Below are positions 1 through 64,000 of a stretch of 64,000 nucleotides of DNA, piece after piece. A program made the position numbers and the translations under genes. The notes below the pieces were generated by a model. The model saw only the letters and a program-made list of their open reading frames with translations. It had not been told where the DNA came from and made no database searches. Origin of the DNA: a virus (taxonomy: Duplodnaviria > Heunggongvirae > Uroviricota > Caudoviricetes); the IMG/VR virus record IMGVR_UViG_3300021255_000114, positions 231,942 through 295,941 of that record; one strand, 5' to 3'. Every line of letters starts with the position of its first letter. The first letter of the stretch is position 1.

Positions 1-1262
1 CTCATACTAAAGTATGCATAATTTGTCCGATACATGGTGAATTTTGGCAAATACCCTCATCACATTTATGTGGTAGGGGGTGTCCGAAATGTGCGAATAT
101 TAAACGCGGAGAAACTTTTAAAATAAGTAATGAAGAATATTTTAATTTGGCTATTTTAAAGCATAATAATAAATACAAATATAAAGGTGTTTATAAAGGC
201 GCACATTTAAATATTACTGGTATTTGCCCATATCATGGTGAATTTGAAGTTATGGCGTGTAAACATTTGCAGGGTGTCGGTTGCCCCGTATGCGCACAGG
301 AATCACGAAATAAATCCAAACACTCTAAAAACACCCAAGATTTAATTAATGAAATTAAAACCAAATATGGTGATAGGCTTGATTGTTCTGAAATTGTATA
401 TATAAATGCACATACTCCGGTATGGATTACTGATAAAGAATTAAATTACAGATACCAAATACAACCAACTAAATTATTGACACGTGGTCCGCTTCAAAAA
501 ATAAAATATACACTTGAATTGTTTATAAATAAAGCACGCGAAATACATGGTGATAAGTATGACTATTCTAAAGTTGCGTTTAAAGGTATGGATACACCTG
601 TTTGCATAATTTGTCCGATACATGGTGAATTTTGGCAAAAACCGAGTGACCACCTTTTAGGGTATGGATGTAAAATATGCGGTTATAAACGAAGTTCCGA
701 TACTAATAGAAAAACAAAAGAAGAATTTGTAGAAGAAGGTAAAATTGTGCATGGTGGTGTCTATACATATGATGATTTTGAGTACATAAATTTCCATACA
801 CCGGGTGATATAACATGCCCTATTCATGGTAATTTCAAGCAAACTCCAGCTAAACATTTATCTGGTCACGGTTGCCCATTGTGCAATGAGAGTAGTTTAG
901 AACGTATGTTGCGCGTTTACATGGATAATAATGGTATTGAATATAGTAGATGGTTCACTGATGATTGGCTGAAGAATGGGCGTGGTAAACAAAGTTTTGA
1001 TTTCATTCTCCCTGGTAACATTTTAATTGAGTGTCAAGGTATACAACATTTTGTTAAAGCTAACTTTAAATATTCGGTTGATGTAAAAAAGAATATAGAA
1101 CGTGACGAACGTAAATATAAACTGGCAATAGAACGCGGATATAAGGTGTTTTATTTCACCACCGAGGATAATGCCAAATACAGTTACGTAAGTCATATTT
1201 ACGATAATGGAATATACACCGATATAGACGATTTATTCAATAATATTAAAAAGGATTTATAA
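1..1262 (+). CDS. zinc-ribbon repeat protein (DUF4379-like units) with a C-terminal restriction-endonuclease-fold domain; 5' end lies outside the window
   Basis: The reading frame is open from base 3 with no stop before the listed ATG at 147. At least four units of the type CP.HGEF.Q.P..HL.G.GCP.C are present. The C-terminal segment DFILPGNILIECQGIQHF resembles a PD-(D/E)xK/Vsr-like core. It is a paralog of 19039..20373. Confidence 0.6.
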   Translation, partial: HTKVCIICPIHGEFWQIPSSHLCGRGCPKCANIKRGETFKISNEEYFNLAILKHNNKYKYKGVYKGAHLNITGICPYHGEFEVMACKHLQGVGCPVCAQESRNKSKHSKNTQDLINEIKTKYGDRLDCSEIVYINAHTPVWITDKELNYRYQIQPTKLLTRGPLQKIKYTLELFINKAREIHGDKYDYSKVAFKGMDTPVCIICPIHGEFWQKPSDHLLGYGCKICGYKRSSDTNRKTKEEFVEEGKIVHGGVYTYDDFEYINFHTPGDITCPIHGNFKQTPAKHLSGHGCPLCNESSLERMLRVYMDNNGIEYSRWFTDDWLKNGRGKQSFDFILPGNILIECQGIQHFVKANFKYSVDVKKNIERDERKYKLAIERGYKVFYFTTEDNAKYSYVSHIYDNGIYTDIDDLFNNIKKDL

Positions 1263-1282
1263 ACAAATTACAATAATAAAAA

Positions 1283-1318
1283 GCCCGCCTCCATTTCGGA
1301 AGCGGGTTCTTGTTTTTT
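1283..1318. terminator. bidirectional intrinsic terminator between convergent genes
   Basis: A GC-rich hairpin (GCCCGCCTCC...GGAAGCGGGT) is followed by TTCTTGTTTTTT and preceded by an A-run. Confidence 0.5.
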
Positions 1319-1333
1319 AACCAACCGTCACTT

Positions 1334-1825
1334 TTAGAGTGCGAAGGTGTTGGTTTCCGCGACATCCTCGACGATACCGGTGATGGTGATGACTCCGTTT
1401 CTGATATCCTTCTTAAGGCTGTTATAACGGATGCCATTTGGGAGGTTTACGGTCATATTGATGCTCGGCATGAACCAAACTGCATCGACATCAACATCGC
1501 TTGAGATTGCAAGTGTTCCGTCGTTGGGGTTTACCTGAATCTTGACCATTGTCTCGTCGTAACCGGTGGCAATTATCTGAAGGCTGTACTTGCCATTTTC
1601 GATATGCTCACGAATCTCAGCGTTTGAGAAGTTCACAAGCGGCTGAAACGCCTTCTTGATATCTTCTTTCTTTTCCTCAACTTTTTTTGCAATAGTGTCC
1701 TTGCACTTGCATACCTTATCCTTGCAATCATCCTTAAAGGTTTTTTCATCTGCTGCATTGAAACCGAGAAGTTCAAATGCCGTACCGAGAATGTCGGTAA
1801 AATCAATTGTTTCGTTATTCTTCAT
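1334..1825 (-). CDS. hypothetical protein
   Basis: 163-aa ORF with a start codon next to an AT-rich leader, convergent with the upstream plus-strand gene. Confidence 0.5.
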   Translation of the reverse strand: MKNNETIDFTDILGTAFELLGFNAADEKTFKDDCKDKVCKCKDTIAKKVEEKKEDIKKAFQPLVNFSNAEIREHIENGKYSLQIIATGYDETMVKIQVNPNDGTLAISSDVDVDAVWFMPSINMTVNLPNGIRYNSLKKDIRNGVITITGIVEDVAETNTFAL

Positions 1826-1957
1826 CTTTTTATGAATTTAAGTTATTATTATTTTTCTTTACATATATAATGTGACAAAAAGTGTGCCAAGGAAACAAAT
1901 ATGACAAAATGTCAGTTTCCTTATTCTATTATGCTGTCATGTCTTAAATGGATTAAT

Positions 1958-2115
1958 TTAAATTTGCTCCAACGCACGGTCTACTTCTTTTATTTTGCGT
2001 TTGGTTCTTCTGAGTTCTTTTTTGTTGGTTATAATTTCCAATTCGGTTTGGTGCTTCTGCTCGAGAAGTTCGCGTTTTACGGCTTTTAACTGTTTTTTGA
2101 CATTTTCGTTTGCCA
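1958..2115 (-). CDS. small coiled-coil protein (52 aa)
   Basis: Unlisted ORF MANENVKKQLKAVKRELLEQ... that fills the gap between flanking minus-strand genes. Confidence 0.25.
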
Positions 2116-2167
2116 TGGCAATAGTAGACGTTTGAGCCTTATTTGCCTATAAATAGCCCATCTTCTC

Positions 2168-2668
2168 TTAAAGATAAAACGGTGGATGTTCTTTTCCTTT
2201 CCTTACTCTTGAATTTTTCGGGAAGCCGCTTAGTTTTGTGGCATAACCACTCTTGTACCGAACCCTGACCTCCAATATCCTTGCTCCAAGGACATCATCC
2301 ATTTTGGTGTACCAACCGTTGTCTCGCCATGATATGTTATTAATTTCAATAGTCTTATTGTATTCGGCATTTGTGAATGCCCCAAAACAGGCCTTGTTTC
2401 CGGGAACATGCTCGAGGTTCATATTATTATAAAGCGGAACTACATGATAATAGTTTTCTTTTAGGTTGCTTTGTGACGAAAACAGGAAAAATGTGAATTC
2501 AATGAATTCCAACGTATCGTCTGGGCGAATATTAGTCGCTTCAAACATACTTGAAAAACGATTATTTTCGTCCATGTAAAGATAGCAAGTGTTGACTTTT
2601 ACATCCTGCGCGAAAGAAGCAAGAAACGACAGGATTATAAATGCCGTCAGAAAAATAATTTTTTTCAT
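2168..2668 (-). CDS. secreted protein with a Bacteroidota-type SPI signal peptide
   Basis: N-terminus MKKIIFLTAFIILSFLASFAQ. Confidence 0.6.
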   Translation of the reverse strand: MKKIIFLTAFIILSFLASFAQDVKVNTCYLYMDENNRFSSMFEATNIRPDDTLEFIEFTFFLFSSQSNLKENYYHVVPLYNNMNLEHVPGNKACFGAFTNAEYNKTIEINNISWRDNGWYTKMDDVLGARILEVRVRYKSGYATKLSGFPKNSRVRKGKEHPPFYL

Positions 2669-2671
2669 GAT

Positions 2672-2908
2672 TTAATCCTTATATTTATAATTCTTAATCA
2701 ATTCAATTAGGGTGTCGCGGAGAGTGCTGTTTCTCTGAACAAAAACCATTTTGATCATGTCGTCCAAATCGGCTCCACGAAATTTGACAGCATCAATAAG
2801 AGCATCAACATAAGAGTCGAAGAAGTGGTTCTCATGTGTCAGCCTCATGCAACCGTTATCCAAAAATTCAAAATTTGGCCTAGTGGCAATAACCTTTGGT
2901 TTTTCCAT
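2672..2908 (-). CDS. hypothetical protein
   Basis: 78-aa ORF packed tightly after the upstream gene. Confidence 0.45.
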   Translation of the reverse strand: MEKPKVIATRPNFEFLDNGCMRLTHENHFFDSYVDALIDAVKFRGADLDDMIKMVFVQRNSTLRDTLIELIKNYKYKD

Positions 2909-2994
2909 CTCACTTTATTTATTTTTACAACATTGCGAAGATAAATAAAATTCTCTTTGGCTGATTCAAAAAATTCTTAAAAATTTTTGCTAAA

Positions 2995-3360
2995 TTAATC
3001 GATCCTTTTTCCAAGATGGATGATAAAGACCTTCTCATCAGCAGGCGCTCCCCAATATCCCTTGCCAATTCCAACACCAATGTCATTGATTTCAAACAGC
3101 ATGGTGCGTTTTGTGTATCCAAATGAAAATTGAACGTGGGTGTAGTATGAATTAAGATAGCCATCCTCCATTTTCTTTTCCATCATGGAGACCAATTCGT
3201 CTTGCGGTATTTGCTCAATTTCCTTGGTTTTGGCCTCAAGCATTCCGATGCGTTTTACCCAGAACGGTTTAATCTGACGGTACTCTTCCTTCTTTATACC
3301 ATTCTCTATCATCTTGTACCAGTCTTCCTTGAGCGATAAATGCAATATTCGTTCTTCCAT
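2995..3360 (-). CDS. hypothetical protein
   Basis: ORF 2995..3381 with its start moved to the internal Met, so that TAA-C-ATG abuts the stop of the upstream gene. Confidence 0.5.
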   Translation of the reverse strand: MEERILHLSLKEDWYKMIENGIKKEEYRQIKPFWVKRIGMLEAKTKEIEQIPQDELVSMMEKKMEDGYLNSYYTHVQFSFGYTKRTMLFEINDIGVGIGKGYWGAPADEKVFIIHLGKRID

Positions 3361-3361
3361 G

Positions 3362-3817
3362 TTAACAAGTATAATAGACACAATAGAAGCGTTTGAAATT
3401 CCAACAGGGGAATATCATCCATCCGTAGTAGGAATCCTCAAAGTCGCAACGTTGATGGACTCCGTAGTTGTCACTGTGTTGCCAGTCGCACTCGATTTTG
3501 GCCGTTTCCTTGCCATTGAAACCACACCTATCAGGAACTTCGACGGTTATTTTCAGCTCGTTGTTCTTAACCGACAGTTCGCCGTCCACATATCCAATGA
3601 ATTCAACTCTGTCGCAATCGTTTATTGCTTGGAGGATTTTTCTTGTGTTTGCGACTTCCTCTTCAGCGAGAAACTCAAGGAATTCCTTGTATCCGCAAAT
3701 CATTTGTTGATTGTATTTGGCTTCCTCTTCCGTCGCCCATTTCTCCCATCTTTCCTTGTCCAAATCCTCAAACAAGGCGTTGTTAATACCATCCTCAAAA
3801 GTTTCTTCTTTTTCCAT
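3362..3817 (-). CDS. hypothetical acidic protein
   Basis: 151-aa ORF. Confidence 0.5.
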   Translation of the reverse strand: MEKEETFEDGINNALFEDLDKERWEKWATEEEAKYNQQMICGYKEFLEFLAEEEVANTRKILQAINDCDRVEFIGYVDGELSVKNNELKITVEVPDRCGFNGKETAKIECDWQHSDNYGVHQRCDFEDSYYGWMIFPCWNFKRFYCVYYTC

Positions 3818-3818
3818 C

Positions 3819-4280
3819 TTATTTTATGTTATTTTTAATTTTTACTTGATCCACTATAACTTCAACGGCTTTCAATTGGCCGGGACTGAACGCCCCTTTA
3901 TTGATGCCCATGATAAAATTCGGATTCACTTCGTTTTCCACTGTTACGATTGCTTCGTTTTTTGCAAGTTCCCAGGTGGGAATGGGAGTTGATGCCATAA
4001 GATCAGAATATTCTGCAACGTGTTTTATGAATTCCTTTATTTCGCTGTATTTCTGCAATCTAAGCGCACCGCTTGTATGTTTGTGAATAATGTAGTTATC
4101 GTTGCCTACGGGAATGATGGAAAATGAACCGGAGGAATTTGTCCCTATATGGTCCGAAACACGGACAATGTATCCTTTGAAGCGAAAATACGCTGATCTT
4201 GTCGACCTTATTACGTCATCAGTAAACCTTAAAATAAACTTCTCGAGTTTGGTTCTGTCGTTCGTTGTATCAGCAATCAT
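3819..4280 (-). CDS. hypothetical protein
   Basis: 153-aa ORF with only a 1-nt gap to the neighbouring gene. Confidence 0.5.
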   Translation of the reverse strand: MIADTTNDRTKLEKFILRFTDDVIRSTRSAYFRFKGYIVRVSDHIGTNSSGSFSIIPVGNDNYIIHKHTSGALRLQKYSEIKEFIKHVAEYSDLMASTPIPTWELAKNEAIVTVENEVNPNFIMGINKGAFSPGQLKAVEVIVDQVKIKNNIK

Positions 4281-4325
4281 TTTTTAAAACTAAAATAAAG
4301 TTGTTTGCCTTGCACTACGGCTCGG

Positions 4326-5021
4326 TCATACCAATTCCTTAAGGGCTTTAATCTCCTTTTCCATAAATTCAATCGCATTCTTTCTGATGTCTTCTGAATA
4401 AACATTGAACGTTTTGAAATCAAAGGATTTGTCACAAATATTCGACACCCTGGAATCAGTTAGTTTTTTTAGCATGCCTGAAATAACGGCGTTGGTAATA
4501 ACACAGTAAGGTGCCACGATACTATTTACCGCACCGATTGCCGAATCTAAATCACCAAACTCAGCCTCAGTCCATTTCTCTGAATTCGGTATGGACCTCA
4601 AGACTCTTCCTTTCGTGGTGTCATCTTCTACTTCAAAATTGATTACACAGATGTTCTGGCCGTATGCATCGGCAAGACAATATCCTTTGTGATAATCATA
4701 TGAGAAGCCCAATGATTTCAGATAGTCATGAAGGCCCATCTCTATCTTGCAATGCTTTCGATACATCGGATTATAAATCTCGGAGTCGAACGGAAGCGTC
4801 GAGTTATAGGCATCCATGGCCTCGATGAGTGTTTCTACCGTGTCGTAATATTCCCCATTGAAAGAGAATTTATTTCCGTCAGTGGATACAAAGAAATACC
4901 CGAGATAATGTGCGTTTGCACGATTGCTTTTCCTCTCCTTGTCATAGAGGATGTATCCGCCATCGTGCTCAATCACTTGGTATCTGTCTCCGAAATTTTT
5001 AATAATTTCCTTTCCTTTCAT
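4326..5021 (-). CDS. hypothetical protein
   Basis: 231-aa ORF; a copy of the conserved promoter motif lies about 10-30 nt upstream. Confidence 0.55.
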   Translation of the reverse strand: MKGKEIIKNFGDRYQVIEHDGGYILYDKERKSNRANAHYLGYFFVSTDGNKFSFNGEYYDTVETLIEAMDAYNSTLPFDSEIYNPMYRKHCKIEMGLHDYLKSLGFSYDYHKGYCLADAYGQNICVINFEVEDDTTKGRVLRSIPNSEKWTEAEFGDLDSAIGAVNSIVAPYCVITNAVISGMLKKLTDSRVSNICDKSFDFKTFNVYSEDIRKNAIEFMEKEIKALKELV

Positions 5022-5029
5022 GTTTTATG

Positions 5030-5049
5030 CGTGTTTTTGTTCAACATGA
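5030..5049 (-). promoter_or_regulatory. conserved phage promoter (minus strand: GGTATCTTTGnnnTGTTGAA; -7 box TAnnTTTG)
   Basis: One of 19 near-identical copies, each placed 20-45 nt upstream of a minus-strand start codon. Confidence 0.55.
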
Positions 5050-5100
5050 CAAAGATACCTAAAGCCATCGGATTTTTTATAATTTTTTTATTAAAAAATG

Positions 5101-5301
5101 TTAATCCGTTTCTTTGTCATCCAAAATGGCGCGTAAATTACATAACGGTACGTTCGCAAACATTGTTTTCAAGGGTCCTTCAGTATAGACGACAACGGCA
5201 CTGCCATCAGGACCGAAGTGCATGACTTTGCCGTTGTATGTGTTCTTTGCACCAATTTTGTTTTCAACTATAACCTGAACGTTTATTCCATTTCTTTCCA
5301 T
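5101..5301 (-). CDS. hypothetical small protein
   Basis: 66-aa ORF. Confidence 0.35.
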   Translation of the reverse strand: MERNGINVQVIVENKIGAKNTYNGKVMHFGPDGSAVVVYTEGPLKTMFANVPLCNLRAILDDKETD

Positions 5302-5963
5302 AATTCAGGAGAATATTTAGCGTGGAGCTGATCCAACCACCACTTTGTTTTAAACTTTACCTTCGGCATTCGCTGTCCCTTCATCAGCGACGAACGCCTA
5401 CATACAACACCTTCCTTGACCATCGGATATTTGCAGTCAGGCTTCGTCCAATCGTTGTTGTATATTTCATCAACGAACGTTTTGGTTAGCGTACCGTGGT
5501 ATATCAATTCAGGAGTCTCTATATTATCGTTTTGGCAAAATATCTCGTAGTATGGTTTCGGTTCAATGTAGCCTTTCTTCTTGAGAAAAACATCAATAAG
5601 CGATAGATGCATTTCATCGTTGGGATCATGAAACCCACAGAAACTGTGTTCGCCATACCATTCGAAATAGAAAGTGATTTCATCCACGCCGGTAAACAAG
5701 CCTTTTTTCTTTGAATTATCCGAAACCAATTGGATTAACGTTTCAGGTAGTTTGGATGCCTTGAAAAAACGCACTGTATCGCCAAACTGTTCATCGGTTT
5801 CGTCGACCATTCGTTTCCTGCTGCCGAATGAGTCAAATATCTTCTTGCGAGGATTGTACTTTACGGCGAAGTTCTGACCGTCCAACTTGTTGAACGCCCA
5901 TACATCCTCTCCGAGAAGCGTACCGTCATCCTGTATTCTGTCTATACTGTCGTAGTGTTTCAT
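5283..5963 (-). CDS. hypothetical protein with a KxDG nucleotidyltransferase (ligase-like) motif
   Basis: The sequence AFNKLDGQNFAV matches ligase motif I, KxDG(x)N/R. Confidence 0.45.
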   Translation of the reverse strand: MKHYDSIDRIQDDGTLLGEDVWAFNKLDGQNFAVKYNPRKKIFDSFGSRKRMVDETDEQFGDTVRFFKASKLPETLIQLVSDNSKKKGLFTGVDEITFYFEWYGEHSFCGFHDPNDEMHLSLIDVFLKKKGYIEPKPYYEIFCQNDNIETPELIYHGTLTKTFVDEIYNNDWTKPDCKYPMVKEGVVCRRSSLMKGQRMPKVKFKTKWWLDQLHAKYSPELWKEME

Positions 5964-7546
5964 GCGTTGTAGTATTTGTATTTTTTCGCATCATACACTT
6001 CGAATCCACCTTCCTTGCGGATTTGGCCAAAGACTTCTTTTATGCCGTTACCACTCCAATAGCCGGTATCGATATCATGTGGATTATCGACTTGGTATGA
6101 AGACTTGTAAACCTTCTGTTCCACAGCGTCGATGTACATACTGAATTCACCTTCGTTAAGGGTAATGGTGTGCTTGTATGAGAAGTTATCCTTGATCCAA
6201 TCGAAATAACGGTTCCCGAATGTAGTGTCAATGCTTATTGAATAGGTGTCCTTGAATATTTCGTCAAGTTCATCACGGGTGAAATGCGTCCATTTACAAT
6301 TCTCCCCACGTCCATTGGTCTTGTACCCAAGCATAAGGATGGGAACGTACATATTTGCCTTATTGATGGCTTTACATATCTTAACGGTTTTTTCAACACC
6401 AAGATATTCCGGAATAATGTGCGCAACAATGTATTTTCTGTTAATTCCACCATCTTCCTTGAAAATATTGTAGAATCTCTCCAAAGCCGGAATATCCTCA
6501 ATCGATGTAACGGATACACCGATACCGTCGACAAGTTCCTTGAATATTCGCTTTAGATTACGGCTTTTCATTATATCCTCGCAATCCTTGATGTTGATTG
6601 TTACATTGGCAATATGCCCGTTGTCCTTAATATATGTTAGAAATTCCTCAAGATGAGGGTAAAGAAGGACATTGCCACCACCAATGGAGAATTCAACACG
6701 ATGCCTTTTCGTTTTGTTTGCATCACCACAGTCATTGATAATCGAATGCAAGAAATTGATGTCAGCGTGCTTGCCATCCATGTTGGAATCCATGAAACAT
6801 TGCGGGCATCCGTGATTGCACTTGTTAGTAACTTTAATATCAATAAGTTCTGGGAATTCAGGAACAGGCTCTCCTTCTTCGGTCATATAACGCATACGTC
6901 CACCGAAACAATGACGTGTCGGGTTATAGTAATCATGATCGTTGTCATTATCTTTTACCACAATACGGTCGTTGGTATCACCATATCCAACCCAATAGTT
7001 GCCGTTTTTGGTTACACCCATGTTTTTATACTTACCGAACAGGTCTATGCCATCAGGATCAGGACATTCGTCATGCCCTTCAATCGTATCATATACAAAA
7101 TCCTGTTCATCGGAACCGCCGACAATGATAATCTCCGGATTCTCAATCACGTTACGAAGGTAATCGACCGATGCCTTAATGTTGTCGTCGAAATACAATT
7201 TTCCACGGCAGTACATCCCAAGCCCTTCATTGTAACCATCATATTCATGGTCTTTCTCAAAATGTTTCTTGACAAGCGGATAATATTGTTTCATTTCAGG
7301 ATAAAATCCGCTCATGATTTCAACAAGTGCATCGTTATACATGATATCGGCAAGGACGTACTTTATTTTCGCCTCGCGAGTTGCAGCAACTGTATTGGTA
7401 CAACGATCATAGTAGTTGCACTCGAAAATATTCAGGTCTTTAAACAATTCCCCGTCGTTACGGTAGATAAGTGAATGCGTGGAACTGCTGTTTGTTGCAA
7501 GTCCTTTACGGAAATTCTTGACATAAATAATTTTCATATTAATCAA
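5960..7546 (-). CDS. radical SAM domain protein with a long N-terminal extension
   Basis: CNHGCPQC matches the CxxxCxxC signature, and GGGNVLLYP is a candidate SAM-binding motif. ATGA start/stop overlap with the neighbouring gene. Confidence 0.7.
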   Translation of the reverse strand: MINMKIIYVKNFRKGLATNSSSTHSLIYRNDGELFKDLNIFECNYYDRCTNTVAATREAKIKYVLADIMYNDALVEIMSGFYPEMKQYYPLVKKHFEKDHEYDGYNEGLGMYCRGKLYFDDNIKASVDYLRNVIENPEIIIVGGSDEQDFVYDTIEGHDECPDPDGIDLFGKYKNMGVTKNGNYWVGYGDTNDRIVVKDNDNDHDYYNPTRHCFGGRMRYMTEEGEPVPEFPELIDIKVTNKCNHGCPQCFMDSNMDGKHADINFLHSIINDCGDANKTKRHRVEFSIGGGNVLLYPHLEEFLTYIKDNGHIANVTINIKDCEDIMKSRNLKRIFKELVDGIGVSVTSIEDIPALERFYNIFKEDGGINRKYIVAHIIPEYLGVEKTVKICKAINKANMYVPILMLGYKTNGRGENCKWTHFTRDELDEIFKDTYSISIDTTFGNRYFDWIKDNFSYKHTITLNEGEFSMYIDAVEQKVYKSSYQVDNPHDIDTGYWSGNGIKEVFGQIRKEGGFEVYDAKKYKYYNA

Positions 7547-7997
7547 TTTTATTTTTCAACTTCTCTTTCAATTCTTTGTTCTCGTTCATCAGGTGTGTGA
7601 TTAGAATGGCACAACCAATATCATTTACCGTTCTCGGGCTGTACAGTGTATATGATGTGGTGAAGTCCCTGTTCAAGTCGTACAAGACACCCTCCGGCCC
7701 CTGTGAAACGAAATTATCATACTCAGCACTGAATATCCCTTCATCGTTCATGAACGGAATGGTTTTGTTTTCTAGACATTCCTTGGCAATCTCACGAATC
7801 TCTTCCAACGGATAATCTTGTGCGAACAGTTTCATATATTCGATGTCATCCTCAATGTATTCGGATAATCTTTCGATTTTCTTAATTGCTTCATCAAGGT
7901 TCCCATCGGAAACATCTTTTTTGATTTCATCAAGCGATGCTTTGTAGTAGTCGAACTCACTGCGTTTAACCATCAGTTGCTTAAGTGTATTTTCCAT
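7539..7997 (-). CDS. hypothetical protein
   Basis: 152-aa ORF. Confidence 0.5.
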   Translation of the reverse strand: MENTLKQLMVKRSEFDYYKASLDEIKKDVSDGNLDEAIKKIERLSEYIEDDIEYMKLFAQDYPLEEIREIAKECLENKTIPFMNDEGIFSAEYDNFVSQGPEGVLYDLNRDFTTSYTLYSPRTVNDIGCAILITHLMNENKELKEKLKNKID

Positions 7998-8002
7998 GCT
8001 AA

Positions 8003-8395
8003 CTAATTCCTATAGTCTATTTGAACCATTTGATTATATATGCTGTCCAAAGCCTCACCAATCTTTAAAAATTGATTCAACGCGGATCCCATAAGATGCG
8101 GATCAATTTTTGCAGACATTGTCACTATCTGTTTTCCATTTACACTTGTGGTAGCCTTCACATTGAAATGGAGTTTGTTTAGTCGATTGATTGCTTCATC
8201 CACAGTTTCTTTAAGCCCAATATCAATACGTGTTTTGTAGTAATCAGCACTTATGAAGCCATTACCTCCGACTATCATCGCATAACCGGAATCATTCTCC
8301 TTGACTTGGATAGTACATTCTATCAGATTGTCTGTCTGCGCAAACGAACATAAGGGAATGAGCAGGAAAAATATGCTAAATAATGTTCTCTTCAT
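8003..8395 (-). CDS. secreted protein (SPI signal peptide)
   Basis: N-terminus MKRTLFSIFFLLIPLCSFAQ. Confidence 0.55.
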   Translation of the reverse strand: MKRTLFSIFFLLIPLCSFAQTDNLIECTIQVKENDSGYAMIVGGNGFISADYYKTRIDIGLKETVDEAINRLNKLHFNVKATTSVNGKQIVTMSAKIDPHLMGSALNQFLKIGEALDSIYNQMVQIDYRN

Positions 8396-8398
8396 TTA

Positions 8399-8803
8399 TC
8401 ACTTAATATACATATCGTCATCTGCTTCAAGAGCCAAACCCTTTTTAATTAATCCACGATAGTCAAAGTGATGCGAGTTGAGCCAATCAAACATATTTAG
8501 TTCATTTGCAAGATTACACATCATTGGTTGAAAATCAGGATGCAGTTCATATACACAATGGCATGCTCTAAATTCTTTTAGTTCCTCTTCAGACATACTT
8601 GACATTGGTCGGAGATAGGGTTTGATGTTTTCCAAATTTCTTTCGTAACCATCTGAAAAAACAAACTCTTTATTATCGTTTGTAGTACCAATAACGTCGA
8701 ATGTATATTCAACACCGGCTTCATAACATTTTATACCATACGGCAACCTTGCACAAAGGTCTACCAATAAAATCTGTTTTTGTTCTTGTGTCATATTATT
8801 CAA
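8399..8803 (-). CDS. member of a six-copy small-protein family (conserved LLLKDLCARLPYG N-terminus and HFDYRGLIxKGLALEAPEGMY C-terminus)
   Basis: The conserved termini can be aligned by eye across 8399, 12532, 12936, 42665, 43303 and 44206. Confidence 0.6.
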   Translation of the reverse strand: MNNMTQEQKQILLVDLCARLPYGIKCYEAGVEYTFDVIGTTNDNKEFVFSDGYERNLENIKPYLRPMSSMSEEELKEFRACHCVYELHPDFQPMMCNLANELNMFDWLNSHHFDYRGLIKKGLALEADDDMYIK

Positions 8804-8996
8804 ATTTTTTTATCTTTGTCTCCTCAAATTGATATGCCACTTGGTCGTGGTATTCTTTTATTCCAAAACGAGAAATTTCTCCAGCAAGACTTTCTTTTTC
8901 TTCCTCAATCCATTTTTTAAACTCGCGTAATGGTTTGTTACTTTCAATAACATCAAATGTTTTGACAGTAATCGTTCTGTACACTTTGTATTTCAT
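8796..8996 (-). CDS. hypothetical small protein
   Basis: 66-aa ORF. Confidence 0.4.
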   Translation of the reverse strand: MKYKVYRTITVKTFDVIESNKPLREFKKWIEEEKESLAGEISRFGIKEYHDQVAYQFEETKIKKFE

Positions 8997-8997
8997 A

Positions 8998-10086
8998 TCA
9001 GAGTGATTTTAGTTGTTCGTAGAGTGAGTTAATTACGGCATAAATATATCTTAAATTTCCATCATAACGATGTTCATTAAGCCATTGCTTAAGCACCTTC
9101 ATATGCTCATCACTGGGCTTCCAATGGGGTTGTGCTTTGAGGGATTTTAACTTTTTGAGTATCCACACAGTCTCTTTGTTTGACAGCAGGCAGCACACTT
9201 CTACCTTGTGTAAGAATGATGCAAGCATCTTCTCATCCTCTTCACTCCACTCTGCGGGTTTCTGCTCAATTCGGAGAAAGTCATTATCTTGAATATTTTG
9301 TTTAATATGCTCTTTTTTAGCCTTGCATTCTCCATCACAAAAACATCTGCCTGTTTCTTGAAATCCTTTACAATTTTCTTGACAGTATGTATTAACCTTT
9401 TTCAACTCTTTCTTCTCAGCATCCCACTCATAGCCTGCATTTTTAATCTTAGAGAATAAAAAGTCTCTCTGTTCCTTAGTAGCTGGATAAATTTTAATAA
9501 AATCTGCTCTTGTAAATGAATATATATCATGAGGTATAAACCTTTCACTATAAGTGCAATGAGAGACTACTCTATTAAACAATACATAGGATTTTACTAA
9601 AAATATATCATTCCTATAGCAAAGAACATCCCCATCTTTTGCATCTTCGATAGTCCAGAGATGACCATTATTATCCGTATCAATAATATTATAGAGAGTT
9701 TTATCAGTAAAATAGTAATTACCAAAAGTAACTTTTTCTATTTGTTTTGTTTCATTATTTGGCGTTACAATCCAGTCACCGACCTTGAACTTTGGTTTAT
9801 TATCAGCGGGAGTGTGTTCACCTTGCTTTTCAAGTAAAGAAATAACCTTATTGCAAGCATAAACTTCAAATGTTCTATTTATACCTCTTGATGCTCGCAT
9901 TTGAGATTCTGCACCATCAATATTGAGTTTAAGAACTTCAATCACCTTCTTCCTTACCATTTCATCCTCACTCTCTTTGAGTTCAGGAAACATTTCTTCT
10001 AAATGTAGACTATCTGGAGCACCTTTAGCATAAAGCGCTTTTGCCCTTCCAAAAGCCTCGTCATATTTTTGTTTATAATCTTCCAT
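8998..10086 (-). CDS. member of a three-copy family (shared YDEAFGRAKALYAKGAPDSLHLEEMFPELKE N-terminus, KPAEWSEEDEK repeats, LKAQPHWKPS C-terminus)
   Basis: Paralogous to 10106..10807 and 28258..29277. Confidence 0.6.
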   Translation of the reverse strand: MEDYKQKYDEAFGRAKALYAKGAPDSLHLEEMFPELKESEDEMVRKKVIEVLKLNIDGAESQMRASRGINRTFEVYACNKVISLLEKQGEHTPADNKPKFKVGDWIVTPNNETKQIEKVTFGNYYFTDKTLYNIIDTDNNGHLWTIEDAKDGDVLCYRNDIFLVKSYVLFNRVVSHCTYSERFIPHDIYSFTRADFIKIYPATKEQRDFLFSKIKNAGYEWDAEKKELKKVNTYCQENCKGFQETGRCFCDGECKAKKEHIKQNIQDNDFLRIEQKPAEWSEEDEKMLASFLHKVEVCCLLSNKETVWILKKLKSLKAQPHWKPSDEHMKVLKQWLNEHRYDGNLRYIYAVINSLYEQLKSL

Positions 10087-10105
10087 TTTATTCTCCTTTC
10101 AGTCT

Positions 10106-10807
10106 TTATAATTTACAAGTTTTCCATTTATCTTGCTCTTTAAAATAAATGACCCAATTTACTATATGGGCGTCATTTTCTATTTCCTCAGTTGTGACAA
10201 TGTAATAATCCTCTTGGACACTCTCAACAGTAAGTTGGGAAAATCCATCAGAGATGATATCACCTACTTTAAATTTTGGTTCTATTTTATCAGCAGGTTT
10301 TTGCTCACCCTGCTTTTCATACACAGGGTCGTTTGTATTTATTGGGATATTATCTACATCAGACACAGATACAATTGTTACCGTACCTATACCGAGGTAC
10401 TTATGATCCGAGCAATCATATTCATAATGGTCAGGGAGATTGTCTACACACCTTTCAATATTACCATGCTTTATCTCACTAATCTCAGCTCCCCAAGGAG
10501 TCTTATAATTATGACGGTAAAGACGAGTATAGCCGGATATGAGTGGTTCTGTTTGTTCTTGTGGATTTGCAAGAACACCTTGTTTTTCAAGCCAAGCAAG
10601 AATGTTGTCAATTTCATCGTCATTTCCACAAGCATATCCACCATCTTTCCAAGTCTTTGCTATTTTGATAAGTCTTTTCCTTATCTTTTCATCCTCACTC
10701 TCTTTGAGTTCAGGGAATATTTTAACGGCAACTTCATAATCTGCTGTTCCTGGATTGATTACTTTTGCTCTTTCAAGAGCTTGTTCATATTTTTCTTTGT
10801 AGTCCAT
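10106..10807 (-). CDS. member of the three-copy family
   Basis: N-terminus MDYKEKYEQALERAK...IFPELKESEDEK, plus the GEQKPADKIEPKFKVGD motif. Confidence 0.6.
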   Translation of the reverse strand: MDYKEKYEQALERAKVINPGTADYEVAVKIFPELKESEDEKIRKRLIKIAKTWKDGGYACGNDDEIDNILAWLEKQGVLANPQEQTEPLISGYTRLYRHNYKTPWGAEISEIKHGNIERCVDNLPDHYEYDCSDHKYLGIGTVTIVSVSDVDNIPINTNDPVYEKQGEQKPADKIEPKFKVGDIISDGFSQLTVESVQEDYYIVTTEEIENDAHIVNWVIYFKEQDKWKTCKL

Positions 10808-10829
10808 TTTATTCTCCTTTCTGTGTGAT

Positions 10830-11078
10830 TTAATCTATCTTTTCTGTTATACATTCTAATTCTTCATAAGGCACTTCATTATCTTTTATATACAGACGTT
10901 TTGCCTTATCATCTGCTATATAATCTTGATTGGAATATACATTATACTCTTCCCATGAGTCAATGCCTTCGCCCTTGATGCCCACAATGACGTGGTACTT
11001 GTGCCTTCCTCTTTTATAAAGATAATCGTCATATATCAGCAAGATAATTAGAACCGTGAACACTATTGCCGTTAGCAT
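10830..11078 (-). CDS. small membrane protein
   Basis: The N-terminal stretch MLTAIVFTVLIILLIY reads as a transmembrane helix. Confidence 0.45.
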   Translation of the reverse strand: MLTAIVFTVLIILLIYDDYLYKRGRHKYHVIVGIKGEGIDSWEEYNVYSNQDYIADDKAKRLYIKDNEVPYEELECITEKID

Positions 11079-11080
11079 AT

Positions 11081-11620
11081 CTATTCTCCTTTCTGTGCCG
11101 CTTTAAACCCAAGTTCAAAGAATTTTTTTGCTGTATATGCAACATCTTTCTTAATTAGTTCAATGTTTGTAGTTGGAAACTTAACATCTAAACATTCCTG
11201 AATATGATTTTGTATTTCTTTATCAAAATCCGCCTCTTTCACTTCTAGTGTTTTAGCAAATGCCCTAATCATTTGTTCCTTCATCCAGTCGGCACCTGCG
11301 TCAAACTGGTTTCTAAGATTGTCCTCAGAATATGCAGCAATGGTGGGGTTTCCGGTAGCAAAATATTCCACCTTTGTTTCATCTAAAATAGATTTTTCCC
11401 TTGCTATTTCTCTATCTACCATACACTCATCTTCCATGTCCGCTTCTTTCACTTCAACCAAGTTTTCATAGTCTCCATCAAGAATATGGTTGCATAATTC
11501 AGCAATATCTTCTACAATATCTTGTGTATAAGCATCTGCTTTATGATTGTCATTGTTGATAAGCATATCGCACTTCTTCACAATGTATTTGAATACACTA
11601 TTTAATTCTTCCTGAGCCAT
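11081..11620 (-). CDS. hypothetical protein; its C-terminal module is shared with 27254..27589
   Basis: TLEVKEADF...KKFFELGFK matches TLEVKEVDF...KHFFELGLK. Confidence 0.55.
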   Translation of the reverse strand: MAQEELNSVFKYIVKKCDMLINNDNHKADAYTQDIVEDIAELCNHILDGDYENLVEVKEADMEDECMVDREIAREKSILDETKVEYFATGNPTIAAYSEDNLRNQFDAGADWMKEQMIRAFAKTLEVKEADFDKEIQNHIQECLDVKFPTTNIELIKKDVAYTAKKFFELGFKAAQKGE

Positions 11621-11628
11621 ATATTTTG

Positions 11629-12276
11629 TTAAATTATAATTATTGGTAATAGATTTCCACCGAAGAAATCCTCCATATATTCTTTTTTGTGGAAATACAC
11701 ATTGCCGGTATGGTCTTTATAACCCCCGTAAGTTTTAATACTGTGTGTATCCTTTACTACCCAGGTTCTTTCATCTTTGTATGACAATACTCCGTTGTTA
11801 TCTTTAACGATGTTCACGAATGGATGACATATAAGATAATATGCACTATACAACTTGTTTCCGGAACCAACCATAAAAGAGAAGTTGGCAATATTGTCTA
11901 TCTTCTCCGGAAACTCTGTGACAATGGTGATAAACACATTGAACCATTCCTTTGCGGAAATATAATTGCAATATTCCAAAGTAGGCATAAACACATTATC
12001 CGGAACAATTTCTTTGAGTGCATTATATTCCGGTTCGGAATGTTGTATGATATAATTACCGTGTCCCTCTCTTGGAAAGTTATCTTCCCTACATAGTTCA
12101 TATGGGGGATTTAATGGAAGATAATATCCCTTTCCATTCTCTTCTCTCAACAAGATACAAGTCTGAGTACGACGGTCTTTGTACTTTGTTTCAATCCAAT
12201 GATAACCATACTCGTCTGATTTATCTTGTTTGTCAAGCAAAAGGTCCGGAAACTTTATATCTCGTATCTTATTCAT
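11629..12276 (-). CDS. hypothetical protein
   Basis: 215-aa ORF. Confidence 0.55.
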   Translation of the reverse strand: MNKIRDIKFPDLLLDKQDKSDEYGYHWIETKYKDRRTQTCILLREENGKGYYLPLNPPYELCREDNFPREGHGNYIIQHSEPEYNALKEIVPDNVFMPTLEYCNYISAKEWFNVFITIVTEFPEKIDNIANFSFMVGSGNKLYSAYYLICHPFVNIVKDNNGVLSYKDERTWVVKDTHSIKTYGGYKDHTGNVYFHKKEYMEDFFGGNLLPIIII

Positions 12277-12532
12277 TTTTACAAAACGATAGTGGTTTTA
12301 CAATATGAAGTTCATAATATCGGTTCTCTTCATTCGAATACACAACTGTTATCCAAGCAAAGTCATCAGAAGTTCTTTTGATAGAAATTGTAGAATCTAA
12401 TGGGTTTGTAATGAATATGTGGTACAGTGCATCACTAACACTTACAAATACCATTTGATCTATAAGTCCAAAAGAATTCAAGTAAGTTTTCCTGTCTTTA
12501 TCCACTCTTGTAAGTGTAACTATTTTTCCCAT
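12269..12532 (-). CDS. hypothetical protein
   Basis: 87-aa ORF. Confidence 0.4.
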   Translation of the reverse strand: MGKIVTLTRVDKDRKTYLNSFGLIDQMVFVSVSDALYHIFITNPLDSTISIKRTSDDFAWITVVYSNEENRYYELHIVKPLSFCKNE

Positions 12533-12924
12533 TATTCTTTAATTTTATACATATCTTCCGGGGCTTCCAATGCAAGGCCTTTTTCTATTAAGCCACGGTA
12601 GTCAACATGTATTGAGTTAAGATAATCTAAACTATAATAATTGTCAACATAAAGTTTATTGTTCTTAAAATCGAATATTATAGTTTGTTTTGATTGATGG
12701 ATAATTTTCTCCTCCTCCGTCATGCTTGACATCGGACGAAGATAGGGTTTGACTTCGCCTACACCAACAGGACTTGTATAATCGTTAATTTCTACAGTTT
12801 CGTAATCACTAATTTGTTGCAGTAGCTGAGGAGTGTCAGAAAATGATGGTATATGTAATTTCACTCCATAAGGCAACCTTGCGCAAAGGTCTTTAAGTAA
12901 TAAGTCTTTCTCTTTCTGTGTCAT
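12532..12924 (-). CDS. member of the six-copy small-protein family
   Basis: LLLKDLCARLPYG...YLRPMSSMTEEE...DYRGLIEKGLALEAPEDMY. Confidence 0.6.
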   Translation of the reverse strand: MTQKEKDLLLKDLCARLPYGVKLHIPSFSDTPQLLQQISDYETVEINDYTSPVGVGEVKPYLRPMSSMTEEEKIIHQSKQTIIFDFKNNKLYVDNYYSLDYLNSIHVDYRGLIEKGLALEAPEDMYKIKE

Positions 12925-12935
12925 GTTATATATAT

Positions 12936-13292
12936 TTATTTATACATTCCTTCAGGTGCTTCAAGTGCAAGGCCTTTTTCTATTAAGCCACGGTAGTCAA
13001 AATAGTGTTCGTTGAGCCAATCAACATAGGACGGAATAAGCAAACTGATTCCACTTTTATCAGGAATATATCTAGGGTTTTCCTTTATTTTGTCAAACTC
13101 AACCATTTCGTCATTCGTCATACTTGACATTGGACGAAGGTAAGGTTTACAATTATCTATACACGGATGATAATCGAACGTATAGATAGTAGGGCTATCG
13201 TCAAGAGACTCACGATTTTCTTTAACGAAAATCCCGTAAGTTAACCTTGAACAAAGGTCTTTCAACAACAGTTCTTTTTCTTCTTGTTTCAT
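12936..13292 (-). CDS. member of the six-copy small-protein family
   Basis: Same conserved termini as 12532..12924. Confidence 0.6.
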   Translation of the reverse strand: MKQEEKELLLKDLCSRLTYGIFVKENRESLDDSPTIYTFDYHPCIDNCKPYLRPMSSMTNDEMVEFDKIKENPRYIPDKSGISLLIPSYVDWLNEHYFDYRGLIEKGLALEAPEGMYK

Positions 13293-13936
13293 AATTCTAT
13301 TTCTTTTTCCTTCTTATAGTTATCCGTCTTTATTTCAATCAAAGACTGTAACCTCTCCTTATGCTTTTCAGCCTGAGGTGTTCCAGCAAAATTATAGTAA
13401 TTGAAAAGTATCACCAACATCTCGTCCGTCACCTTGCAATCGGGATATGAATAATAAACATTGGCCGTTAAAAAGTTAGCCTTGGATTTGAAGTGCATGC
13501 GCGACTTATTGTCGAAATCTCTCCAATACACTTCACGACCGTTGATGATGATAGAAAATTCGTTATGCACGAATTTCTGTATGGTCATAAGCCTCTGCTT
13601 TCCGTCGATGACGAGGTTGACCTGGTCGTCTCGATTGGCGTAGTCCTTTATTTCCTGCACAATAACCAAACTGTCAATAGGTTTCTCGAGCAGAATGGAC
13701 ATAATGAATTCACGCTGCTGGACAAGTTCCCACACGTAGGGACGCTGAAGGTTGATGCCGTATGTAGGTAAATAGACATCGAAATCATATATCTTATCCC
13801 CAGGGCCCGGATTGTCCAATGTATCAACAAGACGAAAATCCAAAAGAACCCCCTTGTTAAGATGGATTTCCTTGGGAATTCTATGTAAATTGTTACATTG
13901 TTTTATCTCGTCTAACAAACTCATATCTTTTTTCAT
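13289..13936 (-). CDS. DUF262 domain protein (ParB/GmrSD N-terminal-like)
   Basis: LQRPYVW matches the (F/L)QRxYVW motif and LVIDGKQRLMTI matches DGQQR. Confidence 0.6.
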   Translation of the reverse strand: MKKDMSLLDEIKQCNNLHRIPKEIHLNKGVLLDFRLVDTLDNPGPGDKIYDFDVYLPTYGINLQRPYVWELVQQREFIMSILLEKPIDSLVIVQEIKDYANRDDQVNLVIDGKQRLMTIQKFVHNEFSIIINGREVYWRDFDNKSRMHFKSKANFLTANVYYSYPDCKVTDEMLVILFNYYNFAGTPQAEKHKERLQSLIEIKTDNYKKEKEIEL

Positions 13937-13949
13937 GGCCTATTTTTTT

Positions 13950-13969
13950 TTTAATCAATTACAACATGG
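13950..13969 (-). promoter_or_regulatory. conserved phage promoter copy
   Basis: caacatggcaaagatacc lies 24 nt upstream of the start at 13936. Confidence 0.5.
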
Positions 13970-14011
13970 CAAAGATACCAAAAAAATCCCGATGCAGAAT
14001 ATACCGGAATT

Positions 14012-14365
14012 TTAAATAAAGTTATTGGTATTATGGGCAATATATTCAATTTCACTAAACTCAGGTGTACCAACATCACCTTTATGCACAAACTCCACGT
14101 TTTCATCATCATCAAATTCCACCCAAGAACAAATCCCATAATTGTCGGATTTTGAATACATGCATTCGACCCTCTCAATATCTTTTCTCCAACGTTTGTA
14201 TTCTCCAGTTTTATTGTCAAAGGTTTCTATAAACACGTCAGGGAGTTGTGATATGTCCTGTACAATGCCTTCTTGATAGATTCCATCTTGTTCGAAACGC
14301 ACAACGTCACAAAGATGGATATTATATTCTTTTATAAATCTCGCCATGTTACCGTCATTTAACAT
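14012..14365 (-). CDS. hypothetical protein
   Basis: 117-aa ORF. Confidence 0.45.
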   Translation of the reverse strand: MLNDGNMARFIKEYNIHLCDVVRFEQDGIYQEGIVQDISQLPDVFIETFDNKTGEYKRWRKDIERVECMYSKSDNYGICSWVEFDDDENVEFVHKGDVGTPEFSEIEYIAHNTNNFI

Positions 14366-14837
14366 TCCACAATGCAGAATAAACCAAAAGGGAAAGGAAA
14401 GGAATCACTGCTATGCCGATAATTCCACCAAGGTATACGCCTTCGCTTAGATGCCTCACGTCGCTTTTCGGCAAATTGGAATATATGCCCTCAATTTCGC
14501 TGCACGTCAAACTATCAAGAGTGCAATACTCCAAATTGCATTCCTTGATGTAAAGATGCCCGAAATCATTGTCGGTTACAGCATACCTGTACTTCACAGC
14601 ATATCCACACCCACCGTTAAACCTATATATGTCCTCATGATACAAAGGACTGTTGCTATAATACAAATCTTCCTGTATGTACAAAGACTCAATGCTGTCA
14701 AGCGTGTATCTATCAGCCGCGCAGTTCAACGCGGCAGCACCGGCATTCCCGAAATCCTCCTCAGTAATCACATGATGATATGTTGTGCATGAGGAGAAAA
14801 ACATAAGGCACAATATCACCCGGAAAAATCGTCTCAT
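14355..14837 (-). CDS. lipoprotein with a C-terminal transmembrane segment
   Basis: N-terminus MRRFFRVILCLMFFSSCTT reads as an SPII signal peptide (lipobox FSSC), and the C-terminal stretch is hydrophobic. Confidence 0.55.
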   Translation of the reverse strand: MRRFFRVILCLMFFSSCTTYHHVITEEDFGNAGAAALNCAADRYTLDSIESLYIQEDLYYSNSPLYHEDIYRFNGGCGYAVKYRYAVTDNDFGHLYIKECNLEYCTLDSLTCSEIEGIYSNLPKSDVRHLSEGVYLGGIIGIAVIPFLSLLVYSALWNVK

Positions 14838-14847
14838 ATTAATTTAT

Positions 14848-15123
14848 TCATTTTGGTTCGAACTCTATTGTATATCTTATAATCAAGCCTGTTGCATTTG
14901 CAACTTCCTGCATGCCTTTCCTCGAAACTCGGTACACGAAATCGCCGTCGTATCTGTTTCGTTCCGCAAGGTCAAGCAAGCACAATTCCTCCCAAACAGT
15001 ATGGGGCTCATTGTATACGGAATAGTTACGATATGCGTGGTATACATATCCATCATTGGACTTGTTGTCCATTCCGAGCGCATGTTTCATACGCTCAAGT
15101 TGTTCTTCACTCAATTCCATCAT
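14848..15123 (-). CDS. hypothetical protein
   Basis: 91-aa ORF. Confidence 0.45.
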   Translation of the reverse strand: MMELSEEQLERMKHALGMDNKSNDGYVYHAYRNYSVYNEPHTVWEELCLLDLAERNRYDGDFVYRVSRKGMQEVANATGLIIRYTIEFEPK

Positions 15124-16119
15124 CTAAAATTTACGTTTGATAATGTCAGCGGACAACTTGTTCACTGTTTTATTCACTGCTTTCTGCTCATTAGGCGACA
15201 GTTCATTGTACTCAGGGTGATCCTTGACAAATTCCTCAATTACGTCAGCGCAGTACTCCTTGATAAGCAGCCCAAACTGCTTCGGCATTTCAAGTTCACC
15301 AAGATGGCTCATGACGTTGCCAAGTCTCGACTCGGTTACATAGTCCCCCACGCATGAAACAAGCTTGCTGCATGTATCCGAATACACGACATCGGCCTTC
15401 TTATCTGATTTCTCAAACTCATTGAACTTCGGGTTCTTGTTCTTGATGATGATTCGTTCACCATTGGCAAAACGAAGGTCGGAAACGGGTTTGATGACCA
15501 CACCTTCGGCAAAGTTATTCTCGATTCTTGGATAACCAAGACGCTTCCCAATGGTGCTGATGAACACGGGATTGTAAGCAAGACACTCATCAAGCGTTCC
15601 ACGGAACAACTCCTTGTTATAGAAGAAGCCGTACTTCTCGAACAAATCGATACATTCGTCAACACCAAGATACATGGTTTTGTCCGGATATGTCACAAGG
15701 ATGTCGAAAGCGTAGAATTCGTGGTTCGGGGTATACTGAATAGCCTTCTGAATTTTTGGTACATTAGACTCGTATCCATCATATCCACCACCGAACAACT
15801 CTCCGAAAACCTGAACCGAAATAATGGAGTTATCACCGCATTTCAATTTATTGAATACTGAAATGACTTTCTCCTTAAGGTTCTGGTCGGCAAACTCCTG
15901 AAACCCGTAGAATTTGTCGGAATCGGTGAGGACGGAACTACGCTTGCCGGTAACAATTGACATACCGTCGGTAATAACCGAGACATTACAACCGTCAACC
16001 TTCTCAGAAACGGAAAAAAGCATATTGGGACAGCCTAAAAAATTAAGCGACTCTCGTACCTTTTCGATGAAGGGCTCCCTGTAACTGTTCTCAATAGAAC
16101 TGTATTTCTTAAATTCCAT
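15124..16119 (-). CDS. rnl2: RNA ligase, T4 Rnl2-like
   Basis: N-terminus MEFKKYSSIENSYREPFIEKV compares with T4 Rnl2 [27 protein letters not shown] fits motif I. Length about 330 aa. Confidence 0.8.
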   Translation of the reverse strand: MEFKKYSSIENSYREPFIEKVRESLNFLGCPNMLFSVSEKVDGCNVSVITDGMSIVTGKRSSVLTDSDKFYGFQEFADQNLKEKVISVFNKLKCGDNSIISVQVFGELFGGGYDGYESNVPKIQKAIQYTPNHEFYAFDILVTYPDKTMYLGVDECIDLFEKYGFFYNKELFRGTLDECLAYNPVFISTIGKRLGYPRIENNFAEGVVIKPVSDLRFANGERIIIKNKNPKFNEFEKSDKKADVVYSDTCSKLVSCVGDYVTESRLGNVMSHLGELEMPKQFGLLIKEYCADVIEEFVKDHPEYNELSPNEQKAVNKTVNKLSADIIKRKF

Positions 16120-16144
16120 ATTCTTTGATTTTTATCATTTAATT

Positions 16145-16822
16145 TTAATTGTTGTAACGTTTCCGACTGACTTTATTTTCAATGAACCATTTGGCGGCGG
16201 CTTCCGCTTCTGCTTTGGTGTTCCATTTCATATTGTTGTCTTTGTCCTTTATGTCGAGTTTGCCTATCTTGGCATACCAGTGATTCCCACCGTAGTGTTT
16301 GCAACTCCCCGGAAGTCCCAACGCCAAGTAGTCCATCTTCCCCCACTGCATATACCGTACCTCTTCGAGACGGTATTGCTCCTCTATAGGAAACTCGAGA
16401 CTGTCCTTGACGACCTCATCGACAATCTCATCACCCTCTAACAGCATAGTTTCAACCACACCGTTGTCAAGATACATTTCGTGACCTTTTCGAAAATCAT
16501 TGACTCTGTTGTTGATGGTTTCGTTTTCCAACCGTACTGCCGCCTCAAGCCAAGAGCAACACCATATGTGTCTACAAACCTCCACGGCCTTTGCCCATGG
16601 TGTGATAGGATGTTCCGTGTACACCCAATTACCGTCGGGTTTTGATTTGTCCTCAATGAGGTGACTATGCTCTATATGGTCGTGAACACCATCACGAATT
16701 TCTGCACCAAAGATTTTATTGAAATGTTCGACAACCTGTTCCTCCGACTCGGGTTTGAAATACCATGTGCCTTCATTGGAGCCTTTTCTTTTTATTTTGA
16801 CGAACTTATACATATTATTCAA
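16145..16822 (-). CDS. hypothetical protein (His-rich HDHIEHSH)
   Basis: 225-aa ORF with the promoter copy upstream. Confidence 0.55.
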   Translation of the reverse strand: MNNMYKFVKIKRKGSNEGTWYFKPESEEQVVEHFNKIFGAEIRDGVHDHIEHSHLIEDKSKPDGNWVYTEHPITPWAKAVEVCRHIWCCSWLEAAVRLENETINNRVNDFRKGHEMYLDNGVVETMLLEGDEIVDEVVKDSLEFPIEEQYRLEEVRYMQWGKMDYLALGLPGSCKHYGGNHWYAKIGKLDIKDKDNNMKWNTKAEAEAAAKWFIENKVSRKRYNN

Positions 16823-16855
16823 AAAATAAAATTAATATTCTTTGATTTTTATTTT

Positions 16856-16875
16856 TTCAACAGCACAAAGATACC
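16856..16875 (-). promoter_or_regulatory. conserved phage promoter copy
   Basis: ttcaacagcacaaagatacc. Confidence 0.55.
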
Positions 16876-16880
16876 AAAAA

Positions 16881-16907
16881 GAACCCAATGAAATAAACAC
16901 CGGGTTC
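16881..16907 (-). terminator. intrinsic terminator (GAACCC...GGGTTC followed by a T-run on the minus strand)
   Basis: Hairpin directly upstream of the promoter and downstream of the lipoprotein gene. Confidence 0.5.
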
Positions 16908-16974
16908 TTAAAAAATTAAAAAATGGGGGTTTTTCAACAATCCCCATATACAAATTTCTCCTATGGTTATGCAA

Positions 16975-17604
16975 TTAGATATTGCTGTAGACTTCGCCCG
17001 TAACAGCATTGACTGCATAAATGCCGGTTCCGAAAATATAAAGGCCATTGTCAGGCGTACCCGGCTCAATGAGGCAGCGTATCGTAATTGCACGTGTATG
17101 AAGTTGATCACGATACGGTTGCATAATGGACATACACGAATCGAAAGTGACAGGATATTGTGCGGCAAGAGGCCCGCATTCAAGGATTACATCAGCAAAT
17201 CTGAGCCACATTGTATAATCAAGAGTGTTGGTGTCAATGGTGTACTCCTTCTCTGTTTCGATACCGTTGGCAAAGTCAACAAGTTTGTTAAGCATTGCCG
17301 TATCGGGCGTGTGGAAAATCATATTGACAAAAGCCCCACATTGGAATTTGGTGGCAATATAGTTGATTGTGTTGCAATTGCTTTCGGACAGAACGCTATC
17401 GAAATATGCATCAACTTCACGGAACACAAAAACATTTGCACTTTCATCAATGCGATTGTAGTCAGAGGTTATGACCTCGTCCAAATTGTAGCCTGCAAAA
17501 ACGGGCTTTGGTTCGGGTGTCGGCTTTGAACAGGACTTGCATGCGCTGAAAAGCATGGCAAACATTACCATAGCCGCACAAAGGATAATTTTTGTTTTCT
17601 TCAT
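16975..17604 (-). CDS. lipoprotein
   Basis: N-terminus MKKTKIILCAAMVMFAMLFSACKSC (lipobox LFSAC). Confidence 0.6.
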   Translation of the reverse strand: MKKTKIILCAAMVMFAMLFSACKSCSKPTPEPKPVFAGYNLDEVITSDYNRIDESANVFVFREVDAYFDSVLSESNCNTINYIATKFQCGAFVNMIFHTPDTAMLNKLVDFANGIETEKEYTIDTNTLDYTMWLRFADVILECGPLAAQYPVTFDSCMSIMQPYRDQLHTRAITIRCLIEPGTPDNGLYIFGTGIYAVNAVTGEVYSNI

Positions 17605-17672
17605 TTTTTTTTGTTATTGAATTTATTTGAATTATTATGTTATCGTTTTATAAATAATCGGTTCAGATTTTT

Positions 17673-17918
17673 TCAATCAATAGCAGAAGCATTCTCCTGT
17701 TTTTTAATATCGATGTGCCATATAACATCCTCCGGTAGCCACAATTGGCCACGAAGATGACCGATATCCATAACTCTATTGACCACTGTGTATTTTAGCA
17801 CCTCCTCTTTATTATTCATGTACGTTCTTATTAAAATAGTGTCGCCTATAGTTGGTATATAAACATTTAAATTCACTATTTTTCTTACGATACCATCTTC
17901 TCTAAAAATTATTTGCAT
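17673..17918 (-). CDS. hypothetical protein
   Basis: 81-aa ORF. Confidence 0.4.
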   Translation of the reverse strand: MQIIFREDGIVRKIVNLNVYIPTIGDTILIRTYMNNKEEVLKYTVVNRVMDIGHLRGQLWLPEDVIWHIDIKKQENASAID

Positions 17919-18175
17919 TGTTATGCCGCTTCTATTGATGTTATTATTGCCATGTTTTTATCGCCATATTGCTAATATGTGTATGTTAGGCATTTTCCCT
18001 AAGATATGTTTTTTCTGACAATCTGAGATGTAGTTCTGTTAACATGCGGTCAGCAATATCGAAAGACTTTATTGCAAGTTCCGCCGGAGCGAAATCCATT
18101 GCAATTCCGAGTTTCGAATTCGCCTCCTGTATTCCCTGCATGGCGGCAATGGCACAGTTTCTATAGAAATCAGCG

Positions 18176-19042
18176 TCAGACATCCTGTTCCCCTCCTGTA
18201 TATTGATCACCGTCGGTGCAAGTGATACATCCTTTGGAATTTGTGCATGTCGAGCAAGACAGGGCATCCGTATACTCATAGAAGCAAGGGTAATCACTTG
18301 GATGTGGAATTTCCTTACGCTTGAATCCGGATTTCAGGAACATGCTTACCATCTTCTCCTGTTTCTCATTAAGTTCATATAGATGGGGTGGATAGAGATT
18401 GCCATACGTTTTATTATAGAACTCCTCAAATTCCTTATAGGTGAAGCCGAATTTTTCTTCATCCGACGAACCGGTAAGACCGTCTGAAGGTGTTTTTTTC
18501 ACAAGGTATTCGGGCAATCCCAATGCAAGTCCGAGTTCAATAACCTCCGAAACATGCATATTGATGATAGGCTCGACATCGGCTACAGAATCGCCCCATC
18601 TTGTGCAGAATCCAAGCAAATATTCATCAAGATTTGATGTTCCGATTACACGACCGTTCACTGATTGGGAAACAGCATATAATGTAGACATACGGAGTCT
18701 CGGGCCGAGGTTGATCTTGGTCTGTTCGCTTGCCTTTATTCCCTGGCTCTGCATCTGCATGATGATGTTGGAATACGCCATCTGCATGTTTACCTCAACG
18801 TATTTGATTCCAAGATGACGGCATACGGCGTAACTGTCAGTAATGTCATTCTGCTCCCCGTTAGGCATAAGCACACCGATAACACGGTCTTTGCCAAGTG
18901 CCTCAACGCACAGTGCGGCTACCACTGTCGAATCTTTTCCAGCTGAAATTCCGATAACCGCTTTACACCCATCACCATTTATTTCAAACCATTCCCTAAT
19001 CCACGTTATCAGATAATCTTTGTAACGTTCAATTTTTGTCAT
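18176..19042 (-). CDS. nadE: NH3-dependent NAD+ synthetase
   Basis: GISAGKDS reads as the PP-loop; NLDEYLLGF, RWGD, TPSDGL and FGFTYKEFEEF match NadE blocks. Confidence 0.85.
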   Translation of the reverse strand: MTKIERYKDYLITWIREWFEINGDGCKAVIGISAGKDSTVVAALCVEALGKDRVIGVLMPNGEQNDITDSYAVCRHLGIKYVEVNMQMAYSNIIMQMQSQGIKASEQTKINLGPRLRMSTLYAVSQSVNGRVIGTSNLDEYLLGFCTRWGDSVADVEPIINMHVSEVIELGLALGLPEYLVKKTPSDGLTGSSDEEKFGFTYKEFEEFYNKTYGNLYPPHLYELNEKQEKMVSMFLKSGFKRKEIPHPSDYPCFYEYTDALSCSTCTNSKGCITCTDGDQYTGGEQDV

Positions 19043-20373
19043 TTTTTTCTTATCTTTTTTAAAATGTTTAAAATATCTTTAATAATACTTTTACTATTAT
19101 ATTTTATATAAAATAGCGGAACATTATTTATTTCACATTTATATTTTTTGTTTTCGTCTAATTCAATAATATGTTTATATCTATTAAACGCCCATTCATA
19201 TCCATAGCCGGCAAAATCTACCGGAAAATAATGTTGTTCACCTTGACACTCAATTGCAATGTTATATTCTGGTAAATAAAAGTCAAGATGTTGCAATTCT
19301 AACCATGGTAAATGTTTACTTGTGGCAGGATGAATAAATTTAATTAATAGTTTATTAAGTAATAATGAGGTTGTTTCTTCTAATTGCGATTGTCTACACT
19401 TAGGACAGCCCTGTTTTCTTTTGGTGTGATGGTATGGTGTTTGCCAGAATTCTCCGTGTTCCGGACAGATAATACATACAGGTATATCTGTGTTTATGTA
19501 TTTTACTTTGGAGTAATCATACCTGTCTCCGTGGACTTTTCGCGCCTTTTCCATAAACTCTTCTTTACTTAACTTACGATTCCCATAACAATCTGGGCAA
19601 CCTTTACCTTTTAGATGGTTCGAAGGTGTTTGACAGAACTCACCATGTTCCGGACAGATAATACAAACTTTAGTTTTAACATTTACATAATCAGTTTTTG
19701 AATAATCATATCTGTCTCCATGTACTTTACGTGCTTTCTCAATAAATTCTTCGGTGTTTGATCGGTTTGTGCCTGCACATTTTGGACATCCGTTTCCATG
19801 TAAATGTAACCCTAATTGTTGTATAAAATCTCCGTGTATCGGGCAAGTTATGATAATTTTATCTTTAGCCTTTGCTTCCGTTACTTTATTATAGTTATAT
19901 TTACCACCGTGTGTTTTAACACATCTTTTAATTATTTCTTCTTTTGTTAAAACATATCTTTCACTAGTTTTCTCTAAAGCGCATTTTGGGCATCCGTTTC
20001 CATTTAAATGCGAATTCGGGGTTTGTAGAAAATCTCCGTGTTTTTTGCAAATAATAGTTAACTTTTTGTTGGTTAGAGAATAATTTGCTTTTGAATAGTC
20101 ATACTTATCTCCATGCACTTTTTTAGCTTTTTCAATGAATTCATCATTAGATAATGAACGTTTTGATGATTGTACAATACGAGAACAATTAGGACAACCT
20201 TTACCTTTTAAATGATCAGCAGGTCTTTGCCAGAATTCTCCATGTTCCGGACAGATGATACAAACCTTAGTATGATTGTTAACATAGTTTACATTACCGT
20301 AATCATATTTATTCCCGTGTACTTTTCTACTTTTCTCTTCAAAATTTCTGTTTTTATTACATTGTTCGCACAT
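19039..20373 (-). CDS. zinc-ribbon repeat protein (about six DUF4379-like units) with a C-terminal restriction-endonuclease-fold (D..ExQ) domain
   Basis: Repeated unit KVCIICPEHGEF.Q.P..HLKGKGCP.C. C-terminal FDFYLPEYNIAIECQGEQHY. Paralog of 1..1262. Confidence 0.7.
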   Translation of the reverse strand: MCEQCNKNRNFEEKSRKVHGNKYDYGNVNYVNNHTKVCIICPEHGEFWQRPADHLKGKGCPNCSRIVQSSKRSLSNDEFIEKAKKVHGDKYDYSKANYSLTNKKLTIICKKHGDFLQTPNSHLNGNGCPKCALEKTSERYVLTKEEIIKRCVKTHGGKYNYNKVTEAKAKDKIIITCPIHGDFIQQLGLHLHGNGCPKCAGTNRSNTEEFIEKARKVHGDRYDYSKTDYVNVKTKVCIICPEHGEFCQTPSNHLKGKGCPDCYGNRKLSKEEFMEKARKVHGDRYDYSKVKYINTDIPVCIICPEHGEFWQTPYHHTKRKQGCPKCRQSQLEETTSLLLNKLLIKFIHPATSKHLPWLELQHLDFYLPEYNIAIECQGEQHYFPVDFAGYGYEWAFNRYKHIIELDENKKYKCEINNVPLFYIKYNSKSIIKDILNILKKIRKK

Positions 20374-20387
20374 TTATGTTAAATTAA

Positions 20388-20568
20388 CTCAATTATTTTC
20401 GTCTATTTCATAAGGCAAATTTTCCCAGTATTTTTTCATGGATTCCGATATTTTCTTTTTGGTCTCTTCATCCATTTTCTTGCCATAACGATGATTTTTT
20501 GCACCAAGTTTGGCTTGACGCATTTTTTCCTTTGTTTCCTCGCTTAATTTCCTTTGGGTTCTTGCCAT
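20388..20568 (-). CDS. small NUMOD3-like DNA-binding protein (59 aa)
   Basis: Unlisted ORF MARTQRKLSEETKEKMRQAKLGAKNHRYGKKMDEETKKKISESMKK; LS.ETK.K...AK.G repeats of this kind occur in homing-endonuclease DNA-binding modules. Confidence 0.35.
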
Positions 20569-20610
20569 TGTACTTTATTGAACTTTATTTAACTATAAAT
20601 ATGTAGTAAA

Positions 20611-22116
20611 TTAGAAATCTGGATGCAAACGATTACGGATTTCGGTAAGTGATTGTTCCTGAACCATTTTACCATCTTTGAAGTAGAGTATGTAAGCCGA
20701 ATCCTCACCATGAAGAGGTTCGCGTTCCGTTGGGTCAATTCCATCAGCAAATTTAAACATACCCGTTTCAGGGTCATTCCAAACTTCACAGCACCCACGC
20801 TGACTTTTTTTGAACGAAAAACCGGATTCACGATCAGTCTTTGGATCTTTAAAAATTGGATAGAATTTCCCATCAACAATACCTCCAGTTGCTTTAATTG
20901 CGATTGAAAAAGTGTCACGAGTTAATGGATGGAAACAATTATTAGTATCTTTATAACACGTAAAACTAAATGAACCGGCACCGAAGTATATGTTATTTGC
21001 GGCAAAGCCTTCAAGCATTAAACGTTTATATATGGTAGCAGAAATGCTCGGTAATACTCCGTCCCCGTAAACCACACCAATATGCGGGTCAAGGACTTTA
21101 TAACCCTTGGTATTGACGGTTCCACCAAAGATATTCCAAAGCGATTCAACGGTCTTAACTGAAATATCGATAATATCACCACTATCGGGACGGATAAGCA
21201 GTTTGCCGTTATGGGCAAGGATTTCGTCTTTAAGCGACGGAATAATATCATTCACCATTCGCCAATAATCGTAAGTATCTGATACCATGGAGAATGAAGC
21301 ATTTGGATATACTTCTGTAAGAAGGCGTTTCACCATTGCCCGTTCATCACCTGTAATGGCGAAGTCAGCGGCCATAACACTGTGCTCAGTACTGATAGCG
21401 TTTGTAGCAAAATTATTCTCGCTGTTATTCTCGTTATAGTAGTGTTCGATGTATTTGACGGCGGGAATAGTAGCTGTTCCGCTGAATGAAGCAAGCCATG
21501 CGGCTGAAGCCTTCTCAGCCTCCTGAAGCGAACTCATGCCACGGAAACCGAAATCGGAAATGGCTTTGCTATGCGGAACATTATCGTCCACTGTTTTACC
21601 GTACCATTCATCAACAACATCACGGTAGATATTACCTACGGTGGCATGGATGCAGGGTTTCCAGAGTTCAGACGACAAAAGGCTCTCCACCCACTGTACA
21701 ACCCAGGCGAAATCAGGGTGCGTGTTCGTAATTTCGATGCACGGGATACCCATGTTTACAACGGAACCCTCAGGTAATGCGCGGATTTCAAGCGGCAGAT
21801 AACCTAAGCGATGCAGATCACGTACTTTTTCAGGGTTGTAATTACCCGCGCCGAACATGCTATCAACCACACGGGTGTACTCTTCCATCATTTCATCCTC
21901 AGGGACGCTGAAGAAATTCTCGTTGAAATGGTCGATAAGGTATTTCTTGATGAATCCCTGCAAACCGAAAAAGACCATCTTGTCCAACTCAGGTATACGG
22001 TTTCTGCGAGGGGTGAAATAAGACCAAAGTTTAGTCAAACCTTTTGGGTACTGTTCCGCATGGGTTTGCTTGTAACCGTCTGACAATAAGAGACTTATAG
22101 TTTCGTGATTTTTCAT
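20611..22116 (-). CDS. nadV: nicotinamide phosphoribosyltransferase (Nampt)
   Basis: SDGYKQTHAEQYP, DFGFRG, IRPDSGD, VYGDGV and YFGAGS align with human and bacterial Nampt. Confidence 0.9.
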   Translation of the reverse strand: MKNHETISLLLSDGYKQTHAEQYPKGLTKLWSYFTPRRNRIPELDKMVFFGLQGFIKKYLIDHFNENFFSVPEDEMMEEYTRVVDSMFGAGNYNPEKVRDLHRLGYLPLEIRALPEGSVVNMGIPCIEITNTHPDFAWVVQWVESLLSSELWKPCIHATVGNIYRDVVDEWYGKTVDDNVPHSKAISDFGFRGMSSLQEAEKASAAWLASFSGTATIPAVKYIEHYYNENNSENNFATNAISTEHSVMAADFAITGDERAMVKRLLTEVYPNASFSMVSDTYDYWRMVNDIIPSLKDEILAHNGKLLIRPDSGDIIDISVKTVESLWNIFGGTVNTKGYKVLDPHIGVVYGDGVLPSISATIYKRLMLEGFAANNIYFGAGSFSFTCYKDTNNCFHPLTRDTFSIAIKATGGIVDGKFYPIFKDPKTDRESGFSFKKSQRGCCEVWNDPETGMFKFADGIDPTEREPLHGEDSAYILYFKDGKMVQEQSLTEIRNRLHPDF

Positions 22117-22117
22117 A

Positions 22118-22597
22118 TTAATTTATTTTAATATTAAACTTCTTAAGTGATTCTATTGCGGCATCTCGTGTTTTAACTATACGGTCTATTCTATTGTTTG
22201 TTTCTTGGAACGCACATTTGATAACCTTTTTTGCTGTGTCCATCATGTTTTCTTCTCCCGTAAATAAACCAGATGGAAGGTGGAAATATCTACTATTGGT
22301 GTCCCAAGAACAGCGCATAGTAACAACATCAGAGCCATATAGATTAATATCTTCGTAACAATTAGGTTTTATATGGAAAGATGTAAAATCTTTTGAAGGA
22401 AGTTTTTCTCCACCAAAACAATTCCATTGATATTCAAGTACTGACATGCCAATGAATTCTTCAATACTTTGCTTTAATTCGTTGTATAATTCCTTGAATT
22501 TTTTCGGCGTGTATTGAAAATTAACGTTATCACAATGAAATGTTAAAACATCATTTTCATCTTCGACGTATTGACGTCCTGTTTTTGCATCTACCAT
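22118..22597 (-). CDS. hypothetical protein
   Basis: 159-aa ORF with a 1-nt gap after nadV. Confidence 0.5.
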   Translation of the reverse strand: MVDAKTGRQYVEDENDVLTFHCDNVNFQYTPKKFKELYNELKQSIEEFIGMSVLEYQWNCFGGEKLPSKDFTSFHIKPNCYEDINLYGSDVVTMRCSWDTNSRYFHLPSGLFTGEENMMDTAKKVIKCAFQETNNRIDRIVKTRDAAIESLKKFNIKIN

Positions 22598-22611
22598 TAT
22601 CTATCTTATTT

Positions 22612-22944
22612 TTATTTGTTTTCTTCTTTTTTGTTCAAATTATCGAGGATTTTCTCTGACATATCAATGAGATTATTAAGCCTTTTGTAGTGTTCCTGAG
22701 GTTCATAGCACGGACAATAGTCGATTGAATATTCAGGATATGTTTTTTCCTTATTGCGTTCGTGCCAAGCCTTGTATTGATCAGGATTTGTGTCGCAGAA
22801 ATTCTCGTAGTGGTCGAAAAAACTGCTTCTCATCCAAACACGGCCATTTTCGTCCTTCTCTTCCTCCGTACGATACACTTCCTTTGTCTTGTGGTGGATG
22901 CAGCAACTCATGCAGTTTCCGCATATTCTTTTCTCTTGTTCCAT
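22612..22944 (-). CDS. Cys/His-rich small protein
   Basis: CGNCMSCCIHH...CPCY. Confidence 0.5.
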   Translation of the reverse strand: MEQEKRICGNCMSCCIHHKTKEVYRTEEEKDENGRVWMRSSFFDHYENFCDTNPDQYKAWHERNKEKTYPEYSIDYCPCYEPQEHYKRLNNLIDMSEKILDNLNKKEENK

Positions 22945-22954
22945 AATCTGTTAT

Positions 22955-22974
22955 TTTGTTTCAACGGTGCAAAG
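22955..22974 (-). promoter_or_regulatory. conserved phage promoter copy
   Basis: ttcaacggtgcaaagatacc. Confidence 0.55.
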
Positions 22975-22980
22975 ATACCA

Positions 22981-23005
22981 TAAAAAAACCGATATTCAAT
23001 ATACC
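22981..23005 (-). terminator. intrinsic terminator (AAACCG...CGGTTT followed by T7)
   Basis: Hairpin plus T-run between genes 23022 and 22944. Confidence 0.5.
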
Positions 23006-23021
23006 GGTTTCTTAAATTTTC

Positions 23022-23882
23022 TTAAAACTTGAATGTACTCGGTGTACACTTGCTTTGTTTCATTCTCTGATTGGCGTATTGCTTGTTGCCCTTAATAATC
23101 GGTTTGGACCAATCAGTAGGCTTCTCGGCCAACCACGGGAATTTCTCGCATATCTCTTTTGCCTTGTCGAAATTCCATGAATCAAACAATTCAGCACCAC
23201 TGTTCATTCCAGACAACATGCGGAAATTGATGAACTCCCTTGGAATTTCAACCTGCCCCTCAAGCGGATTCTTGCTCTTATTCACTTTGGTTGTACCAGG
23301 AACAATCCAAAAACCTGATTTAGCCAATTCCGGATTTGCATCCATTTTTATTCCTTTGATAGGTTGGCCTTCAGGTGCGTTTTTAACTTCGTTATAGTTG
23401 AAACGGGTTCTTGTATGGTCGGAAGCAGTCCCCCTGAAATCCATAACAACCCAAAGTTGCCCATCAATCATTTCATAATCGAAAGTCAAACCAACTCCGT
23501 CTGGAAGGCCCGTTGATTGGAATACTCGATACCATGCGTCGGTTGCACGGATTGAAGGATGGTTAGGTGGTACTTTTGAACCGTCATCCAATACAAGCAT
23601 GCCATTTTCAATACTCTTAATTGTGTTGAAATAAAGGTTTCTCACTTGCTGTGCCCTTCCGCCGGTTCCGATTATCCTGTTTCCATCGGCATCAACGGCG
23701 GTTCTTTGCATCATTCTACATAGTATGTCACCAGGGGCAAATGCCCTGTCCGTATGTCCCAATTTTGGAATGGAGTCTCCATTTTGTTGAAATTCGGCGT
23801 TCGTCATCTCATTCAACGTCTCGCGTATGATGGATTTCAACGTATCTTCGTTTAAATGTATAATCTGTTTTGCCATAACCAT
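23022..23882 (-). CDS. hypothetical protein
   Basis: 286-aa ORF. Confidence 0.55.
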   Translation of the reverse strand: MVMAKQIIHLNEDTLKSIIRETLNEMTNAEFQQNGDSIPKLGHTDRAFAPGDILCRMMQRTAVDADGNRIIGTGGRAQQVRNLYFNTIKSIENGMLVLDDGSKVPPNHPSIRATDAWYRVFQSTGLPDGVGLTFDYEMIDGQLWVVMDFRGTASDHTRTRFNYNEVKNAPEGQPIKGIKMDANPELAKSGFWIVPGTTKVNKSKNPLEGQVEIPREFINFRMLSGMNSGAELFDSWNFDKAKEICEKFPWLAEKPTDWSKPIIKGNKQYANQRMKQSKCTPSTFKF

Positions 23883-23962
23883 AAATAGTTAGGTGGATAA
23901 GATTTGAATTACTTTGTCGGCATCTTCCTCCGTTATTCCGTGTTTGCCGCCAAACTTTAAAA

Positions 23963-23985
23963 GACCGCCGGTATGATCGGCGGTC
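23963..23985 (-). terminator. intrinsic terminator (GACCGCCG-gtatgat-CGGCGGTC)
   Basis: Perfect 8-bp stem followed by TTTTAA on the minus strand. Confidence 0.5.
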
Positions 23986-24054
23986 TGTTCAAGGATGTTT
24001 TTCTTGAAAAAAACTTCATGGTGCAAACACCCATCAATATCCAAAATACGGATA

Positions 24055-24363
24055 TCATGCAAGTTTGAACATCATATATCCTTCAGGACAATCCTGCATA
24101 GGCATTTCACACAGCAAGTCTTCATGTTCATCAACGACAACCACTCCTTGGAAAAACTCAAATAGTTTTGTCATTGCATCAACCTCTTTTAAGTCCGATT
24201 CATGAATATAGTATTCACGTCCGATCCTATAGGATTGGTCTTCCGTTTTTTCGAAATTCTTGATATTAAAAGTTTCATCAAGTTGCTTTAACGCCTCATC
24301 AACGGGCACTTCTTTGTACTTTTTTCCTTCCATCTTATTTTGATTTAAAACATCTAACCCCAC
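24055..24363 (-). CDS. hypothetical protein
   Basis: 102-aa ORF. Confidence 0.45.
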   Translation of the reverse strand: MGLDVLNQNKMEGKKYKEVPVDEALKQLDETFNIKNFEKTEDQSYRIGREYYIHESDLKEVDAMTKLFEFFQGVVVVDEHEDLLCEMPMQDCPEGYMMFKLA

Positions 24364-24394
24364 AAATATACTACATCCTTTTGGATTTCCGCCA

Positions 24395-25234
24395 TTATTC
24401 GGAAGAAATGTTTGAAATTTTTTTAAGAAAATCCTTTTTTACCTCTTTTTCCGTAAACTGACCGGCCGGTGATACCACCCATTTATTACGTTCAAACGTA
24501 CCGTATTCAGGTGATTCCAATTGAATTTTCTGTTTATAGCATACACGACCGAATTTCAACCCATCATCATATTCATACCAATTGATATTGCATTTGTCAA
24601 GTAGGAGTTGCACTTGTTCATCACTGTGTTTGCTCACTAGTTCCTTATGGGGAAGGTATGTTTGCGCCGCCTGTTGTTTGGAATTGCGGATGCAGTCCAA
24701 CTGGCGATATAGGAACCAAGCATACGCATCGTTCTCGTTAGGCACATTCCATGCCTTGCAGTCGAATTCATACAGCGGAGCATTCTCAAGTGTATCAATC
24801 GCCATATCAAGGATATCGTTACCGGGAAGAGAATCAGGAATCTTCTCGAGTCTGTTCGCAGTCATAATGTTGGTGAATTTGGTTGCGGCCATTGATGCGA
24901 CAATAGACTGAATTTTGCATAATCTGTATCCGAAAAATGATGTGACCTCGGAATTTTCGTCTTTCGGAATATCGGATACGACAAGTGAAATCTCGTCACT
25001 TTGACAATAGCCGAACTTGCACCCTTGTACATTGGCACACAGGTATTGCATTGTCTCGTTCATTGCCTCGACGAACTTCTTGTCGAACGGTTTTTCGAAT
25101 TTGTTCTTGATTTTCCTTGAGAAATTCTTTCCATCGACCATTATACAAATATAACTGTTAGGTTCAAGCCTGTGGTCTGATGCCGAACGGAGTCGTTCGC
25201 ATTTCTGTTTAAGTGTTTCCTCTATTTTTTGCAT
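24395..25234 (-). CDS. Thg1-like protein (tRNA-His guanylyltransferase family, 3'-5' polymerase)
   Basis: IMVDGKNFSRK...KPFD compares with Thg1 VVRLDGRNFHRF...KPND, and YCQSDEISLV with YGQSDEYSFV. Confidence 0.75.
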   Translation of the reverse strand: MQKIEETLKQKCERLRSASDHRLEPNSYICIMVDGKNFSRKIKNKFEKPFDKKFVEAMNETMQYLCANVQGCKFGYCQSDEISLVVSDIPKDENSEVTSFFGYRLCKIQSIVASMAATKFTNIMTANRLEKIPDSLPGNDILDMAIDTLENAPLYEFDCKAWNVPNENDAYAWFLYRQLDCIRNSKQQAAQTYLPHKELVSKHSDEQVQLLLDKCNINWYEYDDGLKFGRVCYKQKIQLESPEYGTFERNKWVVSPAGQFTEKEVKKDFLKKISNISSE

Positions 25235-25247
25235 TTTCTTCTATATA

Positions 25248-25913
25248 TTAATGAGTTGTATATTTTGCTGCCACTTTTTTGACAACTTTTAAGTATTCAT
25301 CCGCTTCGGCATAATTGAGATGTGCCTTGAGGTAGGTTTCTTTGTCCGGTTTTACTTCGTTGAAACGGAAGTGTTCCCACAGTATTTTGTCCAATATGGA
25401 AAGTTTCCAATTGTCATAAACCGCATAACCACAATAGCTATCGCCATGGCGTTGGGTCGTGTAATGTTTCCTTTTACCTGATACAGGTCTCATCCCGAAG
25501 AAATTCCTCGCATTTTTCGCAACATCGGATGTACCGCTTGTGGATTCGATTTTGTACTGTGCCATGATGATGTCCGGATACCAAGCCTTGCAACTTACGA
25601 TATATGCAAAAACAATACTGTCATTGAACGGGATATTCTTCTTTCCCTCCAATGTTGCCTGTGCTATACGGATATGAAGTGTGTCGGATTCTTCCTCCAT
25701 TTCAACGGTTCTTGTCAGTATCTCAATCTGTGCCTCCAAAGTACTGATGATTTTATCCTGTTTAAGACTCTCATCAATCCACAGAATAAGCACAATGGAG
25801 AACACACTCAAGACCAAGTACAATGCATTGTCATACAAAAACTGCTTGATTCGTGAAACTGGCTTCAGTTCGATGTTTTCTTTATCGAACCGGTATAAAC
25901 GGTTATTTTCCAT
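25248..25913 (-). CDS. peptidoglycan hydrolase (glucosaminidase family) with an N-terminal transmembrane anchor
   Basis: Hydrophobic segment LYLVLSVFSIVLILWI, and AQYKIESTSGTSDVAKNARNFFGMR matches the glucosaminidase domain pattern. Confidence 0.6.
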   Translation of the reverse strand: MENNRLYRFDKENIELKPVSRIKQFLYDNALYLVLSVFSIVLILWIDESLKQDKIISTLEAQIEILTRTVEMEEESDTLHIRIAQATLEGKKNIPFNDSIVFAYIVSCKAWYPDIIMAQYKIESTSGTSDVAKNARNFFGMRPVSGKRKHYTTQRHGDSYCGYAVYDNWKLSILDKILWEHFRFNEVKPDKETYLKAHLNYAEADEYLKVVKKVAAKYTTH

Positions 25914-25914
25914 G

Positions 25915-27105
25915 TTACTTGAATAATTTGATGTTCGATTCGTTTGAATCGTTGTAGTAGAAATTCTTGAAATGTATGTCGAAACAACTCGATATCATCG
26001 TCATTGCTGACTGCATCCCATATGGTTGCGTTAGGTCAACGGTTTCGGTAAAGCATCCGTTATACATTTCCAGAAATCCATGATTAATAGCCACATCCAT
26101 ATGAGTGACAACAAGGTTGAAATCAGCAAGACCTTTCTTGTCGATATAGTCTAACCTATGGCGGTCAACGGCCCGCTCGAACAAACGACGCTCCAACTGG
26201 CCGACTTTGAAATTCCCCTGGTATTCATTGAATACATTGGTTTCGTGTTTGTCCGATAAATCATAAGTTAACGGTGCCTGAGGAATATATCCGTTTCCGT
26301 GCCGTGTAAGATATGTACGGGTAACCATATAGACTTCAGGCTTGATATTAAACTCATAGTGCTCCATGAACTCAAGCGGATTCTCAAGGCCGACCGGTGT
26401 GGCTGTCACATTCGGGAAAAAGCCGTCCTTGGCGTCAAGCAGCAATCCTTGTGTACCCTCAAAGATAACCACGTCATGTGACCTAATCTCGTCAATCATC
26501 ATTAGGCGATTTTTCCATACCTTATAGAACTTAGCGTTGCAGGCCTCAACATACATCCTCTCAAGCTCGGGATTGCGCTCCATTCCATAGTAATCACATA
26601 CGCTTTGGAACTGTTTCTCCTTGTGCTTGTACGTCAGAAATTGCGAGAAGGTATATAGGAAATAGTCGCTTGACATGTGGCGTTTCTTGCATGCCCACAC
26701 CCCCTTGCCACATGTCCCGTCCTTTAACGCAGATTCATCATTACGGTTTGAAATCACATCATATGGGGTAATGCATTCGATGTAGTCCGCAATATTGATA
26801 AGCGGTACACTATCCATCTTTGTTTGAAGAACCTTATATTCATTGTATGCACAGATAGGGTCAAAAAGAGAACCGTAGATATAATACGTCGGAACCCCCA
26901 ACAGGACACCACTCCCATACGAAGAACAGATGTGTTCAACCCCGTCGTTTACAACCGTGTGCGCAGCCTGAGGCCCCCCACAATAACGCACAACACACAC
27001 CGACTTGCCTTTCTCGATGGCCTCTCTGCAAAGCCATTGCACTGTCACTCCCTTACCTTCATCGCCAAATAAAGACCCGATTACTATTTTAACCTCTTTT
27101 TCCAT
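25915..27105 (-). CDS. adenylosuccinate synthetase family protein (PurA or PurZ-like)
   Basis: GSLFGDEGKGV reads as the PurA P-loop, and RYCGGPQAAHTV compares with the canonical RYQGGHNAGHT block. Confidence 0.8.
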   Translation of the reverse strand: MEKEVKIVIGSLFGDEGKGVTVQWLCREAIEKGKSVCVVRYCGGPQAAHTVVNDGVEHICSSYGSGVLLGVPTYYIYGSLFDPICAYNEYKVLQTKMDSVPLINIADYIECITPYDVISNRNDESALKDGTCGKGVWACKKRHMSSDYFLYTFSQFLTYKHKEKQFQSVCDYYGMERNPELERMYVEACNAKFYKVWKNRLMMIDEIRSHDVVIFEGTQGLLLDAKDGFFPNVTATPVGLENPLEFMEHYEFNIKPEVYMVTRTYLTRHGNGYIPQAPLTYDLSDKHETNVFNEYQGNFKVGQLERRLFERAVDRHRLDYIDKKGLADFNLVVTHMDVAINHGFLEMYNGCFTETVDLTQPYGMQSAMTMISSCFDIHFKNFYYNDSNESNIKLFK

Positions 27106-27253
27106 ATTATCAATACTACTCGAAATTAAATTTGTTCATTGCGTCGCGCATAACCTCGCATTCATCTTGAGGAATGCCGCCCCTTCCATCCAGTATTAAG
27201 GCCTAAGTCTATTAGTTTCTTACCTTGTTCTATTGTTGTATAGTGTTGCATAC

Positions 27254-27589
27254 TTATTCCTCCTTTGTTGTTTTTAGTCCAAGTTCAAAGAAGTGCTTGG
27301 CAAACTGTCTTAAATCAGATTCTGACCAACGACCGTAATTGTTCTTTTCATCAAAATGGTCGTTTGATGCAACAAACGCTGTTTCAAAGTCCACCTCTTT
27401 CACTTCAAGGGTGTCAAGGAAATCAATTATCTGTCTACACGCTTGACGAAAACCCAGTACAAACTGGGCACCATAAGTATGATCAGTCTGCATGAGAATT
27501 TTATGTTGCCGATTTATCTCCGCCACAACAGCGGCTTTGTCAATGTATCGTACCATAATTTTTTTATAATTTAAGCATAGTCTAAACAT
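27254..27589 (-). CDS. hypothetical protein sharing a C-terminal module with 11081..11620
   Basis: TLEVKEVDF...AKHFFELGLK. Confidence 0.45.
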   Translation of the reverse strand: MFRLCLNYKKIMVRYIDKAAVVAEINRQHKILMQTDHTYGAQFVLGFRQACRQIIDFLDTLEVKEVDFETAFVASNDHFDEKNNYGRWSESDLRQFAKHFFELGLKTTKEE

Positions 27590-27930
27590 ACTAATTTGTT
27601 ATCAATGAAACCAAAATTTGTTGGCTTACTTTCCCCATTTCTAACAACTTCAAAGCGTTTTAATTCTTCTTCTGTCAATCCCCTTGTGTTTACAATACAC
27701 TGTTTTTGTATTTGCAAAAGCCCAAAGTAACTACAGAAATATGATGGACATATCAAATCAGAAATAGGATAATAATTTTTGAACTCTTTATAGAATTGCC
27801 TTTCTTTATAGTTTGACAAACATCCCTGTAAAAAATTAACATGACCGTTTAACGGGTTTGGGAATTTGAAAGAAAGACCAAGAAAACTAATGACAATCCT
27901 TGTAATGCCTTTGTTTATTAAACGTGTCAT
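27571..27930 (-). CDS. hypothetical protein
   Basis: 119-aa ORF. Confidence 0.45.
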   Translation of the reverse strand: MTRLINKGITRIVISFLGLSFKFPNPLNGHVNFLQGCLSNYKERQFYKEFKNYYPISDLICPSYFCSYFGLLQIQKQCIVNTRGLTEEELKRFEVVRNGESKPTNFGFIDNKLVCLDYA

Positions 27931-27931
27931 A

Positions 27932-28261
27932 TTATTCTTGTTTTAGTTGTTTAGCCATCCATTCTGCTCCTGCTTTGAAAGCATCTTCAATTGCCTGTGA
28001 AGGAAACCATACATCGTGCTCTCTATTGACTACTCGTGCTTCACCGTCATAAGGACAATCATATTCATAATAATTCTCTGCCGCTTCTTCAAGGTTGGAG
28101 GGAAGGGAAGGCTGCTCCTGCTGGAGAGAGTCTATAAAATTTTCTATTTCAATGAGAGCACAGTGCCGGCCGTGACGTTCATCATCGTTAATCGGGCATA
28201 CTTTGAATCTTTCCGTAAGAAAATTTCCCAGTTTATCTGCGTCAATGTATTTCATGGTCAT
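27932..28261 (-). CDS. hypothetical protein
   Basis: 109-aa ORF. Confidence 0.45.
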   Translation of the reverse strand: MTMKYIDADKLGNFLTERFKVCPINDDERHGRHCALIEIENFIDSLQQEQPSLPSNLEEAAENYYEYDCPYDGEARVVNREHDVWFPSQAIEDAFKAGAEWMAKQLKQE

Positions 28262-29277
28262 AACTTTTTAAGGTTCTTTCGCAATCCGTTTAGCATATTG
28301 AAAAGATAGTCGTTTTCGTGAGGATGCTTGCTTACTGCAAGGGTATTTATAATCTCATTCAATGCTTTCATCTGCTCCTCACTGGGCTTCCAATGGGGTT
28401 GTGCTTTGAGGGATTTGAGCCAGTCCACTTGATAGATGTCAAGCCACTCTCCTTCGTCTAAATTTTCAATAATGCTATTAATCATTCTCTCATCCTCTTC
28501 ACTCCATTCTTGTTTTGGTTGAGGTTTGAGAGATTCAATCCAGAAAGCCAGTTTATTGGCTAATTGTGCTGGTGTATCTGAATCTCGTATGATTTTCAAT
28601 ATAGTATTATAGTTTTTCTCATCCTCTTCATTCCACTCAGCAGGCTTCTGCTCATCCATAGTAGCCATAGCAACCTTTTCGCCATTCATTTGTTTCAAAC
28701 AGTTACCAACAATCTTTGCATCAGCACTATAGCCTTCTTGTATGAGAATGTCTATAAGTTTCTGACAGTATGCTTTTGCTCTGTCAGTCGGCTGTATCAT
28801 ACTAAGCAAACGAGGAATAGCATTGAAAGTATATTTTTTATCGGTAGGCTTCTGCTCACCCTGCTTTTCTGATAGCATCAATTCATCCAAATCCGATAAT
28901 TTTATGTAATCGCATTCAAATCCAAGGCTTGAACTAAGTCTATAATCATTACCATTCTTTATCAAGTAAATTAGTTTGCCTTCCCCGTTTCCAGCAATAC
29001 CGTCTTTCCAATGATTCCAAATGGACGTTTTCTTTGATTCTTTCGTGCCTTGCTTTTTGAGCCAAGCAATCATGGATTTTTGGTTCATTGGATTGAGAAT
29101 ACTGCTTGATTGTTTAACAAGCTCAATGATATTATTCCTTAATCTATCATCTTTATTCTCTTTGAGTTCAGGAAACATTTCTTCTAAATGTAAACTATCT
29201 GGAGCACCTTTAGCATAAAGTGCTTTTGCTCTTCCAAAAGCCTCGTCATAGGCTTTTGCTTTTTGCTTTTCTGTCAT
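28258..29277 (-). CDS. member of the three-copy family
   Basis: AYDEAFGRAKALYAKGAPDSLHLEEMFPELKE is identical to the 8998 copy; the protein also carries KPAEWNEEDEK and LKSLKAQPHWKPSEE. Confidence 0.6.
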   Translation of the reverse strand: MTEKQKAKAYDEAFGRAKALYAKGAPDSLHLEEMFPELKENKDDRLRNNIIELVKQSSSILNPMNQKSMIAWLKKQGTKESKKTSIWNHWKDGIAGNGEGKLIYLIKNGNDYRLSSSLGFECDYIKLSDLDELMLSEKQGEQKPTDKKYTFNAIPRLLSMIQPTDRAKAYCQKLIDILIQEGYSADAKIVGNCLKQMNGEKVAMATMDEQKPAEWNEEDEKNYNTILKIIRDSDTPAQLANKLAFWIESLKPQPKQEWSEEDERMINSIIENLDEGEWLDIYQVDWLKSLKAQPHWKPSEEQMKALNEIINTLAVSKHPHENDYLFNMLNGLRKNLKKL

Positions 29278-29287
29278 AATTTTGTAT

Positions 29288-29671
29288 TTAGATGGTTATT
29301 TCTTTTTCAATGCCCAAATCTCGGAGAATGTTTTGCAGTTGGTGAACATATTGAATATTGATACACACCGTTTTGTCTGGTATATCACAAATGTCAAGTT
29401 CATACCAACTTTCTCCTGTTTCTTCATACTTTTTATCATCCCACAGCAGGATAACATGACCATCATTTACTTGGTCACAAATATCACTTGTGATGGGGAT
29501 TGGCTCCACAATACGGAACAATGGACTATCTTCTTTAATAAGCCCATCATTTATCCGTTCTATGGTTCTTATCCAATCTGCTGAAATTTGGATGTTCTCG
29601 GCTGGCATTGTCGGATGGTGTACCGATAGCCAATTTCCGACCCGCAGGTCTCTTATGTCTATTTTGCTCAT
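29288..29671 (-). CDS. hypothetical protein
   Basis: 127-aa ORF. Confidence 0.45.
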   Translation of the reverse strand: MSKIDIRDLRVGNWLSVHHPTMPAENIQISADWIRTIERINDGLIKEDSPLFRIVEPIPITSDICDQVNDGHVILLWDDKKYEETGESWYELDICDIPDKTVCINIQYVHQLQNILRDLGIEKEITI

Positions 29672-29688
29672 AATTTGCTATTTAATCA

Positions 29689-29967
29689 TTAAAAATCACA
29701 GATGCCACATACGTAGTTGTCTAACTCGGCAAGCGTTGCACCATTGGCTATTTTCTCATGAATTTCCCAAGCGAATTCCCTTCTTGCGTCAACTTTGATT
29801 TCATCTTTCATGCCTTCAAACTGCTTGTCTTTCCATTCAGCCATTTCCATCAAATCTTCGTAAAGAGATTCGTGTAAAGCATTAAAATCTACAACATCGT
29901 ATACCTGATTAGTGTTGGATATACTTATCATTTCTCTTGTTTTCCCTTCATTTGTCATATTCTTCAA
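29689..29967 (-). CDS. hypothetical protein (tandem paralog with an MAEWKD motif)
   Basis: Shares the (L/M)EMAEWKD(K/A)Q segment with 29948..30202. Confidence 0.45.
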   Translation of the reverse strand: MKNMTNEGKTREMISISNTNQVYDVVDFNALHESLYEDLMEMAEWKDKQFEGMKDEIKVDARREFAWEIHEKIANGATLAELDNYVCGICDF

Positions 29968-30202
29968 GTTTTACGTGAAAAAATGATTCTATAATATTTT
30001 GTACAATATCAAGGTCAATGTATTGGTGTTCTTTGTTAGATAATGAATGGTCTTGTCTGAATATCATGCAACCGAATGCTTTTTCGATGTTTGATTTTAT
30101 TTGTGCGTCTTTCCACTCAGCCATTTCAAGTAATAAATCCCCCAAAGTTCTGCTCCCATGAAAGAACTTGAGCATGGACTCTACCTTTTCTTCGTTTGTC
30201 AT
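29948..30202 (-). CDS. hypothetical protein (tandem paralog)
   Basis: LLEMAEWKDAQ. Confidence 0.45.
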   Translation of the reverse strand: MTNEEKVESMLKFFHGSRTLGDLLLEMAEWKDAQIKSNIEKAFGCMIFRQDHSLSNKEHQYIDLDIVQNIIESFFHVKLEEYDK

Positions 30203-30227
30203 ATGAATTTTATAGTTTATGCAATTT

Positions 30228-30641
30228 TTAACGGCGATTACGAATTTTACAACGGTATTCGTTGACTATTTGAGAAAGACTATCCTGCATTTTTTCAAAA
30301 ACATTATCGATTTTCTCCTTCATTTCATCCATGTCTTCAGAAAATGCATCGGGAAACATTTGATTAAATTTCTCGTTAGCTTTTTCTTCAACAAGACGAT
30401 TAAAATTGTTTTCCAACAGTTCAAAAAAGGGTTCAGGGTTGATTTCATAGCCGTCAACAGTAAACTTTATGTCAAAAGTTCCGTTTTCAAAATCATACGA
30501 CTTACTATCCTGTCTAGAACGGATATAATCAATAAACTCTTTATTACGGGTGACGGTGTTCATGAAAAAATAACAGAAAAAATCTTTTGTCGGGTTAAAT
30601 TCACCTTTACCATCAACCACACGTTTAATTCTTTGTTCCAT
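30228..30641 (-). CDS. hypothetical protein
   Basis: 137-aa ORF. Confidence 0.5.
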   Translation of the reverse strand: MEQRIKRVVDGKGEFNPTKDFFCYFFMNTVTRNKEFIDYIRSRQDSKSYDFENGTFDIKFTVDGYEINPEPFFELLENNFNRLVEEKANEKFNQMFPDAFSEDMDEMKEKIDNVFEKMQDSLSQIVNEYRCKIRNRR

Positions 30642-30773
30642 TTAATGTTGTTTTTAAAATTCAAAAAAATATTTGCAGTCATTTGCGTCCCCAAGCAAGT
30701 ATGCGTTCCCCAAAACTCCTGTTGGGGCACTACAACTCAATTTTAATTGTTGTAACTCGGTTTTACGTTTTGC

Positions 30774-31487
30774 TTATAGTGTGAAAAGCCTTTCGGTTGC
30801 CAATTTTGTTTTGTGAGGGTTCTGTGCGGTCTTGACATCCATCTGCCATATGCATTTGAAATCATCGGGCATTTCGTATTCGGAAACAAATATTGTGTGC
30901 CCCTCTTGCTTCTTCTCCCTACACCACTGATAGAACCTCCCATAATCGAAATTCTTGCTCGTCACATACTGCTTTGTGTTCTTATATGGCGGGTCGCAGT
31001 AGATAATGGACTCCTTTGGTATCAGTAATTCATCGTAGTTTTCTGCATAGAACTCGGTTCCGCGCAGGAATGGCACCTGAGCCAACGTGTTTTTGATATT
31101 CTCTCCGATATAGTCTCTCCCCTTGACATCGTGTCCCGAATAGCCGCCGTCGAAAAACCTTCCATTGAAAGAACCCATGAATCCGACCCATCCTATAATG
31201 TAGTCAGGGTATCGTCCGTCTTTTTTGTTGTAACTGTCTCTGACGTCGTTGTAGAAATTACGCATGATGAGTCTTGGGACATCCGGGTCGTCGTGACACA
31301 ACTCTTTCCACATGGCAATGAGGTATCTGTTATTGTCGCTTGCCATTCTGTACCCTTTGACGTGTTCGAGAACGCTGCAACTGCCGCAGAATGGCTCAAC
31401 CCAATACTGTTGAGCGTCTTTTCTTTCCGCGAGCATTATTGGAAGGATATACTTTACGTATCTTCGCTTGTTTCCCTGATATTTCAT
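30774..31487 (-). CDS. dam: DNA N6-adenine methyltransferase (Dam/D12 class)
   Basis: WVEPFCGSCSV reads as the FxGxG AdoMet-binding loop, and IIYCDPPY supplies the DPPY motif. Confidence 0.8.
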   Translation of the reverse strand: MKYQGNKRRYVKYILPIMLAERKDAQQYWVEPFCGSCSVLEHVKGYRMASDNNRYLIAMWKELCHDDPDVPRLIMRNFYNDVRDSYNKKDGRYPDYIIGWVGFMGSFNGRFFDGGYSGHDVKGRDYIGENIKNTLAQVPFLRGTEFYAENYDELLIPKESIIYCDPPYKNTKQYVTSKNFDYGRFYQWCREKKQEGHTIFVSEYEMPDDFKCIWQMDVKTAQNPHKTKLATERLFTL

Positions 31488-31515
31488 CTTTTGTCAGCCT
31501 TTATTTTGATAATTT

Positions 31516-31535
31516 TTTCAACACCACAAAGATAA
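31516..31535 (-). promoter_or_regulatory. conserved phage promoter copy
   Basis: ttcaacaccacaaagataac. Confidence 0.5.
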
Positions 31536-31541
31536 CAAAAA

Positions 31542-31562
31542 GGGCGGATACTTAGTCCGCCC
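31542..31562 (-). terminator. intrinsic terminator (GGGCGGA...TCCGCCC followed by T5)
   Basis: Hairpin plus T-run downstream of the SPFH gene. Confidence 0.55.
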
Positions 31563-31585
31563 AGTTTCTTAAACTTTGTTAAAAG

Positions 31586-32410
31586 TTATTTGCCAAGATT
31601 GATGAATGGGACACTATTACCCATCATATACTGTGGAAGTTTACCATCCCACTGCGTAACTGCTTGCCATTCAACAAGTTTCTGATTCTGTGCAAGGGCA
31701 TTCGCCTTGATACGCATGGCCTCTGCTTCAGCCTCGGCAGCAATCCTGGTTTGCTTGGCCTTCTCCTCAACCTGAATGGTAACATTTTTGGCTTTGAGTG
31801 CTTGCTGCTCAGCAACCTGTTTATCCTTGATGGCCTTCTCGAAATCATCGTCGAAATCGATATCCGTCAGTTGGAACTGAATGTTCATGAAATAGTTGCT
31901 GTCAAGGGTGTTTCGAAGCATCTTCTCAATCTCACGACGGACATCGTCACGATTCTCGACGATTTCTGTTGCAGCGAAATTACCGAAAGCTTCTTTCATG
32001 GCTGAACGGATAAACGGAACCACAATACGGTTGTGATAGTCCTCGCCAACATTGCGCATAAGACCACTGACATTCTCGCGAACAAGGTCATAGTTGATGG
32101 TGTAGTCAACTGTGGAAGTCTGCACGTCACGTGTGTAACTGTTCTCCTGACCGTCGAACTTCTTCTGCTGAATGTTTACCTTCTTCACGCTCTGGATGAA
32201 GGGCCACTTGAAATGAAGACCGTCGCCGACAACCTCACTGTTCATTTTACCGAAGGTGGAAATGACACCGCGCTCGGTCGATTTAATTGTGTACGTGGAG
32301 CCGAAGATAAGAATCAGCGCGACAAGGCCGATAACGCTCCACTTGATAACTTTTGGCATAAAATTCTCGTTGTTGTTCATTTTTATTTTATTTGTTTTAA
32401 CGTTTAACAA
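31586..32410 (-). CDS. SPFH/band-7 (prohibitin/HflC-like) membrane protein
   Basis: An N-terminal transmembrane segment is followed by ERGVISTFGK..., and the C-terminus is an Ala/Glu-rich coiled coil (QQALKAKN...AEAEAEAMRIKA). Confidence 0.7.
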   Translation of the reverse strand: MLNVKTNKIKMNNNENFMPKVIKWSVIGLVALILIFGSTYTIKSTERGVISTFGKMNSEVVGDGLHFKWPFIQSVKKVNIQQKKFDGQENSYTRDVQTSTVDYTINYDLVRENVSGLMRNVGEDYHNRIVVPFIRSAMKEAFGNFAATEIVENRDDVRREIEKMLRNTLDSNYFMNIQFQLTDIDFDDDFEKAIKDKQVAEQQALKAKNVTIQVEEKAKQTRIAAEAEAEAMRIKANALAQNQKLVEWQAVTQWDGKLPQYMMGNSVPFINLGK

Positions 32411-33005
32411 TCTTTAAAATACCGTTTTTGGTCTTAATGAAGTAGATACCTGAGTTGAAACCGGTTAAATCAACAAATTTTGCGTTTAAACCACTAATAA
32501 TCGGGCGACCGCATTCATCATAAACATAGAATTCGTCAATTGGTTTACTGAAACGAACAATACCCGTGGTAGGATTAGGATAGGCCTTGATATTCTCCAT
32601 ATGGGCCTCGGTTATAGAATTGGGCTCCATGAAATAAGCGGTAGCCATCACGCTGTCATATCCGCAATCGGTAACGTCGATAAGGTTGAAATCGGAATAG
32701 ACGGTGTCGCATACATTGGTGTCGGAATTAAACCACTCGTTAATCCAATAGGTAAAGAGCACCCCATCCGCAGGAACGGCGACAAGGAACCACTGATTGT
32801 CATTGTACACAGTATCGACATTGCTAATGGTGTCGACTGCATCACCCACAGTATCATATACAACAACGGTGTCGTAATGGACTACTGGATGTATGACATC
32901 GATACTACCCATGGTAGAGTCCATGACACACCAATTCACAATTGTCTGCGCGTTGGCAAACCCGGCCACAATCATAGCGGCCATCATAAACATAAACTTC
33001 TTCAT
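32397..33005 (-). CDS. secreted protein with a T9SS C-terminal sorting domain
   Basis: Signal peptide MKKFMFMMAAMIVAGFANAQ. C-terminus YPNPTTGIVRF...VYDECGRPI...DLTGFNSGIYFIKTKNGILKIVKR. Confidence 0.75.
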   Translation of the reverse strand: MKKFMFMMAAMIVAGFANAQTIVNWCVMDSTMGSIDVIHPVVHYDTVVVYDTVGDAVDTISNVDTVYNDNQWFLVAVPADGVLFTYWINEWFNSDTNVCDTVYSDFNLIDVTDCGYDSVMATAYFMEPNSITEAHMENIKAYPNPTTGIVRFSKPIDEFYVYDECGRPIISGLNAKFVDLTGFNSGIYFIKTKNGILKIVKR

Positions 33006-33035
33006 TTTTAATATTTTAAAATTTATTTGATTTTT

Positions 33036-33515
33036 TCAATCGCAAAACATCCTGGTAGTTTGCATCTCATCATCAACAAACAAAATTTCATTAAAATTTA
33101 CGCGATGTATGGTTTCCGTGAGATATGTATTCATATCATCATCGTTCTCAAACCATACGGTTTTCTTGTCACCGTTGAGAAAGTGAAGAATGACATGGGC
33201 CTTCTTCACGGCATGAATGCCGTGCGCGTCCGTGACAAACTTGATATGTCCATTCCACTCTTCAATCATGTCTTCCATCGTTCCGACTACGTCATGATCG
33301 CACCAACGATCTTCAGTTGCCCTGTAATCATATTCATGAATCAAAGAACTCTGCCACCACTTGGGTTTGACGCGATCAACCTCACAACTCGGATATATAC
33401 GCCGAAAAAGTCCGCTATACTCCTCACCTTTGGGCATCATCTTGATCTTCTCGTTAATGTGTTCACAGATAGCCTGAATATGGGATATGTCTTTAAAAAG
33501 AATATGTTCTGTCAT
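33036..33515 (-). CDS. hypothetical protein
   Basis: 159-aa ORF. Confidence 0.5.
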   Translation of the reverse strand: MTEHILFKDISHIQAICEHINEKIKMMPKGEEYSGLFRRIYPSCEVDRVKPKWWQSSLIHEYDYRATEDRWCDHDVVGTMEDMIEEWNGHIKFVTDAHGIHAVKKAHVILHFLNGDKKTVWFENDDDMNTYLTETIHRVNFNEILFVDDEMQTTRMFCD

Positions 33516-33536
33516 GCCGTATTTAATTTAATTTTA

Positions 33537-33681
33537 GTACCCGAGGGGAGACTCCAACTCCCAACCTACGGTTTAGTGAATGGATAGCAATCACTCGCAA
33601 TTCCATTCTCGATTTCTTACGACCTTTCACTGGAGTCACCCAGTATGGAAACCGTTGCTCTGTGCAGTTGAGCTACTCGGG
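33537..33681 (-). tRNA. tRNA-like gene with an insertion of about 71 nt in the anticodon loop (possible intron-containing or disrupted tRNA)
   Basis: On the minus strand the element folds as follows. Acceptor GCCCGAG/CTCGGGT with a G1-U72 wobble. D-arm GCTC-AACTGCACA-GAGC. Anticodon stem ACGGT/ACCGT enclosing 78 nt. T-arm GGGAG-TTGGAGT-CTCCC. The D-loop C19 and T-loop G56 form a swapped pair relative to the usual G19-C56. Confidence 0.3.
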
Positions 33682-33693
33682 CATTTCTATCTA

Positions 33694-34038
33694 TTATTTA
33701 AATTTAGACAAATCTATTTTTCTCGCGTTATTTATTTTTTCTCTTAGTTCAGATAAACCGCGTTCGCTATCGGTTGTATATGAATTGTTCTGAAGTTGCC
33801 TTTTTCTATAATTTGTCAGTTCAACCACGCTTCTGCCAATATGCCATTGGTCACATACAGGGCAGCGATACGGTACAGCATAGTGGATTGCCTTGTCCTG
33901 TTTGTTGAACTCGTCAGCCTTCTTTTGTGCCTCGGCTTTGGTTTTGTATTTCACCTTGTCTTTGAATACGGGAACGCCGTCTTTATCAAGATAAAGGAAA
34001 CGTTTGCAAGGATTCCCGGATTTCAGTTTAGATTCCAT
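33694..34038 (-). CDS. hypothetical protein
   Basis: 114-aa ORF containing a CPVC pair. Confidence 0.5.
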   Translation of the reverse strand: MESKLKSGNPCKRFLYLDKDGVPVFKDKVKYKTKAEAQKKADEFNKQDKAIHYAVPYRCPVCDQWHIGRSVVELTNYRKRQLQNNSYTTDSERGLSELREKINNARKIDLSKFK

Positions 34039-34054
34039 GTTACACCTCCATTAG

Positions 34055-34489
34055 TTATTGAAAGAACGTAACCTTACCGCCAACCTGCTCAATCATGGCA
34101 ATTGCATCTTTCAGTGCCCCTTCCTTCGCTATTTTTTGACGGATGCGTTTCTGCTCCTCCTCTTCAACTTCTTTGTCAATCCGTCTCTTCTCACGTGCTA
34201 TACGGTCGTTGTGTTCAGTTTCACTTTCACGTTCCTTCCATTGAAGCGAAATCTCAAGGTAAGCTTCCGAATAATCACCCTCAGTGTCACCTGAAATCGA
34301 AATAAGAACCGGACTATGTTCGATTTTATTTTCCTCAAGTTCCTTTTCCTTTGCAAGTGCTTTGAGGTAGAATTCTTTTATTTCATCGGGTTCGAATGAT
34401 TCGTAATGGTTTGAACCTGAGTAAATGCTTTCTTCTTTCCATTTATTGATCTGGTAACTTTCGTCTATTTCTTTGCCTTTATAAATCAT
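34055..34489 (-). CDS. Glu/Arg-rich protein, paralog of 45879..46313
   Basis: Both copies start MIYKGK(E/K)I and carry an REKRRIDKEVEEEE-like stretch. Confidence 0.55.
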   Translation of the reverse strand: MIYKGKEIDESYQINKWKEESIYSGSNHYESFEPDEIKEFYLKALAKEKELEENKIEHSPVLISISGDTEGDYSEAYLEISLQWKERESETEHNDRIAREKRRIDKEVEEEEQKRIRQKIAKEGALKDAIAMIEQVGGKVTFFQ

Positions 34490-34510
34490 AATTCAATTTG
34501 TTTTATTTGT

Positions 34511-34530
34511 TTCAACAAGGCAAAGATACT
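34511..34530 (-). promoter_or_regulatory. conserved phage promoter copy
   Basis: ttcaacaaggcaaagatact. Confidence 0.55.
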
Positions 34531-34534
34531 AAAA

Positions 34535-34561
34535 AGAACCCAACGGAGAAACCACCAGGTT
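34535..34561 (-). terminator. intrinsic terminator (GAACC...GGTTC followed by a T-run) downstream of cas3
   Basis: Hairpin plus T5 on the minus strand. Confidence 0.45.
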
Positions 34562-34582
34562 CTTAAAAATTGTTAAAGGCTT

Positions 34583-36862
34583 TTATTTTTTCATTAATCC
34601 GTGTTCGGGGTCATAGGCATAAAGGCATGTTATAAAGGGTGTTTCGCTTGACAAAGCAAGTCTCCAGTACATATCAAACAATTTCGACCATCTTGGTCCC
34701 TGTTTGTTTTTTCTGTACCCTCTCGCAGATTTGTGACGGTATTTTTCTTGAAGTTCCGGGTGTTTATCTATATAATCATACATATACCGTGTTTCTCCAT
34801 CCCTAAACAGATTCTCGTCCAAATAATTGGCTATGATTGGTTCCTTCATCCTATCAGCAATTATGAAACGTTGGTTGTTTGGGTTTCCTCTTAAAGTTTG
34901 CCTTTGACTTATCCGCTTAATGTTATCGTCGCCCTTTGATGAATACAGGTATACCATATTGTGCAGGACCTTCTGTGATTCTTTTTTGCATTCATCGCTG
35001 TATTTTTCATATTCTTTTTTATAGGACGAATCATTGTATATCGCTTCGAACAAGGCAACTATTTCCGATTCATTATATACTTTTTCAAACACAACATTCT
35101 CCATGAACAACCGACGTCCAAGTAAACACAAACCGTGGTTGTATTTAGCGCGAACAGCCGCATACTCCGAGTTGTCAAAACCGAGCTTTTTGTTCGTGTC
35201 AAACGGGAGTATGTATATGTTGGCCACTTTTTCTCCACCCCAACGGTTAACACGCCCCAAACCCTGTTGGAATTCGTGCATCGGAAGATAGGCATCAGTA
35301 TAGAAATTATTCGCTGATATATCATGGCCGGTGGTTACCAGGTTTGTACAAACCATCACACCTTCTTCATTCCTGTTTTTTGAGAAATGGCGATACATAT
35401 CGGTAATATGCTTATTCATATCATGAGTGGTGTAATTGCTATGGCATAGCACGGTATTATTTTTGGTGTTTTTGGCTTTAACACCGTCATAGAGTTTTTG
35501 GGACGTTTTTACACCGTTAACCATTGCGATGGAATTATTCTCCATAGACAAATCAAACGTCTCGAGTTGATGGAAGATATAACGTTTATCCTGCGCACCT
35601 TTATAATGCCTCGGCTCAGTGTATACATGCCTTTTAAATGATTTATACAAGAGCGATTGCGGTGTTGCGCTGCAAAGTATTGTTTTTGCATTATAGTTTA
35701 ACCTTGACAAATTCATTAATTGGAATGCGCGATTACACCCGCTTCTATCCATATATGTATGATATTCGTCAAAAGCAACCGTACGGACCATAACCTCGAA
35801 GGCCATTTCCTTCATGTCATTGTCCCTTATAAAGGGATTGAAGAAATTATCTATGTTTGTGACGATTATATCGTTGTTAACATTATCCTTCAATCCTTGA
35901 ACCCAACCTCCTCCTTTTTTATAATATAAACCTAGTGTTATCTTAATATTATACACTTTTAAAAGATTGGCCAATGAACCATAAAGCGCATCACAAAGGT
36001 TGTCTGTGGGGCAGACGAACATCGCCTTTTTACCTATGGCAAGTACACTACGAAGCAGGATGTCGGTTTTCCCGAATCCGGTATTCTCGTTTATTTCGAA
36101 TATGTGAAAATTGGAATTGGCAATTTTTCCCACATATTCGCTTTGAATATTGAAACGGTATGAATCATATCCGTCGGGCTTTTGTATGTCGGAAACACCA
36201 AAAGTAACAGGCAGTTTCAAACCATTGTCCATAAATGTATCGTCAATGATGTAATCCCGGTCCGATTTTGCAATTAAAGCAAACAGCGTTTGATACGGCA
36301 CATCCTTTATATCACTTTTCGCAACATCATCCTGAAACAGATACAAGCATTCGTCTGAAAAGGTGGTGTCAGTTTCTGAGATATTATTTACCTCCAACTG
36401 GAAATCGGGATTCTTCCTATTGTTGATTTCAACCAATTCATGTATAACAGGCAATATTGCAGATTCCTCGGTCTTTATTTTTTTAAGTGCCGAATCAATC
36501 TTGAACGACAACCCGCAATAAGGATGATGTCCCAACAACACTCGCATGACCGTGGAATACATCAACCTGACTGAATTCATCTGCGCATAATCACAATTGG
36601 CCTTTGGTTTTATGTAAAGCCAAAATATCAAGGCACTTGAAACATTGTGCAGCACCTCAGGTGTTTCATCGTTTTTCAAATAAGCCTGAAACTCGTTCAT
36701 TATCTTTCCAAGGTCATGGAACAATCCTACCGTATATGCACATTTACGCCACGTTTCATTGGTAATATATTTTCCCGCAAGGAATTTGCAGTTGTCAGCA
36801 ACCGTTGTGGAATGCTCCATAAACGATATAACCGGCTTTGTTTTTGCTATCAGTTCTTTCAT
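34583..36862 (-). CDS. cas3: Cas3 HD nuclease-helicase
   Basis: HD-domain residues MEHS...LFHDLGK...GHH. Helicase Walker A NTGFGKTD. DExH box AFDEYHTY. Motif VI QQGLGRVNR. Confidence 0.85.
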   Translation of the reverse strand: MKELIAKTKPVISFMEHSTTVADNCKFLAGKYITNETWRKCAYTVGLFHDLGKIMNEFQAYLKNDETPEVLHNVSSALIFWLYIKPKANCDYAQMNSVRLMYSTVMRVLLGHHPYCGLSFKIDSALKKIKTEESAILPVIHELVEINNRKNPDFQLEVNNISETDTTFSDECLYLFQDDVAKSDIKDVPYQTLFALIAKSDRDYIIDDTFMDNGLKLPVTFGVSDIQKPDGYDSYRFNIQSEYVGKIANSNFHIFEINENTGFGKTDILLRSVLAIGKKAMFVCPTDNLCDALYGSLANLLKVYNIKITLGLYYKKGGGWVQGLKDNVNNDIIVTNIDNFFNPFIRDNDMKEMAFEVMVRTVAFDEYHTYMDRSGCNRAFQLMNLSRLNYNAKTILCSATPQSLLYKSFKRHVYTEPRHYKGAQDKRYIFHQLETFDLSMENNSIAMVNGVKTSQKLYDGVKAKNTKNNTVLCHSNYTTHDMNKHITDMYRHFSKNRNEEGVMVCTNLVTTGHDISANNFYTDAYLPMHEFQQGLGRVNRWGGEKVANIYILPFDTNKKLGFDNSEYAAVRAKYNHGLCLLGRRLFMENVVFEKVYNESEIVALFEAIYNDSSYKKEYEKYSDECKKESQKVLHNMVYLYSSKGDDNIKRISQRQTLRGNPNNQRFIIADRMKEPIIANYLDENLFRDGETRYMYDYIDKHPELQEKYRHKSARGYRKNKQGPRWSKLFDMYWRLALSSETPFITCLYAYDPEHGLMKK

Positions 36863-36901
36863 GGTGTAAATATACTATTTTGAATTGAAATATTGCTTGA
36901 A

Positions 36902-37660
36902 ATTTTTAATCAAATAAAATTATATTATTAAAGAGTAGTTGTTATCACTATGTAAAATGGTACGTAATTGTTAATCAATTGGAAATTATATTATTAAATA
37001 GTTGTATGCCCTACAAAGCATTGATTCCATAAAATTGTTAATTGAATAAAGATTGTATTATTAAAGAGTTGACTTGATAGCAATGATGACATCCCATAGA
37101 TTGTTAATCAATTAAAAATCATATTATTAAAGAGTCTCGTGTTGCTTCGTTCACTGCCTGGTCCCATTGTTAATCAAATAGAAATTATATTATTAAACAG
37201 TAGGCTGTGGTAGTTATGCCAATGGCAGTATATTGTTAATCAATTAAAAATCGTATTATTAAACAGTAATAACGGTGAACTTGTGGAAGCTGTAGAATTG
37301 TTAATCAATTAAAAATCGTATTATTAAACAGTCGGTGGGAAGATTTGGGGCGCGTTTCAAAATTGTTAATCAATTAAAAATCGTATTATTAAACAGTGTT
37401 AACGGTATAAGCGTTATATCATACGCATTGTTAATCAATTAAAAATCGTATTATTAAACAGTTCGCTTAATGAACAAATTCAATAAACTAAAATTGTTAA
37501 TCAATTAAAAATCGTATTATTAAACAGTGGTGCGCTTACCCTATGCAACTCCCTTCTTATTGTTAATCAATTAAAAATCGTATTATTAAACAGTTGTTAA
37601 CGGCATTTCCGTGATTAGTTACGCATTGTTAATCAATTAAAAATCGTATTATTAAACAGT
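36902..37660 (-). CRISPR. CRISPR array with 12 repeats of 36 bp (plus strand ATTGTTAATCAATTAAAAATCGTATTATTAAACAGT) and 11 spacers of 29-31 bp
   Basis: Seven perfect repeats (37232-37660) sit at the cas6-proximal end. Five progressively degenerate repeats (36902-37201) sit at the cas3-proximal end. A 62-bp AT-rich leader lies at 37661-37722. Read on the minus strand the repeat starts ACTGTTTAAT, which resembles type I-B repeats. Confidence 0.9.
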
Positions 37661-37722
37661 ACACTCCTTATAAAGCATTGTATTTATGTGCCTTACAAAG
37701 AGTTTTATATTTAAAAAATGCA

Positions 37723-38439
37723 TTAAACACCACCAAATGTGAATTTTTGAGTCATATTTTTCCTTTCTAATACTTCAATAGCGCCGAAACCGCTTCCGGT
37801 TGACCCCCCGATTCCAAGACTATAAAGAAGTTTTCTTGTCTTTGGCTTGCCATAAACCGTGGCAACAAACGATGTGCAAGGATTGAATACATCACCAACG
37901 AATATGTTTTTAACTTTAATATTCTCCGGTTTATTGAATTCAATTCTGAAAGTTTCATCAAGAATACCATTATTGGATAATTTCCTTTTGCAATGCTCAG
38001 TAAGCACTGTCTCCCATCCTTCATCACGGTATGTTATTTTCCTTCCGTCTTTTATAAGCAATACCGGTGACAAAGTCTTAATCACGTCATACGTTTTTCC
38101 CACCTTGCTATCGTCCTCGCACACTATATGTGTAACTCTTCTCCCGAATAAAACCTTGTTTTTACTATTGATGCTTTTGATAACCCCAGCAACAATTCGG
38201 TTGGTGATATCGTCCGAAGCACTTGAAACTTGGATATAAGGATTCATAACGGGTACAAGGCATTTCTTATCATTGGATGCTACAAGGCCCTGCAACCCTG
38301 AAATGGAATACGGGCTGAAACTCGAATGGATTCCTTCATCCCTATCAAACAGGTGGTTGTAGATGAAACCGTTTACTTCACGCTGATTCTTGAACGGGAT
38401 GCTATCCCCATCCTTTTCGAATATAATTTTAACTATCAT
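37723..38439 (-). CDS. cas6: Cas6 crRNA endoribonuclease
   Basis: 238 aa with the C-terminal glycine-rich loop GIGGSTGSGFG (GhGx5GhG), located directly next to the array leader. Confidence 0.8.
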   Translation of the reverse strand: MIVKIIFEKDGDSIPFKNQREVNGFIYNHLFDRDEGIHSSFSPYSISGLQGLVASNDKKCLVPVMNPYIQVSSASDDITNRIVAGVIKSINSKNKVLFGRRVTHIVCEDDSKVGKTYDVIKTLSPVLLIKDGRKITYRDEGWETVLTEHCKRKLSNNGILDETFRIEFNKPENIKVKNIFVGDVFNPCTSFVATVYGKPKTRKLLYSLGIGGSTGSGFGAIEVLERKNMTQKFTFGGV

Positions 38440-39529
38440 GTTTTATTGTTTCGTTTAGTTTGTCAAACACTTCGTTGTTGAACGTAGGAACGTCGGTGCA
38501 TACATAACGCATACTGCAATACCCATAACTCTCAATCTGATCTTCACTTAGTAAATCATATGGTAGCAGCACATCATCCACACCATATTCAGACCATTTA
38601 AGCACATCAACAATTCCACCCTCAAGGAACCTTGCGGTTTGCATGCCGGTAATAAATTGTTCCACATATTCCTCGTTTAGTTTGAATACGAATTCCCCGT
38701 TAAGGATTATGACTTTCTGTGGATAACCCTTCTCCGTCTTGATAAACGGGCCCGTGAGTTCAGAGCGGTAAGTTGTTCCGTTGACGAAATTCAATAGATT
38801 GGCATTTTTCAGATATTCCATCACCTTGACAGCGTTTACCTGCATCGCAGCCGAAATTGCAAACGTAAGCGTGGCATATTCTCTCGCATTCCGGCCGGTT
38901 ATTTCTGATATAAGCGAAACCAAACCATCCATTGCACCCTGTTTCTTTGAATTGCAACGAAGGTATCGCATATCAAACTGCTCCCAACAAACAGTGTCTA
39001 TGGAATTATTTGAAATCGTGCTATCATTGTTTGTTGCATGGTAATTCGCGAAATGCCCGTAAGACCACTTAACAACTTCGGTGTTCGGTCGTTTCAAACC
39101 GGTTTTACATGTGTGGAAATACGGGGCATACAATCCAACAAACCCATCAAGAACCATTTCGTCGATATCGGCATTTCTTTTGGCACCCTCCGGACCGTGA
39201 AACGTTGATACCGGTTTTTTCTGTAGCATTACGGCATACATATTGGATGCGGTATGAAGGGTGAAGGGATACAAAATATTCCCCTCCACCTTGTCCACAT
39301 CCTTCATATCATACCACAAAATTGAATCAGGTGAACATTTATCACGCATACCCTTCTCACCTGTGTATTTGTTATATACAATATCAAATTTATATGATTT
39401 AGGTTTAGATGATTTCTTTGGTTTATCTTCCGTTACCACATTGTTTTCATCCGATTCACGCTTCCTTATCTTATCATAATAAGGCAATTTGGCATTCTCA
39501 AACCTTAGTCTTACCCAATAATCATTCAT
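38429..39529 (-). CDS. putative Cascade subunit (Cas5/Cas7-family candidate)
   Basis: 366-aa gene in the cas operon, overlapping its neighbours by 4 and 11 nt. No diagnostic motif was recognised. Confidence 0.45.
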   Translation of the reverse strand: MNDYWVRLRFENAKLPYYDKIRKRESDENNVVTEDKPKKSSKPKSYKFDIVYNKYTGEKGMRDKCSPDSILWYDMKDVDKVEGNILYPFTLHTASNMYAVMLQKKPVSTFHGPEGAKRNADIDEMVLDGFVGLYAPYFHTCKTGLKRPNTEVVKWSYGHFANYHATNNDSTISNNSIDTVCWEQFDMRYLRCNSKKQGAMDGLVSLISEITGRNAREYATLTFAISAAMQVNAVKVMEYLKNANLLNFVNGTTYRSELTGPFIKTEKGYPQKVIILNGEFVFKLNEEYVEQFITGMQTARFLEGGIVDVLKWSEYGVDDVLLPYDLLSEDQIESYGYCSMRYVCTDVPTFNNEVFDKLNETIKHDS

Positions 39530-40536
39530 TTTTCCTTTTTATTGTTCTTAGCCTTTTTATTGGCTGTGTCGGAACATGCGTTGTTGTAAGGCGCGTAATC
39601 CTCAAGCGAAGCCTCGTTATAGAATTTCTTGTATTCAAAATTGATGCTCTCCACATCTTTCAATGTAATGTTCTCGAGCACATCCTTCGTGTTATCCTCG
39701 TAATGAATGATCAAGTCCATGCCAAGGAAATCAATCGACCCATTGCTATGACGTTCACCATTAAACATAATGAACTGCGACAGAATATATCTGACCTGTT
39801 GGTTAATCATATCGTCAGTCAGCATGAATGCCATATCGACTTCTTTGTTGCCGGTATGATTGCCAATCCTGTAATACGGTTTAATACAAGTCTTATCAAT
39901 CGAAGTGTTGAAATTCTTCGATAAACAAGTGAAATAATAGTCCATATCATTATCGTTCTTGAATTCAACAGCCATTTTTTGATGGCCGCCGTCAACGTAG
40001 ACAATCTGCATATCCGGGATGGAGAACATGAACCTGCCTTCATAGGTATATTCGCCAACATTCTCCACCGCATAGAGCGTGTTGTCTTTACCGGCGCCAT
40101 CGGTCTTTTTAATACCACTCATGGTTTTGGTTTCAAATGGAACGTGTTTAATGGGTTCCATATTGGCAACCAAAGGAAAGAGTTCATATCCTCCCTTTCG
40201 ATGACCCTCGTATGCAGAATCACCGTCTTGCTTAGTATAGAGGTAGCCCTTTGCAAGAATATAGGGGTCAGCCAAATGGCTTAAATACATTTCTCTGAAT
40301 TTCGTGCACTGATTGAATGTGCAACTCCCAAAAACAGCCTGATTGATTGCCTCGGCGCTGATCTTGTATTTGAAACCATCACCAACAAGCATTTTCTTAC
40401 AGTAGACTACGTTTTTATTAATGTTTTTTGTCCACTTGTAAACGTTTGCAGTATCACCGGCAAACTCGCCATCACAATTGAAAGCTCCACTGCCACTAAA
40501 TTTTACGCGGCCCTCAAGTTTAATTATTTTTTTCAT
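39526..40536 (-). CDS. putative Cascade backbone subunit (Cas7-like candidate)
   Basis: 336 aa with an ATGA overlap to the downstream gene, so likely translationally coupled. Confidence 0.45.
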   Translation of the reverse strand: MKKIIKLEGRVKFSGSGAFNCDGEFAGDTANVYKWTKNINKNVVYCKKMLVGDGFKYKISAEAINQAVFGSCTFNQCTKFREMYLSHLADPYILAKGYLYTKQDGDSAYEGHRKGGYELFPLVANMEPIKHVPFETKTMSGIKKTDGAGKDNTLYAVENVGEYTYEGRFMFSIPDMQIVYVDGGHQKMAVEFKNDNDMDYYFTCLSKNFNTSIDKTCIKPYYRIGNHTGNKEVDMAFMLTDDMINQQVRYILSQFIMFNGERHSNGSIDFLGMDLIIHYEDNTKDVLENITLKDVESINFEYKKFYNEASLEDYAPYNNACSDTANKKAKNNKKEK

Positions 40537-40555
40537 TTTTTATTTTTATTTACAT

Positions 40556-40948
40556 TTAATTCAATTGTTCGTACAGTTTCTTGTACATCTTATCCGGATC
40601 ATCCAACCATTCGTCGGCAATAATCTTTATCTTCTTGGTGATACCCAATTCGAGACTGCCTTTGAATGGTATATCATTCTCATCCAACAACAACCATTCG
40701 AAACAATTACTCACATAGGAATCAAATATGATATATTGAACCAAAACATATGGGATGCCAAATGAAATGCATTTCTTCTCGATGAGTTGCCTGTCAAACG
40801 AAACATCGTAGATATCAATACAGACTCCGGCAAAAACATCCCAAGAAAGACTCAATCTATGCAAATAACGTTCAACGAACTCCACAAGCATGTCATTAAC
40901 GGAAGGTCCCTCCCATCCTAAAAGTAAACTGTAATCCGTCTTTTTCAT
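40556..40948 (-). CDS. hypothetical protein in the cas operon (candidate small subunit)
   Basis: 130-aa ORF. Confidence 0.4.
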   Translation of the reverse strand: MKKTDYSLLLGWEGPSVNDMLVEFVERYLHRLSLSWDVFAGVCIDIYDVSFDRQLIEKKCISFGIPYVLVQYIIFDSYVSNCFEWLLLDENDIPFKGSLELGITKKIKIIADEWLDDPDKMYKKLYEQLN

Positions 40949-40975
40949 TTTTTTTTACAATTTAAAATTCCCTAT

Positions 40976-41401
40976 TCAATATTTGCATCTTTTAATCAAT
41001 ATTTTCTCTTCGTCGGTCGCATAACGATATGTATAGCCAGATTCATGCGTCAAGACCTCTGGTTCGCATTGAATAAAACCGCATCCACTGTTAATCATTA
41101 AGCATTTAGGCTTGAAATCCATTTCTCCTTTATAATCATCGGGCATGATAAAGAGTGCTGGAAAAACATCATCGTTTTCAAACGAATAAACAACATCACC
41201 CGGTTTAAAACCACATGGAGTATTAAAAACCTTCGCTTCAAAAACAGGAACAATTTTTCCATTCCCCTTTGGTTCAAACTGCTCAATATAAGGAATAATC
41301 TCCTTGGATGCGCTTTCACGTTTGGGATATTCAATCTTCGGGTCGTTAATGTATGCACAAACAATTTCGTGCAGAAGATTCCATTTTTCTCTTTCGTCCA
41401 T
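40976..41401 (-). CDS. hypothetical protein in the cas operon (candidate small subunit, Cas11-like position)
   Basis: Start reassigned to the internal Met so that TAA-C-ATG abuts the stop of the upstream gene. Confidence 0.4.
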   Translation of the reverse strand: MDEREKWNLLHEIVCAYINDPKIEYPKRESASKEIIPYIEQFEPKGNGKIVPVFEAKVFNTPCGFKPGDVVYSFENDDVFPALFIMPDDYKGEMDFKPKCLMINSGCGFIQCEPEVLTHESGYTYRYATDEEKILIKRCKY

Positions 41402-41402
41402 G

Positions 41403-42578
41403 TTATTCCTTTTTGTCATTAAAAAAACAACCGCCGCAATTCCGCAATTCGTGCTCGAAACAGGCACAATCAAATGTGGTGGTGTGTGCAAGAATAATCT
41501 TCATCTTTCCATCAACGTTGAATATGTAAGTATCAAAACAGCCGGAACCACTCATCATCGGACTGTCACCGGTATGTTGAACAAAACAACGGAATTCATC
41601 ACCATCACTTTTCCAATAATCAAGATAGATTTTCGGAGAACTCTCGATGGCATCTTCAAGTTCAATAGTATCTTTGATATGTTCAGGAGCCTCATTCCAC
41701 ACGTCATCGATGTCCTTGGTAGAACGCGCGATGTACTCCATATCACCCTTTGCAATGGCACACACCTTGGATGCAATATCACAAAACTGTTCTCTATAGT
41801 TGTTTTCCGTTATTACATCATCACTGGTAACTTCCCACTTGATGGGACACAAATCAACGGTGATTTCGTTAGTGTTGTTTGGCTTATTGCGAGTATCGAC
41901 TCTTATAATGAAATGGTTGGTAACCAGTGTGAAACTGCCTTCCTCTACAACCTCTGCACCGTTAACTTCCTTAATGTGTGCATTCATCAGGTCTGAATAC
42001 CCATCCCACAGTTCGTTGTCGAGGTCTTCAGGAGTAATCTTAATACCGTATCTTTCAAGGATTGCAGAAGCTTTTTTGAAATTATATCTGCTAACAAGAT
42101 AGTCAGCAAGCCTGTCCATGATTTCAAGCATAGGCATATTGAGAACTCCCTTGGCCTTTTCGGTGAGTTGTTCCACACTCATACTTCTGTTAAACACATG
42201 AGACATTATTGAATGCATCTTGACATTGTACTGCGGCGGCATAACATTGTAGTTGGGCAGCTCCTTGATGTAGTCACCAATACAGGTCATTGGGATATAG
42301 ACTGCGTAGGCAATCAAAATAGACCAAATTTCAGCAGTGATTGGATCATCATCCCAAGCGACCTTAGACCCACGTTCCTTTTTCACCTCAGGCGTTGCAT
42401 CGAGCCAGGCGTTGAATTGCTCGCGCATAAAGTTCAAAATGGACTTGGGAGAATAGAAGTCCCGATTCGGACAATCAAGATTGCAGACAACTTCCATATC
42501 ATGGATGAGGTTGCCTGAATGACGGTAGAAATTCTTTGCGTAGAGAATCTGATGGTTGTTTTTGATTTGATTTGGCAT
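41403..42578 (-). CDS. first gene of the cas operon (candidate large subunit, Cas8-like) with a C-terminal Cys cluster
   Basis: 391 aa; the C-terminal cluster reads CFDTY...DCACFEHELRNCGGCF. The conserved promoter lies 28 nt upstream. Confidence 0.45.
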   Translation of the reverse strand: MPNQIKNNHQILYAKNFYRHSGNLIHDMEVVCNLDCPNRDFYSPKSILNFMREQFNAWLDATPEVKKERGSKVAWDDDPITAEIWSILIAYAVYIPMTCIGDYIKELPNYNVMPPQYNVKMHSIMSHVFNRSMSVEQLTEKAKGVLNMPMLEIMDRLADYLVSRYNFKKASAILERYGIKITPEDLDNELWDGYSDLMNAHIKEVNGAEVVEEGSFTLVTNHFIIRVDTRNKPNNTNEITVDLCPIKWEVTSDDVITENNYREQFCDIASKVCAIAKGDMEYIARSTKDIDDVWNEAPEHIKDTIELEDAIESSPKIYLDYWKSDGDEFRCFVQHTGDSPMMSGSGCFDTYIFNVDGKMKIILAHTTTFDCACFEHELRNCGGCFFNDKKE

Positions 42579-42595
42579 ATTATTATGATTTTCAT

Positions 42596-42615
42596 TTCAA
42601 CAGCCCAAAGATACC
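42596..42615 (-). promoter_or_regulatory. conserved phage promoter copy driving the cas operon
   Basis: ttcaacagcccaaagatacc. Confidence 0.55.
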
Positions 42616-42664
42616 GAAAAAATCCTGCACACGGTAAAACTTTTTTCTTAAAAAAATTTAATTC

Positions 42665-43075
42665 TTAATACATTCCTTCAGGTGCTTCAAGAGCCAAACC
42701 CTTTTTAATCAATCCACGGTAGTCGAAATAATGTGCGTTAAGCCAATCATAAGTTTTAATAGTATATGTATACTCATACCCTATTGGTGTACCGTAGTCG
42801 TCCCACTGTACTACTATTTTATCCTTTGTTTTATAATATTCCCTCTTTTCTTCCTCAGTCATACTTGACATTGAACGGAGATAGGGTTTAATATCTTCAA
42901 CGGTATACACTTTTGTATTCTCAATGTAGCCATTTTTATCAATGTCTTCTAAAGTTTCAACAATAGACATTTCTTGGTCCCACTCATAGTTCCAAGCATC
43001 TCTTACGAATTTTACCCCATACGGCAACCTTGAACACAAGTCTTTAAGCAATAGTTCTCTTTCTTCTTTTGTCAT
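42665..43075 (-). CDS. member of the six-copy small-protein family
   Basis: LLLKDLCSRLPYGVK...YLRSMSSMTEEEK...YFDYRGLIKKGLALEAPEGMY. Confidence 0.6.
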   Translation of the reverse strand: MTKEERELLLKDLCSRLPYGVKFVRDAWNYEWDQEMSIVETLEDIDKNGYIENTKVYTVEDIKPYLRSMSSMTEEEKREYYKTKDKIVVQWDDYGTPIGYEYTYTIKTYDWLNAHYFDYRGLIKKGLALEAPEGMY

Positions 43076-43296
43076 TTTGTTTTTAATATAAATTTATTAC
43101 TATCTTCGTCATAGTCGAATTCTGTATGCTCATCGACTTCATAACCATTCATTTTCCCAATGCTAAGTAGCAGATAGTTCGGATTGTTAAGAAAATGGAT
43201 AAACTCAATAAGCATTTTCCATTTTCCGAATATTGGGCGACAACTGTAAGAATGAGAATAAATTCTATTTACATAATATTCACTCTTTTCTTTCAT
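43072..43296 (-). CDS. hypothetical protein
   Basis: 74-aa ORF. Confidence 0.4.
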   Translation of the reverse strand: MKEKSEYYVNRIYSHSYSCRPIFGKWKMLIEFIHFLNNPNYLLLSIGKMNGYEVDEHTEFDYDEDSNKFILKTK

Positions 43297-43302
43297 GTCA
43301 TT

Positions 43303-43641
43303 TTATTTATACATATCCTCGGGCGCTTTGATAGCAAGGTTCATTGGGATAAGACCCCTATAGTCAAAGTGATGCGAGTTGAGCCAATCAAATGTATCAA
43401 TATTCCAGCCATCCAACCCCCATTTTTCAAAAAATTCTTCGTGTTCTTCCTCAGTCATAGAAGACATTGGACGGAGATATGGTAAATACGGTTCTAAACC
43501 ACTTTCTATATTAGCCACAATAATTGCATACCATAGAGCATCTAAAATTATATAGCCTTCAACACCTCCATCTATTCTGGTATTGTATGGTACTCTTGCA
43601 CAAAGGTCTTTTAACAGCAATTCTTTTTCTTCTAGTGTCAT
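43303..43641 (-). CDS. member of the six-copy small-protein family
   Basis: LLLKDLCARVPYN...YLRPMSSMTEEEHEEF...HFDYRGLI. Confidence 0.6.
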   Translation of the reverse strand: MTLEEKELLLKDLCARVPYNTRIDGGVEGYIILDALWYAIIVANIESGLEPYLPYLRPMSSMTEEEHEEFFEKWGLDGWNIDTFDWLNSHHFDYRGLIPMNLAIKAPEDMYK

Positions 43642-43642
43642 A

Positions 43643-44203
43643 TTATTGATAATCTTTCCAAAGTGTATCTAACTTATGAATAAGTTCATTCTCATAATCA
43701 TTCATTTCTCCAAAAGGAATATCATCTAAAGGTGTCCCATCAGAAGGGCGTTTATAAGAACGAATTTCATTTTTCTTCTTGATATATTCTTTGATTTTAG
43801 GACTATTTCTCGCTTCACAGGCTTTCAAATATTGATTCCAATTAACATACTTTTCACCAGTGTCCATATCACTTATTTCAACAATTGTATGACAATAACA
43901 GTCATCATACGGCGTATATAAACCACTTGTGAAAATGTCAATGAACTCATCAATATATTCAGGAGTGAATTGAGAATAAGTTTCATAGATGTTCTTTTCT
44001 CCAAGGTCTTCTCTCTGGCTAATCCAATTATGGTCACAAATACCGCCAAAACTAGTGCGGCGAACATAAGGTTCAAATTCATTGATTGCCTTCATAAATG
44101 GAAGAAACTTCTCAAAGACAGAATCTTCAACTTTGACAACATCTTTTACATAATCTGCGTCATTGTAATCACCAACAATAAGTAACTTTTTCATATTATT
44201 CAA
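43643..44203 (-). CDS. hypothetical protein
   Basis: 186-aa ORF. Confidence 0.5.
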   Translation of the reverse strand: MNNMKKLLIVGDYNDADYVKDVVKVEDSVFEKFLPFMKAINEFEPYVRRTSFGGICDHNWISQREDLGEKNIYETYSQFTPEYIDEFIDIFTSGLYTPYDDCYCHTIVEISDMDTGEKYVNWNQYLKACEARNSPKIKEYIKKKNEIRSYKRPSDGTPLDDIPFGEMNDYENELIHKLDTLWKDYQ

Positions 44204-44205
44204 TA

Positions 44206-44637
44206 TTAAATGTTATACATACCTTCAGGTGCCTCTAGTGCAAGGCCCATTTCAATCAAACCACGATAGTCGAAATGGTTTTTCAGCAAAAAGTTTTGAA
44301 GAACTATAAAATCATCGAAGTCATATGTTGAATGTTTTTCATCATCATATAAACATTGCTTTACTTCAATGCCTCGATGAGAATATTTGTCATTATCATC
44401 GGATGGATAGCCAAACCACAATGTGTTTCTCAACTCATTTTTCTCTTCCTCAGTCATACTTGACATCGGACGGAGATAGGGTTTGGTGTTTTCCAAATCA
44501 TCTATATTGGGATGGCAGTCGAGGTCGCATTTGACAGGGGTGTTTCTGTTTCTGTGTTTAACCATTACGCCATAAGGCAACCTTGCACAAAGATCTACCA
44601 ATAAAATCTGTTTATCTTCTTGTGTCATATTAATCAA
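44206..44637 (-). CDS. member of the six-copy small-protein family
   Basis: ILLVDLCARLPYGV...YLRPMSSMTEEEKNEL...HFDYRGLIEMGLALEAPEGMY. Confidence 0.6.
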   Translation of the reverse strand: MINMTQEDKQILLVDLCARLPYGVMVKHRNRNTPVKCDLDCHPNIDDLENTKPYLRPMSSMTEEEKNELRNTLWFGYPSDDNDKYSHRGIEVKQCLYDDEKHSTYDFDDFIVLQNFLLKNHFDYRGLIEMGLALEAPEGMYNI

Positions 44638-45158
44638 TTTTTTTCAGGAAACTCAATCCAATACTCAATATCATCACACCCAAAACCATCCACGGCACAG
44701 TCGACGTGCTTGTTTATCGAACCATCATCACACTCATCAAGGATACCTGTGAATCTCTGCACCGTGCCATCCTTCATGATACATGCGAACTTATGAAGAC
44801 TCCAATCGTTAAACGCATCATATATGTCTTCATCACTCTGCTTATGCCACTTATTCTTCCCCAATATTGTCTCGGCTTTAACCTTTAATTCGGGATATTC
44901 CGCAATTACGCTATTCACCGATTCCTTGGCACTCTTCAAAGACCAAACAGCCGCAGCCAATCTCTCCCTGCCATACTCTTCTCTGGTCTTATGCTCACAG
45001 CAAACAAAGTTTTTGCCTTTTCTAACACTTTGAACAAATGCGTGGTCACAGACATCAGGATGTTCCCAACAACGCATCATCTCCTCTTTATCACTGTTAC
45101 AATACTTGAACTTATCGCAAAATGCACAGTTCAAACAATTTCTGTCCTTTTTCCCCAT
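44634..45158 (-). CDS. Cys-rich hypothetical protein
   Basis: CLNCAFCDKFKYCN...CWEH..C. Confidence 0.5.
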   Translation of the reverse strand: MGKKDRNCLNCAFCDKFKYCNSDKEEMMRCWEHPDVCDHAFVQSVRKGKNFVCCEHKTREEYGRERLAAAVWSLKSAKESVNSVIAEYPELKVKAETILGKNKWHKQSDEDIYDAFNDWSLHKFACIMKDGTVQRFTGILDECDDGSINKHVDCAVDGFGCDDIEYWIEFPEKN

Positions 45159-45168
45159 ACCAATCTAT

Positions 45169-45378
45169 TTAAATTTTTTCAATGTCCATATTCTGGCCAA
45201 AATACTTTATATCAGGACACTTGTAATTAAGAGCTAATGCTTTGGTCATTGCCTTTCCCGACTTTGTGGTATAATGGCATATGACACTGAAACAATTACA
45301 TTTCTTTACGCTACAGGATAAACTGTAATTGTGTTTTGTCCTGAATGCATCACCCGTTTTCAACTCTTTAAGTTTCAT
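45169..45378 (-). CDS. hypothetical small protein
   Basis: 69-aa ORF. Confidence 0.4.
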   Translation of the reverse strand: MKLKELKTGDAFRTKHNYSLSCSVKKCNCFSVICHYTTKSGKAMTKALALNYKCPDIKYFGQNMDIEKI

Positions 45379-45511
45379 TTCCTATTTTCAATAGTTCAGG
45401 TCTCTTCTTCTTTATTTATTACATCTACAACTTTCCAAATGTACTATACCACCAAAATTAACACACATATATTCATGCCCACAGTAATCTATAATCCAAA
45501 TTCTATGGTTA

Positions 45512-45838
45512 TCAATAAAATGTATAAAAATCATGAAAAACTTCGTATACTAAATCAATATCACCACGCTTGAATTCCCTACACATAAAAACTTCATCGG
45601 GGTTATCGTACTTGTAAACAACATACCCAAGAATGTCTTTCGACGGTATATATGTTATCTCGTCAATGGTGCTATATTCACCAATCTCAATCTCAGAATC
45701 ACTAACGTCGAATGAAAGAGTCTCGATAAAGCGATTCTTCTGTACACCGTGCTCTTTCATGAACAACTTCATGCCCTCCATGCATTTATTGTACATTTCA
45801 TCACGCAACGCTTTTACTTCTTCAGCAATCTTTTCCAT
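45512..45838 (-). CDS. hypothetical protein
   Basis: Start moved to the internal MEKIAEEVKAL. The listed N-terminal extension (to 46036) overlaps the 3' end of the upstream gene. Confidence 0.45.
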   Translation of the reverse strand: MEKIAEEVKALRDEMYNKCMEGMKLFMKEHGVQKNRFIETLSFDVSDSEIEIGEYSTIDEITYIPSKDILGYVVYKYDNPDEVFMCREFKRGDIDLVYEVFHDFYTFY

Positions 45839-45878
45839 AATTAAACCATTTAACATTAAATTCTTTACCCATTTTTGA

Positions 45879-46313
45879 TTAAACCACCCTATATCCAGCC
45901 TGGCGGAGTGTTTCAATGGAACGTTCAATCTCCCTCTGTTTAGCCAATTTCTTGGCTTCTTCATTACGTTTTTCACACTCAATGTCCTCGTCAATTGATT
46001 TTTTCTTTCGCTCAATCCTCTTCTCCCTCTCTTCATCGGTTTCCATCTCCTGCCACTGAAGATAAATGTTCATGTAAGGCTCGTCATCGGCACCATTTGG
46101 GTTATAATGGAATCCGTCACCCGTAATGCCAATGGTGAGATTCTTGAAATCAACCCCCTTGGATTTCAATTCCTCGGTCTTCTTGATGATGAGTTCTTTC
46201 CATCCCTCAATATCCTCAAGGGTGAAATCCTGACTATTGTCATACAGGCTTGCCAATGACTGGCTCTTGCCGACATATTCACGGTCTTTAATTTTTTTTC
46301 CTTTGTAAATCAT
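45879..46313 (-). CDS. Glu/Arg-rich protein, paralog of 34055..34489
   Basis: MIYKGKKI...EREKRIERKKK. Confidence 0.55.
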   Translation of the reverse strand: MIYKGKKIKDREYVGKSQSLASLYDNSQDFTLEDIEGWKELIIKKTEELKSKGVDFKNLTIGITGDGFHYNPNGADDEPYMNIYLQWQEMETDEEREKRIERKKKSIDEDIECEKRNEEAKKLAKQREIERSIETLRQAGYRVV

Positions 46314-46337
46314 ATGTTATATATAATTTAATTTAAA

Positions 46338-46823
46338 CTACAATGACCAGGCGTCGTCAATTACAATCCTCTCACTGACGAAAACCTCCCCGTTGTCACT
46401 CACCATGTACTTGCTGCCTTTAGGGATTCTGCACCTTGCACATTTAAACTTATCTGATTCATAATTCTTACTAACTAGTTCAGAATCGAATTCCATTCTG
46501 CCGTTTCCATAGTATGTGTATGAATAGAAGCCACAACGAGTATAACGCAAATCTGTACTTATTACATTCTTATATATGTTTGGGTATATAGTATATTTTT
46601 TCTCCCATCCAGTGAATAACGAAGGAGGTTTATACCACACTTCGTATATGGCATCGTCCGCAAGACACCTGTCTTCAAAACCATTTATACAATACTCCCG
46701 ACCGATTTTATACTCATATTCTCGATATATGGACTCTAGTATGTTTCCCTTTTCAATCATCACCTTGTAGCAAACCAGGTCCCTGTCAGCCACATATATC
46801 TTTCCGTTTGTAATCTCACACAT
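46338..46823 (-). CDS. hypothetical protein
   Basis: 161-aa ORF. Confidence 0.5.
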   Translation of the reverse strand: MCEITNGKIYVADRDLVCYKVMIEKGNILESIYREYEYKIGREYCINGFEDRCLADDAIYEVWYKPPSLFTGWEKKYTIYPNIYKNVISTDLRYTRCGFYSYTYYGNGRMEFDSELVSKNYESDKFKCARCRIPKGSKYMVSDNGEVFVSERIVIDDAWSL

Positions 46824-46983
46824 ATCAAATCCTATTTTATTGTTTTAATTATAAAATTATCACATGCTATAAAACATCTCCAATTTCATGAATTTTCTCT
46901 TGTTTGCTAAATTTCATATTAAACTGTTTTAAACTGTTAGCATCTATATAACCAAATTCAAGCAGTTTTTTCCATATGTCATA

Positions 46984-47148
46984 TTAAAATATTTTTTTGG
47001 TTTCTACCAGATAGTGGTACTTACAATCCCAACAGTTTCCGTCACAACACAAACTACCATCTTTTACAGACGGATTCGAACAATCCCAAATTTCTCGCAC
47101 CTTAGGCTGTTTTACCATTTTATTGTATTTCTTTCCTTTGCTGCTCAT
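46984..47148 (-). CDS. small Cys-rich protein (54 aa)
   Basis: Unlisted ORF MSSKGKKYNKMVKQPKVREIWDCSNPSVKDGSLCCDGNCWDCKYH, with its start 3 nt after the stop of the upstream gene. Confidence 0.25.
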   Translation of the reverse strand: MSSKGKKYNKMVKQPKVREIWDCSNPSVKDGSLCCDGNCWDCKYHYLVETKKIF

Positions 47149-47151
47149 AAC

Positions 47152-47511
47152 TTAATCTATTTTAACCGTATATTTGTAGTTCAGATTACTGTACACAATC
47201 CGCTTCCCTGGGGCATTCACAAGATTGTAGGGACCAAGGTAACCTTGTCTGGTATAACCAGTACACCCGAGAATATACAAATCAAGTTTAGAACCGTCCT
47301 CACTAACGCTAATTACAGCTTTATAGCCCTGGTCTTTGCACGATTTCTTGAAATAATAATCCGTTTGGAAAGGATCCGTTTGGAAAGGAATTGTGTAAGT
47401 AACTGTATCCCCCTCAAAACAATAATCCACACTCCCAGTAACCTGGTGGTGCGACTCCCCGCACGAAACAAACAGGAAAGCCATGAACAAAATATAAACG
47501 AACTTTTTCAT
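47152..47511 (-). CDS. lipoprotein (paralog pair with 47762..48142)
   Basis: MKKFVYILFMAFLFVSCGES. Confidence 0.55.
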   Translation of the reverse strand: MKKFVYILFMAFLFVSCGESHHQVTGSVDYCFEGDTVTYTIPFQTDPFQTDYYFKKSCKDQGYKAVISVSEDGSKLDLYILGCTGYTRQGYLGPYNLVNAPGKRIVYSNLNYKYTVKID

Positions 47512-47524
47512 AATTAAATTTAAA

Positions 47525-47734
47525 TTAAAATTTTACCTGCGGAATGGACGATATTATACCAGCTTCCTTGTAAGCTGTCGTCGCACCAACGGAACTCCCG
47601 TCTTCGAATTGGAAAAGCGACACACCGAACGCATTGTATTTTACATTGGCTAAGTTGCACTCCCTGGCTAACATTCCCAATCCATAGCAGAATCTCTCTG
47701 CATCACACATTTCCCTTGTCTTTGGTATATCCAT
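47525..47734 (-). CDS. hypothetical small protein
   Basis: 69-aa ORF. Confidence 0.4.
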   Translation of the reverse strand: MDIPKTREMCDAERFCYGLGMLARECNLANVKYNAFGVSLFQFEDGSSVGATTAYKEAGIISSIPQVKF

Positions 47735-47761
47735 ATATTATTATCTACTTTTATTATTATT

Positions 47762-48142
47762 TTATTTATATCTTATGAAAACAAATTCATGATGCGGATA
47801 GAACTTCTCCTTGAATATACCCACAACAGGTTTCCTGCCGTTACCTGCCCTCTGCGCAATATCCACACTGCTACATCTGTCAACCGAACCATCATAGGGC
47901 AAAGGACAACAATCGTAGACACCGTTTCCTTTGAAATCCACCATGATATGGTGATTCTTGTGATGACCACCCATTACATTGAACTCCCTCAACACAGGCT
48001 GACTGTACCGAAGCAGAACCGAATCCCCGCCATCATACCTCCATACATAAATGTATTCCGAATCCTGTCTCTCCACCCTGTCTGCCTTTCCGCACGAAAC
48101 AAATAGCAAAGCCATGAATAAAATATAAACGAGCTTTTTCAT
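47762..48142 (-). CDS. lipoprotein (paralog of 47152..47511)
   Basis: Start placed at MKKLVYILFMALLFVSCGK; the longer listed N-terminus overlaps the upstream gene. Confidence 0.55.
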   Translation of the reverse strand: MKKLVYILFMALLFVSCGKADRVERQDSEYIYVWRYDGGDSVLLRYSQPVLREFNVMGGHHKNHHIMVDFKGNGVYDCCPLPYDGSVDRCSSVDIAQRAGNGRKPVVGIFKEKFYPHHEFVFIRYK

Positions 48143-48146
48143 ATAA

Positions 48147-48473
48147 TTAAATTGAAATTTCGTTAACAACCTCAATGGATTCCAGGTCTTCATATACAAT
48201 ACTGATTTTTTTATTATCTGAAATCAATTCGTCCACATCACCAATCCATGACAGGCTTCTTAATCCGAACATGTCAGAGTCCGCATATTCCATCACGCCT
48301 TCCACAACAAATACCTTGCCACACCAACGGTATCCAACACGCAACTTGCGGCCCACATACGGTTTCATTATGTCCGACTTAGGCATACTGGACAAGGCAA
48401 CACCAGCTTCATATGCTTTCGCCTCGGCTTCATGAAGCGCCCGTACTTTATCCATCATCTCATTAAAACCCAT
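48147..48473 (-). CDS. hypothetical protein
   Basis: Start moved to the internal MGFNEMMDK, because the promoter copy at 48493-48512 lies only 3 nt from the listed ATG. Confidence 0.45.
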   Translation of the reverse strand: MGFNEMMDKVRALHEAEAKAYEAGVALSSMPKSDIMKPYVGRKLRVGYRWCGKVFVVEGVMEYADSDMFGLRSLSWIGDVDELISDNKKISIVYEDLESIEVVNEISI

Positions 48474-48492
48474 ATGTCTGTATTTTTTAATT

Positions 48493-48512
48493 TTCAACAC
48501 CGTAAAGATACC
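48493..48512 (-). promoter_or_regulatory. conserved phage promoter copy
   Basis: ttcaacaccgtaaagatacc. Confidence 0.5.
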
Positions 48513-48518
48513 AAAAAG

Positions 48519-48544
48519 AATCCAATATATATAATACCGGATTC
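48519..48544 (-). terminator. intrinsic terminator (GAATCC...GGATTC followed by a T-run)
   Basis: Hairpin with A5 on the plus side, downstream of the 48574 gene. Confidence 0.5.
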
Positions 48545-48573
48545 TTAATAAATCTTAAACAAGCCACCACCGA

Positions 48574-48846
48574 TTACTTTTTTTCAACAAAAACAACCTT
48601 CCCCTCCATTACCCCGAATCTGGAATCCTCCTGAAACACCTTTCTCTTCGGCTCGTACCCTGGTTCCATAGGCTCGGTCAAATACCATAGGGAAGCCTCT
48701 TTCCACGTAACCTCCATAAGCTTTTGACCCGGCTCGAGATCTATCACGGATGTACCGCCATATCTGCGAGTGCGGAGATTTTCAGTACAACTGCAACAAG
48801 CAAGCAGCAAAATGCCAATGGCAATAACAATTAAAGTCTTTTTCAT
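48574..48846 (-). CDS. small lipoprotein
   Basis: MKKTLIVIAIGILLLACCSC. Confidence 0.5.
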   Translation of the reverse strand: MKKTLIVIAIGILLLACCSCTENLRTRRYGGTSVIDLEPGQKLMEVTWKEASLWYLTEPMEPGYEPKRKVFQEDSRFGVMEGKVVFVEKK

Positions 48847-48872
48847 ATCAATCTATGTTAAATTAACAAAAA

Positions 48873-49295
48873 TTAAAGCTGTTCAATTTCCTTGCACTTG
48901 AGAGCACGCATCATAAACGTAACCCAATCACATTCACTGTACAGGCCATTCTTGTCCTCATAACTCCACGACAACAACTCACTGTCATCCTCCATCGGAA
49001 ACGTTAAAGTTACATTGTCCTTCATCACACATTTATCCCCCATTATCTCTATGCTCTCACCCGTTATGGTAACGTAATCCTTCCCAATCTCACTCGACTT
49101 GACATGGAACATCCTTTCATATGAACCGGCATGGTATTTTATGTATTCATGCGTCCTGTGGACAATCTCCCAATATTTACAATAATCCCCCAACGTCCCG
49201 TTATATTCCTGAAGGGATTCGTAATATTCCTCTTCAGCCTTGACCATCCTGTCCTGCGCCCTCAAATGACGCGTGGGGTCGATCCTCCTACCCAT
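48873..49295 (-). CDS. hypothetical protein
   Basis: 140-aa ORF. Confidence 0.5.
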   Translation of the reverse strand: MGRRIDPTRHLRAQDRMVKAEEEYYESLQEYNGTLGDYCKYWEIVHRTHEYIKYHAGSYERMFHVKSSEIGKDYVTITGESIEIMGDKCVMKDNVTLTFPMEDDSELLSWSYEDKNGLYSECDWVTFMMRALKCKEIEQL

Positions 49296-49298
49296 ATA

Positions 49299-49556
49299 TC
49301 AATTAAAAAACAGTTTAAGTTTTTCCTGTACATTTAAATCAAGTATTTCACAGAATGTACCACATACATCAAGGTTAGGTATAACACTGCGGCATTTGTC
49401 ATTCAAAGCACAAATGTCACAATTATGCCCTCTCTCTTCAAATCCATCAGGACTTTTCGTTACTTTGGATAATCGGTATGTAATTCCGTCGATTTCAAGA
49501 GAAGCGTTGTCAAACTCTTCAAACTCAACATCACTAAGATTATATACATCATTCAT
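49299..49556 (-). CDS. Cys-rich small protein
   Basis: CDICALNDKC...CGTFC. Confidence 0.45.
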   Translation of the reverse strand: MNDVYNLSDVEFEEFDNASLEIDGITYRLSKVTKSPDGFEERGHNCDICALNDKCRSVIPNLDVCGTFCEILDLNVQEKLKLFFN

Positions 49557-49852
49557 ATTAAATAGTGCTTTTTTGCATACTCATTAAAACGTTCAGCAGC
49601 CTCTTTAAAACTGTTGAACTTAACACCAAACATATTGTAAGTGCTTGTATTCGACTTGCCAATGATAATCTTTGTATCCTTGCTACGATCAAGCGTGAAG
49701 TACGAAAATCCGGCCATACCAATTCTATCAGTGGGAATGAAGGTTATCGCACCTCCATGGTACGCACTACGTCCAACCATATAAGAGCCTTCAAGATACC
49801 CCAAAAACTCAAGAATCTCTTCCGTTGTGAATTTGTCATTCGAAAGTTCCAT
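49553..49852 (-). CDS. hypothetical protein
   Basis: 99-aa ORF. Confidence 0.45.
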   Translation of the reverse strand: MELSNDKFTTEEILEFLGYLEGSYMVGRSAYHGGAITFIPTDRIGMAGFSYFTLDRSKDTKIIIGKSNTSTYNMFGVKFNSFKEAAERFNEYAKKHYLI

Positions 49853-49863
49853 ATCAATCTATT

Positions 49864-50151
49864 TTATTTTTTCTCTACAGGTATTGCAAAACGACTACAA
49901 TCATGGCCACAAACTTCTTTAAAGTTTATATGGTCAATGCGTCCGCTACCCTCATTAATATGCAGTTCATGAAGCACATAATATCGCTCTTTCTCGCTTT
50001 TCTCAGGACGATATTCAATAACTAAAATACCCCCATCCTCAACCCAGTCATCATAATAGTGTTCGGGCTGGCAAACATAAATTAACACATTATGCTTTGA
50101 ATGTGAATAAGTGTAACGACATTCGTGAAATCTTACTTCTTGTGCTACCAT
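49864..50151 (-). CDS. hypothetical protein
   Basis: 95-aa ORF with a promoter copy 28 nt upstream. Confidence 0.5.
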   Translation of the reverse strand: MVAQEVRFHECRYTYSHSKHNVLIYVCQPEHYYDDWVEDGGILVIEYRPEKSEKERYYVLHELHINEGSGRIDHINFKEVCGHDCSRFAIPVEKK

Positions 50152-50168
50152 AATTTACTTTCTTTTAA

Positions 50169-50188
50169 TTCAACACTGCAAAGATACC
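50169..50188 (-). promoter_or_regulatory. conserved phage promoter copy
   Basis: ttcaacactgcaaagatacc. Confidence 0.55.
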
Positions 50189-50194
50189 AAAAAA

Positions 50195-50220
50195 ATCCGA
50201 TATGCAAACATACCGGATTA
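50195..50220 (-). terminator. intrinsic terminator (ATCCG...CGGAT followed by a T-run)
   Basis: Hairpin plus A7 on the plus side, downstream of the 50255 gene. Confidence 0.5.
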
Positions 50221-50254
50221 TTAAAAATCACTAATCAAACCAATACATCCACAA

Positions 50255-50806
50255 CTACATGGCCATATAAACCTTCTCCAAGTCAGGAACAGACAACCCG
50301 CTCATGCACACATGTTCAGTTTGATAGTTTATAATATCATCTATACCAAAGCAATCCTTTGTGAAATACTCCATATCTACAGACCTGCCAATAGACTCCA
50401 AATCGAGATTCACCGGATTATTATAATGAAGATACTTATCACACCTCTCAGACAGCTTCCTGTGAATTTTTGCCATAATATCACGCTTCTCTTTCTCTTC
50501 TGAAGTGTATCGCTCAACAACACCCACCTCAATCACCTCAAAACAATCCGGAACAGGACGATTCCTCATCATCGAATCAATACTCCACCTGCCATCACTG
50601 TATACATTCACCATCTTCACCCCAGACTCGTTATCCGCAGTTTTAAACAGTAATGTAACACTACCTTCAGTACCGGCACCATTAATGCCAGTTCCACAAA
50701 AATCACCGTACGACTTCATTTCTTTTCCATTACTCCTGTCCACAATGACAAGGTACGGCCTCTTGTCCCATGAACAAAGTTCATTTAAATTACACTTGAT
50801 TTCCAT
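50255..50806 (-). CDS. hypothetical protein
   Basis: 183-aa ORF. Confidence 0.5.
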   Translation of the reverse strand: MEIKCNLNELCSWDKRPYLVIVDRSNGKEMKSYGDFCGTGINGAGTEGSVTLLFKTADNESGVKMVNVYSDGRWSIDSMMRNRPVPDCFEVIEVGVVERYTSEEKEKRDIMAKIHRKLSERCDKYLHYNNPVNLDLESIGRSVDMEYFTKDCFGIDDIINYQTEHVCMSGLSVPDLEKVYMAM

Positions 50807-50830
50807 AATGTTTTTATTATTTGTTTTATT

Positions 50831-51493
50831 TCACTTCTTGATATGTAACCCGTCATCCATGTCCTCCTCCTTGTCACCCCTCTTCCGTCTCTTCCTGTAA
50901 TCCATGTCATCATACAAATACCACTTGAACTTCTTCCACGCAGCCCAATTCTCCGTCACAATCTCCGACCACCGCCTAAGCAACTTGCACTGATCAGCAG
51001 TGTACACATCAGCCTTCCCTGACTCCACAAACAACCACTCCTTCGTGGCAGACAACCCGACAGTAGTCAATAGCCTGTATATGGACCCCCTCAACTCACC
51101 CATCCACTTGCGAAACTCCGGCGTGAACTTTATAAACCAAGTTATCTTCCCATAAGCACCCGTCCTCTTCGCATACCTCCACCCACTCTGACATTTCTCA
51201 TAAAACTCCTCACTGCAACAGTATTTCTTCGCCTCCTCCAACACACTCTCCTCAGTCCAATTGTCACGACGCATCCCCTCTAACCACGTGTACGACTCAA
51301 GCCACCCATTACGCTTCGCCTTGCGGTACGCCGCCTCTTCCGACTTGTAAAAATCCTTTAACGTCTTGTACCTCCGAGCCTCCGCCCGTACACGTGCCTC
51401 AGTCCAATAAGACACCCTGCCACACCTTCTGCTTTTCTTTGCCATTTTACAATATTTTCCCTTTCTCTCCTTACGGATAATGCCCCCAAACAT
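50831..51493 (-). CDS. basic repeat-containing protein (two WTE...Y(K/R)KAKR(N/T)G units)
   Basis: 220 aa, Lys/Arg-rich, with internal duplicated units. Confidence 0.5.
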   Translation of the reverse strand: MFGGIIRKERKGKYCKMAKKSRRCGRVSYWTEARVRAEARRYKTLKDFYKSEEAAYRKAKRNGWLESYTWLEGMRRDNWTEESVLEEAKKYCCSEEFYEKCQSGWRYAKRTGAYGKITWFIKFTPEFRKWMGELRGSIYRLLTTVGLSATKEWLFVESGKADVYTADQCKLLRRWSEIVTENWAAWKKFKWYLYDDMDYRKRRKRGDKEEDMDDGLHIKK

Positions 51494-51795
51494 AAAAACC
51501 CCACCACTAAAACACTACCCGAATTATTTTATTGATAAATACATTTAAAAATATTTTTGCGTATCACGTGGATTTCTAATTAGTTACACAACAGTGGAAA
51601 TTTTAGGCAAGATTTGGCAAATTTTGGGCGTTTTTGCAAGGATTGAATATCAGAGGGTTACGAGCGGCTACATTTCAGAAAGGTCTTAATCTCTAACCAA
51701 ATATCACAGAAAGAAATTGTCCCGTTTCTCCCTTCTCCATATCCGGAAAAAAAATTCCGGCAAAACATTCACCGGAAACTAACCCGCCATTTTAT

Positions 51796-51811
51796 TGTTT
51801 CACGTGAAACA
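51796..51811. promoter_or_regulatory. 16-bp perfect palindrome TGTTTCACGTGAAACA (operator-like)
   Basis: Lies inside a 365-bp non-coding region; a second copy is at 62767-62784. Confidence 0.4.
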
Positions 51812-51841
51812 TTGCCATAATATATTAATATACAATAAATT

Positions 51842-51857
51842 AGACACATTCGTGTCT
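51842..51857. promoter_or_regulatory. palindromic element AGACACATTCGTGTCT (one of five GACACnnnnGTGTC sites)
   Basis: Starts 2 nt after the stop codon of the upstream minus-strand gene. Confidence 0.4.
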
Positions 51858-51858
51858 T

Positions 51859-52110
51859 TTATGGCTTAAGGGAATAGGGTTGTGGTTTTGCGGATTCTAT
51901 GATTTGTTTTACGGCGTCAGTGATAAGCACATCGACATTGTCGGGTTTTTCCCTGGCGCACATATAGGCTTGTGTGTCGGACTTGTTGGTGAATAAGAGT
52001 GTGCCGCCGTTGTCGTCTTGGCGGTATTTGGTTATGTTGTTGATGTTGAGACGGACTTTTGCGCCGGTTTGCCGGCCGGTAAGTGTGATAAAGATGGGTA
52101 ATTGTATCAT
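51859..52110 (-). CDS. hypothetical protein
   Basis: Start placed at the internal MIQLPIFITL so that the upstream gene's stop (52112) and this start abut. The listed extension would overlap that upstream gene. Confidence 0.4.
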   Translation of the reverse strand: MIQLPIFITLTGRQTGAKVRLNINNITKYRQDDNGGTLLFTNKSDTQAYMCAREKPDNVDVLITDAVKQIIESAKPQPYSLKP

Positions 52111-52111
52111 G

Positions 52112-52384
52112 TTACTTGCGGTTTGTTTTGCGTGATGCTCGTTGTGTTCTTCTTGCCTTGTGCTTTTTGCGTTCGTGTTTTTTGGCCGGGGTTTGGTTTG
52201 TGCCGGTACGTTTTTTGTGTTGGGGTTCGGTGGCGTTGACCAAATTGTAGTAGTTCCACAGATCATCCGAGGAATGTTCTATGGTTTCCGGTTTGGGGAG
52301 TGCATCGTTTTCGGCCGTGCCGGTGATGCTTGCCAAATTCGTTTCTTTGCTATTCATATGATTTGTTTGTTTTTGATATTTCAA
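52112..52384 (-). CDS. hypothetical protein with a highly basic C-terminus
   Basis: Ends KKHERKKHKARRTQRASRKTNRK; the gene sits in a relatively GC-rich stretch. Confidence 0.45.
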   Translation of the reverse strand: MKYQKQTNHMNSKETNLASITGTAENDALPKPETIEHSSDDLWNYYNLVNATEPQHKKRTGTNQTPAKKHERKKHKARRTQRASRKTNRK

Positions 52385-52392
52385 ATATACTA

Positions 52393-52956
52393 TTAATTTT
52401 TCAATTTCTGCAATTTTTGGCTTAGCATTTTTCTAAGGGTTTCGATTTGGTTTTGTGTAAGGAGTGTTTCTGTCTTGAGTTTGGAGAGTTCGATAACGCT
52501 GCTTTCATATTCCTCATATGTTTTAAGCCCGTTTATCAGGTTTTGATAGTGTACCCAAGCCTTGCGTTTCTCCCCACGTGAGGGTTTACTGCCATTAGTG
52601 TCAGCGTTCGTTTTAGGGAAGTTTTCTTCCCTTTTAAGGAAGTTTTCTTCCCTTTTAAGGAAGTTTTCTTCCTCTTTTATCGACTCTTCATCATTAAGGA
52701 AGTTTTCTTCCCTTTTAGGGAAATTTTGTTCCTCTTTAGGGAAATTTATTTCCCCTTTTAATTTTTTGTTGATTGAGTTTCTGTGGTTGCTTACCTGCCG
52801 TATGGTTATATTCATAATGGAGGCGATATCCTCTCTGAGGATTTTGGGATATTGTGTTTCTATTGCCATAAGGAATTTTTCCTCCAATGTGAACCGTTTA
52901 TCCTGCAATATGTCATATGGAATGTGCAGGTCCGTGATAACGTAATTTCTATGCAT
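52393..52956 (-). CDS. HTH DNA-binding protein containing REENFLK heptad repeats encoded by the iteron array
   Basis: HTH-like ILREDIASIMNITIRQVSNHRNS, followed by six 7-aa repeats. Confidence 0.55.
   Translation of the reverse strand: MHRNYVITDLHIPYDILQDKRFTLEEKFLMAIETQYPKILREDIASIMNITIRQVSNHRNSINKKLKGEINFPKEEQNFPKREENFLNDEESIKEEENFLKREENFLKREENFPKTNADTNGSKPSRGEKRKAWVHYQNLINGLKTYEEYESSVIELSKLKTETLLTQNQIETLRKMLSQKLQKLKN
52615..52758. repeat. six tandem 21-bp iterons (AAGGAAGTTTTCTTCCCTTTT, each with a GGAAG/CTTCC inverted core) inside the coding region
   Basis: Direct tandem repeats at 21-bp (two helical turns) spacing, with an 18-bp spacer after the third copy. Confidence 0.7.
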
Positions 52957-52985
52957 GTCTTCAATGGTTTATCTACACATAGATA

Positions 52986-53027
52986 TAAGGAAGTTTTCTT
53001 CCCTTTTAAGGAAGTTTATTTCCTTCA
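52986..53027. repeat. two further iteron copies in the 5' UTR of the HTH gene
   Basis: The same 21-mer occurs twice between the promoter -7 box (53032-53041) and the ATG at 52956. Confidence 0.65.
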
Positions 53028-53041
53028 ATATTGCAAAGATA
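53022..53041 (-). promoter_or_regulatory. conserved phage promoter copy
   Basis: ttcaatattgcaaagatact. Confidence 0.5.
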
Positions 53042-53089
53042 CTGTTTATTTTGTTTGGGGTGTAATGCCGGCATGTTAAAGTGTGTTAT

Positions 53090-53105
53090 TTAGACACAAT
53101 CGTGT
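53090..53105. promoter_or_regulatory. palindromic element AGACACAATCGTGTCT
   Basis: Second of five GACACnnnnGTGTC sites. Confidence 0.4.
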
Positions 53106-53124
53106 CTTTATGGGGGATGTGGTG

Positions 53125-53334
53125 TCAGACTTCGCCCGCGCCGATTGATATTGCTTCCAATTCCCCGTTGAACGAGACGATTTTTTCGATTCCGTTCGGT
53201 TGGAAGTATGCCATTTCGTCAATTATTCCGGGTGCGTCGATATTTTCTATCATAACGGGTTTGTCACCGCTGCCGGGGTTGTCGTCCCTGAATTTGACAA
53301 GGAGTTCAATGAATTGGTTTAAGGATGTTTCCAT
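53125..53334 (-). CDS. hypothetical small protein
   Basis: 69-aa ORF. Confidence 0.4.
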   Translation of the reverse strand: METSLNQFIELLVKFRDDNPGSGDKPVMIENIDAPGIIDEMAYFQPNGIEKIVSFNGELEAISIGAGEV

Positions 53335-53437
53335 TTATATTATGTTTTTGGTGATACTGTTTTTTTTTTTTGTTTTCTGTGCCTTCGGGCATTCCGAAAC
53401 GGGAGTCTTCTTGGAATGCCTTGGTGGTTGGTGTAGA

Positions 53438-53764
53438 CTAAATCAATTTGCAGAATTTGAGTGCTGTAATGAGTTCGTCTTCTGTTTTGATGGTTGAGGA
53501 GATGTCGATAGATTCATCCGGTGTTTCGAGGGTATAGGTATACATCCATTTGGTGTTGTCTTCAAGGGGCCACATGGCGAACATTCGTTTGGATATTCCC
53601 TTCATATAGTACATTTCCTCGTTTTCTTCGAGGATATTGTATTTTTGGAGGAGTTCCTTTGTTATTTGCATTGGGGTTTCTTTTGATTTCATTTCATGTA
53701 GTTTTGACAGGTCGATGCCTACACCGCCTCCATAGAAACACGTATGGTTCAGATGGTTTAGCAT
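53438..53764 (-). CDS. hypothetical protein
   Basis: 108-aa ORF. Confidence 0.45.
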   Translation of the reverse strand: MLNHLNHTCFYGGGVGIDLSKLHEMKSKETPMQITKELLQKYNILEENEEMYYMKGISKRMFAMWPLEDNTKWMYTYTLETPDESIDISSTIKTEDELITALKFCKLI

Positions 53765-53767
53765 ATG

Positions 53768-54040
53768 TCAGTTGACTTTTATTGAATTATCTTGGTGAAG
53801 GCGGTCATACAATTCCTTGGATATCTCGTTCATGGAAACGATTCCTGCACGAGGGAGCGGATTGAGCCCGTCAAGGTACTCCTCGAAACTTTCGTTCATC
53901 TCCTCGGTAATGCGGTCTATTACATCGTCCCAATTGTCGTTCTTGCCGATGGCATATGTATCACTATATTCAAACGTACTACCGAAGTAATTGGACTTGG
54001 CACAGATAAATACGTAGATGTTTTCGTCTTTTCCTTCCAT
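53768..54040 (-). CDS. hypothetical protein
   Basis: 90-aa ORF. Confidence 0.45.
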   Translation of the reverse strand: MEGKDENIYVFICAKSNYFGSTFEYSDTYAIGKNDNWDDVIDRITEEMNESFEEYLDGLNPLPRAGIVSMNEISKELYDRLHQDNSIKVN

Positions 54041-54041
54041 A

Positions 54042-54239
54042 TCAGTTGATTTCGATTGAGTTGTTCGATTGAGGTTGGATTGAGAGTCTTGATTTCCCGT
54101 ACTTGATGAGTTTGATTTCCCCTTCGGGGGTTTCGAGTAGGGAGTACATTGTGTCGGAGTTATTTTCCATTTTGGTGGCGGATAGATAGATTGAATCCAC
54201 TTCGATAGGTTCGCTATTAATACTTGTCTTAATATACAT
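54042..54239 (-). CDS. hypothetical small protein
   Basis: 65-aa ORF. Confidence 0.4.
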   Translation of the reverse strand: MYIKTSINSEPIEVDSIYLSATKMENNSDTMYSLLETPEGEIKLIKYGKSRLSIQPQSNNSIEIN

Positions 54240-54265
54240 AATGAAGGTGTTTTTTGATTTATGAA

Positions 54266-54583
54266 TTACATGTCATCCAATTCGCAGTAGGTGTCGTAAA
54301 GTGTATCTGCCATGAGTATGGATGCCTCTTCCATTTCCTCCTTGGAAAGAGTCTGTTCCGGTGTCAGAAGAAGCCCATTGAATTCCTCGTTCATTGCATA
54401 TGTGTCATCGGCGAGGTCGAGTTGGTTGAAGCATTCCTCCTTTATGGTGTCATAGTCAATGGAATGTCCGTCATCGGTGTATATCCAATCAGTGGGGTCA
54501 TCCATTACATGAAGGAGTGTTCCTGTTTCGGCATCCATAAGGTGCCACTTGTAGTATGACGGTATAAACTTGAATTGCCTCAT
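54266..54583 (-). CDS. hypothetical protein
   Basis: Start moved to the internal MRQFKF, which gives a TAA-A-ATG junction with the upstream gene. Confidence 0.45.
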   Translation of the reverse strand: MRQFKFIPSYYKWHLMDAETGTLLHVMDDPTDWIYTDDGHSIDYDTIKEECFNQLDLADDTYAMNEEFNGLLLTPEQTLSKEEMEEASILMADTLYDTYCELDDM

Positions 54584-54584
54584 T

Positions 54585-55031
54585 TTAGTTGTTTTCCTTG
54601 ATATATGACGGGCGTTTTTGGACAAAGTCTCTGACGAGGTTTTCCATATCGTCGAGGATATATTCACCGCAATCGATTATTTGGCCGCAACCAAAATCTT
54701 TGTCATAGTCGTATTTGGATTTCCTTCCATTCCACATTTCGTCGACTGAAGGGGTGTTCATCGTGTTTCTGTCGGATTTGAGGACGATAAGTTCGTCGGA
54801 ATTACGATGCTCGTAGACGGCATAATTCATTAGGATTTCACCTCCGATTCTGAGTCTGAACACATATCCCTGCTCCCTGCAATTCTCATATCTCCCCACT
54901 TCGATTTCTGGTTCGGTGATTAGATTATGGGTTGCTTCCCTCACTCTGAAAGTGAGGGAACGGATATAGGCGAGGACGGCTTGGGCTTGCCAATTTGCAC
55001 CGTCGTTCATATAGTATTCTACGTTAATCAT
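54585..55031 (-). CDS. hypothetical protein
   Basis: 148-aa ORF. Confidence 0.5.
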   Translation of the reverse strand: MINVEYYMNDGANWQAQAVLAYIRSLTFRVREATHNLITEPEIEVGRYENCREQGYVFRLRIGGEILMNYAVYEHRNSDELIVLKSDRNTMNTPSVDEMWNGRKSKYDYDKDFGCGQIIDCGEYILDDMENLVRDFVQKRPSYIKENN

Positions 55032-55180
55032 AATATACCTTTTTTCTTTAGTTTTTTGTAATCGTTTACTATTTCGCGACGGGTTATCTTAAGTGGTTTT
55101 CCCGTTCGTTTTTCCTCTTGTTCCGTCTTTATTTCAACGGACATCATAAGATTGAATAAATCATTTGCGTTCAAAGCCAT
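55028..55180 (-). CDS. small basic protein (50 aa)
   Basis: Unlisted ORF MALNANDLFNLMMSVEIKTEQEEKRTGKPLKITRREIVNDYKKLKKKGIL. A promoter copy lies 25 nt upstream, and its stop overlaps the next gene as ATGA. Confidence 0.4.
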   Translation of the reverse strand: MALNANDLFNLMMSVEIKTEQEEKRTGKPLKITRREIVNDYKKLKKKGIL

Positions 55181-55194
55181 ATTTTATATCTTTT

Positions 55195-55214
55195 TTCAAC
55201 ATTGCAAAGATAAA
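55195..55214 (-). promoter_or_regulatory. conserved phage promoter copy
   Basis: ttcaacattgcaaagataaa. Confidence 0.5.
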
Positions 55215-55445
55215 TAAAAGAATTGAAGTATGTAATGCCGGATTAATAATAATTGTTAAAAACCGGTATGTTATATTAATTAAGTTTCCGGCTTATGTTA
55301 AAAATTTGTGCATATGAGAAAAATTGGTTATCTTACCCGTGTTGAAGGGGAGGTAGTATAGTCAGTGTATTATTGTTTAATAATAAAAAGAAAAGCGGGC
55401 CGGCCAATAGGTCAGTCCGCGTAAAACCCCAAGACAGGAAGTGGA

Positions 55446-55598
55446 TTATCGCTGCATGAAATAGCCCGTGGTGTTCTGGGCGATGCTTCCGCGATAGGCA
55501 GGGCAAGTCCGGTGTGCACAGCTCGTAAGCATAAACACAATGGCGGCGATTGCCAAGACAATGATAAGCGTGATGATTTTTCTGAGCAATTTGAACAT
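55446..55598 (-). CDS. small membrane protein or lipoprotein (50 aa)
   Basis: Unlisted GC-rich ORF MFKLLRKIITLIIVLAIAAIVFMLTSCAHRTCPAYRG. Confidence 0.35.
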   Translation of the reverse strand: MFKLLRKIITLIIVLAIAAIVFMLTSCAHRTCPAYRGSIAQNTTGYFMQR

Positions 55599-55614
55599 AA
55601 TTGTTTTGTTTTAC

Positions 55615-55866
55615 TTAATTTCCTTTATAGAGGAGAGGTTTTCCTTCCCTGTCCACCAAGAGGGTGAATGTACCCACATTGTATGAACCGGAGGCCACCG
55701 CGTACATTACCTTTGTTTCCTTGTGATAAACGACAACCCATGCTCCGGTTTTCTCTATGATGACGAACATGGAGGATTCATCGAGGCGTGGCTGTTTTTC
55801 CACTGTGGAGAGGTTGCATGATGTAAACAACATTGCTGCGAACAGCAGAATAAATAATTTTTTCAT
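55615..55866 (-). CDS. lipoprotein
   Basis: Start placed at MKKLFILLFAAMLFTSCN; the longer listed N-terminus would run through the upstream hairpin. Confidence 0.5.
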   Translation of the reverse strand: MKKLFILLFAAMLFTSCNLSTVEKQPRLDESSMFVIIEKTGAWVVVYHKETKVMYAVASGSYNVGTFTLLVDREGKPLLYKGN

Positions 55867-55902
55867 ATCATTTAATTTAAACTTCAGAATTATGTTTGAT
55901 TC

Positions 55903-55918
55903 AGACACATTCGTGTCT
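55903..55918. promoter_or_regulatory. palindromic element AGACACATTCGTGTCT
   Basis: Third of five GACACnnnnGTGTC sites. Confidence 0.4.
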
Positions 55919-55923
55919 TTCAT

Positions 55924-55948
55924 GGGGAGGGATGGGTTCACCCTCCCC
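55924..55948 (-). terminator. GC-rich hairpin GGGGAGGG-atgggttca-CCCTCCCC downstream of the DUF932-like gene
   Basis: Perfect 8-bp G/C stem. No T-run follows on the minus strand, so it may act as a stabilising or regulatory hairpin rather than a terminator. Confidence 0.4.
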
Positions 55949-55962
55949 ATAGATTTTCAGCT

Positions 55963-57072
55963 TCAGACGGAGAGCAGTGCATACGCCTTCTCCATCCTCT
56001 CATTAGATTTTCCGGCCATAAGTGCATCAAAACGCTTAGTTGCACGAGTGTATTCGCTGTCCTTTGAACTGCCATAGTTCAATGTGTTGGAGAGGAAATT
56101 TGTTGTGCCGTCGAAAAGCCACTTCTTTGTACCTCTGTTGGTGTCCTGTCCAACTCCGCTTTCCAAGGTGTCCTTGAAGGAGTAGATAAGGTTTTTCATA
56201 CGTTGGCTGATGTCATCGGTGTCGATGGTCTCCCATTTGTAGTCGTGCTGCTTCGCCACATTACGCATCTCCTCCTTATCGAGGAAAAGGTTGGCAACAT
56301 ACACGTCGATGTCATGGTCAGTCACTTTGGCAAGTCTAAATAAATTCATACGGTTGATGTATTCATCCTTAAGGATATGAAGTTCACGGACTTTCGCAAT
56401 AACGCTCCGTTGGATTTCAGGATTGCTCAGGTCCATGCGTTCACCAACATTCTTTGTGTGTTTGTAGGTCAGGCCCTGCGAACGCATATTCGCCATAAAG
56501 GTATTCATACAGACAACACGGATTGTGCTGAAGGTAAGTTTCATGGCGCTTCCACCATCATGGGAGTTATGGAAAAAGCAATAGAAATCGGTTTCAGAAT
56601 TATCTCCGTCGAGACGTACACCGTCACCCATTTTGACCTGGACATAGGGTTCGAAGTTATGTACCATACCTGCGGAAACCACACTCATAGGTACGCCGGT
56701 GACACTGCTGTTAGTCACCAAGTCCATAAGTTCAAAACCGGCTGTGTTTTGAATGATGCCGTAATCATTTCCAACAAGGGAGATAGTCTCATCATCCTCC
56801 TCGCGAACGGTGGCACAATGTGTGTTGATGAGGTACTTAAGGTCTATTTTTATATTTTCTCCATTCAAAAAACGATGAAACAAATCTTCTGGAAGACGGA
56901 CGAGATGGTCTTTTCTGACGGTGAAATTGGCACCGATTTCTTGTAGGACATCATTGATTGGGGTATTCCCGTCAAATTGGTGAAAACCGAGCCCCTTGGT
57001 GGGAGCGAACATAGAGTTGTTTGACTTACCCTCGATTGCGTTCATAACGCTCTGCATGAAATTGTCAGCCAT
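55963..57072 (-). CDS. DUF932-like phage/plasmid-associated protein
   Basis: 369 aa; FHNSHDGGSAMKL resembles the NSHDGS core of DUF932. Confidence 0.5.
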   Translation of the reverse strand: MADNFMQSVMNAIEGKSNNSMFAPTKGLGFHQFDGNTPINDVLQEIGANFTVRKDHLVRLPEDLFHRFLNGENIKIDLKYLINTHCATVREEDDETISLVGNDYGIIQNTAGFELMDLVTNSSVTGVPMSVVSAGMVHNFEPYVQVKMGDGVRLDGDNSETDFYCFFHNSHDGGSAMKLTFSTIRVVCMNTFMANMRSQGLTYKHTKNVGERMDLSNPEIQRSVIAKVRELHILKDEYINRMNLFRLAKVTDHDIDVYVANLFLDKEEMRNVAKQHDYKWETIDTDDISQRMKNLIYSFKDTLESGVGQDTNRGTKKWLFDGTTNFLSNTLNYGSSKDSEYTRATKRFDALMAGKSNERMEKAYALLSV

Positions 57073-57083
57073 ATTTAAGAAAT

Positions 57084-57458
57084 TTATTTTTGGTTATTGT
57101 TAAAGTCGAATTCGATTTCATCTACAATATAAGAGTAGAGTTCTGTTGCGGACTTGTCGGTTTCCCATAGCTGGAAGTCTTTGCCTTCGGCGCGAAGTAT
57201 GATAACATTTTTTCCTATCAGTTCGACATCATCAACAAGGTAGTTACAGACTTCTCCGTTTTCATTGGGGACATTGATGGAAAAGTTTTCATCGTCATCC
57301 TCTTTGTCAGAGAAACCGAGTCTGTTGTTCTTGCAGGTTTTGAGAATTTCCACTATACCCTGTAATGCCTTGAGGTCAATAGCGGATTTCTCTATACACA
57401 GTTCCTGCGATAATTCGATGTGTTTCGCGATTTGCTCTTTGGTCAGATTGCTTTCCAT
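57084..57458 (-). CDS. hypothetical protein
   Basis: Start moved to the internal MESNLTKEQ, because the promoter copy (57478-57497) lies downstream of the listed ATG at 57518. Confidence 0.45.
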   Translation of the reverse strand: MESNLTKEQIAKHIELSQELCIEKSAIDLKALQGIVEILKTCKNNRLGFSDKEDDDENFSINVPNENGEVCNYLVDDVELIGKNVIILRAEGKDFQLWETDKSATELYSYIVDEIEFDFNNNQK

Positions 57459-57477
57459 ATTGTGCTGTTTTTTATTG

Positions 57478-57497
57478 TTCAACAGGGTAAAGATACC
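57478..57497 (-). promoter_or_regulatory. conserved phage promoter copy, with an upstream TTAACAAATGTTAAAA element
   Basis: ttcaacagggtaaagatacc. Confidence 0.55.
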
Positions 57498-57535
57498 TAA
57501 AAATTTTATATTAGACAAAATTTTAACATTTGTTA

Positions 57536-57551
57536 AGACACGATTGTGTCC
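57536..57551. promoter_or_regulatory. palindromic element AGACACGATTGTGTCC
   Basis: Fourth GACACnnnnGTGTC site, about 40 nt upstream of the promoter. Confidence 0.4.
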
Positions 57552-57553
57552 TG

Positions 57554-57808
57554 TTACCTCAGTTCATCCTCTATGGACTCACAGAGCCTGTTGAGGCTAT
57601 GGAGCAAGTTATGCCCGGTAATGCAGAATTTTGGCTTGCCATCCACATAGACAATTTCGTTGCCGTATTCTGTCTCCATATTGATATTGCGTTTGGGATA
57701 CCTCTCTTGGAATGCCGCCAATGCGTCGTTGAATATTTTGCGTTCTATTCTGTCCACGTTTTTTCCTCCTCGATTAGTTTGCCGATAATTTCTTCTTTTG
57801 AAAAGCAT
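57554..57808 (-). CDS. hypothetical protein
   Basis: 84-aa ORF; the exact start is ambiguous because an overlapping 52-aa alternative exists. Confidence 0.35.
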   Translation of the reverse strand: MLFKRRNYRQTNRGGKNVDRIERKIFNDALAAFQERYPKRNINMETEYGNEIVYVDGKPKFCITGHNLLHSLNRLCESIEDELR

Positions 57809-57907
57809 TCATACCAAGAGGTGCTTTTCCACGGGTATGCCTCACGAAGCATATCCAAAAGCGTTGTTTTTTTCAGTCTGCGGAGTTGCGTTTTTGTGTG
57901 CATAGTT

Positions 57908-58549
57908 TTAATTGTTTTCTATGGGTTCCATAAAGTTGTAGACACATTCGGAGGCGATTTCCATCATCTGATAGGAATAATGGGGGTAATCGCTATCCTC
58001 TTCGGCAGCTCTCACCACGTCCTTGTCATCGTAGATTTTGGTAAGGAGATAGTAGTCCACCATCACGTCCTGATAATCGTCGGCCTTAAAATAAGCCTCG
58101 ATTTCATTCTCCACAAAACTTATAAATCCACTGCGTGAACTATATTTTTCCTTGAGGTATTTGTTGAAACCGTCATACATTTCCTTGTCGGAACGGATGA
58201 GGTTCTTGAGATAATCAATGTCGATATTGAGGTCGAGAACGATTTTGTCCGTGGTGAAGTTATAGTATGCCGGGCTGTTCACCTCTTTGAATTTTACACT
58301 ATCACAGAGATTTTCATCCTCCATAAGCATAGGGGCTATGAGGTTGTCCGTAATGCGTTCACATACGGCATTCTGGAATGCGGTGAAATCGTTGATGTCG
58401 TGTTCAACAAATTCCTCCCCGTTATCCTTGCAATTTTCTTCAATTTGACGGTTTTCCTCATAAAGCGTATCGGACGAGAATAAGATGCTTTCGTAAAAGC
58501 CGGGCATAATGGCTAAGTTGTCATCGCAATACTCAAAGTGATTTTTCAT
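57908..58549 (-). CDS. hypothetical acidic protein
   Basis: 213-aa ORF with a promoter copy 17 nt upstream. Confidence 0.5.
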   Translation of the reverse strand: MKNHFEYCDDNLAIMPGFYESILFSSDTLYEENRQIEENCKDNGEEFVEHDINDFTAFQNAVCERITDNLIAPMLMEDENLCDSVKFKEVNSPAYYNFTTDKIVLDLNIDIDYLKNLIRSDKEMYDGFNKYLKEKYSSRSGFISFVENEIEAYFKADDYQDVMVDYYLLTKIYDDKDVVRAAEEDSDYPHYSYQMMEIASECVYNFMEPIENN

Positions 58550-58565
58550 ATTGTCTGATTTTTAA

Positions 58566-58585
58566 TTCAACACCATAAAGATACC
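58566..58585 (-). promoter_or_regulatory. conserved phage promoter copy
   Basis: ttcaacaccataaagatacc. Confidence 0.55.
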
Positions 58586-58670
58586 TAAAATAAATGAATT
58601 GGATAATTTTTTAACACTTGTCTTTTGATTACGCTGTTCAAGATATTTGATTTTCGTTTGTAAATTCTGT

Positions 58671-58934
58671 TTATCCAAATATTTCTTCGATGTCGTAATC
58701 GTCAGGATTTCGACTGTTTTCGTTAAGCCAGTTGTCTTCTTCACACCATTCTTTTATCATATCCTCAATTTCCGCATATAAGCAAAGATTAGCCATTCTC
58801 AACGGGCATCTGTCGCGTCCGATGATTGACAGAGCGTGTTGGTAACGAGGCTCGAAGTCATCAACATTGTCGATTACATACTGTACCATCTCTTTCGGTG
58901 CGTTCTCTGTATTAAAATCGTCTGATGTGTACAT
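58671..58934 (-). CDS. hypothetical protein
   Basis: 87-aa ORF with a promoter copy 32 nt upstream. Confidence 0.45.
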   Translation of the reverse strand: MYTSDDFNTENAPKEMVQYVIDNVDDFEPRYQHALSIIGRDRCPLRMANLCLYAEIEDMIKEWCEEDNWLNENSRNPDDYDIEEIFG

Positions 58935-58955
58935 AGTTTAATAATATATTTTAAT

Positions 58956-58975
58956 TCAACAATGCAAAGATATTT
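58956..58975 (-). promoter_or_regulatory. conserved phage promoter copy
   Basis: ttcaacaatgcaaagatatt. Confidence 0.5.
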
Positions 58976-59095
58976 AAATTAATTGATATAAACAATTTTT
59001 TAACATTTGTTAAGGTTTGGCTCGGCAAATGTTAATTTTTTGCGTATACCGGATTTTTTTGTTATCTTACCCTTGTTGAAAGGGGAAAAATATAA

Positions 59096-59119
59096 CCGCC
59101 CGGGATTGTCCCCGGGCGG
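59096..59119. terminator. intrinsic terminator (CCGCCCGGG-attgtc-CCCGGGCGG)
   Basis: Perfect 9-bp GC stem flanked by A/T runs, 26 nt downstream of gene 59145. Confidence 0.55.
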
Positions 59120-59144
59120 CTTTCGTGCATCGCGAAGTTTTCTC

Positions 59145-59654
59145 TTACATTCCGAGGTTGGCGCACTGCTCATTGAAATGGCCGCGCTTTCCGTCCATTT
59201 GCTTTGCGATTGCGAGGCGTGCCTCAAACTCCTTGATGTCGTGGCTGACGGTCTTGTAGAACTTGGTTGCGATGCGGTAGACAACGTCCGATGGTTTGCC
59301 CTTGATGTTCATTGCCTTGTTGTAGGCGTTTGCCATTTGGTAGACTGTTTCGCACTGTTCCGCGTTGAACTCCTTGTAGCCCTTGTGGAACTCGCTGTGC
59401 TTGTAGGCACCTGCGGAGATGCCGCAGGAAAGAACAGCATAAAGGGGCATTTCGGGATGGTTTGCGTGGAAATCCTCAATGGACTTGCACACATTCTGAT
59501 GCTGTATAGCCTTTGCTTTTACGGGCTTGAACTGTGCGAGGTTCAGTTTTCCGCCGAGTTTGACGGATGCGTAGTCGGCAACCATTGCCTTGATGTCGGT
59601 GGTGTTCTTGTCGGTGTTGATGATGTCCATTGGACAGGCTATGTTTTTCTGCAT
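59145..59654 (-). CDS. hypothetical protein
   Basis: 169-aa ORF. Confidence 0.5.
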   Translation of the reverse strand: MQKNIACPMDIINTDKNTTDIKAMVADYASVKLGGKLNLAQFKPVKAKAIQHQNVCKSIEDFHANHPEMPLYAVLSCGISAGAYKHSEFHKGYKEFNAEQCETVYQMANAYNKAMNIKGKPSDVVYRIATKFYKTVSHDIKEFEARLAIAKQMDGKRGHFNEQCANLGM

Positions 59655-59687
59655 AATGTTTTTCCTCCTATTTTTTTATTGATTGAT

Positions 59688-59888
59688 TTATTTTTCTTCG
59701 TATGCGTAATCCGCAGTGGCTTCTCCGAATTGAAAACTTCCGTTTGGGATTTCCACATTGTCGGGAAAAGGCTTTAGTGTTTCCGGATTTAACGCGTTTT
59801 GGGCTTTTTCAACGGCTTCTCTTACGTTTTTTGCCTCAACGGTCATACTTCCGTTGTAAGTTAATACAAGTTCCACTCTATATTGCAT
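59688..59888 (-). CDS. hypothetical small protein
   Basis: 66-aa ORF. Confidence 0.4.
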   Translation of the reverse strand: MQYRVELVLTYNGSMTVEAKNVREAVEKAQNALNPETLKPFPDNVEIPNGSFQFGEATADYAYEEK

Positions 59889-59901
59889 ATCTCGGTTTGT
59901 T

Positions 59902-60093
59902 TTATGACATTAATGTAACGGTTTCACATTCTGTGTACTCTATTGCAGCGGTGTATTTATCACCGCAATGTATTTCGGGTTTTGCGTCCTCATAGGCGAG
60001 GTCGAGCAAGTCACTGCTTTCAAGTTCATTTGCGAGTTGGCGAAGACTTTCGGCACTGAAACCGTCTTCTGTTTCGATTGTTATTCTAATCAT
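59902..60093 (-). CDS. hypothetical small acidic protein
   Basis: 63-aa ORF. Confidence 0.4.
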   Translation of the reverse strand: MIRITIETEDGFSAESLRQLANELESSDLLDLAYEDAKPEIHCGDKYTAAIEYTECETVTLMS

Positions 60094-60107
60094 CTTTTTA
60101 TTTACTT

Positions 60108-60410
60108 TTAGTTAAGGTCTGCAAGTTTGTATTCACCACTCTCGATTTTCTTACGGGTTTCCGCGATTTTCTCACCAAGGAACTGATTGCGGTACTTGCC
60201 CGTGGTGGTGGAGAAATCCCAAAAACGTCTGTCGAGATATACTTGACGGTTTTCGTCAATGACCGCGATAACACGTTTATAAGATTGGAAAATCTCTTTG
60301 TGCCCTTTTTTCGTGCTGACGGTGATGATGAATTGGTTTTTGACAGTGTCGCAGGGGTTTACAAGACTGTCGCAGTTGCGGACTTTAATTTTTTCGATTG
60401 GGTTTTTCAT
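60108..60410 (-). CDS. hypothetical protein
   Basis: 100-aa ORF with a promoter copy 21 nt upstream. Confidence 0.5.
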   Translation of the reverse strand: MKNPIEKIKVRNCDSLVNPCDTVKNQFIITVSTKKGHKEIFQSYKRVIAVIDENRQVYLDRRFWDFSTTTGKYRNQFLGEKIAETRKKIESGEYKLADLN

Positions 60411-60430
60411 AATATTGTCTGTTTTAATTG

Positions 60431-60450
60431 TTCAACGATGCAAAGATACT
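60431..60450 (-). promoter_or_regulatory. conserved phage promoter copy
   Basis: ttcaacgatgcaaagatact. Confidence 0.55.
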
Positions 60451-60518
60451 TAATTGTTTTGGCACCGGCAAATTTTTAACATTTGCTAACAATCATCCTA
60501 ATTCCAAACGTATTCGTT

Positions 60519-60746
60519 TTACTTCCTTTTATTGATGATTTTGTCACCGAATATGACTTGCGAGGCGTCAAGGTCTGCAAATTCAGCCACCTCATCATAG
60601 TCTACATACGGCTCATCTTTAAATTCCTCATAAATTGCCTCGCGCAGTTCGTCACTCAGTTCAATGACTTCTATTTCGTCCTTATAGACGTTTTTTACGA
60701 CGGCATATTGAGGGACATCGTTTTTACTATCGAATTTGTGTTTCAT
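60519..60746 (-). CDS. hypothetical small acidic protein
   Basis: 75-aa ORF with a promoter copy upstream. Confidence 0.45.
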   Translation of the reverse strand: MKHKFDSKNDVPQYAVVKNVYKDEIEVIELSDELREAIYEEFKDEPYVDYDEVAEFADLDASQVIFGDKIINKRK

Positions 60747-60763
60747 ATTATCTGTTTTTTAAT

Positions 60764-60783
60764 TCAACACTGCAAAGATACCT
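60764..60783 (-). promoter_or_regulatory. conserved phage promoter copy
   Basis: ttcaacactgcaaagatacc. Confidence 0.55.
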
Positions 60784-60820
60784 GATTAATTTGATACTGG
60801 CAAATTTTTAACATTTGTTA

Positions 60821-61333
60821 TTAGACCAAACGTTCAAATTTGGCATATTTCCCTCGGTTACGTATTTCTTCGAATTTTTCTTTGGCAATATCAACGCTAT
60901 CAAAGACTTCCGAATTTGGATAGGAATTTAATGTACATTGGTTGTCGTAGCACACCACCTTACCTTTTCCGTTTTCGTCACGTTGTAACTGCATAGAGCC
61001 ATAGCCTTTATAATGGGTATCATCGTCTTCGTGCAGATAGCATTCCAAATAGATAATTGTGGTCCAAGTGTTGCTTTTCTCTATACGGCTGTCGTATTCC
61101 TCTATCCGTACATAAGAATTTGCACCGACTAAATCGTTCAATCTTTTTTCGCCATCCTCAATGGTCATAAACCGTTCAATCAAATAAGGATATTTCAAAC
61201 CGTGGTCGTGAACAGACAGTTTTGCTTTACCGTTTTTTTGGGCGGATAGATGGAATGACTTGTCTGGGATATGTTCATTTTGTTTAACGTCACACAAAGT
61301 GTAACCATTTATTGTTAAAATATTGTTCCACAT
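60821..61333 (-). CDS. hypothetical protein
   Basis: 170-aa ORF. Confidence 0.5.
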   Translation of the reverse strand: MWNNILTINGYTLCDVKQNEHIPDKSFHLSAQKNGKAKLSVHDHGLKYPYLIERFMTIEDGEKRLNDLVGANSYVRIEEYDSRIEKSNTWTTIIYLECYLHEDDDTHYKGYGSMQLQRDENGKGKVVCYDNQCTLNSYPNSEVFDSVDIAKEKFEEIRNRGKYAKFERLV

Positions 61334-61349
61334 AATTAATCTGTTTTAA

Positions 61350-61365
61350 GGACACAATCGTGTCT
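61350..61365. promoter_or_regulatory. palindromic element GGACACAATCGTGTCT
   Basis: Fifth GACACnnnnGTGTC site, lying between the stop at 61365 and the start at 61333. Confidence 0.4.
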
Positions 61366-61979
61366 TATTTGATGCGTCTTTTCCTGTGGTCATCCCACAT
61401 TTTTTCTATGCCGCCGAAATATTCCACCCAGCATTCCGTGCCATCGCGTTTCTCAAAATCGGCTATCATTTGGTTGAGAGTGTAGTAATATTCAATTCGT
61501 TTGTTGCCGTCCACATAGTAGCAGAGACGTATCGGGTACATTCCGAATTGAAATTCCGCTTGAATGTCGATTGCTTGGTCAAATCCGCGCATAAAGAAAT
61601 TCCGAACCATACGTGCAGTTGTGCCCGTGGTCTCTTTCCCTGCAATGGCAATGGCGGTAAGCCAACCGTAATTCTTGTATATGTCTTGGTATGTCCAATA
61701 CGGACCTGAAGGAACGACATCCCATTGACGAGCAGGCTTGTTGAGGTGTTTTCTGACGGCAACATTTATCAGTTCATCGATGCCTTCAATAATTTCCTTT
61801 TTGGACAGGACAAGTTTGTGCCCATACCCAGGAACACGCCAACTTTGCCAATTACGAACGCGACGCTCATACTTGCCAAAGCCCTCATAGAGATTGTTGT
61901 CCCCGACTTCAACCATTGGAATGTATTTGTCCTCACCTACTTTGGCGAACATACTTCTGTAAAGAATTGTATAACTCAT
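61365..61979 (-). CDS. hypothetical protein
   Basis: 204-aa ORF with a promoter copy 17 nt upstream. Confidence 0.5.
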   Translation of the reverse strand: MSYTILYRSMFAKVGEDKYIPMVEVGDNNLYEGFGKYERRVRNWQSWRVPGYGHKLVLSKKEIIEGIDELINVAVRKHLNKPARQWDVVPSGPYWTYQDIYKNYGWLTAIAIAGKETTGTTARMVRNFFMRGFDQAIDIQAEFQFGMYPIRLCYYVDGNKRIEYYYTLNQMIADFEKRDGTECWVEYFGGIEKMWDDHRKRRIK

Positions 61980-61995
61980 ATTGTCTCTTTTTTAA

Positions 61996-62015
61996 TTCAA
62001 CACTGCAAAGATACG
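61996..62015 (-). promoter_or_regulatory. conserved phage promoter copy
   Basis: ttcaacactgcaaagatacg. Confidence 0.55.
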
Positions 62016-62066
62016 TAATATATCTGGCACCGGCAAATTTTTAACGTTTCTTAACAATTATCCCAA

Positions 62067-62318
62067 TCAATCTTCCGGGTCGTTGATATAGTCATAGACT
62101 TCGGCAGGAATATCGCCAATACCGTGTAGCCATTCATTTACGCAGTCGGCAACATCAACCGTTGTTGCAAGTTCGGGGGTTGTGCCGTTATATTGCTGCC
62201 AACTCTCATAGCAAGCACAAATATGCACTTCCGTTCCGTTGTCCAAGGTGACGATAACCTCTCTCTCATCAACATCATCCACATTGATGAAATCAATTGA
62301 AGTAATGTAATATTCCAT
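62067..62318 (-). CDS. hypothetical small acidic protein
   Basis: 83-aa ORF. Confidence 0.45.
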   Translation of the reverse strand: MEYYITSIDFINVDDVDEREVIVTLDNGTEVHICACYESWQQYNGTTPELATTVDVADCVNEWLHGIGDIPAEVYDYINDPED

Positions 62319-62328
62319 ATTGTCTGAT

Positions 62329-62697
62329 TTAGAAAAATGAAACGTAAATGTAGTCGTTGGTTTGGTCTGACGTTTTCAAAAGGAAATTAAAGCAATCAAT
62401 AAGTTCCGGTAACGTTATGTTTGCATTGTCAAGGGCATCGGAAAGATATTCAACGTCCACATCGGTGGGCTCCTCGCCTTTCTCTATTTTACGCAGCTCA
62501 CCAATCGCATCTGTAAGGCTGTCGCGTTTTATTTCAAAATCCCGCTCGTATTCGGGGCAAAAGGTTTCGTTTGTGTATTCAACGTCCAGGGCATTAAGAA
62601 CTTGGTGGAGTTCATTCGTGCCATAACTACCGTGAAAGAAACCGGTGCTTGCGTATTCAATGACACGCTTTTTAAGAACATGCAAAGTGTCTGACAT
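62329..62697 (-). CDS. hypothetical protein
   Basis: 122-aa ORF with a promoter copy 18 nt upstream. Confidence 0.5.
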   Translation of the reverse strand: MSDTLHVLKKRVIEYASTGFFHGSYGTNELHQVLNALDVEYTNETFCPEYERDFEIKRDSLTDAIGELRKIEKGEEPTDVDVEYLSDALDNANITLPELIDCFNFLLKTSDQTNDYIYVSFF

Positions 62698-62714
62698 AAT
62701 TTTGCGTTTTTTAA

Positions 62715-62734
62715 TTCAACAAGGCAAAGATACT
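62715..62734 (-). promoter_or_regulatory. conserved phage promoter copy
   Basis: ttcaacaaggcaaagatact. Confidence 0.55.
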
Positions 62735-62766
62735 TAAAAGTTTTGGGTTACTCAATTTTTTAACAT

Positions 62767-62784
62767 TTCTTAACATATGTTTCA
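62767..62784. promoter_or_regulatory. 18-bp perfect palindrome ATGTTTCACGTGAAACAT (operator-like)
   Basis: Second copy of the CACGTG-core palindrome, upstream of promoter 62715-62734. Confidence 0.4.
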
Positions 62785-62971
62785 CGTGAAACATTCCATC
62801 TATGTTCTCCGTTTTCAACATCGGTAAGATAACTAATTTTTTTGAACCAGTCAAATTTTTAACAAATAAAAAACCGTTACGTTTCGCAACGTAACGGCAA
62901 ACTTCAAAAAATTATTATCCTATGAAAAAACAAATATTTACTAAAAAAGTATGTAATTTTCTTTTTTGGCG

Positions 62972-63328
62972 TTATTTTTCGGTAAAGTGATAGATTGCCT
63001 GCCCATAGAGGTTAAGGATGTGTTGACCGTAAGGCTCATACTGTTCAAGGTCGGTGATGGGGACATTGAAATTCACCCCACACTCAATATCCCGCAGTGC
63101 GCACATTATTCGGTTTGTTTCTGGCGAGCAGTAGCACTTTTCGATTTTGCACTCACTTGGGAACTCGCAGCCCGTATATGTTATTGTATAGTCTGTGGGC
63201 TCGAATTCTCCGTGTTCTTGCAGCAGTTCGGTGAACTTCTTGTTTATTTTTTCGTACTCGGATTTGATGGTCTTTCGTGCATTGGAAAGAATATTCAGCA
63301 ATTCGTTTGCGGTGCTTTTAGTAATCAT
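62972..63328 (-). CDS. hypothetical protein
   Basis: 118-aa ORF with a promoter copy 23 nt upstream. Confidence 0.5.
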   Translation of the reverse strand: MITKSTANELLNILSNARKTIKSEYEKINKKFTELLQEHGEFEPTDYTITYTGCEFPSECKIEKCYCSPETNRIMCALRDIECGVNFNVPITDLEQYEPYGQHILNLYGQAIYHFTEK

Positions 63329-63350
63329 AGTTTGTTCTCCTATTTTTAAT

Positions 63351-63370
63351 TCAACAAGGCAAAGATACCT
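63351..63370 (-). promoter_or_regulatory. conserved phage promoter copy
   Basis: ttcaacaaggcaaagatacc. Confidence 0.55.
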
Positions 63371-63404
63371 AAAAGAATTGGATTGGGCAAAAAATTAACA
63401 TTTG

Positions 63405-63731
63405 CTAACAATTGAAGTGGTCGTGCAGCAGCGCTCGCACTTTTGCTTGCTCGGCAGCGTCAAGGCTCTTATAATCCTCGACAAGTGCATCGATTTTACC
63501 ATAGATACCGTTGATAAGATGGGTGTTCAAGGCTTTTTGGATGGCCTTCTCGTTCTTCTTCACCTCGCGGTTCAGTCCGTCCAAATCCCACCAAGGCACA
63601 TTAAGCGTGAAAGTAGTAACTTTGTCTTCCTTAATCTTGTGGATTTCGGTCGTGCCGTTCTCGCCCTCAACCATAAGCATACGTCCAAGATTGGGGTTCT
63701 CGTTGTAGATAAAACTGTTCTTCTTGTCCAT
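63405..63731 (-). CDS. hypothetical protein
   Basis: 108-aa ORF. Confidence 0.5.
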   Translation of the reverse strand: MDKKNSFIYNENPNLGRMLMVEGENGTTEIHKIKEDKVTTFTLNVPWWDLDGLNREVKKNEKAIQKALNTHLINGIYGKIDALVEDYKSLDAAEQAKVRALLHDHFNC

Positions 63732-63750
63732 TTTATTTTTCTTTTTTTTA

Positions 63751-63975
63751 TTATCTGTTAATTAAGTCAATGTATTTCCCAAGTGGAGTATACTCGTCCA
63801 CATCGTCAACGCACAGTCTTTTCAAACCGCATAGTTCATTCTCCAATTCTTTCATTGCCTCAGCACGGTCAAGCGACACTGGGCCTGAATTTTGCTTGCT
63901 CTCAAAAATTGCATCCTCGAACTGCTTGCGTGTGCAAGGGATTGGCAAACGCACCCCACAGTATTCGGTACGCAT
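63751..63975 (-). CDS. hypothetical small protein
   Basis: 74-aa ORF. Confidence 0.4.
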   Translation of the reverse strand: MRTEYCGVRLPIPCTRKQFEDAIFESKQNSGPVSLDRAEAMKELENELCGLKRLCVDDVDEYTPLGKYIDLINR

Positions 63976-64000
63976 AATGTTTTCCTCGTCAAAATAGAAA

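Follow-up and report, generated by a model that had tools for sequence, protein, structure and literature searches.

The minus strand of the window (the whole 64,000-nucleotide stretch of phage DNA that was analysed) carries a gene, beginning with an ATG at 52954-52956, for a modular protein in which an N-terminal helix-turn-helix (HTH) domain (residues ~10-67) is followed by a repeat linker (~68-123) and a three-helix C-terminal domain (~127-186). Copies of a 21-bp repeat lie inside this gene and again between its promoter and its ATG (Table 1). Two small genes, d1 and d2, are found downstream, followed by a conserved gap whose non-coding stretch covers 51494-51858 if the next gene starts at its first possible ATG, or 51446-51858 if it starts at 51445, which is likelier. 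The d1 protein combines an acidic N-terminal part with a highly conserved basic tail (RTGTNQTPAKK.ERKKRKAR.VQRASRKTNRK), and its homologues are unannotated and restricted to the phage group of the window. Neither d1 nor d2 gave a family match, and there was no clear pattern of co-variation between d1 and the type of C-terminal domain. A preliminary description of this DNA had listed a 365-bp non-coding stretch, CACGTG and GACAC palindromes and a basic small protein in the neighbourhood, all of which are present. Neither the window nor the related loci L001 and L006 yielded an RNA known to Rfam, and tRNA genes are absent from the window.

Table 1. Features of the HTH gene locus, in window coordinates
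Feature	Position	Strand	Basis or remark
Conserved non-coding gap	51446-51858		Alignment A2 of five loci; skew data
Gene d2, 83 aa	51859-52110	-	Conserved in most relatives
Gene d1, 81 aa	52112-52357	-	Own -7 box at 52382-52389; linked to the HTH gene in most lineages
Gene of modular 187-aa protein (HTH gene)	52393-52956	-	ORF list, AlphaFold2, family alignments A1 and A4
Single site B remnant, CTGACACTAATGGCAG (gene strand)	52589-52604		3′ boundary of the swapped cassette
In-gene array, six 21-bp units	52615-52758		Repeat finding, core positions, copy numbers in relatives
In-gene dyad cores, first block of three	52617-52630, 52638-52651, 52659-52672		
In-gene dyad cores, second block of three	52698-52711, 52719-52732, 52740-52753		
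Type A N-terminal HTH domain, coding region	52756-52956	-	Weak GerE match, Foldseek local matches, co-occurrence with site A
Palindrome TATCTA-CACA-TAGATA	52970-52985		Read from sequences; conserved in type A relatives
Two promoter-proximal unit copies	52989-53023 (cores 52989-53002, 53010-53023)		Between promoter and ATG
Promoter of the HTH gene	53024-53041	-	-7 box 53034-53041 and ATTGAA 53024-53029

Tandem Repeats Finder, applied to the window, reported a period of 21 with 7.3 copies at 52611-52761. The six 21-bp units that had been noted inside the ORF could be located core by core; they are arranged as 3 + 3 units with an 18-bp non-repeat insert between the blocks, and the core of each unit is a GGAAG-N4-CTTCC dyad. 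The six in-gene cores read GGAAGTTTTCTTCC on the plus strand, the two copies closest to the 5′ end of the gene being the variants GGAACAAAATTTCC and GGAAATAAATTTCC (gene strand). With up to three mismatches allowed, the 21-mer was matched five times in the real sequence and not once in 100 dinucleotide-preserving shuffles, and no 21-bp units are predicted by chance. Searches of the 64-kb window and of 8-20 kb of related loci revealed no other good copy of the sites. At the protein level, the peptide repeat REENFLK named in the preliminary description was recovered as (R/E)EENF(L/P)K. When repeat number was compared across related phages, close relatives carried 2, 3 or 6 in-gene copies in proteins that are otherwise 85-99% identical, and the offsets of these copies from the ATG are fixed (+203, +224, +245 and onward). 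A4 tracts in the array are spaced at 10-11 bp, to which regular phasing is limited: the AA/TT helical phase coherence of the array (0.25 vs 0.15 ± 0.08) was reached by 12.6% of random segments and is not significant.

AlphaFold2 modelled residues 10-67 as a helical HTH with a pLDDT of ~90, while values were below 50 at residues 70-89 and 106-123, where the linker is predicted to be disordered, and 64-76 at the C-terminus. Foldseek returned local matches of the HTH to EsrB, DosR, NarL and GerE (TM to target 0.6-0.76, with non-significant E-values), and the local fold matches include LuxR/GerE/NarL and sigma region 4 domains. The Pfam family GerE matched the window protein below its curated cut-off (E 0.011; 15.7 bits vs 23.5) and was weakly matched by 13 of 17 family members (best E 0.0015). 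The model, the local fold matches and this weak Pfam match bear out the HTH originally assigned to the protein. Beyond this, nothing more than HTH matches that were scattered or fell below threshold came from Pfam, NCBIfam, PHROGs and PADLOC, PDB sequence searches found nothing, and Foldseek against PDB and BFVD yielded local HTH matches only; in these sequence and fold searches the C-terminal domain had no match. The members of this family are small (135-195 aa), and the family is unannotated.

The promoter of the HTH gene is among ~17 near-identical promoters (TATCTTTGnnnnGTTGAA) on the gene strand of the window. Its Bacteroidota-type -7 box, TATCTTTG (the reverse complement of 53034-53041), is present as the preliminary description, which had placed it at 53032-53041, had stated, and the ATTGAA next to the unit copies corresponds to a phage-wide GTTGAA element. 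The published consensus for Bacteroidota promoters is TAnnTTTG (PMC7366714). The leader of the HTH gene measures 85 nt, compared with the 32-40 nt usual for promoters of this phage, and consists of the standard length plus whole 21-bp units, the first of which abuts the GTTGAA element. Both of the further copies that had been placed between promoter and ATG were found, and relatives feature three upstream copies, at -88, -67 and -46. These non-coding copies keep fixed offsets from promoter and ATG and change in whole units only. They are confined to the lineage of the window and are not family-wide, and no sites lie at any other promoter in the window. The upstream copies begin at the predicted transcription start, which makes autorepression likely, and the promoter-proximal copies are probably an autorepression operator, in keeping with an earlier prediction that gains plausibility from the leader length in whole units and the abutted GTTGAA element. 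In this lineage, accumulating protein would shut off its own synthesis through the 2-3 copies at the transcription start.

Just 30 relatives of the HTH protein emerged when 1.84 billion representative proteins were searched with HMMER. Among GenBank phages, the locus has no relatives by megablast (6 kb), and tblastn of the window protein and of a distinct family member, P0018, found no close relative; IMG/VR and GTDB genomes likewise contained no close relative, and a scan of metagenome contigs returned two near-identical loci only. All full-length relatives, which represent ~12 lineages, have a tandem repeat that is placed identically in the linker, and its peptide differs from lineage to lineage. 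In each of the seven lineages that were compared at the DNA level, the repeat unit has its own dyad-symmetric core: GGAAG-N4-CTTCC, CTGACA-N4-TGTCAG, GTGTCA-N4-TGACAC, AGTGACA-N4-TGTCACT, GGTGAAC-N4-GTTCACC, GAGTCT-N8-AGACTC and CACA-AA-TGTG (Fisher-combined p ~4e-5 for dyad symmetry, from per-lineage values). Linker length differs by 28 aa between close relatives, and we infer that the linker is dispensable as protein. Several distant lineages have no promoter of their own before the HTH gene.

The type A HTH domain is always accompanied by site A, and in type B relatives 4-6 copies of a site B dyad replace site A. Nucleotide identity between the window and a type B locus (L006) is 82-95% at 53015-53133, 25-50% at 52602-53014 and 90-100% at 52363-52601, with a jump at ~52601 where a single site B remnant persists in the window, and the C-terminal domains in this comparison are 89-92% identical at the protein level. 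The type of site switches along with the HTH domain. Judging by these alignments, a 410-bp cassette comprising leader, HTH domain and array is exchanged as a unit between relatives. Lineages with different recognition helices have different sites, and the helix RTIWRAKAK is found in type B and in P0018, both of which have a TGACA half-site; recognition helix and half-site appear to co-vary. The dyad arrays of the individual lineages, together with the co-exchange of HTH domain and array, strengthen the original association of the repeats with the HTH protein whose gene holds them.

Across the loci compared, comparative evidence shows that the 21-bp repeats are DNA-level sites and not a peptide repeat, because the same unit variants (GAAAAC, ATAAAC and ATAAAT) are found in coding and non-coding copies alike, disorder is predicted for the linker and the copy number varies. 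We propose that the type A HTH domain is the reader of the GGAAG-N4-CTTCC sites. The 21-bp units are very probably bound by the N-terminal HTH domain of the protein that is encoded around them, where each dyad would be occupied by a protein dimer. Leader, HTH domain and array would therefore constitute a self-contained specificity cassette, which recombination would move as a unit in front of the separately conserved C-terminal domain.

We consider with moderate confidence that the HTH protein may be an initiator with an embedded origin, the reading that accounts best for the in-gene array of the whole family. The family-wide in-gene array would most likely be the iteron part of a replication origin, with the HTH protein as its origin-binding initiator or organiser; the array, phased and rich in A-tracts, would be occupied by several dimers, whose helical C-terminal domain would recruit the next replication factor. 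This scheme is modelled on lambda O at ori-lambda and on pSK41/pPR9 Rep at internal Rep boxes, and the array is a good candidate origin because a layout with sites in the protein's own gene and at its promoter is known from lambda O and pSK41 Rep.

The rep gene of pSK41 contains four centrally placed Rep boxes, to which Rep binds through its N-terminal domain, and the origin-encoded linker of Rep is dispensable as protein (PMC5703833). A PF13730 HTH has taken the place of the N-terminal domain and origin in pPR9, a functional replicon whose C-terminal domain is still >97% identical (PMC5703833). The window protein resembles these Reps in combining a putative N-terminal DNA-binding domain, an array-encoded linker and a separately conserved C-terminal domain, in having central binding sites in its own gene and a dispensable or variable linker, and in the swapping of N-terminal domain and sites as a block of ~0.4-0.5 kb (PMC5703833), across which the C-terminal domain and the upstream control region are near-identical. 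PF13730, used as a test for the pPR9 type, was also matched by 4 of 17 family members, all of them type B relatives (best E 1.3e-6). However, the family lacks the RepA_N domain of pSK41 Rep (neither RepA_N nor Rep_3 was matched), the N-terminal domain in the window is GerE/LuxR-like and not PF13730, the protein is about half the size, and its C-terminal domain, a helical unit of 60 aa, shows no relation to the DnaG-binding domain of pSK41 Rep that could be detected. Moreover, pSK41 and pPR9 are Firmicutes plasmids, whereas the window derives from a Bacteroidota-type phage, where a role in replication is suggested by analogy, and the antisense RNA of pSK41 has its counterpart here in what are apparently operator copies, or in a structured leader in other lineages.

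The ori-lambda sequence comprises 4 iterons, or 6 in Stx phages (+13 aa), all of them intrinsically bent, imperfect inverted repeats (PMC7466680). As in the window, imperfect inverted-repeat iterons with A-tract bending are placed centrally in the binding protein's gene and encode an interdomain linker, the gene is transcribed through the site, and iteron number (4 or 6 in lambda-type phages) varies with an effect on protein length (PMC7466680). The likeness to lambda O/ori drawn in the preliminary description holds for the layout, with an array in mid-gene in every lineage. Homology to lambda O was not found: hhalign of alignment A4 against lambda O gave a probability of 0.2% (E 0.27), and Pfam and NCBIfam gave no Phage_rep_O-type match. 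The window protein (187 aa vs 299 aa for lambda O) shows no sequence similarity to lambda O, and its array has no adjoining AT-rich tract and its gene no P-like loader downstream; promoter-located iteron copies, for their part, are lacking in lambda. Four of 16 family members weakly matched the PHROG annotation 'replication initiation protein', and phrog_678, 'replication initiation O-like', was matched weakly by one member only (E 7.7e-4). The iteron-plasmid initiators P1 RepA (incC/incA) and F RepE, which have Rep_3 winged-helix domains, repress their own genes via a site cluster over their own promoter and have a second cluster a few hundred base pairs away, outside the coding sequence. The window locus shares with them two site clusters, one of which is at the protein's own promoter, but its second cluster is in-gene and Rep_3 winged-helix domains were not detected.

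The candidate origin put forward in the preliminary description is supported by the array layout, but not by the surrounding sequence. No AT-rich unwinding element was found next to the array; the nearest 40-mers with ≥85% A+T are at 52356-52418, ~200 bp away and coinciding with the next gene's promoter, and at 51516-51566. There is no enrichment of DnaA boxes, as 29 near-matches are scattered over the window with no cluster at the locus. Genes for a polymerase, primase, replicative helicase or loader were not found in the 64-kb window or within 10 kb in relatives, and no P-like helicase-loader gene adjoins the HTH gene, where the 81-aa and 83-aa products of the downstream genes have no family match. 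A check of GC skew, which had been suggested for locating the origin, revealed a step at 51.5-51.9 kb that is conserved in five close loci and is also apparent at third codon positions, but this step does not follow the HTH gene in distant relatives. It is located in the non-coding gap, ~1 kb from the HTH gene, while in distant relatives it is either 4 kb from the HTH gene or one gene long (L014, not following the gene, and L015, brief, respectively); its behaviour is thus that of a feature belonging to the gene block downstream. The step was set aside as evidence for an origin, given this behaviour in L014 and L015, a G/T-rich phase that is only ~8.5 kb long and a cumulative curve that descends again beyond 60 kb.

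A purely transcriptional role, in favour of which the lack of nearby replication genes also counts, is a serious alternative and the most probable one, although we regard it as less likely than an origin. The protein would be an early-gene regulator with no role in replication, and the in-gene array would act as a roadblock or looping partner that halts RNA polymerase within the gene, so that less of the protein is made and fewer transcripts read through into d1, d2 and the gene block that follows. An N-terminal domain like the HTH of LuxR/GerE proteins and sigma region 4 is typical of transcription factors, the upstream copies are placed exactly at the promoter, and distant lineages without their own promoter would have an internal site as the sole route to feedback. 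The locus also ends a run of small early-type genes, just upstream of the conserved regulatory gap and the compositional boundary. LuxR/GerE (NarL-type) regulators resemble the window protein in the probable fold class of its N-terminal domain, in dimer-type palindromic sites and in a site at the promoter, but here the HTH is N-terminal, with no receiver or ligand-binding domain, and the array is inside the protein's own gene, with no other targets found in the 64-kb window or related loci. A regulator whose sites in 64 kb are only in or before its own gene would have no other target, and an upstream operator would be enough for feedback, yet the family-wide feature is the in-gene array. To our knowledge, no described regulator family keeps an operator array inside its own coding sequence, an arrangement that is documented for initiators. 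In addition, a cassette swap that spares the C-terminal domain mirrors pPR9 replicons escaping incompatibility.

A related reading, to which we give slightly less weight again, is a regulatory design not yet described, in which the protein keeps an operator array in its own coding sequence and is not a replication initiator. The bound array could stall RNA polymerase within the gene and so time the passage out of the early block (52-64 kb) into the block of distinct composition that lies past the gap, and swaps of HTH domain plus array between phages might avert cross-regulation by co-infecting relatives.

It is improbable that the array is a packaging site or another cis site, with the HTH protein as a small terminase with pac in its own gene, a centromere-binding protein or a protein of an injection-stop site. 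Small terminase subunits consist of an N-terminal HTH and a helical oligomerisation part and can have the pac site in their own gene, as for P22 gene 3, SPP1 gene 1 and P1 pacA, and Sf6 is another phage with a pac site inside the small terminase gene. The domain layout and the own-gene site of the HTH protein are similar, the sites are unique in the 64-kb window and related loci, and the neighbouring conserved gap and compositional boundary could mark a genome landmark. A small terminase subunit was weakly matched in PHROGs by one family member (E 1.8e-4), but this is one of 16 members, amid scattered generic HTH matches. Neither a large terminase nor a structural gene lies beside the HTH gene in the window or any related locus, and none of either kind turned up elsewhere in the window or in these loci; the gene is instead among small early-type genes with host-type promoters, and a ParA, ParM or TubZ-type partner is absent.

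Least probable is a constraint on peptide or RNA, with a repeated peptide motif, or mRNA hairpins serving translation or stability, and upstream copies as a by-product of duplication: each dyad could form a transcript hairpin with a stem of 4-8 bp, the GGAAA....TTTCC variant alters both arms together and slippage can expand tandem repeats without function, but the peptide is wholly different between lineages while position and dyad symmetry are kept, the linker, for which disorder is predicted, varies by 28 aa in close relatives, the non-coding copies have fixed offsets and change only by whole units, the site type changes with the HTH domain, and variants with mismatched arms (GGAAATAAACTTCC and GGAACAAAATTTCC) occur, so that strict pairing is not maintained.

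If the array is an origin, as we favour, it would provide the first concrete origin and initiator candidate for this group of large uncultured gut phages, which have Bacteroidota-type promoters and no relatives in GenBank. An origin-in-linker design that is swapped together with its DNA-binding domain would then have arisen again, unrelated to lambda O or RepA_N. Regardless of function, HTH domains and dyad sites form at least seven natural pairs in this family, a compact set for studying changes of recognition specificity, and the locus could be used as a marker for typing these phages and predicting their mutual compatibility.

Alignment of the gap downstream of d2 revealed the invariant blocks AGACACGAATGTGTCT (51842-51857), GTTTCACGTGAAAC (51797-51810), ACGGGACAAT and TTAAGAC, as well as CCAAAA tracts at ~51598-51640 that are phased at 10-11 bp and the -7 box of the next gene at 51487-51494. 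CACGTG occurs at 51285, 51391, 51565, 51801 and 52575, such that five of the ten copies in the window are within 1.3 kb, and AGACAC-N4-GTGTCT palindromes are present at 51842-51857 and 53092-53107. A further palindrome, TATCTA-CACA-TAGATA, sits between the putative operator copies and the ATG of the HTH gene.

Tandem Repeats Finder, repeat and pattern searches and comparison with shuffled sequence confirmed the preliminary description of a repeat array inside an HTH gene, with two further copies upstream. Six units were placed within the gene, as 3 + 3 split by an 18-bp insert, while shuffled sequence gave zero matches to the repeat unit. On the gene (−) strand this unit is AAGGGAAGAAAACTTCCTTAA, with a dyad core of GGAAG-AAAA-CTTCC, and the in-gene units encode (R/E)EENF(L/P)K. 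An AlphaFold2 model built with a 17-sequence alignment features a helical HTH at residues 10-67 (pLDDT about 90), a low-confidence linker at residues 70-123 that coincides exactly with the repeat region, and a C-terminal part of three helices (pLDDT 64-76). Local fold matches and a sub-threshold Pfam GerE match liken the HTH to LuxR/GerE/NarL and sigma region 4 domains. Within the HTH-coding part, at +71 from the ATG, lies a further and weaker dyad, the ninth (GGAGGAAAAATTCC), which encodes LEEKFL. It is kept in type A relatives in a register that differs from both arrays, and may be a chance product of coding sequence or a genuine additional site.

Features of the HTH locus and of other genes of the phage (window coordinates)
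Feature	Position	Remarks
Repeat array	52611-52761	period 21, 7.3 copies
Upstream core	52989-53002	between TATCTTTG -7 box (reverse complement of 53034-53041) and ATG at 52956
Upstream core	53010-53023	as preceding
Ninth dyad	52868-52885	GGAGGAAAAATTCC
Promoter region	53015-53133	82-95% identity to L006
Leader, HTH domain, array	52602-53014	25-50% identity to L006
Site B remnant, C-terminal domain	52363-52601	90-100% identity to L006
d1 gene	52112-52357	- strand
Non-coding gap	51446-51858
Recurrent palindromes	51842-51857, 53092-53107; near 55.9, 57.5, 61.4 kb	AGACACGA(A/T)TGTGTCT
Promoter examples	63367, 62732, 62013, 60780, 55212, 53041, 50186, 42613, 34528	- strand
CRISPR-Cas system	34583-42578
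Cas3	34583-36862	759 aa; contains an HD nuclease and a helicase part; best E with PADLOC Cas3 models 3e-34
CRISPR array	36900-37669	12 copies of 36-nt repeat ATTGTTAATCAATTAAAAATCGTATTATTAAACAGT, spacers ~30 nt, between Cas3 and Cas6b
Cas6b	37723-38439	E 5e-28
Four genes	38429-42578	no family match
Auxiliary gene cluster	5283-27105
RNA ligases	15124-16119, 5283-5963
Radical-SAM-like protein	5960-7546
GmrSD_N/NsnA-like protein	13289-13936
NAD synthase	18176-19042
HNH endonuclease	19039-20373
Nicotinamide phosphoribosyltransferase	20611-22116
Thg1-like tRNA-His guanylyltransferase	24395-25234
Adenylosuccinate-synthetase-like protein	25915-27105	PHROG '2-aminooxy adenylosuccinate synthetase', E 6e-40
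Dam-type methyltransferase	30774-31487

The window resembles a portion of a large phage, with nearly all genes on the − strand and no near match among GenBank phages, and one of its proteins carries a type IX secretion sorting domain. It contains ~17 near-identical promoters (TATCTTTGnnnnGTTGAA), mostly 32-40 nt ahead of an ATG. These − strand sites follow the stereotyped pattern TATCTTTG(c/t)nn(t/c)GTTGAA, often with AAATTTGCC ahead at about -33. The -7 consensus of the Bacteroidota primary sigma factor is TAnnTTTG (PMC7366714), which the window promoter extends downstream by a conserved GTTGAA element. Only the HTH gene among the window genes has a long leader (85 nt, roughly two 21-bp units more than usual), and its first upstream unit directly adjoins the ATTGAA element of the promoter.

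All 16 close homologues of the HTH protein are metagenomic, and their alignment shows three domain combinations. The window pairs a type A N-terminal domain and EENFPK repeats with a type 1 C-terminal domain; the second combination differs in having a type 2 C-terminal domain, while the third joins a type B N-terminal domain (PF13730 HTH_36, E 1.3e-6) and the repeat TDTVVTDTDDSPS to a type 1 C-terminal domain that is 89-92% identical to that of the window. Type A loci carry GGAA(G/A)N4(C/T)TTCC units at the fixed offsets -88, -67 and -46 relative to the ATG and, within the gene, at +203, +224, +245 and beyond, with upstream/in-gene copy counts of 2/6, 3/3 and 3/2. Copy number changes in whole units, while promoter and ATG distances stay constant, and identical sequence variants are found in coding and non-coding copies. 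Type B loci feature 4 or 6 in-gene copies of CTGACA-N4-TG(T/A)CA(G/C), without the type A site or any upstream copies. A sliding nucleotide-identity comparison between the window and L006, a type B locus, gave a profile (see table) which shows that a ~410-bp cassette was swapped as a single piece.

When 1.84 billion representative proteins were searched with a profile, only 30 matched, 11 of them additional full-length family members (135-195 aa). In each of the 11, the linker holds a tandem repeat at the same place, with a peptide that differs by lineage (SDKNVT x7-8, KVNCSSPS x3, KNSVKYDT x4, SPLYET x4, TQICT x4, SAEIR x4 and SDTDVTP x3, for example). For the five of these lineages whose DNA was retrieved, the unit has a different dyad core in each lineage: GTGTCA-AAAT-TGACAC, AGTGACA-AAAA-TGTCACT, GGTGAAC-TGTA-GTTCACC, GAGTCT-N8-AGACTC or CACA-AA-TGTG. 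These arrays invariably start 175-203 nt past the ATG; zero copies lie upstream of the gene, flanking DNA, covered over up to 20 kb, holds no additional dyad copy, and some distant lineages have no promoter of their own ahead of the gene. Against random segments of the window, dyad symmetry had P values of 0.0016 to 0.25 per lineage (about 4e-5 by Fisher combination), and the same recognition helix (RTIWRAKAK) goes with the same TGACA half-site between lineages. These patterns indicate that the repeats are DNA sites co-evolving with the HTH domain, with the peptide as a passenger, that the in-gene array is the defining trait of the family, and that the promoter-proximal copies are a type A-specific addition.

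The HTH domain very likely recognises the repeat units in and upstream of its own gene, the upstream copies probably confer autorepression, and the in-gene array has about even chances of being a replication origin. The HTH protein would then be an origin-binding initiator with embedded iterons, a mechanism favoured because the lambda and pSK41/pPR9 systems share this anatomy and pPR9 shows the same kind of swap. Lambda ori has four iterons; Stx phages have six, which adds 13 residues. Each iteron is an imperfect, intrinsically bent 19-bp inverted repeat, and beyond the array comes an AT-rich tract (PMC7466680). In pSK41 Rep, the N-terminal domain binds four Rep boxes central in rep, the origin-encoded central domain is a dispensable linker and the C-terminal domain binds DnaG (PMC5703833). 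In pPR9, ~500 bp comprising the N-terminal domain and origin are replaced by a phage-type PF13730 HTH, yet the C-terminal domain is >97% identical and the replicon is functional and compatible with pSK41 (PMC5703833). The exchange between the window and L006 is the same kind of event, and the type B domain again matches PF13730; this Pfam family is also found in Paracoccus plasmid Rep proteins (PMC3832669) and Stx phage replication-region proteins (PMC8951638). The likeness to lambda O/ori proposed initially holds for anatomy: the HTH protein is built like lambda O and RepA_N, yet belongs to neither family by sequence, and its own family has no homology to lambda O. Weak PHROG matches to replication initiators are intermixed with those to other HTH families. 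There is no AT-rich element next to the array, DnaA boxes show no enrichment, and neither the window nor the surroundings of the gene in any relative yielded a replication gene.

An exclusively transcriptional role, as an autoregulator with an internal roadblock, would agree with the kind of HTH, with copies close to the promoter and with a location among early genes. We consider it less likely than an origin; it leaves unexplained why the sites in 64 kb are at the protein's own gene only and why the whole family shares an internal array instead of an upstream operator. The protein might instead be a small terminase whose pac site is internal, or the locus a site of centromere type. Either would likewise place a site within the gene of its own protein, but genes for terminase or partition proteins are absent from the vicinity and this is improbable. 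A peptide-level or mRNA-hairpin constraint is very improbable, given that peptides differ from lineage to lineage, non-coding copies are kept in register, mismatched-arm variants exist and the repeat co-varies with the HTH domain.

For the origin reading, a GC-skew check had been proposed, and a local step is indeed present: + strand skew shifts from -0.5 to +0.3 at 51.5-51.9 kb with the coding strand unchanged, and the step is kept in five close loci. At third codon positions of the coding strand, GC3 skew moves from -0.28 to +0.19 and AT3 skew from +0.26 to -0.24. Such a step is the pattern expected flanking a bidirectional origin, but it was rejected as origin evidence because the G/T-rich phase spans only 8.5 kb, the cumulative curve falls again beyond 60 kb, and the step does not track the gene in two related loci, lying 4 kb off it in L014 and covering a single gene in L015. 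We treat it as a property of the downstream gene block. The non-coding gap, at 400-590 bp, is kept in relatives and features invariant blocks (GTTTCACGTGAAAC, ACGGGACAAT, TTAAGAC, and CCAAAA tracts at 10-11 bp phasing); judged over window positions 43000-64000, synonymous-site composition changes abruptly at this gap. Five of the ten CACGTG sites in the window cluster within 51285-52575.

Several relatives differ in their leaders. L005 (9870-10000) has three operator copies, retained although it lacks a ~45-bp segment holding the gene's own -7 box, and its HTH-family gene must be read from an upstream promoter. Relatives without upstream operator copies have a ~175-nt leader (L001 9826-10000, L006 8168-8346, L016 4440-4575) with the conserved core AAGGCTTCCTTTGGTCA.CGGT...CCCATCGGAGGCC and no Rfam match. 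Its long-range pairings (for example ataccgcac/gtgcggtat, ggatcgcac/gtgcgatcc, gaccgcgca/tgcgcgatc) stay complementary through two-sided changes, making it, from three sequences only, a candidate structured regulatory RNA.

The palindrome AGACACGA(A/T)TGTGTCT is confined to the early block and the start of the gap, at or just past early-gene stop codons and typically ~55 nt ahead of the next promoter. It is kept in all related loci, at the same positions in L001-L016, and may serve as a hairpin for termination or processing that lacks a U tract, or else bind a protein. The d1 gene comes after the HTH gene in most lineages, and its homologues are unannotated and limited to this phage group. The protein combines an N-terminal part that is acidic and variable with a W-x-Y-x-N-(M/L)-V motif and a near-invariant basic tail (RTGTNQTPAKK.ERKKRKAR.VQRASRKTNRK), and is possibly an arginine-rich nucleic-acid-binding protein, perhaps acting on the recurring hairpins. 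The phage also encodes a CRISPR-Cas system, whose repeats decay toward 36900 and whose four unmatched genes may encode the effector complex, as well as a cluster of auxiliary genes (see table).
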